Shown here piece after piece: positions 1 through 43,053 of a DNA stretch of 43,053 nucleotides. Position numbers and translations under genes: made by a program. The stretch comes from a virus (taxonomy: Duplodnaviria > Caudoviricetes). The number at the start of each line of letters is the position of its first letter. Position 1 is the stretch's first letter. Location of the stretch: positions 1 through 43,053 of the IMG/VR virus record IMGVR_UViG_3300048850_000008; one strand, 5' to 3'. Under the pieces are notes generated by a model, which did no database searches, was not told the origin of the DNA, and saw nothing but the letters and a program-made list of their open reading frames with translations.

Positions 1-50
1 CGTGTGCGTGCGCATTGCCCCGGCTGCCATGCGGTATGGGTTTCTTCCGG

Positions 51-127
51 CCGCCCTTAGCTCAGTTGGATAGAGCACTCGCCTTCTAAGCGAGCGGTCA
101 CACGTTCGAATCGTGTAGGGCGGGCCA
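51..127 (+). tRNA. tRNA-Arg, anticodon TCT (host gene, integration target)
   Basis: Acceptor stem CCGCCCT/AGGGCGG, D arm GCTCAGTTGGATAGAGC, anticodon arm CTCGC-CTTCTAA-GCGAG (TCT at 85-87), T loop TTCGAAT, encoded CCA end at 125-127. Confidence 0.97.
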
Positions 128-207
128 AGTTCCCTAGTAATCTCAAGCACTTACGCCGGATCGGCTGTCGTTGTATTCCCGCGACAAGTGCACTCAGGCC
201 ACTGCGG
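81..207 (+). repeat. 127-bp direct repeat, left copy (tRNA 3' half att core plus 80 bp phage arm)
   Basis: Identical to 42927-43053; identity starts in the anticodon stem. Confidence 0.95.
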
Positions 208-738
208 GTGTACTCAGTACTGCACTCGGCACGGGCCGAAATTTGGTTCGATTTTCCGCGGGGGTAGCGCCCCTCGCGCCCGACCCAGTTTCCCCCGTAG
301 GGGTGCCTCGGCCTGTGCCCCGCGAAATCAGCCCGCCACGGGCACCATGGGCCCTCCCGCTACCCTGGCTCATCCCTGCCGCTGATCGCCTCTCCTGCGC
401 CGTCCTGGCGCGATCCTGGGGCCATTGGCGCACTCGTACTGCACTCACATCCTGCCCGGCATGGGAAATCCCTAGGCAACACGGGGCATTCAGCCCGATG
501 AGCGCCCGCCATGCACGCAAGTGTTCACCCTGGGCGCACCAGGAAGGGCCAGGAGGCGCTATCGGGTATGGTGGCTATGCTGGCCTGGGCTGCACGCTGA
601 TCGCCTACTGTGAGCGATCCTGGCGCGTTTCTGGGTCATTCATGAGCTACGCGACGTATTGATCGTAGCTGGCGCTGGGAAATCGTGGATTTGATTGGGT
701 AGGAATGGGCGCGCATGCGTGCGGGCATCTATTTCAAA

Positions 739-789
739 CAATCTTCGCTGTAAAAGCCCTGCCGGCAATCTTCGCTGTAAACGCCTGCC
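739..789 (+). repeat. Tandem direct repeat CAATCTTCGCTGTAAA x2, 27-bp period
   Basis: Exact 16-mers at 739-754 and 766-781, each followed within a few bases by CCTGCC. Confidence 0.85.
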
Positions 790-815
790 TTCCCTGAGGA
801 TTCCACCTGCCGCAT

Positions 816-840
816 GAATTGGCACCCACTACGACACACA
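816..840 (+). promoter_or_regulatory. Phage RNA polymerase promoter, copy 1
   Basis: GAATTGGCACCCACTACGACACA; the 15-bp core GGCACCCACTACGAC recurs in three other intergenic regions; the CACTA block resembles T7 TAATACGACTCACTATA. Confidence 0.8.
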
Positions 841-1286
841 CAGAGCACATGTATCTGTTGCCGCACCCGAAGGATGCCAGGATTCCCTAGTACCCAGGAC
901 ACCACACACAGTCCACACACCACGCTGCTATCCACACAGGCACCCAGCACACACACACCCAGGGCAGACACACATCCTTGCATGTACCTACCCAGGAATG
1001 ACACACACCTACACACCAGGGTAGAGCAGGGAGTGACAGAACGGATGCACCCTGCCGGAACGACAGTACAGCCCATAGCACGTACTGGGCAGATACAGCA
1101 CAAAGCATGTATCAGGAAGCATCCCGCGTGCGCCCAGGGAATAGCACGATGAGAGGCGAAGTAATGCCGCTGTGCACTGCGTAACAAGGCAGGTGCTGGG
1201 GAGATCATGCTGCGAAGTCTCTAGGTAATCTGTTGATGTGGAGGAGCCGAAGGGTTGACGTGCTGATACATCCAAGAACAAAGTGC

Positions 1287-1315
1287 TTGACAAGGTGTAT
1301 CGACATGCGTATAGT
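1287..1315 (+). promoter_or_regulatory. Host sigma70-type early promoter
   Basis: TTGACA (1287-1292), 17-bp spacer, TATAGT (1310-1315), upstream of the early genes. Confidence 0.85.
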
Positions 1316-1531
1316 TCAACCCATCGCAGCAACAAACGGCCTAGCCTAAAGGGCAGCCAGGAGCAGCGATAACGCAATACCCGGATGTACACCCAGGCGT
1401 AAGGCCAGGGGACACGGAAGGGGATTGCAAGGTGTTAGGTGACAAGCGCACCGGACCTTGTGCAAGCGGCCAGGGGCTACAACCCTTCGGATACTTCCCA
1501 CAAGATGCAGTACAGCAGTACCCAGCAGGAC

Positions 1532-1544
1532 CGCTCTTTAACAA
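1532..1544 (+). promoter_or_regulatory. boxA antitermination element
   Basis: CGCTCTTTAACAA matches the rrn/lambdoid boxA consensus and lies about 210 nt into the early leader. Confidence 0.8.
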
Positions 1545-1554
1545 TTCGCAGCGT

Positions 1555-1931
1555 GAAAGCACTAGGCGAGAAATTGCTAGGTGCGAGTAACCGTATGAGT
1601 TCAGCGCTCACGAGATAGCGGGTAGTGCCGCAAGCTGGTTCCATGGGCTATCCACGCCTACGGATCAAGGACCCGGGATAGACCGGGTGGATACTATGGC
1701 CTTGGCAACAGGGCCATGGGATAGATGCATTGCGGCATGTGGATGGACCCGGGGTGAGTCGCGGGAACCAGGTTAGCGCCTGGGACAACGTGACAAGAGA
1801 TACCCTGGCACATGCACGCTCTGGCCGCTAAGGCGATACGCCGGCAAACGCTGGGCCGCTTGTGCGCTAACACGGCGCTCCGGCTTGCTGATACGGCGCT
1901 GGTTAACCGTAACGCAGTGCATCTATCCCAT
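1555..1931 (+). ncRNA. Candidate structured leader or non-coding RNA
   Basis: No credible ORF; 19-bp long-range stem 1716-1734/1913-1931 encloses nested helices; upstream hairpins have GAAA and GCAA tetraloops. Confidence 0.5.
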
Positions 1932-1991
1932 CGCATCAGATGGACGGCATAACGGCCGATTAGAACACACCATCATAACCGAGAGGCACAC

Positions 1992-2132
1992 ATGAAAACC
2001 ACGCTCTACGCCGCCGTCCTGGTGGCCCTGGCCGCCGCGCTGGGCGGTTGCGTTATCAATCCTGTTAAGATTGAGCACGCAACTGTAACCATTCATGCGG
2101 ACAAGGTAGCAGCCGCACAACCCAGCAAGTAG
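1992..2132 (+). CDS. Small lipoprotein, 46 aa (not in ORF track)
   Basis: GAGAGG RBS; MKTTLYAAVLVALAAALGGC-VINPVKIEHATVTIHADKVAAAQPSK has a basic N-terminus, hydrophobic core and LGGC lipobox. Confidence 0.8.
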   Translation: MKTTLYAAVLVALAAALGGCVINPVKIEHATVTIHADKVAAAQPSK

Positions 2133-2136
2133 GACA

Positions 2137-2331
2137 ATGGCAACCCGCCGCGAACTCGTAGATACGCTATGCCGCCTTACCGACATGGAACGGGAGGATG
2201 CGCTTTGGCTTATCTGTGCGATGGTGGCGGATGGCCGGATGATCCCGCTTGACAACAACGCCCAGGAATACGAGTTGCGGCAGGGCATCCGTTTGGAGGA
2301 TGTTGCCGCCGAGTACATGGCGCGAGAATAG
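2137..2331 (+). CDS. Hypothetical early protein, 64 aa
   Basis: AGGA RBS, follows the previous stop closely, plausible composition. Confidence 0.7.
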   Translation: MATRRELVDTLCRLTDMEREDALWLICAMVADGRMIPLDNNAQEYELRQGIRLEDVAAEYMARE

Positions 2332-2407
2332 CGCCACGCAGTACACACCGAAGTTCCCAACAGGTCCGTAAGGGGCCGCAATCACGCACTCGCAAGGAGC
2401 AAGCGCC

Positions 2408-2656
2408 ATGCACCATCCTGCCGTACCCAATTCCCAAACAATCCTAAGCGACGATGAATTCCAGGCCCTGACCGTGTACAAGGACCAGCACGGGCGGCAA
2501 TGGAAGGATCGCCTTGTACAGGCATGGCTAAATGACTGGCGCGAACAGTGGGGCATCCTGCGGACCGTCCGCAACACCCACGGCATACAGGAAGCGCTCG
2601 CTGCATTCGACAAGCGGGTGCAGGCGGGGAAAGCTGCCGCTAAGGTGGCGGCATGA
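2408..2656 (+). CDS. Hypothetical early protein, 82 aa
   Basis: AAGGAG RBS; stop overlaps next ATG. Confidence 0.8.
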   Translation: MHHPAVPNSQTILSDDEFQALTVYKDQHGRQWKDRLVQAWLNDWREQWGILRTVRNTHGIQEALAAFDKRVQAGKAAAKVAA

Positions 2657-2832
2657 GCCCGGCCGACTTTCGCGAGCAGACGCGCGGCGGCCAGTGCTAC
2701 CTGTTGCCGCTCGTCGGCAAGGGATGGACAGACACGGAGCGCCGCGCACTTGTCGACGACTTCCGCGCACGCGGCTATTTCGTCCGCGTCATCTCGCCCG
2801 GCCGCATCGCCATAACCGAGCTATCCACCTAA
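2653..2832 (+). CDS. Hypothetical early protein, 59 aa (not in ORF track)
   Basis: ATGA overlap with upstream gene; MSPADFREQTRGGQCYLLPLVGKGWTDTERRALVDDFRARGYFVRVISPGRIAITELST. Confidence 0.7.
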   Translation: MSPADFREQTRGGQCYLLPLVGKGWTDTERRALVDDFRARGYFVRVISPGRIAITELST

Positions 2833-2969
2833 CCCCGCAACACCCGGCCGCCCAGGCGGCCCACTAAGCAAGCGCATTCACGCAGTGCGCTTCCTTCGTG
2901 CCCGTATACCCGCACGAAAACCGGCCCGTAAGGGGTCGCTAACCCTAGCCTCGTAAGGAGCGCCACGCC

Positions 2970-3458
2970 ATGACAACCCATAAGGAATACCCGCTTTTCA
3001 CCCAGGAGAACGCCGATAAATGCCCCACCGCCCGTTTTGTGGCCGGGGTATCGCGCTGGCTCTGCGAATGCAAAGAGCCGAGCAAATGCGAGGGCGTAAT
3101 GGCGGCGCGTGGTGTGTATTCGCGCAAGGCGTACATGAATGACCCCTCACACCTTACCGGCGCACCTGCCGCCGACCGTCGCGCGGCGCACCGCAGGTAC
3201 TACGGGCAATTCGTTAGTGAAGCCACGATACGCCGAGTAGTGCAGGCCATAGGCGCGGATGCGCTGCGCAGGTCCACGGACCAGCATTTAAACGACATTC
3301 CGCTTGAGCAGTGGGACAGGCTCACTCCCCATTTGCCGCTTGCTAGGCGATTCGAGGCGGCCGGCGATTACGCCACGCTCGCCGGTCTGGTTTGCGTGGC
3401 AAAGGAAGCCGCCCGGCAATGGTTGGAGCAGCAACAGGGCGGCGGGGCGCAGTCATGA
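2970..3458 (+). CDS. Hypothetical early protein, 162 aa
   Basis: AAGGAG RBS; Cys-containing N-terminal part; globular-looking C-terminal part. Confidence 0.8.
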   Translation: MTTHKEYPLFTQENADKCPTARFVAGVSRWLCECKEPSKCEGVMAARGVYSRKAYMNDPSHLTGAPAADRRAAHRRYYGQFVSEATIRRVVQAIGADALRRSTDQHLNDIPLEQWDRLTPHLPLARRFEAAGDYATLAGLVCVAKEAARQWLEQQQGGGAQS

Positions 3459-3513
3459 GCCGCCCGAACACCCTGGATCATCCCGACCATGCAACCCGGG
3501 GCGGGGGTGAACA

Positions 3514-3699
3514 ATGACCCCGAAGCTTGAACCGCACTGCGGTAGCTGGGTGGTTACCCGCCTGATCGACGGTACAGTGATAGGGGAGTTCTTCACTAAG
3601 TCGATTGTCGAGCAATTCAACCCCAACACCTGCCGGGTTGAAACGGCCGCGCAGTACCTAGGGCGTGTCAACAGAGCTATCCGGGAGGTAGCGTCATGA
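3514..3699 (+). CDS. Hypothetical early protein, 61 aa
   Basis: GGGGGTG RBS; ATGA overlap with next gene. Confidence 0.75.
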   Translation: MTPKLEPHCGSWVVTRLIDGTVIGEFFTKSIVEQFNPNTCRVETAAQYLGRVNRAIREVAS

Positions 3700-3935
3700 G
3701 CCCCCGCCCGGACTCCCAAACTGCCCGCCTAGCGGCTCTACAGATCGGCCAGGGCTATCTGTTGCCTACGGCCCTGGACCGCTACGCGAAGGACATGCGG
3801 CAAGCAATTCCGCCGCGCACCCGCCGCCCGGCAGAGCTGGCCGGGATGGAATTCGCCGCCACCCTGTTCACCTGCGTATCCGCACGCAAGGCAGGGGATG
3901 TGCGGTACGCAATCTGGATCGAGCGGGTAGCCTGA
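3696..3935 (+). CDS. Hypothetical early protein, 79 aa (basic, possibly nucleic-acid binding)
   Basis: GGAGG RBS, ATGA coupling; function is a guess from size and charge. Confidence 0.75.
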   Translation: MSPRPDSQTARLAALQIGQGYLLPTALDRYAKDMRQAIPPRTRRPAELAGMEFAATLFTCVSARKAGDVRYAIWIERVA

Positions 3936-4151
3936 CGCGCTGCGGTAGAGCACCTTTACAGTAACTGAATTCCTGTAGCGGAGCCCGGCGCGGCCGGGTT
4001 ATGCTCCGCACCCAGGGAACCAGGGCGAAGCGCTGCGGGGCGCTTCCCCCGGGTTTCTTGCCCGCGCCATGAGGCGAACATAAAACGAGTCGGCGATACC
4101 TTTTATCCCGCCGCTCTGCAAAGGCGCACGAGCGCCACAAGGACTTATAAG

Positions 4152-4418
4152 ATGCAATTGCGACTAGTACAACCGAATGCGAAGGACCCGGTTATCCTCG
4201 AATACCGGGACCGCACGCGGATACTGTTTAGCTATGAGGCACCCGTGGCCGCTTTCGTCCCGGGTCGCGGATTCATTTGCACCAACATCGACGTATCCAA
4301 CACCACGGCCACGCGCATCCACAAGTTCGTTGGCAATGCGCCGTGCGAGCAAGTGGAGCAAGCCGAGATTTTCGGACTTATCACCCGCCATGTCCCGCCC
4401 ACTCGGGACCAGATTTAA
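4152..4418 (+). CDS. Hypothetical early protein, 88 aa
   Basis: AAGGA RBS; LFSYEAPVA and SNTT segments look like a small phage protein. Confidence 0.75.
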   Translation: MQLRLVQPNAKDPVILEYRDRTRILFSYEAPVAAFVPGRGFICTNIDVSNTTATRIHKFVGNAPCEQVEQAEIFGLITRHVPPTRDQI

Positions 4419-4830
4419 CCCGCTAGGCAGTTGAGAACGGCAGCTATAGGACCAGTCACGGACTGACCTATCACGGCCGCTTTTGGCCGCATCTAAGGCG
4501 CGTCCGCGCCGACTTCCCTCAATACTGTGCATCGGCGCATTGCTTCGGCATCGCGCCTGTTTGTGCTGCCTACTGCCTCAATCAATGACGATACAACAGC
4601 GCAACAAAGCGCGGGCGGATAACCGCGACCGTGCGGAGGGTGTACGCCTCCAGATGAAACGTAGCACTAGCGGGGCGCACTCCGCATGTTGGTTCCGCCG
4701 CACCGGGTATTACGCGGCGCTGGGCAGTACGTAAGGGAAGCACACTTTCACGGCCTCGCACCATGCGGGGCCTTGCAGTTCCTCGCAGTCCAACTGGCGG
4801 TATTACGACGCCGAAAACACCGGAGCTTTC

Positions 4831-4992
4831 ATGAGTTCGATCCGATCCGCACGTCCCCAAGCACGTCAACCCGAGCGCTGCCGCAATGTGGCCGCGTTTG
4901 CCAAATCGCTGCTGTCCCGGCGCTCCGCGCACGCGATAAGCACGCATCAGGTCCGTTCAGCGTTTGCCCGCGCAGTGGGGTACATCGCATGA
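4831..4992 (+). CDS. Hypothetical basic protein, 53 aa (not in ORF track)
   Basis: GGAG RBS; TGA overlaps the ATG at 4989. Confidence 0.55.
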   Translation: MSSIRSARPQARQPERCRNVAAFAKSLLSRRSAHAISTHQVRSAFARAVGYIA

Positions 4993-5195
4993 GCTTTCTG
5001 ACCGCCCAACTCCCCCCGCAGATTGACCCCTTCATCACCTACACGTACGACAAGAGCGGCCGCATCATCGCGGCGCATTGCACGACGGACCTAGCGGAAA
5101 CGCTCCCGACAACCCGTCGCGTGCGGGCAATCGTCGCCATGCGTCAAGCGCAGCGGGCCATCGACCACGCCCGCCTTGAATCCCTCTTTCAGTAG
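4989..5195 (+). CDS. Hypothetical protein, 68 aa
   Basis: C-terminal part of ORF 4686..5195, starting MSFLTAQ; ATGA coupling. Confidence 0.65.
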   Translation: MSFLTAQLPPQIDPFITYTYDKSGRIIAAHCTTDLAETLPTTRRVRAIVAMRQAQRAIDHARLESLFQ

Positions 5196-5203
5196 GAGCA
5201 GAC

Positions 5204-5434
5204 ATGCGAATTTTCGGCATCGTGATTACCACCGCGCGCCGCTTGGACGAGGCGAAGTCCTATGAGCGCGATGCGGGGAGGCGAGAAGGCAGCGAAGCGG
5301 GCAGGCAAGCCCAGCTTCTTGATGTGTGGTCCGCCAGCCGGCACGAGTACCCAGGCACAGCGCGCACCATCCAAGCCTTCCTGCGTGCCAACTTCGGCTA
5401 CTTCCGTTCCCAGGAGCAGACATGGACCCTATAG
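5204..5434 (+). CDS. Hypothetical protein, 76 aa
   Basis: AGGAG RBS. Confidence 0.75.
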   Translation: MRIFGIVITTARRLDEAKSYERDAGRREGSEAGRQAQLLDVWSASRHEYPGTARTIQAFLRANFGYFRSQEQTWTL

Positions 5435-5706
5435 ATTACGCGCTGGCCTGCGCAGCACCCAACGCCCAGCAAAACGAGTCGTACGTACGGCTGCTGGTCG
5501 ACGAGGTGCGCCGCCTGCGCGTTGAATTGCGCGATGCTGACGCGGACGCCGAGGAGTATCTGCGCCAGTTGAAGCTGGCGATGCACGCGAACATGCGGAA
5601 GCGCAAGCAGTTGAAGCTACAGGATGCGCAGTATCGGAGCCTGCCTGTCCCGCGCGCCGTGCGCATCATGGATCATGCCGTCTCGGATGGGCTGGGCGAT
5701 GAGTAG
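5422..5706 (+). CDS. Hypothetical coiled-coil protein, 94 aa
   Basis: AGGAG RBS before MDPIDY; heptad-like VDEVRRLRVELRDA. Confidence 0.75.
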   Translation: MDPIDYALACAAPNAQQNESYVRLLVDEVRRLRVELRDADADAEEYLRQLKLAMHANMRKRKQLKLQDAQYRSLPVPRAVRIMDHAVSDGLGDE

Positions 5707-6493
5707 CGCTGCCACCGAGGGACAACCGAAAGGCCCGAGCGGATCGGCGGATCGACATTTCTACGAGGCGGGCTATCGCAAGGGGCGTGTGGATGCCGCC
5801 AGCGAGGCCGGGGCGGTGCCGGTGGCCCACGCCGAGGATTGGAAACCCGGATTCACTGCCGCTTACTTTGACGCTTCAGTCGTCCCGGCAGGCACGGGCG
5901 TCTACGCCGCCCCGCCCGCACCTGTAGAGGCCGGAGCAGAAACAGCGATAGCCGCTATCCAGTTCGCCCTAAAGGCCGATGAGGGCATGGCGTGGTTGCG
6001 GTGCTGGAACGAGGGCGATTTCGATGCGTGCCGTAGGGAGTGGCCTGAAACGCCAGAGGAATGCTTTATCGGCGCGGACCCCTTGCACCCCGATACGCGC
6101 GCCACGCTGAACGCCGCCCCATCGGATGCGCTAGACGCGCCGGAATGTAATGGGTCACACGACGCTGGGCAGATTGGGGCCGGCGATCCTGAATGTACGG
6201 TGTGCACTGGATCGGCTGCGCAGGGCGACGAGCAAGAACCTATACCGGTTCGATACTACAAAGCCGGGGGCGTGACATACGCAGTCTACGGCAGTAGTTC
6301 CATCGACTACGTAGAGCACCTACACGCCGCCCTGTCTCGCCAGCCCGATACCGCCGCAATCCTGTACCTGCTGGACCGCGCCGAACAGGTGGCCGAGGAC
6401 GGCTACCAGACTACCGGCGACGAGTACGAAATGCTCCGGCGCGCTGCTGCCGCAGTCCGCGCTTCCCTGCAAGTCCAACCTGAAGGAACTTGA
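5699..6493 (+). CDS. Mosaic hypothetical protein, 264 aa
   Basis: Starts MSSAATEG overlapping the previous stop; short modules joined by Ala/Pro linkers. Confidence 0.7.
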   Translation: MSSAATEGQPKGPSGSADRHFYEAGYRKGRVDAASEAGAVPVAHAEDWKPGFTAAYFDASVVPAGTGVYAAPPAPVEAGAETAIAAIQFALKADEGMAWLRCWNEGDFDACRREWPETPEECFIGADPLHPDTRATLNAAPSDALDAPECNGSHDAGQIGAGDPECTVCTGSAAQGDEQEPIPVRYYKAGGVTYAVYGSSSIDYVEHLHAALSRQPDTAAILYLLDRAEQVAEDGYQTTGDEYEMLRRAAAAVRASLQVQPEGT

Positions 6494-6759
6494 TGACGCC
6501 TGCCGCAGTAACCGCATTCTCCCTTGCGTACGCAGTTGCCATGCTGAAGCACCATAAGGACGGCACAAAGCCGCCGCCTGCGGTTGACCACGTAGCGAAG
6601 GCAGTACAAGCCGCAGCGTGCATGGCCCGCATCAACCGCGTGCCGGCCAGTAACCCCGGGCATCCCCGCCACCTCCGCAAGGGTGCGTACAGCGCGCGGC
6701 AGTGGCGCATCTGCACCCGCAAGTCGCACGACCTCCGCATGTTCGGCGCATCCGCCTAA
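6493..6759 (+). CDS. Hypothetical basic protein, 88 aa
   Basis: AAGGA RBS; TGATG overlap. Confidence 0.65.
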   Translation: MTPAAVTAFSLAYAVAMLKHHKDGTKPPPAVDHVAKAVQAAACMARINRVPASNPGHPRHLRKGAYSARQWRICTRKSHDLRMFGASA

Positions 6760-6788
6760 ACCCAGCAGTCCAACCAACCGAGGGAACT

Positions 6789-7061
6789 ATGTCCTTGACA
6801 ATCCTGGTGGCGAAGGCCACACGCCGTATCCACTCCCATGCAGTGAAGCTGCACACCAAGGCCCTGCGCGCCCGCGTCATGGCCGCTGGCCGCAACACCA
6901 AGCGCGCCGAGGAAGACGCGCGGGTGGCCGCCGCTATCGCCTTGGAGACGCGCAAGTTCGCCCAGGCGAAAGCGGTGGCGTTCCATAAAGCCCGCGTGTC
7001 GGAAGCGGACATTCACACGGCCGCCGAGGCCGAGGCCAATCTGATCGGAGGGAAGCTGTAA
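6789..7061 (+). CDS. Hypothetical helical protein, 90 aa
   Basis: GAGGG RBS before MSLTILV; TAATG overlap with next gene. Confidence 0.75.
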   Translation: MSLTILVAKATRRIHSHAVKLHTKALRARVMAAGRNTKRAEEDARVAAAIALETRKFAQAKAVAFHKARVSEADIHTAAEAEANLIGGKL

Positions 7062-7450
7062 TGACGCCGTTCAAAGTGGGTGACAAGGTGCGGTGCGTCA
7101 ATAAGTGGCACACGGTGGAGGAGATGAATACCATCTACACCGTTGCGAATGTTAAGACCCGCTTCCCGGACACGTACATTCAGCTTAAGGAGCTGCTGCA
7201 CAGTGCACCCGTGCACAGCTTTGACGCCACCCGCTACGAGTTGGCCGCCCCTCAGCCCCCTGCCGAGTTCTTCTACCGCGACCTGAACAGTGCGCCGGCC
7301 AACGAGCACGGCCCGTACGACACGGAAGAACTCGCCATCCAGGCCATCAAGGACTTGGGTATCGACGGCAACGTGTACGAGGTGGTGGAGCGCAAGCGCA
7401 TCGCAACCGTCAAGGTCACGCGCAGCGTGGACGTGGAGGTGACGCGATGA
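7061..7450 (+). CDS. Hypothetical protein, 129 aa, paralogue A
   Basis: GGAGG RBS; FKVGDKVRCV N-terminus; similar to the next gene. Confidence 0.85.
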   Translation: MTPFKVGDKVRCVNKWHTVEEMNTIYTVANVKTRFPDTYIQLKELLHSAPVHSFDATRYELAAPQPPAEFFYRDLNSAPANEHGPYDTEELAIQAIKDLGIDGNVYEVVERKRIATVKVTRSVDVEVTR

Positions 7451-7836
7451 GCGAGCCCAAGTTCCAGAAGGGAAACAAGGTGCGCTGCGTGTCGGTCGGG
7501 CACAGCACTCGGCTTGTGGTCGGGCGTGTGTACACCGTAGAAAAAGCTATAACCGCCGACGACGTTGACTACGTGGTACTCGCGGAGCTGTTGGCGGAAG
7601 TCCCGGACCACAACTACTACGCGGATAAGTTCGAGATGGTGCAGGAGGAGAAGCCGCGCGAGTTCCGGTACCTGCTCTCGGACGGTACGCCCGGCATGAA
7701 GTGGTTCGCCAGCGTAGACGAGGCCGAGGACTACCTACTCCTGCATGCGGCCGACGAGACAGCCATCCCCATCGTGGAAATCGTTCCCGTCAAGACCGTG
7801 AAGGTGCGCCGCGTGGTCGAGGAGGTGACACGATGA
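7447..7836 (+). CDS. Hypothetical protein, 129 aa, paralogue B
   Basis: GGAGGT RBS; FQKGNKVRCV N-terminus; ends EVTR like paralogue A. Confidence 0.85.
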   Translation: MSEPKFQKGNKVRCVSVGHSTRLVVGRVYTVEKAITADDVDYVVLAELLAEVPDHNYYADKFEMVQEEKPREFRYLLSDGTPGMKWFASVDEAEDYLLLHAADETAIPIVEIVPVKTVKVRRVVEEVTR

Positions 7837-8120
7837 ACGTTTCCCCCACGCAGGCGGAGTCCTTCCGCGCCATGCTGCCCAAGATGCCGGCCGTGAAGCA
7901 GCGCGTGCTGGATGTGCTCGCAGAGTACGCCGGCCCGCTGTCCCGCGAGTCCATCGCCCTGCTGAGTGGCATGCGCCTCGCCACCGTGTGCTCCGCCGTC
8001 CACGGTCTGATGAAGGACGGAGCGCTGGCGGATGCCGGCACCACGTACAACCACGAGACGCGGCGCAACGTGCAGGTGGTGAAGCTGGCCGGCGCGAAGC
8101 TCACGCCGTCGATCAACTAG
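7833..8120 (+). CDS. Winged helix-turn-helix DNA-binding protein, 95 aa
   Basis: RVLDVL-PLSRESIALLSGMRLATVCSAVHGLMKDGAL pattern followed by a beta wing; GGAGGT RBS. Confidence 0.8.
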   Translation: MNVSPTQAESFRAMLPKMPAVKQRVLDVLAEYAGPLSRESIALLSGMRLATVCSAVHGLMKDGALADAGTTYNHETRRNVQVVKLAGAKLTPSIN

Positions 8121-8128
8121 GAAACCAC

Positions 8129-8308
8129 ATGCTGAAAACTGCCATCGGCCTCTACATCGCGTACATCCTTCTCCTGGTCGCCATCATCGTCGGCTGGATC
8201 GGCAACCTCATCCACGCCTTCCACACAACCGGAACCACGGACCTGATCCTTACCCTCGTCGGCGTGTTCGCGCCGCCGCTTGGCGCAATCAAGTTCTTCT
8301 TCTTCTGA
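8129..8308 (+). CDS. Small membrane protein, 59 aa, two predicted TM helices
   Basis: AGGA RBS; hydrophobic runs IGLYIAYILLLVAIIVGWIG and LILTLVGVFAPPLGAI. Confidence 0.75.
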   Translation: MLKTAIGLYIAYILLLVAIIVGWIGNLIHAFHTTGTTDLILTLVGVFAPPLGAIKFFFF

Positions 8309-9115
8309 TTGCTACCTGCCCGTGATTGGCTTGCGGCGGCCCAGGCCCTGCCGGAAGGCGGGCGGGGTCGGATCAATCACACATGCGGGGAAGGGCGCAC
8401 GCTCCTCATCAAGCACGAGCGGGACAGGTGGTCCTCCTACTGCTTCCGCTGCGACGAGCCGGGCATCGAGCAGAAGCCCACGGAATCGTGGCAGGAGCGC
8501 CTGGAACGGCTCACCCGGGAGCAGGGTATGGACGCGGCCTTGCGCCGCTCTGTGGCCCTTCCTGGCCCGCCTGAGTTCGACGTACAGCAGTGGCCCGCCG
8601 CGGCCAGGGTGTGGCTGTACAAGGCCGGCATCGGACGGCCGGAGATAGAGGAGCTGGGCGCGTACTGGCATCGGCCCACGGGCAGGCTAGTGCTGCCCAT
8701 CTTCGAGGGCGAGCAGCTTATCTACTGGCAGGCCCGCGACGTGAGCTGGACCCGCGCGTCCAAGCGCGCCAAGTACGTAAACCCCGACGTAGACAAGCAG
8801 CGCCTCGTCGCTAAGTACGGACGGGGTAACCCGCTGGTGCTTACCGAGGATGTACTGAGCGCGTTCCGGGTGGGGCAAGTGACCGAGGCGTGGTCCCTCC
8901 TGGGCACCAGCCTGAGCGATCCGGTAGCCGCAAGCATCAAGACATCGCGCCCCGTGCGGGTATGGCTGGACCCCGATCCAGCAGGCCGCAAGGCGGCGCG
9001 CACCATTACCCAACAACTTCGCAGCCAGGGGCTGGACGCGCAGCGCATTGAGGCGCGCGCCGATCCGAAGCTGCTATCACGCCGGGAGATTGAACATCAC
9101 CTCCGCCATTCGTAA
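8309..9115 (+). CDS. DNA primase (Zn-binding plus TOPRIM)
   Basis: HTCG...YCFRC zinc site, YWQAR, KY, LTEDVLSA and WLDPD TOPRIM motifs; TTG start. Confidence 0.9.
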   Translation: MLPARDWLAAAQALPEGGRGRINHTCGEGRTLLIKHERDRWSSYCFRCDEPGIEQKPTESWQERLERLTREQGMDAALRRSVALPGPPEFDVQQWPAAARVWLYKAGIGRPEIEELGAYWHRPTGRLVLPIFEGEQLIYWQARDVSWTRASKRAKYVNPDVDKQRLVAKYGRGNPLVLTEDVLSAFRVGQVTEAWSLLGTSLSDPVAASIKTSRPVRVWLDPDPAGRKAARTITQQLRSQGLDAQRIEARADPKLLSRREIEHHLRHS

Positions 9116-9341
9116 GTTCTACGAAAAATGCCCCTGCTGCGGCGGGGATAAGGAACGCTCGCCAACGCCCGAGGAGCTGGCCCGCGAAGTAATAAGCCGT
9201 GAAATCGGTGCGGCCCTGTCCGGGCGTGATGTCTGCTCTCTGATACCTGGATGGCCCGGGACGTTGGCTATCGCGCGCCGTGCGTTAGCCGCAATGAAAG
9301 CGGCTGGCTTGCAGCTAACCAAGGAGAACGCCTCATCCTAG
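9090..9341 (+). CDS. Hypothetical protein with CPCC motif, about 83 aa
   Basis: Fills the primase-helicase gap; probable TTG start, position uncertain. Confidence 0.5.
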   Translation: MNITSAIRKFYEKCPCCGGDKERSPTPEELAREVISREIGAALSGRDVCSLIPGWPGTLAIARRALAAMKAAGLQLTKENASS

Positions 9342-10606
9342 AAACCACAGTCCTGCAACTGCTCAGGTTCCGTGACCGCTATGAGAAGTTGGCAGGCTCA
9401 GTACCAAAGGCTGCGCTGGACATCAAGACGCAGACAATCCTGGGCGACTTCGGGAAGTTCTTCCGAGCCAACCCGGAATGCAACGAGATACAGTCCGGCC
9501 CCTTCACCCTTTGGTTCAATCTCGCGCACCCGAAACTCACGGACGACCAACGCACACTCTATGCGCGCGCCCTCAAGCAGATAGACAAAGCCGTAGACCC
9601 CAGTATTGAGGCCGGCCTGGTGGAGCGGCTGGTGGAAGCGTCCACGGCCGCCGCCGTCACCGAGATGTTGGAGCAGTACCGGGATGGTGAGGTGTCGTTG
9701 ACCACGGCGCTGAACGCGCTGAACGAGCAGCACCGTAACCAGATCAATCGCAAGGTGCGCGTGCCGGAAGTCACGGACGACATCAGCGAGTTGCTGCGCG
9801 AGGACGTAAACAACATCGGCCTGCACTGGCGCACCCAGGCGGTGTCCTGCGCTGTGCGTGCGCTGCAAGAGGGGGACTTCATTGTCCTGGCCGCACGCCC
9901 GGATGCCGGAAAGACGACATGGCTGGCGTCCGAGCTGTCCTTCATGGCCCCGCAGGTGGACGCACTGTACCCCGGTCAGCATCGCAGCATCATCTGGCTG
10001 AACAACGAGGGGCCAGGGCGGCGCATCAAGCGCAGGCTGTATCAGGCGGCGCTGGGCCTGAAGGTGTCCGAGATGGCGGAGATGGACAAGCGGGGAGAGC
10101 TGAAACCCGCGTACGCCAAGGCCGTAGGCCGCAGCGACATCATCCGCGTGTTCGACATTCACGACTTCTGGTCGCACGAGGTGGAGGACATCATCGCCAA
10201 CATCCCGTCCGCCCTGGTGGTGTTCGACATGATCGACAACATCAAGTTCGGCGGCGAGATTGCCAACGGCGGCCAGCGCACGGACCAAGCCCTGGAGTCC
10301 ATGTACCAATGGGCGCGCGTCATGGGTGTGAAGTACGGCACCCGCTGCATCGCCACGTCCCAGGTGTCCGCTGACGGGGAGGGCTTGCCCTATCCCAACA
10401 TGAGCATGCTCAAGGACAGCAAGACGGGCAAGCAGGGCGCGGCCGACGCCATTGGCATCCTCGGCAAAAGCGGCTCGATTGAATTGCAGAACACGCGATT
10501 CATCGGCTTCCCGAAAAACAAACTGCACATAGAGGGCGGCCCGAAGGACCCACAGCGAGAGGTGGTGTTCGACGCGGAGCGCGCCCGAGTGAGGGACCCA
10601 CAGTGA
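9335..10606 (+). CDS. DnaB-like (SF4) replicative helicase
   Basis: Walker A ARPDAGKTT, NNEG, Walker B VVFD, ATSQ, KTGKQGAAD. Start uncertain: ATC at 9335 after AAGGAG, or ATG at 9251. Confidence 0.92.
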   Translation: MLETTVLQLLRFRDRYEKLAGSVPKAALDIKTQTILGDFGKFFRANPECNEIQSGPFTLWFNLAHPKLTDDQRTLYARALKQIDKAVDPSIEAGLVERLVEASTAAAVTEMLEQYRDGEVSLTTALNALNEQHRNQINRKVRVPEVTDDISELLREDVNNIGLHWRTQAVSCAVRALQEGDFIVLAARPDAGKTTWLASELSFMAPQVDALYPGQHRSIIWLNNEGPGRRIKRRLYQAALGLKVSEMAEMDKRGELKPAYAKAVGRSDIIRVFDIHDFWSHEVEDIIANIPSALVVFDMIDNIKFGGEIANGGQRTDQALESMYQWARVMGVKYGTRCIATSQVSADGEGLPYPNMSMLKDSKTGKQGAADAIGILGKSGSIELQNTRFIGFPKNKLHIEGGPKDPQREVVFDAERARVRDPQ

Positions 10607-10842
10607 AATTCTGCAAGGACTGCAAGCATTACCGGCGCAGCCAGTTCGGGCGAATGACCCACCACATTATTCCGTTGCACGGCTGCGCGCGGCGGTACAG
10701 CGAAATAACAGTGCAGTGTCCGGTGACTGGCGACACGCAGATAAAAGGGGTGGGGCACCTCCGGGACGCTGAGGTCGAGCGCACTGCGGGACTAAACCAC
10801 TGCGGCCCCGAAGCCGTCTTCTATGAGGCGGCCTGGGCTTGA
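10603..10842 (+). CDS. Small Cys-rich protein, 79 aa
   Basis: FCKDCKHY...C...CGPEA putative zinc ligands; overlaps both neighbours by 4 nt. Confidence 0.7.
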   Translation: MKFCKDCKHYRRSQFGRMTHHIIPLHGCARRYSEITVQCPVTGDTQIKGVGHLRDAEVERTAGLNHCGPEAVFYEAAWA

Positions 10843-13310
10843 GCGGCTACCCGTACGTCGTATGGGACTTGGAAACCAGCACAAAGACTGAGTACAAGCG
10901 CAAGGCCAATCCGTTCAGCGCAGAGAACTACATCGTGTGCCAGGGATGGCAGCGCGGCACGCTGGGCGCGGCAATGGCCGGGGGCATCACACCGGCCGAC
11001 TACTTCCCGGAAGGGCTGGACCGCGAGGAGCGCATTGCCGCGTGCAAGAAGCTGCCCAAGGACTGGTTCACCAAGCACTTGCAGAACACCAAGCTGCTTG
11101 TGGGGCAGAACATCAAGTTCGACCTGCTGTACGCCATCGCCAATCCCAACAGCAACCCCGAGGCCAACCTGTTCGCCTGGATGGAGTTCATCAACCGCGG
11201 CGGCATGATTTGGGACATCCAGCTCGCTGAGTACATGCTGGCCGGCATGGAGCAATCCAGCCACATGCTGGCGCTGGACGAGATAGCGCCCAGCTACGGC
11301 GGGAACGTGAAACTTGACGAGGTAAAAACGCTTTGGGAAGCCGGGGTCGACACCATCGACATTCCCGAGGACCTGCTGATGCGCTACCTCGCGGGACGCG
11401 AAGGCTCGGATGGCTTCGAGGAAGGTGACATCGGGAACACCGAGCGTGTGTTCCGCGGCCAGTGGGACAAGGCCAAGCAGTCCGGCCAGCTGCGCAGCAT
11501 CCTGCTGGGCATGGGCGCGCTGGTGTTCACCATCGAGTGCGAGCGCAACGGCATGGCGGTGGACAAGCAGCTGGGCCTGGAGCTGGCCGAGAAGCTGGCG
11601 GCCAAGCTGGCCGAGGCATCGTTGCAGTTGGAGAAGTACCTGCCCGAGGGCTTGCCCTTCGAGTTCAACTGGAACAGCCGCTTCCACAAGTCCGCGCTCA
11701 TCTTCGGCGGCAAGGTCAAGTACGACGCGCCGGCCCCTGTGCTGGACGACGATGGGAACCTGACGTACTACCAGAAGAAGGAGCTGCACTACTTGCTCGT
11801 AGACGGTACCACGACGCCGTGCGCACCCGGCGAGCCGTGCTTCGGATACGACGGGGGGCGCAGCGCCGACGATTACTCGCGCTTTGCCGGGGGCAAGAAC
11901 AAGGGCGAGCTCAAGACCAAGCAGGTTACGGTGCCCGACCTGGAGCGCGGCCACAAGACGCGCATAGAGCCGCATTACTACACGTTCGAGGGCTTCACCA
12001 AGCCGGACCCGACCTGGGAGAGCAAGAGCGACCCAGGCGTGTACAGCACCGCCAGCGAAATCATGGAGGAGCTTACGTCCAACACGGACGTGCCGTTCCT
12101 CAAGACGCTGGGCGAAGTGGTGAAGATGACCAAGGACCTCGGCACCTACTTCATCACGACCGATGAGGACGGCAACCAGAAGGGCATGCTCACCCTGGTG
12201 CAGCTGGACGGCATCATCCACCACATGCTCAATCACACGAGCACGGTGACCGCCCGCCTGTCCTCCAGCAACCCGAATCTCCAGAACATCCCGAAGGGCC
12301 AGAAGTCCGACGCGAAGACCCTGTTCAAGTCCCGGTGGGGCGAGGACGGCGTAATCATCCAGTCCGATTTCAGCTCCCTGGAGGTGTACGTCCAGGCCAT
12401 CCTGACCCGGGCCGCGCAGCTTATCGCTGACTTGCGCGCTGGCGTGGACATGCACTGCATGCGCCTCGCCGCCAAGGAAGGCATGCAGTACGACGAGGTT
12501 CTGCAACTCTGCAAGGGCGAGGGCGTGGACCCGGAGGTGCAATCCGAATGGGACTACAAGCGCACAGGGGCGAAGGTGTTCTCGTTCCAGCGGGCGTACG
12601 GCGCGGGCACCAAGAAGATTGCCAAGTCCACGGGCATGTCCGAGGAGGACACGCAGGCCCTGGCCGACGCGGAGAACGCCCGCTACCCGGAGATTGAGCC
12701 GTACTTCGAGCAGAAGGCGATCGACATCCGCAAGTCCCGCATCCCCACCGGCATGATCGTGCAGCACCCGGAGATACCCGGTCTGCAAATCCAGCTCGGC
12801 AAGGGGTACAGCGTGACGCCGGACGGCAAGCTGTACTGCTACCGCGAGCACCCGTCGCCCAAGTGGCTCATCGAGCGTGGCAAAGAGCGCGCCGGCTTCA
12901 TGCCCACGGAAATCAAGAACTACGAGGTGCAAGGCACTGGCGGGGAATTCGCCAAGGCCGCCATGTGGTTGTCCGTGCGTGCGTTCTACCACTACCGGAA
13001 CTTCGATGGGCTGGCCCTGCTGGTCAATCAGGTGCATGACGCCGAGTACGCCGACGCGCACAAGAAGGTCCGGGCCAAGGCCGCGGCTCTCCTGCACGTC
13101 TGCATGGAGGAGGCCAGCACTTTCATGGAGTGGTGGTTCAAGTGGGAGCTACCGCTGGGCGTGCCGTCCGACACGGTGTGGGGCAGCAGCATGGCCGAGG
13201 AAAGCAAGATTACTTCGGATGTATTCGAGCAGTGTGTAGACAAGCTGCGGCCCTGGGTCCGCAAGCGCTTCATCGGGAATCACGTCCCGACCTTTGAACA
13301 GTCCCTGTAG
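10839..13310 (+). CDS. Family A DNA polymerase with 3'-5' exonuclease
   Basis: WDLET, NIKFD, TARLSSSNPNLQNIP, DFSSLE (motif A), RTGAKVFSFQRAYG (motif B), NQVHD (motif C). Confidence 0.97.
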   Translation: MSGYPYVVWDLETSTKTEYKRKANPFSAENYIVCQGWQRGTLGAAMAGGITPADYFPEGLDREERIAACKKLPKDWFTKHLQNTKLLVGQNIKFDLLYAIANPNSNPEANLFAWMEFINRGGMIWDIQLAEYMLAGMEQSSHMLALDEIAPSYGGNVKLDEVKTLWEAGVDTIDIPEDLLMRYLAGREGSDGFEEGDIGNTERVFRGQWDKAKQSGQLRSILLGMGALVFTIECERNGMAVDKQLGLELAEKLAAKLAEASLQLEKYLPEGLPFEFNWNSRFHKSALIFGGKVKYDAPAPVLDDDGNLTYYQKKELHYLLVDGTTTPCAPGEPCFGYDGGRSADDYSRFAGGKNKGELKTKQVTVPDLERGHKTRIEPHYYTFEGFTKPDPTWESKSDPGVYSTASEIMEELTSNTDVPFLKTLGEVVKMTKDLGTYFITTDEDGNQKGMLTLVQLDGIIHHMLNHTSTVTARLSSSNPNLQNIPKGQKSDAKTLFKSRWGEDGVIIQSDFSSLEVYVQAILTRAAQLIADLRAGVDMHCMRLAAKEGMQYDEVLQLCKGEGVDPEVQSEWDYKRTGAKVFSFQRAYGAGTKKIAKSTGMSEEDTQALADAENARYPEIEPYFEQKAIDIRKSRIPTGMIVQHPEIPGLQIQLGKGYSVTPDGKLYCYREHPSPKWLIERGKERAGFMPTEIKNYEVQGTGGEFAKAAMWLSVRAFYHYRNFDGLALLVNQVHDAEYADAHKKVRAKAAALLHVCMEEASTFMEWWFKWELPLGVPSDTVWGSSMAEESKITSDVFEQCVDKLRPWVRKRFIGNHVPTFEQSL

Positions 13311-13325
13311 AGAGGATTAGAACGC

Positions 13326-14207
13326 ATGGCATTTAACATCAAGAACGCAATCAGCAAGGCCGCCAAGGGCGTAGACATGAACGTGGCGCAGAAGGGCGGC
13401 GGCACCTACACCCCGCCAGCTACCGGCGTGCCGGGCCTGCGCTTCGTGGCCTACGTAGAGCTTGGCCCGCAGAACGAAACGTACCAGGGCCAGGAGCGCG
13501 TGCGTGAGCAAGTCAAGCTGGTGTTCGAGCTGCACGGGAAGAAGTGGCCGCTGTCCGACAACGGCCAGCCGCAGCGCATCACCGTGAGCTTGGCTAAGTC
13601 GCTGAACGAGAAGGCCACGTTCTACAAGCTGTTCAAGGCGATGAACTACGACGGCAAGGCCAAGCACTTCGCGGAGCTGCTGGGCCAGGACTACGTAGGT
13701 ACGGTCTATCACTCGGTATGGAAGTCGGACCCCAACAAGGTCACGGCCACATTTAAGGACCCGAACACAGGCGTTATCAACATCCGCCCGCCATTTGTCG
13801 AGGACGAGGAAGGAGAGGCGCAACGCCGCAACGTGCCGCCAGCTATCAGCGAGCTGCGCCTGTTCCTGTGGGATGCGCCGGATGCGGACCAGTGGGCCAG
13901 CATCTTCATCGACGGCGAGTACGAGCCTGGCAAGTCCAAGAACGTATTCCAGAACGCGATCAAGGCCAGCCCTGCTTTTGAGGGCAGCCCCATCGAGGCG
14001 CTGCTGTTGGGCGCTACGGACGACGACGATGCGGATGACGTAGAGAAGGCCAAGGCAGAAGCCAAGGCCAAGAAGGCGGAGAAGGCCGCAGCCCCAAAGA
14101 AGACGACCAAGGCGGCCGAGAAGAAGCCGGAGCCCGCACCTGCTTCGGATGACGGCGGCGAGGATGATCCGCTGGCTGGCGTCGGCGAAGACGACATCCC
14201 CTTCTGA
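13326..14207 (+). CDS. Probable single-stranded DNA-binding protein
   Basis: Position after the polymerase; beta-rich core, Lys/Ala linker, acidic tail ending EDDIPF. Confidence 0.7.
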   Translation: MAFNIKNAISKAAKGVDMNVAQKGGGTYTPPATGVPGLRFVAYVELGPQNETYQGQERVREQVKLVFELHGKKWPLSDNGQPQRITVSLAKSLNEKATFYKLFKAMNYDGKAKHFAELLGQDYVGTVYHSVWKSDPNKVTATFKDPNTGVINIRPPFVEDEEGEAQRRNVPPAISELRLFLWDAPDADQWASIFIDGEYEPGKSKNVFQNAIKASPAFEGSPIEALLLGATDDDDADDVEKAKAEAKAKKAEKAAAPKKTTKAAEKKPEPAPASDDGGEDDPLAGVGEDDIPF

Positions 14208-15154
14208 TGACACAGCCCGAGTGGCTGCGTAAAGCAGCCGCGCGGGTAGCCGAGCAGATTCCTGACGCAACCCCGATGGACGATGTGGTCCCCGGTCGCA
14301 CCGTGATGGTGGACGGGGACTACCTATGCTACTTCGCCAGCGGGGGCGACGAGATGCGGGTGGACATCTCGCGGCGTGTATTCGTTGATCGGCTACACGC
14401 CGTCAGGGAGCTGACCGGCGCGGAGAAGGTGGAGCTGCACCTATCCGCCCGCGCCAGCACCAAGGGTGAGCGATACCTTATCGCCACCACACAGCCCTAC
14501 CAGGGCCACCGCCACGGCCGCAAGCCCAAGAATTGGGAAGCCGTGCGGGAGTTCGCGGAGACGGTTGACGAGGACCGCATGCGCGCCAAGCGCATCGAAT
14601 GGTGGGACCGAGAGGCGGACGACGGCCTAGCCGCCGCAACGCTATCGGCCCGCGATCCTGTGACCTCCTACGTGATTCACACCGCCGACAAAGACATGCG
14701 CATGCTGCCCGGGCTGCATCTTGCCTGGACCGACTACGCCCGCACCGAAGTACCGAAGGGGGCGTACGAGGTTATCGGCCCGTACGACGGCAAGGTGTAC
14801 GGCACAAAGTGGTTCTGGATGCAGATGCTCATGGGCGACACCGCCGACCACATACCCGGCTTGTGGAAGGTGGGTGAGGGCAAGGCCCTTAAGTGGCTTG
14901 CCGGCACAACCTGCAACGCCGAGGCGTACGAGGTGGTGACTGCCAAGTACCAGGAGTTCAAGGGCGAAACCTGGGCGGACTACTTCGTGGAGCAGGCCGA
15001 GCTGCTATGGCTGCGCAAGACCGCAGAGCCGCACGACTACATGCGCGTGCTTCCCAGCAACTACTCGCGCGACATCTACCACGCCACCGTGCGGATGAAA
15101 CGCAACATCAAGGAGAAGCGTGAAGCGCTTGACCGCCTCAATGCTCAAACCTAA
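14207..15154 (+). CDS. 5'-3' exonuclease (T7 gp6 / flap endonuclease family)
   Basis: VDGD, EADD, DKD and GDTADHIPG motifs. Confidence 0.93.
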   Translation: MTQPEWLRKAAARVAEQIPDATPMDDVVPGRTVMVDGDYLCYFASGGDEMRVDISRRVFVDRLHAVRELTGAEKVELHLSARASTKGERYLIATTQPYQGHRHGRKPKNWEAVREFAETVDEDRMRAKRIEWWDREADDGLAAATLSARDPVTSYVIHTADKDMRMLPGLHLAWTDYARTEVPKGAYEVIGPYDGKVYGTKWFWMQMLMGDTADHIPGLWKVGEGKALKWLAGTTCNAEAYEVVTAKYQEFKGETWADYFVEQAELLWLRKTAEPHDYMRVLPSNYSRDIYHATVRMKRNIKEKREALDRLNAQT

Positions 15155-15521
15155 GCGGGCGCAAATGGCGAAGGAGCAGCATGGACTGTGCCCCATCACC
15201 AAGCGCCCCCTGGGGGATGACATCGTTCTGGACCACTGCCACACAACCGGCATGATCCGCGCAGTACTGCCCCGATGGATCAACGCCATCCTGGGCCGCA
15301 TCGAGAATTGGTCCGCCCGCGCCGGCAAGGGCATAGACCAGATAGCGCTGCTCCGCGGCATCGCGGACTACATCGAGTTCCACCAGCGCTACCCCACCGG
15401 CATCCTGCATCCCACGCACCGCACCGAAGCGGAGAAGCGCGACCTGAAGAACAAGCGCGCCCGCGCAGCCCGCCAGAAGGCCAACATAGAAAAGCGGCGT
15501 GCCGCGAAGGAATCCGAATGA
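15120..15521 (+). CDS. Endonuclease VII-like resolvase
   Basis: Q.GLCPI...VLDHCHTTGMIRAVL...N..LG. Confidence 0.88.
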   Translation: MKRLTASMLKPKRAQMAKEQHGLCPITKRPLGDDIVLDHCHTTGMIRAVLPRWINAILGRIENWSARAGKGIDQIALLRGIADYIEFHQRYPTGILHPTHRTEAEKRDLKNKRARAARQKANIEKRRAAKESE

Positions 15522-15781
15522 GCGTTCTCATGCGCAAGAAGGTTCATACGAACATTGGCGTAATCGAAGTATCAGTGCGGCCCGTCAACAGCTCCGGCTT
15601 TGACCTGCATCCCCGCGCTGTAGCGTACGAGTACGAGGCCAAGTTCAAGGAACTGCACACGATCATCCGGGTTGATGCGTTCCAAGCCGAGTATCACGGC
15701 GGCGGGGACGGTTTCCTGGAGCACATCGAGCGTGACCTTATGCAGCGCCCGGCGCGGTACGCCTTCGAGGTAGTGGGTTGA
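15518..15781 (+). CDS. Hypothetical protein, 87 aa
   Basis: AAGGA RBS before MSVLMRKK; overlaps both neighbours by 4 nt. Confidence 0.7.
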   Translation: MSVLMRKKVHTNIGVIEVSVRPVNSSGFDLHPRAVAYEYEAKFKELHTIIRVDAFQAEYHGGGDGFLEHIERDLMQRPARYAFEVVG

Positions 15782-16557
15782 GTAAGCCCCGCATCCTCGT
15801 TCTGGACATCGAGACTGCTCCCATCCTCGCCAACGTCTGGAAGACGTGGAAGGAGAACGTGGGCCTGGAGCAGATTCGCGCGGACTGGTACATCCTGTCC
15901 TTCTCGGCCAAGTGGCTCGGCGCAAAGCGCGTCATCTACCGCGACCAGTCCCGGGCCAAGGACATCGAGAACGACGTGGCGCTTATGCAGGAGCTGCACG
16001 CTCTGCTGGACGAGGCGGACATGGTGGTGGCACACAACGGCCGCCGCTTCGACCTCAAGAAGATCAACGTCCGGTTCCTGATGCACAGGCTGTCGCCGCC
16101 GTCGCCCTTCGTGATCGTGGACACCTTGGAGATTGCCAAGCGGCATTTCGCGTTCACCTCCAACCGCCTCGCGTTCCTGACGGACCAGCTCTGCGCCGAG
16201 AAGAAGCTTACGCACGCCGAGTTCCCCGGCTTCACGCTGTGGAAGGAATGCCTTGCCGGCAACCGCAAGGCGTGGGCGGAGATGAAGCGATACAACATCC
16301 AGGACGTGGTGTCGCTGGAGGAGCTGTACCTGCTGCTCCGCCCGTGGGCCGAGGGCCACCCCAACGTGGCCGCGTACTCCGAGCCTGACCGGCCGGCATG
16401 CCCGCGCTGCGGTAGCGAGGACATGCGGCAGAAGGGATACCGCCACACCCAGGTGGGACGTTACGCCCGCTTCCAGTGCAACGGCTGCGGCGGCTGGGCT
16501 CGCGGCCGCCTCATGGTCAACAGCAAAGAGCAGCGCAAGAACCTGCTCGTCAACTAA
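15778..16557 (+). CDS. DnaQ/RNase H-fold 3'-5' exonuclease with C-terminal zinc ribbon
   Basis: LDIET, AHNGRRFD, YNIQD; CPRCGS...CNGCG. Confidence 0.9.
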   Translation: MSKPRILVLDIETAPILANVWKTWKENVGLEQIRADWYILSFSAKWLGAKRVIYRDQSRAKDIENDVALMQELHALLDEADMVVAHNGRRFDLKKINVRFLMHRLSPPSPFVIVDTLEIAKRHFAFTSNRLAFLTDQLCAEKKLTHAEFPGFTLWKECLAGNRKAWAEMKRYNIQDVVSLEELYLLLRPWAEGHPNVAAYSEPDRPACPRCGSEDMRQKGYRHTQVGRYARFQCNGCGGWARGRLMVNSKEQRKNLLVN

Positions 16558-16564
16558 GGAACCA

Positions 16565-17260
16565 ATGGCACGCATTATCGGCATCACCGGCTTGGCCGGT
16601 GCCGGTAAGGATACGTGCGCCCAGGCCATGCGCGCCGCCTACACCGAGATGGGTGTAGCGGCCGCGCTGGAGGGGTACGCCGATCCGATACGGAAGATAG
16701 CGTATGTCATGGGGCTGAACCCCTATGACCGCAAGACCAAGGAACGTCCTCTTATGTTCCGCGTTGACCACTTCTGCGACGTATTCCAACACGGTATTGA
16801 CGTTGTGCTGGCTGGTCGCGTTTCCAAAGACGAGAGGCTACGGCTCTACGCTTACACCATGATGGCGCTCTCAGAGGTTCATGGGCACATCGTGATTAGC
16901 CCGCGGGGATTTATGCAGATCCTCGGCACCGAGGGCGGGCAGCGCGTCCGCCGCACCTTTTGGGTGGACCTCGCCGCCGAGCGCTGGGACCGCATGCCGG
17001 GCTACGTGCTGGTGACGGACTTCCGCTTCATGCACGAGCTGCCCCCGCTGGACGAGGTTGTGTGCGTCATTCGCAAGGGCACCAAGCGCGTCAACGACCA
17101 CGTGTCCGAGGACTTAGCCGACATGCTCACGCAGCAGCAGCCGCGCTACCTCGAAGGCCAGCAGGTCTTCTACATCCACAACGACCGCACCCAGCGCAAG
17201 TTCGAGAAGCGCAGCGCCCGGTACGCGGAGCAGACCCACAAGACAAGGAATCCCGAGTGA
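16565..17260 (+). CDS. Deoxynucleoside monophosphate kinase
   Basis: IIGITGLAGAGKDT P-loop, ADPIR, QILGTEGG, VTDFRF. Confidence 0.88.
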   Translation: MARIIGITGLAGAGKDTCAQAMRAAYTEMGVAAALEGYADPIRKIAYVMGLNPYDRKTKERPLMFRVDHFCDVFQHGIDVVLAGRVSKDERLRLYAYTMMALSEVHGHIVISPRGFMQILGTEGGQRVRRTFWVDLAAERWDRMPGYVLVTDFRFMHELPPLDEVVCVIRKGTKRVNDHVSEDLADMLTQQQPRYLEGQQVFYIHNDRTQRKFEKRSARYAEQTHKTRNPE

Positions 17261-17472
17261 GCAAAGAACGGCCGATAGAGAACGGCGTGGACCTGCTGGA
17301 AGATCAGGCCACGTACCGCGCGTACGAGGACCTCATCGTGATTGCACTGGACACGGGGAATGTGCCCGGCGCACGGCTCCGCTTCAAGGAAGCAGAGGAC
17401 CAGTTGTCGGAGTTCAGCCACGGCGAGCTGTACAGCATGGCGCTGAACGATTACGGGATTGACCTGCGTTGA
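17257..17472 (+). CDS. Hypothetical acidic protein, 71 aa
   Basis: AAGGA RBS, GTGA overlap, immediately upstream of the RNAP gene. Confidence 0.7.
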   Translation: MSKERPIENGVDLLEDQATYRAYEDLIVIALDTGNVPGARLRFKEAEDQLSEFSHGELYSMALNDYGIDLR

Positions 17473-17487
17473 GGACTCGGTAGCGCG

Positions 17488-19959
17488 TTGATCCAGTCCC
17501 AGGCGGAACTGGAGCGCTCCACGCTGGCGATAGGTGCGCAGCGCATCCGGGAAAAGATTGAGCAGAACGAGAACAAAGGCAAGGCCAACGAGAACCCGTA
17601 CGCGCAGCCCATGTACAGACGCTGGGTACTGCCGCTGCGGGACATGATTACGGCAACCCTTGAGGAGGAGCGGGGGAAGGCCGGCAGGCGCGCGGCGCAC
17701 GTCGCGCTGCTGCAACCCTTGGACGCCACTGTATCCGCCTTCGTGGCGGTGCGCCTCACGCTGGTCACGCTGATGGCAGACGCCGAGCCAACGGCGCGTG
17801 AGCTGGCATCGGCCATCGGGCGCGCGCTGCACCGGGAGCTGGTGCTATCTGTGTTCGAGGACATCGCCCCGGACCTGTACTACGAGGTGACGCACGACCT
17901 GGACCGCCGACGCTCAAAGGCAGAGCGGCACAGGTACAACGCCCTGATGGGCGCGGCCCGCAACAAGGGCCTTACGGAGTTCCCGGAGTGGCAGAAGCAC
18001 GACCGGGAACAGCTCGGTATGTGGTTTGTTGAGGCGCTGCGCGTCCTTGGCATGATCGACGTTACCCGCCACAAGAAGGCCGGCCTGGGGCGCATCCGCG
18101 AGATGCTCAAGGTGGACTTCACGGACGAGGCAGAGCGCGTCATAAACCGCGTCACCGGACTGGTGGAGCTGAACGCCCCGCTGCACTCCCCCTGCGTCGA
18201 GCCGCCCAAGGACTGGGTGGCGTTCAACGACGGGGGATGGCATACCCCGGAAATGCGGCAGGTACAGCCGTACTGCGTCAGCATCCGGCGCGTGCGAAAC
18301 ATGGACCTGCTGGACCGCATACGCAAGTCCGACCTGAGCGCCCACGTGCTGCCGGCCATCAACCACTTGCAGCGCGTGCGGTGGGCGATCAACCGGGACA
18401 TGCTGGACACGGTGCGCGAGCTCGCGCGGTCCTCGTTGGACCTGAATGAGGCGCTGTCGGAGAAGGGGCCGGACATGCCAGAGCGGCCGGCGTGGCGCGC
18501 GCCCAAGGGCGAGAAGCAGGAGATGACGCCGGAGCAGGAGGCCGAGTTCCTGGAGTGGAAGCGCTCAATGGCCCGGTACTACACCGAACGCAAGATGCGC
18601 GGCCAGCGCTGGGGCCGGTTCCGGATGGCGACCATGATGGCGGACAAGTTCAAGGACTGCCCGGCTATCCACTTTGTGTATCAGGCGGACTTCCGCGGAC
18701 GGTACTACGCGCAGTCCGTGGGCGTCAGCCCGCAGGGCTCGGACTTGCAGAAGGCACTCCTGCACTTCGCCGATGGCAAGCCGCTGGACACGCCCGACGC
18801 GGTGCGCTGGTTCAAGATCAACGGGGCCAATCGCTTCGGCGTGGACAAGCAGAGCCTGGACGCGCGGGTGCGCTGGGTGGATGAGAACGACGCCCACATC
18901 CGCGCCTTCGCGGACGATCCGGTGGGCAGCTCGCGCTGGACGGAAGCGGACAGCCCGCTGCAATTCCTGGCCTGGGCGAAGGAGTACGCCGCCTGGAGGC
19001 GCAACCCCAGCGCGTTCCTGTCCCGCATCCCTGTGGGCCTGGACGGGTCCTGCAACGGGCTACAGCACTTCAGCGCAATGCTCCGGGACGAGGTAGGCGG
19101 GTTGGCTACCAATCTCCTGCCTAACGCGGGGGATTACGGGCCGAACGACCTCTACGAGAACGTGGCCCATCTGACGCGGGTGAAACTCGCCGGCCTGAAA
19201 CTGGACCAGCTATCCGAGCGCGATCAAGGTTTCGCCCGCGCGTGGCTGGCCCACGGCGTCAACCGGACGCTGGTGAAGCGCTCGGTCATGACGCTGCCGT
19301 ACGGCTCCACGCGGTACTCGTGCGCCGAGTTCATCACGCAGGATTACCTGCGCCACGGCAAGGCCCCCGAGTTCGAGCCCGCCCAGTACACCCAGGCGGC
19401 GAACTTCCTGAGTCACCTCGTATGGGAGGCGATAGGGGAGGTAGTGGTGGCCGCCTCGGCGGCGATGGGGTGGTTGCAGCAGTGCGCCCGCAGGATTATC
19501 TCGGCCGGCGCGGAGCGCATCGAATGGGTGACGCCGAGCGGCTTCCCAGTCACCCAGGTCTACAACCTGTGTGACGAGGTGCAGATACGAACCAAGCTGT
19601 TCGGCGGCTCGCGGCTGAAGATGCACCGGGAGATAGACGCGCCGAAGCTATCCAGCCACAAGAACGGCCTCGCGCCGAACTTCGTGCACAGCATGGATGC
19701 CGCACACCTCACCCTCACCGTGAACGCCTGCGAGCGAGCGGGCATCACGTCCCTAGCGATGATCCACGACGACTACGGCACGCACGCGGCTGACACGCAG
19801 CGGCTGTACGAGATTATCCGCAACACCTTTGTGGAGATGTATGAGACGCACGATCCGATCCATGATTTCCGCGCTCGTTACGACGGTATGCCTGAGCCGC
19901 CCCCGCGTGGCGGCCTGGATTTGGGGAAGGTCCGGCAAAGCCCGTACTTCTTCGCCTGA
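17488..19959 (+). CDS. Single-subunit (T7-type) DNA-directed RNA polymerase
   Basis: DFRGRYY, LDGSCNGLQH, RTLVKRSVMTLPYG, PNFVHSMDA, MIHDDYG, C-terminal YFFA. Confidence 0.98.
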   Translation: MIQSQAELERSTLAIGAQRIREKIEQNENKGKANENPYAQPMYRRWVLPLRDMITATLEEERGKAGRRAAHVALLQPLDATVSAFVAVRLTLVTLMADAEPTARELASAIGRALHRELVLSVFEDIAPDLYYEVTHDLDRRRSKAERHRYNALMGAARNKGLTEFPEWQKHDREQLGMWFVEALRVLGMIDVTRHKKAGLGRIREMLKVDFTDEAERVINRVTGLVELNAPLHSPCVEPPKDWVAFNDGGWHTPEMRQVQPYCVSIRRVRNMDLLDRIRKSDLSAHVLPAINHLQRVRWAINRDMLDTVRELARSSLDLNEALSEKGPDMPERPAWRAPKGEKQEMTPEQEAEFLEWKRSMARYYTERKMRGQRWGRFRMATMMADKFKDCPAIHFVYQADFRGRYYAQSVGVSPQGSDLQKALLHFADGKPLDTPDAVRWFKINGANRFGVDKQSLDARVRWVDENDAHIRAFADDPVGSSRWTEADSPLQFLAWAKEYAAWRRNPSAFLSRIPVGLDGSCNGLQHFSAMLRDEVGGLATNLLPNAGDYGPNDLYENVAHLTRVKLAGLKLDQLSERDQGFARAWLAHGVNRTLVKRSVMTLPYGSTRYSCAEFITQDYLRHGKAPEFEPAQYTQAANFLSHLVWEAIGEVVVAASAAMGWLQQCARRIISAGAERIEWVTPSGFPVTQVYNLCDEVQIRTKLFGGSRLKMHREIDAPKLSSHKNGLAPNFVHSMDAAHLTLTVNACERAGITSLAMIHDDYGTHAADTQRLYEIIRNTFVEMYETHDPIHDFRARYDGMPEPPPRGGLDLGKVRQSPYFFA

Positions 19960-19960
19960 G

Positions 19961-19985
19961 CATTCGGCACCCACTACGACGCAAG
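19961..19985 (+). promoter_or_regulatory. Phage RNAP promoter, copy 2 (start of late region)
   Basis: GGCACCCACTACGAC at 19966-19980, directly after the RNAP stop. Confidence 0.85.
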
Positions 19986-19999
19986 CTACGGAGAAACCC

Positions 20000-20185
20000 C
20001 TGGAGCAGAAAAACATCCTCCTGGCGCGGCTCACCCCCGAGGTGTACCGCGCGCTGGAGAAGCAACTGGGCGGGGCTGCGGTCCCCACAGTCACGTCCCA
20101 AACCACGGACCTGCAAGCCGGCGAGCAGATCGGCGTGCAGCGCGTCCTGAAGGCCCTACGCGATGGCTTCGTTACTGAAGCATAG
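20000..20185 (+). CDS. Small late protein, about 61 aa (CTG start)
   Basis: GGAGA RBS then CTG; C-terminal part of ORF 19829..20185; first gene after the late promoter. Confidence 0.6.
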   Translation: MEQKNILLARLTPEVYRALEKQLGGAAVPTVTSQTTDLQAGEQIGVQRVLKALRDGFVTEA

Positions 20186-20594
20186 CGAATGGTCCGCGCA
20201 GGACAAGGCAGAGGTGCTTGCGGCTTTCCGCAGGCACTACACGGAGAGCCTCGTAGCGGGCCACCCGTACGCGCAGCATGTGGACTTCGTGCACGGCTGG
20301 GCGCAGATCGAGAGCGGGGCCGTGGGGACCGTGCTTGTGGACGGATACCTCGTTGTCTACGACGTAGGTCCCACCTGGTTCTGCCCCAAACCTGTGTTCA
20401 CGGAGCTGATGGTGCTGCGTGTCGCTGACCGGCCCGGCTACCTGCGCCACGTCATTACCGCGATGGAGGAGCTGGCGCGCGCGCATGGGTGCGTCGGCAT
20501 CGCCACGGGGGACGCCATGGGTAGCGCCGTAGCTCACGCCTACAAGCGCGCCGGGTACACGCCCGTCGTTTCGCAGTTCTACAAGGAGCTTTAA
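20163..20594 (+). CDS. GNAT-fold protein
   Basis: MEELARAHGCVGIATG...YKRAGY resembles the GNAT C-terminal motifs; usual position ahead of the portal in phiKMV-type genomes. Confidence 0.65.
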   Translation: MASLLKHSEWSAQDKAEVLAAFRRHYTESLVAGHPYAQHVDFVHGWAQIESGAVGTVLVDGYLVVYDVGPTWFCPKPVFTELMVLRVADRPGYLRHVITAMEELARAHGCVGIATGDAMGSAVAHAYKRAGYTPVVSQFYKEL

Positions 20595-21043
20595 TGGGAA
20601 GTGGTCTTAAGAAAATAGTCAGCAAAATCGATCCGTTCACCGCCAAGGTGGTCGATCCCGTGCTGGGCGAGTCCGGCTTGCCGAACATCACCGGCAACGA
20701 CGGCGGAAAGGCCGCGGCTGCGCAAGCCGCCGCCGAGGCGCAAGCGCAAGCCACGCGGGAAGCAGCGGATAAGCAGGCGGCGGCAGTCAAGGCGGCCTCC
20801 GTCCAACAGGCGGCCTCCATGCGTGACCAAGCGGTGGCGTCCCAGCAGGCCCAGGTGGCGGCCATCAATCAGTCCACCCAGGCCGCGCAGCTACAGGCCC
20901 AGCTACAGGCTGCGCCCCAGGAGGGCTCGCCGGACATTCAGCTGGACGGCTTTGGCGACGGCAGCGACCCGCGGCGGCGCTATCAGGGCGGCGGCGCGCC
21001 GGCCATCGGCGGTACTGTCGGCGGCGTAGGCATCCGCCTGTAA
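20594..21043 (+). CDS. Ala/Gln-rich virion assembly protein
   Basis: AAGGAG RBS; directly before the portal; Gly-rich C-terminus. Confidence 0.7.
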   Translation: MGSGLKKIVSKIDPFTAKVVDPVLGESGLPNITGNDGGKAAAAQAAAEAQAQATREAADKQAAAVKAASVQQAASMRDQAVASQQAQVAAINQSTQAAQLQAQLQAAPQEGSPDIQLDGFGDGSDPRRRYQGGGAPAIGGTVGGVGIRL

Positions 21044-21046
21044 CGG

Positions 21047-22594
21047 ATGACGGGCTCCGTAAAGGATGCCTGGGAGGCGGGGCGCGCGAAGCGCCAGCCT
21101 CTTGTGACCCGCTGCGAGAAGTACGCAGCGTTCACCATCCCGATCATTTGCCCGCCTGACGGGTACGACGAGCAGGCCACCGAGCTACAGACCGACTACC
21201 AGTCAGTGGGTGCCCTGGCAGTAAACAGCCTCTCCAACAAGCTCATCCTCGCGCTCTTTGCCCCGTCGCGGCCGTTCATGCGGTACGACATCCCGGCCGA
21301 CGTGAAGGCGAAGCTGGAGGGCCAAGTAGGGGACTTGCAGGCCAAGCTCTCTGTTGCAGAACACAACAGCATCAAGTTGCTGGATCAGCTGTCCACACGA
21401 CCCCGACTCTACGAGGCAGTACGAAACCTCATAGTCACCGGCAATGCTCTGCTGGTCCTGGGCAAAGACAAGTCCACACCCATCCGCGTACTGGGTCTGA
21501 AGAAGTACTCAGTCAAGCGCAGCATGTCCGGCAAGGTAGTGGAAATCATCGTCAAGCAGGGCCTCCAGTTCGATGAGCTGGACCGGAACGTGCAGCGACA
21601 CTTGCAGGCCGCCAGCGACAAGTACAAGAAGATGGACGAGACGGACCCGCGCACATGCGAGGCCGTGGACTGGTACACCTGGGTGCAGCTTCAGGACGAC
21701 GGCCGCTACATGGTCACGTCGTACGTGGACGACTACCCGCTGCCCAAGGAATACGGCGGCGTGTACACCGAGGAGGAGCTGCCGTACCGGCCCCTGACGT
21801 GGGAGCTGCCTGACGGGCAGAACTACGGCATTGGCCTCGTGGAGCAGTGTGCCGGCGACTTCGCGGCCATGTCCGCCATGTCGGAGGCAGAGGTAAAGGC
21901 CGCGATCCTCGCGTCCGAGTTCCGCTGGCTGTGCAACCCCGGGGGCCTGACGCAGCCCGAGGACATGGTAGAGAGCGAGAACGGCGCAGTGCTCCCGGGC
22001 GTGGTCAACGACATCGTTCCGCTGTCCGCAGCGGGCGCTGGCGTGGCGCAGGGCCTCCAGATCGTGGACAGCGTGCTTTCCAAGTACGTCAACCGCATCG
22101 GGCACACGTTCCTGCTCGGTTCCTCAGTGGTGCGGGACGCGGAGCGCGTGACAGCCGAGGAAATCCGCATGCAGGCCCAGGAGCTGGAGACATCCCTGGG
22201 TGGCGTGTACTCGCGGCTCGCCATCGACTTCCAGCTACCGCTGGCCTACTGGCTGGCGAAGATGCTGGGCGTGTCCCTCTCGCAGTCCGGCATCCGGCCC
22301 ACGATCATCACCGGCCTGGACGCCCTGTCCCGCAACGCGGACCTGGACAACCTGAAGCTCTGCATTCAGGACCTAACGCAGCTACAGGCTGCGATCCAAG
22401 GCCCTCTAGCCGTGGTCATCAACGTCACGGCAGTAGCGGCCGCCATCTTCGCCGGCCGTGGCGTGGACTCCACCGAGTACGTGAACCCGCCCGAAGTGCA
22501 GGCCCGGCTCAACGAGCAACTCCAACAACAGCAGCTTGAGCAGCAAGCTGCCGGCCCGGTGGCAAGGGCCGCCGTAGACCAATCACAAGGATGA
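21047..22594 (+). CDS. Portal (head-tail connector)
   Basis: QSVGALAVNSLSNKL, VRDAERVTAEEIR, LGGVYSRLA, ITGLDALSR. Confidence 0.95.
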   Translation: MTGSVKDAWEAGRAKRQPLVTRCEKYAAFTIPIICPPDGYDEQATELQTDYQSVGALAVNSLSNKLILALFAPSRPFMRYDIPADVKAKLEGQVGDLQAKLSVAEHNSIKLLDQLSTRPRLYEAVRNLIVTGNALLVLGKDKSTPIRVLGLKKYSVKRSMSGKVVEIIVKQGLQFDELDRNVQRHLQAASDKYKKMDETDPRTCEAVDWYTWVQLQDDGRYMVTSYVDDYPLPKEYGGVYTEEELPYRPLTWELPDGQNYGIGLVEQCAGDFAAMSAMSEAEVKAAILASEFRWLCNPGGLTQPEDMVESENGAVLPGVVNDIVPLSAAGAGVAQGLQIVDSVLSKYVNRIGHTFLLGSSVVRDAERVTAEEIRMQAQELETSLGGVYSRLAIDFQLPLAYWLAKMLGVSLSQSGIRPTIITGLDALSRNADLDNLKLCIQDLTQLQAAIQGPLAVVINVTAVAAAIFAGRGVDSTEYVNPPEVQARLNEQLQQQQLEQQAAGPVARAAVDQSQG

Positions 22595-22597
22595 TGA

Positions 22598-23413
22598 ATG
22601 ACGACAGAAGCAGCACAGCAGCCCGCAACGACCCAGGCCCCGACGACCGCAGCCCCGCCTTCCCAGGCGGTAGTTGTCCCGCCGCAGGCTTCCCCTGCTC
22701 CGGCTGCGACACCTGCTGCGCCTGCTACTCCCGCCCCTGCCGCTGCGGAGAGCAAGGCCGCGCCGGCCACGCCCGAGGCACCGACCTTTGGCGCGGCTGT
22801 GGACTACCTGGAGACTGGCAACGCCAACCTTGACTACGCCCTGAAGTGGGCAGGCCAGCGAGGGCTGAACGTCGAGACGATCCCGGAGATGCAGCAGGCC
22901 ATGCAAGGCAACTTCGGTCCGCTGCGCGCGCTGCTGACCTCGAAACAGATTCCCGAGGCAGACGCGGTGCTGGCGTTGGCGGAGTCCGGCTTCAAGGAGT
23001 ACCAAGCCGGTAAGGAAGCCGCTACCCAAGCCGTTCAACAGATGGTGGTGGAAGTCGCTGGCGGCGAGGAGGCGTGGGGCCAAGTGCTGGACTGGGCACG
23101 CGAGAACGCCGAGCCGGAGGAGAAGGAGCAGATCAACGCCGCCCTGGCGTCGGGCGGCTTCGTTGCGGAGGCAGTGGCTGCGCGTCTGGTCCACAACTTC
23201 CAGGCGCAGTCCGGCGTGACGATTCCCCAGCGCGCCGAGCCGGTGAAGGCCACGGCCTCCGCCCAGCCGCCCGCGGCGGGTAACGGCCCGCTCTCCCCGC
23301 AGGAGTACGGGCAGGCGGTCATGGACCTCCGCCGCAGCATGAAGGGTAAGCCCATCGACGGCACGCCGGAGTACGCGGCGCTGCAACGTCGTCGCGCCGC
23401 CTACCGCGGGTAA
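22598..23413 (+). CDS. Capsid scaffolding protein
   Basis: Between portal and capsid; Pro/Ala N-terminus; AGGEEAWGQVLDWA motif. Confidence 0.88.
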   Translation: MTTEAAQQPATTQAPTTAAPPSQAVVVPPQASPAPAATPAAPATPAPAAAESKAAPATPEAPTFGAAVDYLETGNANLDYALKWAGQRGLNVETIPEMQQAMQGNFGPLRALLTSKQIPEADAVLALAESGFKEYQAGKEAATQAVQQMVVEVAGGEEAWGQVLDWARENAEPEEKEQINAALASGGFVAEAVAARLVHNFQAQSGVTIPQRAEPVKATASAQPPAAGNGPLSPQEYGQAVMDLRRSMKGKPIDGTPEYAALQRRRAAYRG

Positions 23414-23442
23414 GCACGAGCAGCACTAGCCAGCAGGACCAG

Positions 23443-23481
23443 AGGGCCAGTTCGGGAAACCGGGCTGGCCCTTTGTCGTTT
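23443..23481 (+). terminator. Hairpin, probable intrinsic terminator after scaffold gene
   Basis: AGGGCCAGTTCGG-GAAA-CCGGGCTGGCCCT (13 bp, two G-U pairs) followed by TTGTCGTTT. Confidence 0.65.
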
Positions 23482-23492
23482 CTGCGCGGCCT

Positions 23493-23517
23493 GAATTGGC
23501 ACCCACTACGACACAAC
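23493..23517 (+). promoter_or_regulatory. Phage RNAP promoter, copy 3 (capsid)
   Basis: GAATTGGCACCCACTACGACACA, 23 bp identical to copy 1. Confidence 0.88.
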
Positions 23518-23588
23518 TCCGTGTCACTTCCAGAGAGCCTAAAGCGTGGCAAGAAATGACACGCCAACCCAATACAAGGAATTAGAAA

Positions 23589-24602
23589 ATGGGTGTGAGT
23601 ATCACCAACGTAAACCGTCCCGGCGCGATTCTCCAGGTCGGTAACAACACGCAGATCGGTACGGCCCCCGCCGCTACCAACCCGCTCGCGAACCACATCG
23701 AGGAGTACGGCGGCGTAGTCGAGGGCACCATTGCCCGCAAGTCCATCGTCCGCAACTTCATCCCGGTGCGCAGCATCAAGGGCACTTCCACCATCTCGAA
23801 CTTCCAGGTGGGTGAGTCGACCCTGAGCAAGGTGGTCCCCGGCACCGCGCCGGACGGCACCGTGGTGCAGGCGCAGAAGGTCAAGCTGACCGTCGATACG
23901 CTCATCAACGCGCGCGCCACCGTGCCGCTGCTGGATGACTTCCAATCGAGCTACGACGCCCGCGCCGCCATCGGCCAGGAGCACGGCAAGAAGTTCGCCA
24001 AGTTCATCGACCAGTCCTTCCTGATCCAAGCCGTGAAGGCCGCGCGCATCCAGTCCATGACGGGTTATCCCGCTGGCTGGCAGCCCGGCACCATCACGAC
24101 CTTCGACACCGCAGGTCAGGAGATGGACCCCGCCGCGCTGGAGGACAAGTTCTCGGACATGTTCGCCACGATGGAGGAGAAGGACGTTGACCCGCTGACC
24201 GAGGATGTGGTTGTGGTTCTGAAGCCCAAGGCGTACTACACGCTGCTGAAGAACGACCGTCTCGTGGACCGCACGTTCATCCTGTCCGATGGTACGGAAA
24301 TCCGCACAAAGTCCCTGAACGTCTACGGTGTTCCGGTGTACGTGTCGAACAACCTGCCCACCTCCAACATCACGGGTCATTACCTGTCCAACGAGGGTAA
24401 CGGCAATGCGTACGACGGCGACTTCTCCAAGGTTGTCGCCGTGGCGTTCTCGCCGCGCGCCCTGCTGGCCGGCGAAACTATCCCGCTGACCCCGGATGTG
24501 TTCTACGACCCCATCACCAAGATGTGGTTCATCGACGCGCATACGTCGTTCGGTGTCGGCCCGAACAACCCCGCCTTCGCGGGCGTCCTGACCGCCGCCT
24601 AA
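23589..24602 (+). CDS. Major capsid protein
   Basis: 337 aa, strong RBS, IEEYGGVVEGTI and LTVDTL segments typical of T7 gp10-like proteins; flanked by promoter and terminator. Confidence 0.95.
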   Translation: MGVSITNVNRPGAILQVGNNTQIGTAPAATNPLANHIEEYGGVVEGTIARKSIVRNFIPVRSIKGTSTISNFQVGESTLSKVVPGTAPDGTVVQAQKVKLTVDTLINARATVPLLDDFQSSYDARAAIGQEHGKKFAKFIDQSFLIQAVKAARIQSMTGYPAGWQPGTITTFDTAGQEMDPAALEDKFSDMFATMEEKDVDPLTEDVVVVLKPKAYYTLLKNDRLVDRTFILSDGTEIRTKSLNVYGVPVYVSNNLPTSNITGHYLSNEGNGNAYDGDFSKVVAVAFSPRALLAGETIPLTPDVFYDPITKMWFIDAHTSFGVGPNNPAFAGVLTAA

Positions 24603-24614
24603 GCAGTACCCCAC

Positions 24615-24648
24615 AAAGCCCGATGCCTTAACTGGTGTCGGGCTTTTT
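24615..24648 (+). terminator. Intrinsic terminator after capsid gene (T-phi equivalent)
   Basis: AAAGCCCGATGCC-TTAACT-GGTGTCGGGCTTT followed by further Ts. Confidence 0.88.
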
Positions 24649-24668
24649 GCGTTTCATAAGGAGAATTC

Positions 24669-25274
24669 ATGGCAAGCATCACGTCATTGACGGTGGTGAA
24701 CGCATGCCTCAAGACGATGGGCGAGACACCGCTTAATGCGCTGGATGCCGACCATCCGTACGTGCAGGCTGCGCTGAACATCTTGGCCGAGTCCAACACG
24801 GCGGAGCAAATGCTGGGGTGGTGGTTCAACACGGACTACCCGCGGCTTCCTCCCGATCCGCATACCGGATTTGTCGTGGTGCCGGCCGACGCTCTCAACC
24901 TGGAGCTGGACAACCCCAACCTCGTGCAGCGCGGTAATCGCCTGTGGGACACGCTGGCGCAGACATTCGCCATTGGCGTTCCTGTGATGGCGAAGGTAAT
25001 CCGCGAGATACCGTTCGATCAGCTCCCGCAGAACGTGCAGGAGATGGTGTCCCTGCGCACACAGCTTGATTTCCAGGCGGCGTTCGACGCTGACGACCGC
25101 AAGTACCAGAAGATTTACGCGGCCTACAACCAGGTGTACAGCCGGGTGCGCCGCATGCACATCCGGAACCAGCGCCTCAACATGCTGGACGCGCCGAGCG
25201 CGCAGCTGTCGCTGGCAGGCATTAAGCCCATGTCCCGCTTCGGGCAAAGCGTCTACCCGTACCGGGTGCGCTGA
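24669..25274 (+). CDS. Tail tubular protein A (T7 gp11-like)
   Basis: VNACLKTMGETP, GWWFN, IPFDQLP; position after capsid. Confidence 0.92.
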   Translation: MASITSLTVVNACLKTMGETPLNALDADHPYVQAALNILAESNTAEQMLGWWFNTDYPRLPPDPHTGFVVVPADALNLELDNPNLVQRGNRLWDTLAQTFAIGVPVMAKVIREIPFDQLPQNVQEMVSLRTQLDFQAAFDADDRKYQKIYAAYNQVYSRVRRMHIRNQRLNMLDAPSAQLSLAGIKPMSRFGQSVYPYRVR

Positions 25275-27832
25275 TGAAGGTATCCAGCAGCTACGCCAGC
25301 ATTGTGCGCGGCGTGTCGCAGCAGGTGCCGCAGGACCGGCTTCCCGGCCAGCACTGGGAGCAGGTCAACATGATTTCCGACCCGCGCCGCGGTCTGTCGC
25401 GCCGGCACGGGTCAATTACGATGGACGAGCGCCCTATGGGAGTGGCAGCCCTAACGCCGTCCCAGCAGGCGTACTTGCGGCAGTACCGCGAGTACAGCTT
25501 CTTCGTGAACGGGACCGAGTACGCGCTTATCTACCAGGGCGCGGAGCGGCCCTCGTCTGACAACCTGCCGTTCTGCTTCTGTCAGAACAAGGTCACCGGC
25601 AAGTTCCTTAACGTCGTCTACAGCGAGTCCGCAGCGGGCGCACTGAACCCGTGGAAGTTCGGCGGGCTCTCCGCTGTCACCACAGTTGGCGCGTACTTGG
25701 TGATGGCCTCTCAGAAGCTGGGGCCGGGCTACAGCATGGTCGATAGGTTCGCCGCGCAGAACACGCGCGGCGTGGCATGGGTACGTGGGGGCGCATACAG
25801 CCGCACGTTCAGGATGACAATCACCACGACGGCGAACCTAACGCTGTCAGCGTCCTATACGACGATGGCATCCAGCTACCCGAACCTGCTGGACACGTCA
25901 GACATCGCTGCGACAGACCCGGAGTATCAGAAGAAGGTGAACGACCGGGTGAACGCCTACAACTCGGCCGCAAACAAATGGATCGGTGACGCGGCCGCGA
26001 GCGTGCAGCCACAAAACATAGCCACCCAGCTTATCAACCAGCTCATCGCGCAGGGGTTCCCAAACATCGCCCGGGTAGGCGGGACCATAATCCTAGAAAA
26101 CATCAAGGCCCTTTCTGTAGACGACTCCGGCGACGGCACGCTGTTCCGGGCGGTGTTCAACGAAGTGGACGACCCGGCGAAGCTGTCAACCGTTCATTGG
26201 CGGGACAAGGTGGTGCGCGTTCAGCCCAAGGGGACCGACGAGTCGTACTACATGCGCGCGACCATGTCGGACACTGCGGGCGGCTACGGGCAGGTAACCT
26301 GGGTGGAGGGCGCGGCGCAGGTAATCCAGCCTGGACAAGTGTTCGCGCTGGCGTCCGTGACCGCTGACGGAAACACGCTGATCGTGGCGGACTCGCCGGC
26401 CCAGCTTGCGGCGGCGCTGGGTCACGCAGTGCCAGGGTACACGCCCAGCTCCGTGGGCGACACAGCATCCAAGGGCGGCATCCCGTATTTCTTTGGCCGG
26501 CGCATCACGCTGCTGACGGTCTTCATGGACCGCCTTGTAATCGTGGCGAACGGCGTGGTGTTCATGTCCCGCGCTGGCGACTATTTCAACTGGTTCCGGC
26601 AATCCATGCTTCGGCTGGACGACGATGACCCTATTGAGATGTACGCGCTGGGGGCTGAGGACGACATCATCAGCAAGTGCGTGACGTACAACAAGGACCT
26701 GTTCATGTTCGGTGAACGGAACCAGTACACCGTCAGCGGACGCAACATCCTTACGCCGAACAACGCTGCGGTGAGCACGACCGCCAGCGAGAAGGACTCC
26801 GTGGAAGGGCAGCCGCTTGTTGTGGGCAACCTCCTGTTCTACGGCAAGTACGAGGCCGCACCCGGGCAGTCCGGGCCGAGCCCATACGCGGCAAGTGTGT
26901 CGCAGTTCCAGCTCGGCCTGTTCGAGGATAGCCCCGAACCGTACCTTGTCTCACAGCAGCTCGACAAGTACATACGAGGCCGCCCTATCCAATTCGAGGC
27001 GCTGCCGTCCCCGCATACCGTGTTTGTCCGCACGGACGGCTACGACATGGGCGTGTACGTGTACCGCTTTATCGACCAGCCGGGCTCGCAGTCCCGCGTG
27101 TTCGACTCGTGGTCCCGCTGGGAGTGGTCCCCAAACGTGGGCCGCATCGTTGGCATCAGTACCTACAAGGCCACGCTCTACGTGTATGTGGTGCGGACCA
27201 ACGCGCAGGGGTCATGGATCGCATGCGAGCAATTCGTTATGGATTCCGACCTGTCACCGCGACCGTACCTGGACGCGATACGCGCTCCAGACTGGTACGC
27301 GGGCGGGGCGGGCTTCTACCGCCCAGGCGACCCAAGCGTGCTAGGCGACGTGTACGTGGCCGGCAGTGCTGGCTCTGACGCCTACTTCCTCGGCACGCAG
27401 GTGAGCGGATTCGGCCAGTTCTACGCGACGGTGCTGGGCAACGGCACCAAGCCCGGCGTAGTCGGCGTAGCGTATACCGGCAGCGTGGACTTCACGTCAC
27501 CGTTTGTACGCGACCAGAACGACAAAGCGCTGGTTAACGGCCGGCTCGTGGTCAATCGGTACACGCTCTCCGTAACGGACACTGCTGGCATGGATGCGTA
27601 CCGCACCGACGTGACGGGAAGCACCCGGGTGTTCGGCTTCAACGGCCGGCGTGTTGGTCTGAGCAACAACCAAGTAGGCATGCAGCCCGTGACGACCGCC
27701 ACGCTGGACGTGCCTTGCGGGCGCGCGAACATCGAGCACCGCATGAGCTTCCGTACCCGCACATGGCTGCCGCTGACTATCTCCGCGGTGGAATGGGTGG
27801 GCCAACTGTTCAACAACGCCAAGCGCGTATAG
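25274..27832 (+). CDS. Tail tubular protein B (T7 gp12-like nozzle)
   Basis: GVSQQVPQDR, GLSRRHG, MSRAGDYFNWFR, DDDPI, SWSRW. Confidence 0.93.
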   Translation: MKVSSSYASIVRGVSQQVPQDRLPGQHWEQVNMISDPRRGLSRRHGSITMDERPMGVAALTPSQQAYLRQYREYSFFVNGTEYALIYQGAERPSSDNLPFCFCQNKVTGKFLNVVYSESAAGALNPWKFGGLSAVTTVGAYLVMASQKLGPGYSMVDRFAAQNTRGVAWVRGGAYSRTFRMTITTTANLTLSASYTTMASSYPNLLDTSDIAATDPEYQKKVNDRVNAYNSAANKWIGDAAASVQPQNIATQLINQLIAQGFPNIARVGGTIILENIKALSVDDSGDGTLFRAVFNEVDDPAKLSTVHWRDKVVRVQPKGTDESYYMRATMSDTAGGYGQVTWVEGAAQVIQPGQVFALASVTADGNTLIVADSPAQLAAALGHAVPGYTPSSVGDTASKGGIPYFFGRRITLLTVFMDRLVIVANGVVFMSRAGDYFNWFRQSMLRLDDDDPIEMYALGAEDDIISKCVTYNKDLFMFGERNQYTVSGRNILTPNNAAVSTTASEKDSVEGQPLVVGNLLFYGKYEAAPGQSGPSPYAASVSQFQLGLFEDSPEPYLVSQQLDKYIRGRPIQFEALPSPHTVFVRTDGYDMGVYVYRFIDQPGSQSRVFDSWSRWEWSPNVGRIVGISTYKATLYVYVVRTNAQGSWIACEQFVMDSDLSPRPYLDAIRAPDWYAGGAGFYRPGDPSVLGDVYVAGSAGSDAYFLGTQVSGFGQFYATVLGNGTKPGVVGVAYTGSVDFTSPFVRDQNDKALVNGRLVVNRYTLSVTDTAGMDAYRTDVTGSTRVFGFNGRRVGLSNNQVGMQPVTTATLDVPCGRANIEHRMSFRTRTWLPLTISAVEWVGQLFNNAKRV

Positions 27833-27840
27833 GAGGGCCT

Positions 27841-28623
27841 ATGGTTTGGCAATTCGTGGCGCAAGCGGCCTTCCAGATCGGCTCATCGTACATGCAGAAC
27901 ATCGCGGACGAGAAGCTACAGCGAGGCCAGAACGCGCTGACAAAGGCCGGGGTGTATTCGTACAACACGGTCAACGCGGCGAACACAGACGCCGCCAATC
28001 TCGTACGGGCAGCCGGCAACGAGTTCTCGGCGGCGCAAGCGTCGCTGCAGAACGCGCTGCGGTCTATCGGCAACCGCGAGAAGATGTACGTGTTCGGCCA
28101 GCAGCACAACGCGCTGGAGGAGAACGAGGGCCGCGTTATGGACAGCATTGTCCGCGGCAACCTGTCCACGCAACTGAAGGGCGCGGCTGCGCTCGGCGCG
28201 CTTCGTGCTCAGGCCGCCGCCAGCGGCACAGGCGGCAGCAGCCGGGACATCATGCGTTCCGTATCCGCGCTCGCGCAGGGTGCGGCAATCACATCCGCAG
28301 CGGAGAACCAGAAGTACGTTCAGTTCGACTCGCTACTCCAGAAGGCCGGGCTCCTGCGATCCGCAGCGAGTGGCATAGACGTAGGACAGGCGCTGCCGCG
28401 CATGGACTATGGGGTCAACGTCGCGCCGGTTGCTCAGGTCCCCATCAATGCGCTGGACTTCAGCGCCACGCCGGCCGTCAAGGCAGTAACCGGCTGGGTG
28501 GCAAACGGCGGCGCGGCGAAGCTCCTGGGTTCATTCGGTGGCAAGCCGTCGCCCGTCCCCAATGGGAACATCGTTCAGTCAGGAGGAGGTGGCTCCCTTG
28601 GCGACTTCTTCAATGGAGCATAA
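27841..28623 (+). CDS. Internal virion (ejection) protein, gp14 position, 260 aa
   Basis: AGGAGG RBS before MVWQF; Ala/Gly/Gln-rich; AAASGTGGSS motif. Confidence 0.8.
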   Translation: MVWQFVAQAAFQIGSSYMQNIADEKLQRGQNALTKAGVYSYNTVNAANTDAANLVRAAGNEFSAAQASLQNALRSIGNREKMYVFGQQHNALEENEGRVMDSIVRGNLSTQLKGAAALGALRAQAAASGTGGSSRDIMRSVSALAQGAAITSAAENQKYVQFDSLLQKAGLLRSAASGIDVGQALPRMDYGVNVAPVAQVPINALDFSATPAVKAVTGWVANGGAAKLLGSFGGKPSPVPNGNIVQSGGGGSLGDFFNGA

Positions 28624-31080
28624 ATGGCAGACTTCGGCCTAGACACAGGCGGGAATGTAGTAATCCAGAAGCCGGCGACAAGTCAGGGGCCGGCAACGCA
28701 GATAACCGGGGGCGATAGCGGGGGCTTCAGCAGCTTCGGTAGCACGCCCCAGGCCCCGCGGGCCGACTTCTCCGGCGCGGCCGAATCGACGGCCGCAACC
28801 CTGGGTGCGCTGAACAAGCTCACCGAGGGCCTGCTGGCCCCGCAGATCGCGGCGGCGCAGAAGCGGCAGTATTTCGACGGCATGTCCCAGGTGGTGCAAG
28901 GCAAGTCCCTGCTCCAGATCGAGAAGGAGCAGCCCTGGTACACCAAGCTGTTCGGCCCGTCCGCAACCGTGCAGGGTGCGCAGGCGATGACCCTAACGTC
29001 CAAGCTGGACGACGCACAAGCGGATTGGATCGCGCAGATGCCGCAGTTGAGGCAGCTTCCGCCCGACGCCGCCCGCAAGTACCTCGTGGACCAAGCAACG
29101 CAGATTGCCAACACGGGCGACCCGACGATGGACGCCATGGTGCAGGCCAAGCTGGCGGAGCAGTGGGGGCCGATGCTGGACCTGCACATGAAGCAGCACA
29201 TCACGTACGTGCAGGAGCAGAACGTAAATGCGTTCGGCAACTCGCTTGTGTCGGCCGGCTCGGCGTACCAGCAGAAGCTGGGCAACACCGGGTTCTACAC
29301 GCCCGAGCAGATACAACTGGAGAAGGCGCGCGCTACGGACGCCTTCAAGCCAATCCCCGGCATGACGGACGACGCATGGTCCAAGGCCACTACGCAGGCC
29401 CTACAGGCCAACCTGATGCAGGGCAACTTCGGCATCTACGAGGCGTTCAAGGAGACGCCCGAGTACAGCAAGCTGCCGCTGGACGCGCGCACGCAGCTGG
29501 AGCGCTTGCAGCCGTTCGCTACCCAGTGGGTACAGCGCAACTTGCCGCAGTTCCGCGACGACGCCTCCAACCAAGCCGCGCTGCATGTGGCGCTCACACA
29601 AGGCACCGGCCCGCAGTCCCTGGAGCAGTTGCAGGCGTACATGGACCGGCAGGACAAGCAGTGGATGGCAAAGAGCGGTAGTACCACGCCGTTCTACGAC
29701 AACGCCGAGCGGGCGCGCATGGAGCAGTTCTGGTATCAGGGGCAGGAGTACCTGCGCCGCCAGCAAGCCGCCGCAGCCGCGGCCCAGGGCAAGCTTGAGC
29801 AACAAGTCGCAAATGACAACTTCCAGCGGCAGTCCGTAATGGAGTCGCTGAACGGCGGCGCGCACGCGCCTGTGGCGATGGATAAGCTTGATCCCACGGT
29901 GGTGCAGCAGACGCTGCGCGATGCCCGCAGCGAGCTGGAGAAGGCAGGCGACGTGAATGGGCTGAAGGTGTGGCTGGGCAAGCTTGCCGTGGGCTCCACG
30001 TTCGGCAGCAAGCTGGTCGATCAGGACCTGTCGAACTCCCTCACGGTCGCGGCGAACAACTTCTTCACGCAGGGTACGCCGGTCACGGACGACATGCGGA
30101 AGTCGCTGGGCTACATGCAGATGCTGGCCGCCAGCAAGAACGGCACGGCCGCGTTGTCCACGTACATAGGCGGTGCGAACGCCGCGAAGATGACCGCCCT
30201 GGTGCAGTCCGGTGTGGACCTCTCTGACAAGTCCGCGGTAGACGCTGCGCGCATCTCCATCGCCAACGGCTGGAATGCTGACGTGACGACCAAAGACCTT
30301 AAGGAGGTGCAGACCTACATCGATAGCCAGGACCCCGGCTTCCTTAAGCGGAACATCGCAATCTTCGGCCCAGGCGCGCTGTCCGGGTACGACCTGAACG
30401 ACGACAGCAAGCGGCGCATGGCGCAGGACCTTGCGCCTACAGTGGCCCGCATGGTGCGCGGCATGGGCATGTCCTACGAGGACGCGATGCCCATCGCCTT
30501 CAGTCAGGTGTACGGCAACACTTCGGATGTGGACTTCATCGACGGCGCGTACGTGCCAGCGAGTCCCACGTCGCGGGGCGCGGGCCTATTCGCCACGGTT
30601 GCCGGCAAGGTGGGCGGTATGTCGCAGCTGTCGGAGGACTATCAGCAGGCCACGCGGAATGTAATCAACAACGCCATGTCCGCGGCCATCGGCAGGCAGC
30701 CCATCCCGCCCGCAGACAAGCGCGTGAACGTCGCCGGCCGCACGATGAACGGCTTGCTAAGTTCCATCCCCTTCGTGGGCGATGAGCTGCCGCAGCCGTT
30801 CAGCGAGAACGGCCTTGCGCCCGATCCGGCGAAGTTCGACCCGGACGACTACAAGACCGTGGCCGGGCTCGCCCTAGGCGGCGGCGTGGTGCAGGTTACG
30901 CGGGTGCCCAAGTCCAACACCTCGGGCTCGCGGCCCGTCACGGTCACGATAACCGCGGATCAGGTAATCAAGGAGCTGGACGCTATCCGGAAGAAAGCCG
31001 TAGACCGCTCGCGCCCGCGCGGCGTTCTCACGCCCTTTGAACAAGAGGGGCAGATGTACCAGCAAATGTTCGGCAAGTAG
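28624..31080 (+). CDS. Internal virion (ejection) protein, gp15 position
   Basis: 818 aa, helical composition, synteny. Confidence 0.8.
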   Translation: MADFGLDTGGNVVIQKPATSQGPATQITGGDSGGFSSFGSTPQAPRADFSGAAESTAATLGALNKLTEGLLAPQIAAAQKRQYFDGMSQVVQGKSLLQIEKEQPWYTKLFGPSATVQGAQAMTLTSKLDDAQADWIAQMPQLRQLPPDAARKYLVDQATQIANTGDPTMDAMVQAKLAEQWGPMLDLHMKQHITYVQEQNVNAFGNSLVSAGSAYQQKLGNTGFYTPEQIQLEKARATDAFKPIPGMTDDAWSKATTQALQANLMQGNFGIYEAFKETPEYSKLPLDARTQLERLQPFATQWVQRNLPQFRDDASNQAALHVALTQGTGPQSLEQLQAYMDRQDKQWMAKSGSTTPFYDNAERARMEQFWYQGQEYLRRQQAAAAAAQGKLEQQVANDNFQRQSVMESLNGGAHAPVAMDKLDPTVVQQTLRDARSELEKAGDVNGLKVWLGKLAVGSTFGSKLVDQDLSNSLTVAANNFFTQGTPVTDDMRKSLGYMQMLAASKNGTAALSTYIGGANAAKMTALVQSGVDLSDKSAVDAARISIANGWNADVTTKDLKEVQTYIDSQDPGFLKRNIAIFGPGALSGYDLNDDSKRRMAQDLAPTVARMVRGMGMSYEDAMPIAFSQVYGNTSDVDFIDGAYVPASPTSRGAGLFATVAGKVGGMSQLSEDYQQATRNVINNAMSAAIGRQPIPPADKRVNVAGRTMNGLLSSIPFVGDELPQPFSENGLAPDPAKFDPDDYKTVAGLALGGGVVQVTRVPKSNTSGSRPVTVTITADQVIKELDAIRKKAVDRSRPRGVLTPFEQEGQMYQQMFGK

Positions 31081-31088
31081 GCGACCCA

Positions 31089-31111
31089 GGCGGGATTCGA
31101 TGAGTCCCGCC
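31089..31111 (+). other. Intergenic hairpin, possible RNA processing or stability site
   Basis: GGCGGGATTC-GAT-GAGTCCCGCC with outer pairing GTAGGCG/CGCTTAC; no U tract. Confidence 0.5.
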
Positions 31112-31146
31112 GCCGACGCTTACCGCCAATTCACACAGGAGAATGA

Positions 31147-34100
31147 ATGGCAGACCCCTATAACTTCGGCAACATCCGCACCAGTTCTATCGAGTGGGAC
31201 GGCGCGGTAGGTGACGAGGGAGGATTCGTAAAGTTCGACGGCCCGGTGGCTGGCGGCAAGGCGCTTATCAGCAACCTGATGGCGTACAACAGCAAGCACG
31301 GACTGAACACGGTATCGGGCATCATCAGCCGCTGGGCACCGCCCAGTGAGAACGACACGCCCGCGTACATCAAGAATGTGGCGGACGGCCTGGGCGTAGA
31401 CCCAAACGAGCCGCTGGACATGCGCAGCCCGGAAGTGCTGGGCCGTATGGCGGCGCTGATCGCACGCCAGGAGAAGGGGCGGGACTTCGATCCCGACTTC
31501 TTCAAGCAGATCGCGGGCAACGTGGCCGCGGGTAAGCCCATGGACGCAATGACGCAGGTCTACGCGGAGACGGACAAAGAGGGCTCGTTCACCAAGGCCA
31601 CCAAGCGGGCCGCAGCCCTCAGCGAGTTCTCTCCGGTCAAGGTGGACACAGCGGGCGTATCGTTCGATGTGCCGGCCGACGAGCCGCCAGCCATGTACGA
31701 CGAGGACGCGGCGCGGCTTGCGAACCAGCAGCTACACGCCGGCTTCCAGGAATCGGTGCTGGACTCGCTGGTGCATGGCACCGTCACCGGCAAGCTGGTC
31801 GAGATGGCCCAGCGCGGTGAGTACGACCCCGCGTTCAATCCGATGTCCGAGGACAACAAGAAGCGCGCACAGGCAGCCGGCCTGTACGGCAATGACCAGT
31901 TGATGGACTACATCAACGGCGCGCAGAACGCGGACGACTACGCCCAGCGCTTGCAGGTAGCCCAGGAGCGACAGGAGTACGCACGGCGACTCAGCAACAC
32001 CGAGGGCCTACAGTTCGCCAGCGCCATCACTGGCCAGCTTATCGGGGGCGTAGCCGACCCCGTAACTATCATCTCAACGATGGGCGCAGGCGCTGCTGTA
32101 TCTGCGGCGCGATCTGCTGCCGCGGCATCCCGGGCTATGTCCATCGCCAGCGCGGGCTTTGCAGGCGCGGCCGGTAACGTGGCCGTGGGCGAGGCGCTGA
32201 ACGTCGCGGATAACCAGCGCTTCAGCTGGGGCGGCCTGTTCGAACAGGCGACCACGGGCGCAGCCCTGGGCGCGCTCGGCGGCCTGATGGTGGATCATCG
32301 CGGCATGGCCTTGGCCGACCCGCGCGCCGCTGTAGCCCCGGAGTCACTTCCCATGATGACCGCTGCCGCTCAGGCGGTGCAGTCCGTCGTGGACGGTGGG
32401 ACCACGCGGGCCTTCGAGGCCGGCACCATCCGGTTCGGGGAGCTGCGCGGGTCAACCCGCAACGACTCCCTCAGCACGGACATCCATGAGATGACGAGCT
32501 ACGAGCTGCCCAGCATGGGCGCGTTGAACGTCAAGCTCGCGCCGAAGGCCGAGGGAGAGGGGAGGTTGACCGCGGCCGAAGTGTTGCGGGCTGCGGGCGA
32601 GGAGCCGCGCGTGTACACGACGGCGGACTACCCGTCCCGCCTGGGCTACACGCCCGCCCCGTCGTTGGACAACCCGGTGTACCGCTCCCTGCACGATGCA
32701 GGCGTGGTGACTGAGCTGCGCAGTGCGGACGACCTGTACCGCGTGTCGGACTTCCAGCGCCGCTACGGCGAGAAGCTGCCCGACGATGCCAAGGCGGTAT
32801 ACCTCCCGCAAGAAGATCGGGTATTCGTGTTCAAGGATCGACTCACCCCCGCGGAGCAGGCCAACCCGTCCGGGCTGGTGATGCACGAGGTGGGCGTCCA
32901 CTACGGCCTGGAGCGCACGGTGGGCACCGAGAACTACACGCGCATCCTGCGGGACCTGGAGCAGTCCGCGGACCCCCGCGTGCGCGAGGCCATGCGTGCC
33001 GTGCCCGGTGATACCCCGGAACACCTCAAGCTGGAGGAGGCCCTGGGCTACCTCGTGGAGAAGCATCCGACGCTGGGCATCGTGCGGCAGTTCATCGCCA
33101 ACCTGCGCAACTGGATGCGCGAGAACCTGCGCGTGTTCCGAGGCTTGGCCGTGTCCGCCGAGGATGCCATTGCGTACGTCAAGGGCTCGGTGGAGCATGT
33201 GCGCCGCGAGGGCCGGCTGTCCGCCGACCTGACCTACCCGTACGTGTGGCACGGCTCCCCGGTCAAAGGTATCGAGTCCTTGGACCTGAAGTACGCAGGA
33301 TCGGGAGAGGGCCGCAGCGCCTTCGGTCACGGTCACTACGTGACCAGCGAGAAGGGCACGGCCCTGGACTATCGCAACAAAGAGGCCCAGCGCCGCGGGC
33401 TCGCCCCGGAGGATGGCGGCCTGTACCGGCTGAAGGTGAACGCCAAGGCCGAGGACATGCTGGAATGGGACGCCCCCGTGGGCGCGCACGCCGATGCGTT
33501 CCGCAAGCTGGGCGTCGAGGCCACCGGAACGGGCGGGGACGCCTACAACACCCTGGCCGATAAGCTGGGCTCGCAGCGCGCTGCATCCGAAGCGCTGCAC
33601 GCGGCGGGCATCCCGGGTATCCGGTACGAGACTGGCCGCACGCGGGGCACCGGCACGCCGAACAGCAACTACGTCCTGTTCGATAACGCGGGCCTGTCCA
33701 TGGAGGCCCGGTACTCCCGCGGCGGCGACAAGCCTACACTGCCGCTCAATGCCCGCGAGCAGCGCATTGCCGAGGGCCTGGACGCCGTGGGCGAGCAGGT
33801 TACGCCCGAGATGGCGGATCAGGCCGCGCGGGCGCAGAAGTGGCTGGACAACCGGCCCGAGTGGTTCAAGGGCATGGCCTCGTGGGCTGCGTCCCCAGGC
33901 GTCACGCTGTCCCGCTCCGAATCGAAGGTTGCCCGCATCGCCGGCAGCATCCTATTCGAGAACACCATGGGCAGCACCGGCAACCGGCCCAGCACGGTGT
34001 CCCTCAACTACGAGATGCTACAGCGCGGCTACCGCGATCCGTACCTCATGGAAATCCGCAAGGACATGGTGGCCCTCATGAGCCCGAAGGAGCGCGCGGA

Positions 34101-36144
34101 TTACCAGTTCCTGGGTGGTGCTCGCGAGGCAGTGGAGCGCATCAGCGATCAGGTTGCGGAGGAGCGGCTGCGTCACCGCATGGCGATTGCTCGCGGCGAG
34201 AAGTACGTCTCCCAGGCGGAGCCGGCCGTGCAGCGCATAGCCGCGCAGATGGACTCGCAGATCGCCAAGATGGCCGCGGACGGTCGCGCCGTCGGCAACC
34301 CGTACGCCGAGCAGGTGGACGGCGGCGGCGTGGTGGGCTTTATGCCGCAGGTGTGGAAGTGGGACAAGTTCAGCGACGTGTACCGCAGTGACCCTGCGAC
34401 CTGGGCCGCCCTGCGCAAGAACTTCGTGCAGCAGTACATGGAGCGGCAGGTAGACCCGGTACTGAAGAAGATGACCGAGGACGGCGCGATGCCGGAGGAA
34501 ATCGACGCAGTACGCGCGCGCCTCGTGCAACAGGTGCAGCATCAGGTGGATACCCGCATGACGGAATCCATCCGCGATCCGAACAGCCGCACCAACATGG
34601 ACAGCGAGAAGTTCGAGACGATGGCGAAGGACCTGTTGGACGAGAACTTCCACGGCCTGAAGGTTACGGACGAGGTGGTGAACAACTTCCGCAAGGTCCT
34701 GGGTGAGAAGATAAAGGACCGGAGCCGCACTGAGTTCGACCTGCTGCGTGAGGTCGACGGCCACCGGCTACTGGACTTCGTGGAGCACGATGTGGTGTCC
34801 ACGGTGCAGCACACCGCGCACCGCTTCGCCGGCAAGAACGCGATGGCGAAGGCGGGATTCAAGGACGAGGCCGACTTCGAGGCCCTTATCACCCTAGCTA
34901 CCAAGGACGGCGCAACGCCGGAGGAGGTGGAGCTGCTGGCCTTCGCTGGCCGGGCGTTCGGCTTCCGCCCCATGATCGCCCAGGATCATCCGATGCTGGC
35001 GGCCCTGCGGAACTTCGTGTACGCCGCGACTATGGGCAAGCTCGGCATCGCCAACTTGGCGGACGTGGCGGCCACCGCTACGGCCGTGGGCGTCAAGGGC
35101 ATGTTCAAGACCATCGGCTACGCCTTCAAGCCCGAGTCCGAGCTTATGAAGATGCTGGCGGTGCGCGCCCCTGGCCTGCTGGGCCAGGACTACCGCATTC
35201 ACTCCATGACCGCCGACGTGCTGCCCAACGGCCGCGCGATGACCGGCATGGGCGCGCGGATGCTGCGCGTGTCGCAGAAGGCGGCGGAGCTGGTGTCGTG
35301 GATCAACGGGGCCAACTTCGTACAGAAGATGCTGCACCGGGGATTCCTGCCCGTGCTGGCGGAGGACCTGTCCACGGCCATCCGCGGCGGGGACGGCGGC
35401 ATGAACCTGCGCCGCTTGGCGGACGCGGGCATCGACGGCGAGACGGCCGCCCGCATCAAGGCCCAGCTGGAGAAGTACGACGCCGGCCGCCAGGAGGGCG
35501 GGGCGTTCAACTGGGACCAGTGGGACGACCAGCAGGCGGCGGACAAGTTCATCGAAGCGATGCACCGGGTCACGTACCAGACGTTCCAGCGCGCCCTTAC
35601 GGGCGAGGCTGCGGCGTGGCGGAGTGAGTCCGCCCTAGGCTCGATCATCGGCCAGTTCCACAACTTCGGCATCACCGCCACCGAGAAGCAGCTGGGGCGC
35701 AACCTTGCCATCAACGACATGAACACCTACACCGCGCTGATGGTGGGCATGGCGTGGTCCGCGCTGCTGTACTACGCACGGCTCCAGGTGAACACGGCAG
35801 GGATGTCCCGCGCCGACGCGGACGAGTACATGAAGAAGAACACCGAGGGCTCCAAGCTGGCAATCGGGACCCTCACGTACTTCAACATGTCCGGCATCGC
35901 GGCAGAGATTGGCGGCCTGGGCGAGGTGGTGTTCGGCGGCAATACGTATCAGGCCGGCTCCGGCCCGGTGGCCGCAGTGGGCTACCTGGGCAACGCAGCC
36001 AAGGCGCTCAACAGCGCCGGCTCGCTGCTCACTGGGCAGTCCGACAAGCCGAGCAAGGACGCGCGGAACATCCTGCGCATCCTTCCCGGTGGCAACTCCA
36101 TAGCAGGCTCGTACTACAGCAATTACCTGCGCGACGTGGAATAG
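31147..36144 (+). CDS. Large internal virion (ejection) protein, gp16 position, with lysozyme-like, zincin and ART-like domains
   Basis: 1665 aa; N-terminal NFGNIR...IISRWAPPSENDT; MHEVGVHYGL; WHGSP...FGHGHYVT...GIPGIRY...NYVLFD; position before tail fibre. Confidence 0.88.
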   Translation: MADPYNFGNIRTSSIEWDGAVGDEGGFVKFDGPVAGGKALISNLMAYNSKHGLNTVSGIISRWAPPSENDTPAYIKNVADGLGVDPNEPLDMRSPEVLGRMAALIARQEKGRDFDPDFFKQIAGNVAAGKPMDAMTQVYAETDKEGSFTKATKRAAALSEFSPVKVDTAGVSFDVPADEPPAMYDEDAARLANQQLHAGFQESVLDSLVHGTVTGKLVEMAQRGEYDPAFNPMSEDNKKRAQAAGLYGNDQLMDYINGAQNADDYAQRLQVAQERQEYARRLSNTEGLQFASAITGQLIGGVADPVTIISTMGAGAAVSAARSAAAASRAMSIASAGFAGAAGNVAVGEALNVADNQRFSWGGLFEQATTGAALGALGGLMVDHRGMALADPRAAVAPESLPMMTAAAQAVQSVVDGGTTRAFEAGTIRFGELRGSTRNDSLSTDIHEMTSYELPSMGALNVKLAPKAEGEGRLTAAEVLRAAGEEPRVYTTADYPSRLGYTPAPSLDNPVYRSLHDAGVVTELRSADDLYRVSDFQRRYGEKLPDDAKAVYLPQEDRVFVFKDRLTPAEQANPSGLVMHEVGVHYGLERTVGTENYTRILRDLEQSADPRVREAMRAVPGDTPEHLKLEEALGYLVEKHPTLGIVRQFIANLRNWMRENLRVFRGLAVSAEDAIAYVKGSVEHVRREGRLSADLTYPYVWHGSPVKGIESLDLKYAGSGEGRSAFGHGHYVTSEKGTALDYRNKEAQRRGLAPEDGGLYRLKVNAKAEDMLEWDAPVGAHADAFRKLGVEATGTGGDAYNTLADKLGSQRAASEALHAAGIPGIRYETGRTRGTGTPNSNYVLFDNAGLSMEARYSRGGDKPTLPLNAREQRIAEGLDAVGEQVTPEMADQAARAQKWLDNRPEWFKGMASWAASPGVTLSRSESKVARIAGSILFENTMGSTGNRPSTVSLNYEMLQRGYRDPYLMEIRKDMVALMSPKERADYQFLGGAREAVERISDQVAEERLRHRMAIARGEKYVSQAEPAVQRIAAQMDSQIAKMAADGRAVGNPYAEQVDGGGVVGFMPQVWKWDKFSDVYRSDPATWAALRKNFVQQYMERQVDPVLKKMTEDGAMPEEIDAVRARLVQQVQHQVDTRMTESIRDPNSRTNMDSEKFETMAKDLLDENFHGLKVTDEVVNNFRKVLGEKIKDRSRTEFDLLREVDGHRLLDFVEHDVVSTVQHTAHRFAGKNAMAKAGFKDEADFEALITLATKDGATPEEVELLAFAGRAFGFRPMIAQDHPMLAALRNFVYAATMGKLGIANLADVAATATAVGVKGMFKTIGYAFKPESELMKMLAVRAPGLLGQDYRIHSMTADVLPNGRAMTGMGARMLRVSQKAAELVSWINGANFVQKMLHRGFLPVLAEDLSTAIRGGDGGMNLRRLADAGIDGETAARIKAQLEKYDAGRQEGGAFNWDQWDDQQAADKFIEAMHRVTYQTFQRALTGEAAAWRSESALGSIIGQFHNFGITATEKQLGRNLAINDMNTYTALMVGMAWSALLYYARLQVNTAGMSRADADEYMKKNTEGSKLAIGTLTYFNMSGIAAEIGGLGEVVFGGNTYQAGSGPVAAVGYLGNAAKALNSAGSLLTGQSDKPSKDARNILRILPGGNSIAGSYYSNYLRDVE

Positions 36145-36150
36145 GGTAGC

Positions 36151-36166
36151 GCCCGCTTCGGCGGGC
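36151..36166 (+). other. cUUCGg hairpin after the gp16-like gene
   Basis: GCCCGC-TTCG-GCGGGC with only a weak U tract. Confidence 0.5.
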
Positions 36167-36179
36167 CTCCCTTGCCGTC

Positions 36180-36204
36180 GTATCGGCACCCACTACGACA
36201 AATA
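36180..36204 (+). promoter_or_regulatory. Phage RNAP promoter, copy 4 (tail fibre, packaging and lysis genes)
   Basis: GGCACCCACTACGAC at 36185-36199. Confidence 0.85.
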
Positions 36205-36219
36205 ACCAAGGGAGGCCCA

Positions 36220-37752
36220 ATGGCAGCAGAGGAGCTTGGTCCCTGGATCGACTCAGCAGGACAGGACGGCAACCGGAACTCCATGCAGGAGTTCCCGTGC
36301 AACGGCGTGCAAACGTCGTTCAACTTCAACTTCGCAGGCGGCTACATCGCGGCCTCGAACGTTAAGGCGTACGTCTACGACACGGTGTCCGGTAGTAAGA
36401 CGGACGTGTCCCCTGTGGTCCTTACAGGCCCAAACACTATTCAAGTTACGCCGGCCCCCGCGGCCGGCAATTTCCTGGTGGTTTACCGGGATACGCAGAA
36501 AACCGTTCCGCTCGTGGACTTCGCCAACGGCGCTGTGCTCAACGAGGCGAACTTAGACCTAGTTGCCAAGCAGGCGGTGTTTAACGCGGCCGAGATGGTG
36601 GATAGGTTCGATGAAATCAACGCCACGTCTGCCGACGCCATAGAACGCAGCTTCGCGGCGCTGAACGCGGCCAACGCTGCGGTAGCTACCGCCAACTCTG
36701 CCGCGGTTGCGGCAGGAAACGCGGTTTCTACCGCCAACGCAGCCAACGCAACGGCCGGGGAAGCGAGTGAGAACGCCGCAGATGCTGTAGCTACGGCTAA
36801 CGGCATCGACGCGAAGGCTACGCAGGCTATGGAGGACGCGGCTGCCGCGGAGGCGGCGGCACAGTCGGCCGCGGAGGCGGCAGAGGCGGCGGCCCTAGCG
36901 GCGTCACACGCGACTCAAAAGTACGACGCAAACGCGATCCCGACAACCAACCTCGGTGACATCACGGTGGAGGGCGTGGGGAGAATGAGCTGGTTCAACG
37001 GAGCGTATGCCCCTAACAACCTACCATTCAGGTACAGGCCGATTTCACAGATCGGCGCTACCTACGGCACGAACACCGTCACTGTAAACGGCGGGCGGGG
37101 GTGGCGGGCGTACGCTAACGAGTGCGACATCTACCTGCCCGCTACGCTGGTTAAGACATTCCAGTCATTCGCGGTTGGCAACAACGCTGGCGGATTCGTG
37201 GATGGCGGGGCTGTAGGCTGGCACCACGTATTTGTGATCCGCAGGGACTCAGACGGTAAGGTCGACGTTTGCTTTGACTCAGCGATAAACGCCCCTAATC
37301 GACCGGCCGGGTGGACTGCTTACCGCAGGGTGGGTGCCTTCCTGTTGCAGGGGGATGCCACCATACGCCCGGTGGTCACGTTGGGCCCTGATCGCTTCGC
37401 GTGGGCTACATCCTTTGACCATGTAGTGAACGGCCCGCTCACTATCAATGCGTCAGCCGTCACGTTAGGCGTCCCGCCAGGAGTGATTATCCGCGCCGAG
37501 GTGAACGTTTTCCTCACCAACGGCACCGCCGCGCCGATAAGCGTTCAGATGTATTCGACGTTCTACGGCACGTCGTCCGTAGGTGGCAGGTATTCCCAAT
37601 TCACGTCCACCCCCAACGCATCTAACAGCGCGCGGGTTTTCGTAGACACCGACACAAACCGGAATGTCTACTACCAGTCCGCGTCGGGCAACAACACAAC
37701 AGCCGGTCTGTACATCAGCCTGATCGGCTGGCAGGACTTCTTGACGGATTAA
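36220..37752 (+). CDS. Tail fibre protein, 510 aa
   Basis: GGAGG RBS; T7 gp17-type N-terminal anchor (FNFAGGYI, VYRDT, VDFANGAVLNEANLD); Ala-rich coil; beta-rich tip. Confidence 0.92.
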   Translation: MAAEELGPWIDSAGQDGNRNSMQEFPCNGVQTSFNFNFAGGYIAASNVKAYVYDTVSGSKTDVSPVVLTGPNTIQVTPAPAAGNFLVVYRDTQKTVPLVDFANGAVLNEANLDLVAKQAVFNAAEMVDRFDEINATSADAIERSFAALNAANAAVATANSAAVAAGNAVSTANAANATAGEASENAADAVATANGIDAKATQAMEDAAAAEAAAQSAAEAAEAAALAASHATQKYDANAIPTTNLGDITVEGVGRMSWFNGAYAPNNLPFRYRPISQIGATYGTNTVTVNGGRGWRAYANECDIYLPATLVKTFQSFAVGNNAGGFVDGGAVGWHHVFVIRRDSDGKVDVCFDSAINAPNRPAGWTAYRRVGAFLLQGDATIRPVVTLGPDRFAWATSFDHVVNGPLTINASAVTLGVPPGVIIRAEVNVFLTNGTAAPISVQMYSTFYGTSSVGGRYSQFTSTPNASNSARVFVDTDTNRNVYYQSASGNNTTAGLYISLIGWQDFLTD

Positions 37753-37756
37753 CGCC

Positions 37757-37987
37757 ATGACCTACTACGTAGACCCCACGGGCGTGCTCCCGGGATACGC
37801 CCTGCACGAGCCACAGCCCGGAATCGGATTCACCTTGCGGGTGGACGGCGACCCGCCCCCTGTGGTTGAGGAGTCGCTACCGGCAGAGGTGGTGACCCGC
37901 GCGCAGGCGGTACGGTCACTCATGCAGCTGGGGATGACCGAGGAGCAGGCCGGTGCTTGGTTCGATAGGACCGCTGCCGCGACATGA
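37757..37987 (+). CDS. Hypothetical protein, 76 aa (possibly tail-fibre associated)
   Basis: Directly after the fibre gene; ATGA coupling to next gene. Confidence 0.65.
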   Translation: MTYYVDPTGVLPGYALHEPQPGIGFTLRVDGDPPPVVEESLPAEVVTRAQAVRSLMQLGMTEEQAGAWFDRTAAAT

Positions 37988-38313
37988 CGACGGCTCGCCC
38001 ACAGCGCCTCAAGATCGCGGGGCGGCGGTGGGCAGTGCAGTACAAACGCAGGCCCGAGGGTAACGCCTACGGCCTGTGTGACTACGACGCCCACACCATC
38101 ACCATCCGCGACAGGCAACTTCCCATCGAAGAAGCGGACACCCTCATCCACGAAACCCTGCACGCCATCATTGGCGCTGCGGGGATCGTGTTCCCTGAAG
38201 GTGTCGCAGAAGAACAAGTAGTAACCGCAATCGCATCCGGCCTTACCGGCGTGCTGGCGGATAACCCGCGCCTGCTGGCGCACATCTCCAATCTCTTACG
38301 AGAGCAAACATGA
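37984..38313 (+). CDS. Small HExxH zincin-like protein, 109 aa
   Basis: YGLCDY...ITI...TLIHETLHAI...EEQVV. Confidence 0.8.
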   Translation: MTTARPQRLKIAGRRWAVQYKRRPEGNAYGLCDYDAHTITIRDRQLPIEEADTLIHETLHAIIGAAGIVFPEGVAEEQVVTAIASGLTGVLADNPRLLAHISNLLREQT

Positions 38314-38531
38314 TCGAACGTACCGGCGACATCGCCGCTCCCGGCATGCCCGCCGCAGTCGGCGCAGCCGGTGCCACCTACACGTTCCTGGGCTTGCCCG
38401 GGTCTTCGTGGGTAACGATTTTCACGCTCGTCTATCTGGCAATCCACATCATCAAGAGCGCCCCCGGCGCATGGGACACCATCAAGCGGGTCCGTGCGTA
38501 CCTGAAAAACAAGAAGGAGGTAGATGACTAA
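38310..38531 (+). CDS. Probable holin
   Basis: 73 aa, FLGLPGSSWVTIFTLVYLAIHII TM segment, basic C-terminus, T7 17.5 position before the small terminase. Confidence 0.75.
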   Translation: MIERTGDIAAPGMPAAVGAAGATYTFLGLPGSSWVTIFTLVYLAIHIIKSAPGAWDTIKRVRAYLKNKKEVDD

Positions 38532-38823
38532 GGCATCCGTTGATGACCTCTCTGCACTGCACGGGGCCATCGCAAAAGAACTCACGCGGCGCATCACCAA
38601 CGATGAAGCCAGCGCGGCGGACATAGGGGCCGCCATCAAGTTCCTGAAGGACAACAGCATCACGGCTTCTATCGAGGACAACTCGCAGATGAAGTCGCTT
38701 AAGGAAAAGCTGGACGAGCGCGCGAGCAAGCGAGGACTCAAGCTGGTGCGGCCCGAGCCGGCCGCTGACCTGAACGACGCTGAGGCTGATGAAGTAATCG
38801 GCCAGATCGCACGCATGGCATGA
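38524..38823 (+). CDS. Terminase small subunit
   Basis: LSALHG...ASAADIGAAIKFLKDNSI motif; precedes the large subunit. Confidence 0.9.
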   Translation: MTKASVDDLSALHGAIAKELTRRITNDEASAADIGAAIKFLKDNSITASIEDNSQMKSLKEKLDERASKRGLKLVRPEPAADLNDAEADEVIGQIARMA

Positions 38824-40619
38824 GCCAGCGCGAAGCCCCCGCGTTAGCGGTGCGGCGGTGGGAGATGCTGGAGCTGGTGCAGCAGGCGTACCCCACGTTC
38901 AAGCCGTTCCTGCATGACGTAATGACTGAGCTGGGCTTCAGCACCACAGAGCTACAGGAGGACATTGCCGAGTTCATTGAGTTCGGCCCTCCGCTGCTGA
39001 TGGTGCAGGCCCAGCGCGGCCAAGCGAAAACGACTATCACCGCGGCCTATGCCGTATGGTCCCTGTTGCATGATCCCACGCTGCGCGTGCTGATCGTGTC
39101 AGCGGGCGGCACGCAGGCCAATGAAATCTCTACGCTGATCGTCCGCATCATCATGGTGATGGACGAGCTGGAGTGCCTGCGGCCCGACCGCAACGCGGGC
39201 GACCGCACGTCCGTGGAAGCGTTCGACGTACACCACACCCTCAAGGGCCTGGACAAGAGCCCGAGCGTGGCCTGTATGGGCATCTCGGCAAACATCCAGG
39301 GCAAGCGTGCGGACCTGCTGATCGCGGACGACGTGGAGTCCAAGAAGAACTCCCTTACGGAGCACCAGCGCGAGCAACTGCTGGAGCTGACGCGGGACTT
39401 CGCGTCCATCTGCTCCACCGGGCGTATCGTCTACCTGGGCACGCCGCAGTCCGTCAACTCGATCTACAACACGCTTCCAGGCCGCGGCTACACCGTGCGC
39501 ATCTGGACGGGCCGCTATCCAACCCAGGCGCAGCTGGTGAACTACGGCGACATGCTTGCCCCGCTCATACAGCGGCGGATGAAGGCAGACCCGTCGCTGA
39601 TGCTGGGTGGCGGGCTGCTGGGCGACCAGGGCCAGCCCACGGATACCGACCTACCGGCCGGCACCGAGGAGTTCCTGCAGCAGAAGGAGGCCGACCAAGG
39701 CCCCAGCTACTTCCAGCTTCAGCACATGCTGAATACCACGCTGGCGGACGCTGACCGCTTCCCGTTGCGCCTCCACAAGATCATGTCGCTGCGCCTGATG
39801 GGCGACCTGTACCCGCTGACCCTCACGCCCGGCATGCTGGAGCACGAGACGGTGCGGTACGAGATAAACGGCCGCACCTACACCCTGGCGGTGCCGTCGT
39901 CCATCGCAGAAGACCGCGCGCCGCTGCAAGGCATCGTCATGTACGTTGACCCGGCAGGCGGCGGCAAGAACGGCGACGAGACTGGCTACGCCGTCGTGGG
40001 ATTCCTGAACGGGAACATTTGGGTGCTGGAATGCTCCGGCATCCCGGGTGGGTACTCCGTCGAGGGATTCCAGACCCTCACCAAGATCGCGGCGCGCTGG
40101 CGCGTCAACCGCATCATGGTCGAGAAGAACTTCGGCAACGGTGCGTACCTGCACGCTTGGCTACCGATCCTCCGTGCCGGCTACCCGCAGACCGTGGGCG
40201 CTGGCTGCGCTATCGAGGAGGTGTTCGAGTCCGGCCAGAAGGAACTCCGCATCATTGACGTGCTTGAGCCCGTCATTGCCCGAGGCGCGCTGATCTTCAA
40301 CGATGACATCGCGCGCAACGAGCAGGACAGCCTGCTGGCCTACGCCAACGAGAAGCGGCTGTCCTACAGCCTGTTCAACCAGATCAAGAGCATCACCCGC
40401 GAGAAGCATGCGCTGACGCATGACGACCGGATAGATGCCCTGGCCGGCGCAGTCCGGTACTGGACGACCGTGCTGGGCGTGAACCAGCAGAAGGCCATCG
40501 ACCAGCAGCGCAAGCGCGAGTTCGATGAGTGGAAGAAGAACCCGCTTGGCTACAACCGCATGACCCAAGGCCCCCGCGCGCAGCGTGGCGGGTCGATGTT
40601 CAACAAGTACAAGCGCTAA
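38820..40619 (+). CDS. Terminase large subunit
   Basis: AQRGQAKTT, RADLLIADDVE, YLGTPQ, YVDPAGGGKNGDET, HDDRIDALA. Confidence 0.97.
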   Translation: MSQREAPALAVRRWEMLELVQQAYPTFKPFLHDVMTELGFSTTELQEDIAEFIEFGPPLLMVQAQRGQAKTTITAAYAVWSLLHDPTLRVLIVSAGGTQANEISTLIVRIIMVMDELECLRPDRNAGDRTSVEAFDVHHTLKGLDKSPSVACMGISANIQGKRADLLIADDVESKKNSLTEHQREQLLELTRDFASICSTGRIVYLGTPQSVNSIYNTLPGRGYTVRIWTGRYPTQAQLVNYGDMLAPLIQRRMKADPSLMLGGGLLGDQGQPTDTDLPAGTEEFLQQKEADQGPSYFQLQHMLNTTLADADRFPLRLHKIMSLRLMGDLYPLTLTPGMLEHETVRYEINGRTYTLAVPSSIAEDRAPLQGIVMYVDPAGGGKNGDETGYAVVGFLNGNIWVLECSGIPGGYSVEGFQTLTKIAARWRVNRIMVEKNFGNGAYLHAWLPILRAGYPQTVGAGCAIEEVFESGQKELRIIDVLEPVIARGALIFNDDIARNEQDSLLAYANEKRLSYSLFNQIKSITREKHALTHDDRIDALAGAVRYWTTVLGVNQQKAIDQQRKREFDEWKKNPLGYNRMTQGPRAQRGGSMFNKYKR

Positions 40620-40649
40620 CCGCGCAGTTCAACAAACAAGGCAGATAAC

Positions 40650-40871
40650 ATGAACTATGCAGACCTCGTATCCCCCGGCCTCGTAAACGGCGGCTTCCGC
40701 CTGCGGCTGGATTGCGCCCGCGCCATCTCGGCCGTGGAGATTGTGGCCCACACGGGTGACGGCGGCATCGCCACCGCACAGAAGCTGCGGGACTTCTTCA
40801 TCGCGTGCGCCAACGCGGCCGACAAGGCGGCGGGCGGCTCGGGCTCGGATGTTGGCGTCATCACGCCGTAA
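40650..40871 (+). CDS. Hypothetical protein, 73 aa
   Basis: AAGG RBS; TAATG overlap with the endolysin. Confidence 0.7.
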   Translation: MNYADLVSPGLVNGGFRLRLDCARAISAVEIVAHTGDGGIATAQKLRDFFIACANAADKAAGGSGSDVGVITP

Positions 40872-41371
40872 TGGGAATCCGCCAGCGGCTCGCCGTGGGC
40901 CTGCTCGCGGCATCCGCGGCGGGCCTCGGCTTCATCACCGACTATGAGCACCGTTCTTACACAGCCTACCCCGACCCCGTGTCAGGCTGGCGCGTGCCGA
41001 CTATCTGCGATGGACACACAGGGCCGGACGTGCGCCGGGGCATGCGTGCTACAGATGCTATGTGCGATTCCTGGAGAGCATCTGACGCTGCCACCTCGGC
41101 TGCTGCAATCCAGCGATGCAGCCCGCACGCCGTCCTGACGCAATACGAATTCGATGCCCTGGTGTCCCTCACGCATAACATCGGCCCTGGGGCCTACTGT
41201 CGTTCCACCATCGCCAAGAAGGTCGACCGGAACGACTACGAGGGTGCGGCTGCGGAATTCCCCCGCTGGGTGTACGCGGGAAATCGCGTGCTGCCCGGAC
41301 TGGTGAAGCGGCGCGGCTGCGAGGCGCAGTTGTTCCGTAGTGGGGACTACTCCTGCGGGGGCGCGCAATGA
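40871..41371 (+). CDS. Endolysin, phage lysozyme (GH24) with SAR-like N-terminus, 166 aa
   Basis: MGIRQR-LAVGLLAASAAGLGFI anchor; E-X8-D...TICDGHT; FDALVSLTHNIG; GLVKRR. Confidence 0.92.
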   Translation: MGIRQRLAVGLLAASAAGLGFITDYEHRSYTAYPDPVSGWRVPTICDGHTGPDVRRGMRATDAMCDSWRASDAATSAAAIQRCSPHAVLTQYEFDALVSLTHNIGPGAYCRSTIAKKVDRNDYEGAAAEFPRWVYAGNRVLPGLVKRRGCEAQLFRSGDYSCGGAQ

Positions 41372-41697
41372 CCCTGCTCCAGCGGATCGGCCTGTACGCC
41401 CTGGCGGCGCTGCTGTGCGCCGGCATCGGGTGGGCCATCGAGTCCCGCATTGCCGGCAAGAAGATAGCCAAGCTGGAGACAGCTCTGGCCGTCGCCCAGG
41501 CCGATGCCAAGGCTTCCCGGGCCGCCATAACGGCCAAGGCGGCTGCGCAGGCCCAGGTGGACCGCACGTATACCCAACGCTCCAAGGACCTCACCAATGC
41601 CCTACAAACGAGCCAGGACTGGGCTGCTGCTCCTGTGCCTGACGCTGTGTACGACAGCCTGTTCCCTGACGCCCGTAAAGCTGACCCCGCCCGCTGA
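41368..41697 (+). CDS. i-spanin (Rz-like)
   Basis: N-terminal TM, coiled coil, WAAAPVPDAV. Confidence 0.85.
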   Translation: MTLLQRIGLYALAALLCAGIGWAIESRIAGKKIAKLETALAVAQADAKASRAAITAKAAAQAQVDRTYTQRSKDLTNALQTSQDWAAAPVPDAVYDSLFPDARKADPAR

Positions 41698-41839
41698 GTA
41701 CCTTCAGGACTGCCCGCATGCGGCGGCCCCGGATCGTACGCAGGGCGGGCTTGCGGACTACATCAAGCGCGAGCAGCAGGCGCTGGACAATTGCAACACG
41801 GACAAGGCCGCACTGCGCGCCTGGGCCGCGGAGCGCTAG
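41597..41839 (+). CDS. o-spanin (Rz1-like lipoprotein)
   Basis: Overlaps the i-spanin 3' end; LLLLCLTLCTTAC-S lipobox; PPAEYLQDC...ALDNCNTDKAALRAW. Confidence 0.88.
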   Translation: MPYKRARTGLLLLCLTLCTTACSLTPVKLTPPAEYLQDCPHAAAPDRTQGGLADYIKREQQALDNCNTDKAALRAWAAER

Positions 41840-42849
41840 GCCGCCAGCTTGTCCGCCAACCCGTGGACATCCAGGTGGGCGTATCGGTTCAGCATCGATA
41901 GCGTCTTGTGGCCCGTGATCCGGGACACCTCAATGACGTTCAGCCCTTTCTCGAACAGCCGGCTGGTGGCCTCGTGCCGCAGGTCATGGAAGCGCAGGCC
42001 CTCGGACCCGATCCGCTTGGCCGCCCGCTTCAGGGCCTGCTGGACGGATGGCCCGTTCACGGTGAACACCGGACCGGTGCTCCCCTCCCGGTAGCGCGCC
42101 TGTAGCAGCTCAATCGCCCTGGGCGACAGCGGCACGGTGCGCTGCTCCCCATTCTTGGTGCGCGGCAGCAGGACCCGCCGCCCCTCCAGGTTGACGTTCT
42201 CCCACGTCATGGACAGAAGCTCCCCGCGGCGCATAGCCGTCTCTACGGCAAGCTCCATGACTACCCCCAGCTCAGGGGACTCCGTGGCAGCGATCAGGCG
42301 CAGCAGCTCATCCTGCCGCACCCTGCGCTCCCTGGAGTTCCGTATCTGCGGCCGGCGCGCCTTCGGGATGCCGTGCGGCAGCTTCCACTCGAACTCCTCA
42401 ACGGCGAGCACGTACGCCCGATGGAGCAGCCGCAGCTCGTGCTGCACAGTTTGCGCCGCGGGAACCTTGGCCGTCTTGTGGCCCGTCTGCTGGATGGGCG
42501 TCATCAGCCTTTCCGCCTTGTAGCGGTTCAACTGCTGGGCCGTCAGGGAGAACGTGTCGATGTCGCCCAGCAGGCGGGTGAGGTGCTTGGCCCGGTACTG
42601 GTCATCCTTGTAGGACGCCTTGGCCTTTGTCTCCGGCAGGTCCAAGTACCATTCCAGCAGGCTCGCCACAGTAACATCCGACCTGACGGGGCGGGCGGTC
42701 ACCGTCTCCCCGGCGTCTATCCGGGCCTCTACGTCCCGGCCCCAGGCCGCGGCGTCGGCGTACTTCTCGAATGTCTTTGACAGGACCGGGTGGCCTTTCT
42801 TGCGGATCAGGCACCGCCATTTACCCCGGTACTTTGATAGTGTCGCCAT
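41836..42849 (-). CDS. int: Tyrosine integrase, 337 aa
   Basis: Catalytic set AMRRGEL (R), TKNG (K), FHDLRH (HxxR), TGHK (H), RYAHL (Y); GGAGA RBS before ATG at 42849; adjacent to att core. Confidence 0.96.
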   Translation of the reverse strand: MATLSKYRGKWRCLIRKKGHPVLSKTFEKYADAAAWGRDVEARIDAGETVTARPVRSDVTVASLLEWYLDLPETKAKASYKDDQYRAKHLTRLLGDIDTFSLTAQQLNRYKAERLMTPIQQTGHKTAKVPAAQTVQHELRLLHRAYVLAVEEFEWKLPHGIPKARRPQIRNSRERRVRQDELLRLIAATESPELGVVMELAVETAMRRGELLSMTWENVNLEGRRVLLPRTKNGEQRTVPLSPRAIELLQARYREGSTGPVFTVNGPSVQQALKRAAKRIGSEGLRFHDLRHEATSRLFEKGLNVIEVSRITGHKTLSMLNRYAHLDVHGLADKLAA

Positions 42850-42876
42850 GCGCGTCTCCGTACTCAAACTGTACTC

Positions 42877-42905
42877 AGAATGCCCATCACCGGCCCGTAA
42901 GTCAA
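42877..42905 (-). promoter_or_regulatory. Candidate sigma70 promoter for int
   Basis: Minus strand TTGACT (42905-42900), 17-bp spacer, CATTCT (42882-42877). Confidence 0.55.
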
Positions 42906-42926
42906 TGAAATCGCGGGGGAATGGGT

Positions 42927-43053
42927 GCCTTCTAAGCGAGCGGTCACACGTTCGAATCGTGTAGGGCGGGCCAAGTTCCCTAGTAATCTCAAGCACTTAC
43001 GCCGGATCGGCTGTCGTTGTATTCCCGCGACAAGTGCACTCAGGCCACTGCGG
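42927..43053 (+). repeat. 127-bp direct repeat, right copy (att core plus phage arm, attP-like junction)
   Basis: Identical to 81-207 up to the window end; contains only the 3' half of the tRNA. Confidence 0.95.

Follow-up and report, generated by a model that had tools for sequence, protein, structure and literature searches.

A gene-free early leader with a boxA, a covarying stem and an exchangeable insert in an integrase-bearing relative of T7

What does a long, structured and seemingly untranslated RNA do directly behind the early promoter of a phage that carries an integrase? The question is raised by positions 1555–1931 of a viral genome of 43,053 nt (the window, by which we mean the whole stretch of DNA analysed), where an earlier note had proposed an RNase III-released RNA acting in immunity, antitermination or anti-defence. 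The window is a phiKMV-type autographivirus with an integrase: its PHROG matches include primase, helicase, DNA polymerase, virion and lysis genes, a single-subunit RNA polymerase (17488–19959) and a convergent tyrosine integrase. The RNA polymerase is 58% identical to those of Burkholderia phage Bp-AMP1 and Ralstonia phage RS-PI-1, and the nearest helicases, which include Bordetella and Pusillimonas records, are 70–78% identical. Kin loci comprise L130 in Achromobacter deleyi, L129 in a Pusillimonas MAG, and L141, which shares its leader stretch with G201/L424. A tRNA lies at 51–124, and a 127-bp repeat (81–207, recurring at the window end) looks like an assembly overlap that closes a circle. 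Elsewhere in the window, direct repeats at 380–420/595–635 and 739–758/766–785, between attachment site and promoter, may serve the integrase as arm sites or act in packaging; a tandem pair of paralogous 129-aa ORFs (7061–7836) has kin in Burkholderia prophage loci; and the − strand has a strong folding signal (z −5.5) within the tail fibre gene, at 36601–36750.

The unit of interest is wider than the range first marked, running from a promoter at 1287 to a start codon at 1992 and including a boxA. The promoter, of host σ70 type (TTGACA-17-TATAGT, 1287–1315, + strand), matches at 11 of 12 positions, is the sole such site in 1–6000 and is aligned in L130, L141, AMP1 and L121; it would place the transcription start near 1322. 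From the promoter to 1992, the first plausible start codon, ~670 nt are free of genes, and no intrinsic terminator was found on the + strand over 1322–1991. The ORFs of the region are short or antisense, and the antisense ones at 1341–1562 and 1694–1936 have no Pfam match, which bears out the view that there is no credible ORF. Similarly, just as no known family had been recognised at first sight, Rfam gave no match at gathering score or E < 0.9 in the window, nor any match in nine other loci scanned, tRNA aside. The leader ends at a Shine–Dalgarno-like site (1981–1986, + strand) and the first early ORF (1992–2132), which has a short match in L141. Its 46-aa product carries a lipoprotein-like signal, judged by what we take to be a lipobox motif, and Atlas gave only lipoprotein leads, below 0.9; going by sequence, this small lipoprotein-like product may have a role in superinfection exclusion.

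Each motif listed in the earlier note was found at its position, and the + strand of 1555–1931 folds at −175.7 kcal/mol (z −5.2, with 0 of 100 shuffles as good), compared with z −1.7 and 6 of 100 for the − strand. The structure does not extend throughout: only 1735–1815 (z −3.9) and 1555–1715 (z −3.1) beat shuffles, whereas the short hairpins of 1816–1912 do not (z +0.7). The TATCCAC/GTGGATA halves are complementary but rarely pair (p ≤ 0.04), because each lies in another hairpin. Further, since 150-nt sliding windows reach z near −3 in the leader and likewise at several other places, it is the long stem and its covariation, rather than folding energy, that carry the signal. Other early gaps are also rich in hairpins (2362–2409, 2919–2970, 3960–4150 and 4430–4690), and L141 also has one of these cassettes, placed ahead of a ribosome site.

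The long stem joins 1716–1734 to 1913–1931 on the + strand, 18 Watson–Crick pairs and one G-U, as originally described. First, in a scan of the + strand allowing at most 2 G-U pairs and arms within 340 nt, it is the sole uninterrupted stem of at least 16 bp in the whole 43 kb, the runner-up having 15 bp. Second, the folding ensemble retains 15 bp (1720–1734/1913–1927, p 0.99), and the stem forms with p 0.82–0.93 in 8 of 10 folding runs with varied context; when 1322–1995 is folded, its probability falls to 0.28 (37 °C) or 0.58 (25 °C) against a rival fold, and folding 1322–2140 restores 0.84. Third, the stem covaries across the window, L130, L121, AMP1 and RS-PI-1: 57 of 60 cells are paired, with double changes in 4 of 12 columns, counts that are biased to pairing because the anchors were picked on paired stems and that, with five related sequences, carry no formal significance. 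Slid controls gave 9–31 paired cells of 60, and arms crossed between phages formed 9.7 pairs versus 11.4. Adding the stems of Paku, L129 and L141, which are positional equivalents only, brings the count to 93 of 96. A pattern search for stems with short loops found 0, and a looser version of the stem motif, run over 90 loci, was uninformative, with hit rates per kb of 0.116 on the + strand and 0.096 on the − strand.

The early RNA of T7 is cut by RNase III (PMC5371410), and the sites described for the E. coli enzyme are helices of 11 bp in which a proximal box of four pairs is combined with a distal box of U-A/U-G; the preferred proximal box is G-C, A-U/U-A, A-U, A-U/U-A, and G-C at position 2 strongly blocks enzyme binding (PMC1540722). 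With the boxes placed by our own mapping on T7 R1.1, and by E. coli rules that may not be those of the host enzyme, the window stem has a helix of at least 11 bp (19 bp possible, 15 bp retained) and the U-A/U-G distal box, with the distal-box pairs of T7 R1.1. Proximal positions 3 and 4 match, position 1 is A-U and position 2 is the inhibitory G-C, so that the proximal box departs from the preferred one. On sequence grounds this is likely an RNase III-type stem, a predicted processing stem, with cuts predicted by the T7 R1.1 register at 1721|1722 in the 5′ arm and 1927|1928 in the 3′ arm. The predicted cut would leave the ribosome site as accessible as it was (0.55 uncut, 0.54 cut). Another early hairpin, at 2869–2891 (+ strand), has a 5-nt loop on a stem of this type and fits the T7 R1.1 boxes better than the main stem does.

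The DNA occurs in two sequencing runs, X1, which may be its source, and X2, a soil RNA library. Six exact X2 contigs fall within 900–4600 (1177–1726, 2159–2541, 2623–2837, 2910–3134, 4059–4325 and 4328–4478), the longest being the 550 nt over 1177–1726 with zero mismatches; among the matches listed, 7 of the 8 X2 pieces in 1–20000 fall in the first 4.5 kb. These contigs fit early transcription, although they come from one study, give no ends, strand or level, and may reflect DNA carry-over. No X2 contig covers 1727–2158, and the first contig ends 5 nt beyond the predicted 5′ cut, to which we give no weight.

Upstream of the stem, parts of the leader are conserved among kin. The 5′ block (1322–1531, + strand) contains a small hairpin (1344–1354) and conserved stem flanks near 1424–1470; over 1278–1550 it is 71% identical to L141, where the alignment reaches 1550, with shorter matches in AMP1, L121 and RS-PI-1. 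A promoter-proximal motif with a 4-bp hairpin, altered on both sides in L141, is common to more phages than 1555–1931 is (window 1322–1360, L123 798–846, L130 3333–3370, L141 2065–2100, and also L129, L126 and L429). The Achromobacter prophage L130 aligns over 1268–1734 (63%, E 5e-27), ending exactly at the close of the stem 5′ arm. The stretch 1559–1719 (+ strand) forms six hairpins, at 1559–1584, 1597–1609, 1618–1631, 1640–1664, 1671–1688 and 1694–1719. The last four (1618–1719) recur in L130 in the same order with 63% identity, have p 0.81–1.0 when window and L130 are folded separately, and, in a consensus of the two sequences, have double changes at 7 of 45 pairs. Positions 1716–1717 belong both to the hairpin 1696–1717 and to the long stem, so only one of the two can be complete at once.

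Within the stem, conservation ends. The insert (1735–1912, + strand) is lineage-specific, a four-tier rod (1735–1815) followed by weakly structured sequence (1816–1912), and the four-tier arm has no homologue in any relative, contrary to the idea of one conserved RNA of ~380 nt. In nine leaders, hand-picked by eye for showing the stem, the distal pairs enclose 6, 13, 68, 79, 96, 106, 106, 133 and 184 nt; the two shortest lengths belong to RS-PI-1 (6) and L130 (13), the longest (184) to the window, and those of 68–133 to six further leaders. The seven long inserts are unrelated in all 21 pairwise comparisons, every z being below 2.5. When the seven were folded, just two sequences fell below z −3, the L141 insert (z −3.2) and the rod half of the window insert (z −3.9); taken as a whole, the window insert reached −1.6. 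Searching with 1555–1960 returned just 22–44-nt matches in 20 of 401 genomes, by a method insensitive enough to miss a known homologue in G001, and 3 short matches in plasmids. A small peptide encoded in the insert was considered and set aside, as no ORF is conserved.

The inserts appear to change as units. Paku and L429 share 154 of 157 upstream and 106 of 108 downstream positions (98% for the latter), with an extra 27-nt hairpin in L429, and the inserts between these flanks are 48% identical versus 45% for shuffles. AMP1 and L121 have 84% upstream identity and differ in insert and downstream sequence. Exchange takes place at the distal box while the flanks stay near-identical, and the 8–9 pairs that close an insert come with it.

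The leader also carries a boxA of rRNA-operon type, a predicted NusB/NusE loading site, at 1532–1545 (+ strand). Together with its upstream context (1503–1546), it found as best of six targets an Achromobacter rRNA-type leader in G001 (z 8.2); that this target is an rrn leader is our reading of a contig end, and it is likely that of a relative of the probable host. Among the matches listed, GenBank phage matches to 1200–2100 are all short, and 39 of the 40 listed (88 records) are T7-like Klebsiella phages matching 1507–1545. With at most one mismatch allowed, 18 of 90 distinct relatives (distinct loci with at least 6 kb upstream of the helicase) have a boxA, all three of the closest kin among them, and the other 72 have none; the phiKMV leader has none at 2 mismatches. 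Exact scans of viral contigs with the 14-mer gave chance matches only, with 0 of 119 loci in each aligned to the leader.

Because boxA is reported to be both required and by itself enough for the antitermination complex of E. coli rrn operons (PMC10250234), Nus loading without an N protein is plausible here. The window resembles the rrn type in having its boxA sequence 3′ of a host promoter, where NusB/NusE loading is predicted, and departs from it in spacing, boxA standing ~170–185 nt ahead of the stem arm in place of the 18–19 nt of the rrn boxC-helix. No N-like family was recognised among the early ORFs (PHROGs, Pfam), and the GAAA hairpin near boxA (1559–1584), in the position of a boxB candidate, has no counterpart kept in kin. 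Pairing of boxA with the first ribosome site was rejected, being seen in merely 2 of 10 leaders.

Our preferred reading, held with moderate confidence, is that of a gene-free early leader of the T7/lambda/rrn type, with boxA, an RNase III stem and a hypervariable insert, serving early transcription. In the mechanism that we propose, boxA would load host Nus factors without a phage N protein, and transcription by host polymerase would thereby continue in the direction of the phage polymerase gene, 16 kb downstream. Rho prefers unstructured RNA, and the hairpins may shield the leader from it. RNase III would cut at 1721|1722 and 1927|1928, probably slowly, giving the first mRNA its end and releasing two pieces, one of ~400 nt from the 5′ side and one of ~206 nt with the insert. 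Most simply, that insert would be a tolerated loop segment, exchanged by recombination under the sole demand that the stem stay closed. The same order of parts in T7, the lambda N leader and phiKMV counts for this reading, as do the loss of stem and insert in Bp-AMP3 and the mapped LUZ19 RNAs that end at 1704 in a stem arm of our fold; the inhibitory G-C, the unaltered access to the ribosome site, the distance from boxA to the stem, the relatives in which no such stem was identified, and the absence of boxA from phiKMV and most relatives count against it. Treating the insert as a by-product also leaves unexplained why inserts of 68–184 nt persist in 7 of 9 leaders. The earlier observation is confirmed and its interpretation partly supported: a structured, untranslated + strand RNA with an RNase III-type stem stands without the immunity role, and the link to antitermination holds through boxA, which the earlier note had not seen, and not through a put-like RNA.

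Known systems share parts of this arrangement. The T7 early leader (promoters A1–A3, boxA, an RNase III site that we take to be R0.3, and gene 0.3) is of the same family, with the same part order and an identical 14-nt boxA between promoter A3 and gene 0.3 (T7 812–825). T7 R1.1 has the same four distal stem pairs as the window and a different proximal box, and from boxA to the start codon T7 has ~110 nt with short loops, whereas the window has 460 nt with six hairpins and a 178-nt insert. The stem of the lambda N leader is processed by RNase III, and in our fold of the lambda pL N leader boxA is likewise followed by a long stem, which encloses a branched insert, and the ribosome site comes last. 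Unlike lambda nutL, the window has no kin-conserved boxB directly after boxA and no recognised N-like gene, and its insert is hypervariable. Bacterial rrn leaders resemble the window in a boxA with host-like upstream context and in a long-range helix round a passenger RNA; in the window the passenger is not conserved and boxA is ~185 nt from the helix, compared with 18–19 nt in rrn (PMC10250234). Finally, phiKMV and LUZ19 have a ~470-nt gene-free structured leader with an insert-bearing stem, a long one around a branched insert in our fold of phiKMV, and gene-free RNAs are mapped in LUZ19 (PMC10914365); they differ in having no boxA and no sequence similarity to the window (z −1.2) and in being strictly lytic.

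Among relatives, five leaders from Anchaingvirus and three from Burkholderia prophages are gene-free and carry boxA together with hairpins, with no stem of the window type identified. In Bp-AMP3 (L447), a deletion corresponding to AMP1 (L123) 1238 to ~1745 has taken out the stem with its insert, the second hairpin and the greater part of ORF3, which is linked to cold sensitivity in AMP1. The annotated AMP1 ORF2 (AMP1_2, L123 1149–1367), which overlaps boxA and leader hairpins and is interrupted in L121, is probably not a gene. Separately, Burkholderia prophages with a CI-like gene (L174 6442–6990, L152 and L159) have their own conserved gene-free leader of ~550 nt after boxA, unrelated in sequence and ending in a terminator-like hairpin.

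The strongest alternative is that the cuts free stable trans-acting RNAs, the insert as a phage-specific effector (an anti-defence decoy or exclusion RNA) or the 5′ piece as a Nus sponge, with the stem as delivery stalk in the manner of the rRNA leader–trailer helix. It draws on the exchange of whole inserts with their own closing pairs, on the structural conservation of the 5′ hairpins, and on a 143-nt gene-free unit of LUZ19 whose 5′ end, at 1561, lacks any promoter motif (supplement of PMC10914365). The same supplement has the gene-free LUZ19 units that start at four host promoters end at 1704, where no terminator is predicted. In our folds both positions lie in 5′ arms of long stems, 1704 in the last stem before gene 1 and 1561 in an insert-bearing one. 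The 'promoter' P006 and 'terminator' T003 of LUZ19 (L455) fall in these arms (stems 1559–1673 and 1693–1742) and may on that modelling be processing sites, which is our reading; the authors call the ends start and termination sites (PMC10914365), and processing at 1561 is disfavoured because their method enriches primary 5′ ends. Against trans-acting RNAs, RS-PI-1 and L130 enclose merely 6 and 13 nt, Bp-AMP3 has no stem, the inserts have no sequence in common and no folding signal that holds across them, and Rfam matched nothing in the window or the nine other loci. We consider this alternative somewhat unlikely.

An improbable alternative makes the leader a lysogeny switch that stops early transcription, either through base-pairing between the nascent leader and a processed RNA, in the way that P4 CI pairs with seqA and seqC (PMC4825925), or through a rival fold that blocks boxA. 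Integration gives it some appeal: the closest kin (L130, L129 and L141) lie in bacterial contigs and have integrases 49–63% identical to that of the window, neither HTH_3 nor S24 has a match in the window, a rival fold (1821–1873/1432–1473) appears in some folding windows, and prophage maintenance of AMP1-like genomes is called unclear by the authors who describe them (PMC8917201). As with P4 CI, such an RNA would arise by processing of an early leader that is not translated; unlike P4 CI, the insert is not conserved, has no Rfam match and shows no significant pairing with the upstream leader. Duplexes between the window insert and its own upstream leader were no better than shuffles (11 of 25 and 10 of 25 as good), only Paku among seven phages, and at one window size, beat all 25 shuffles, and the longest perfect complement of the insert in the genome is 11 nt, within chance. 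The rival long-range fold, scored as a duplex, was not above shuffles and was rejected. Unrelated inserts in near-identical leaders mean that target and effector do not co-vary, and the + strand of 1322–1991 offers no intrinsic terminator at which to stop. Long gene-free leaders also occur in lytic phiKMV and LUZ19 and in kin with CI-like or HTH repressors, and kin with such a gene next to the promoter keep both boxA and long leader (the Pfam scores being below cut-off). The proposal of an immunity RNA filling a repressor gap is not supported, with no P4-CI-like self-pairing found and with long leaders shared by lytic and repressor-bearing kin. Cold repression in AMP1 maps to ORF3 and ORF14 (PMC8917201). 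A winged-helix candidate occupies the ORF14 position in the window, just before primase (7833–8120, HTH_IclR E 0.003, below cut-off), with homologues in L124 and L129 and none seen in L130 or L141; by its sequence, its product is a possible regulator.

It is very improbable that the stems stay unprocessed, masking untranslated RNA from Rho or nucleases or binding RNase III without cutting. Proximal position 2 holds the inhibitory G-C in 6 of 10 stems and the preferred pair in 4; against this, 7 of 10 retain the U-A/U-G distal box, wobble included, and the mapped LUZ19 ends (PMC10914365) lie inside stems of our folds. Barely credible is an RNA of HK022 put type, binding RNA polymerase directly for factor-free antitermination, which the position behind the early promoter and the lack of a recognised N-like gene would suit: put is a ~70-nt two-hairpin element, the canonical boxA points to Nus factors, and two HK022 early regions showed no similarity (z −0.5 and 1.8, in a record where put is not annotated).

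The preferred reading, an early leader serving transcription, adds to integrating relatives of T7, whose early control is described as unexplained (PMC8917201), a structured and covarying leader that had so far gone unannotated. We found no description of the stem-and-insert pattern in these phages in the open-licence literature, which covers older T7 and lambda work thinly. If the insert is merely a passenger, the finding is an enlarged leader of the T7/lambda type. The unexpected feature is the cassette-like exchange of inserts, and an unlikely but wider possibility is that, in Ampunavirus-like and related autographiviruses, the boxA/RNase III stalk at the start of the injected genome is a cassette slot for a 70–200-nt RNA released, untranslated, in the first minutes, with cassettes swapped like variable early genes and acting as anti-defence or exclusion RNAs. 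Natural swaps are at hand in Paku and L429, in AMP1 and L121, in the insert-less RS-PI-1 and L130, and in the stem-less Bp-AMP3, and they bear on whether by-products of phage leaders are functional RNAs.
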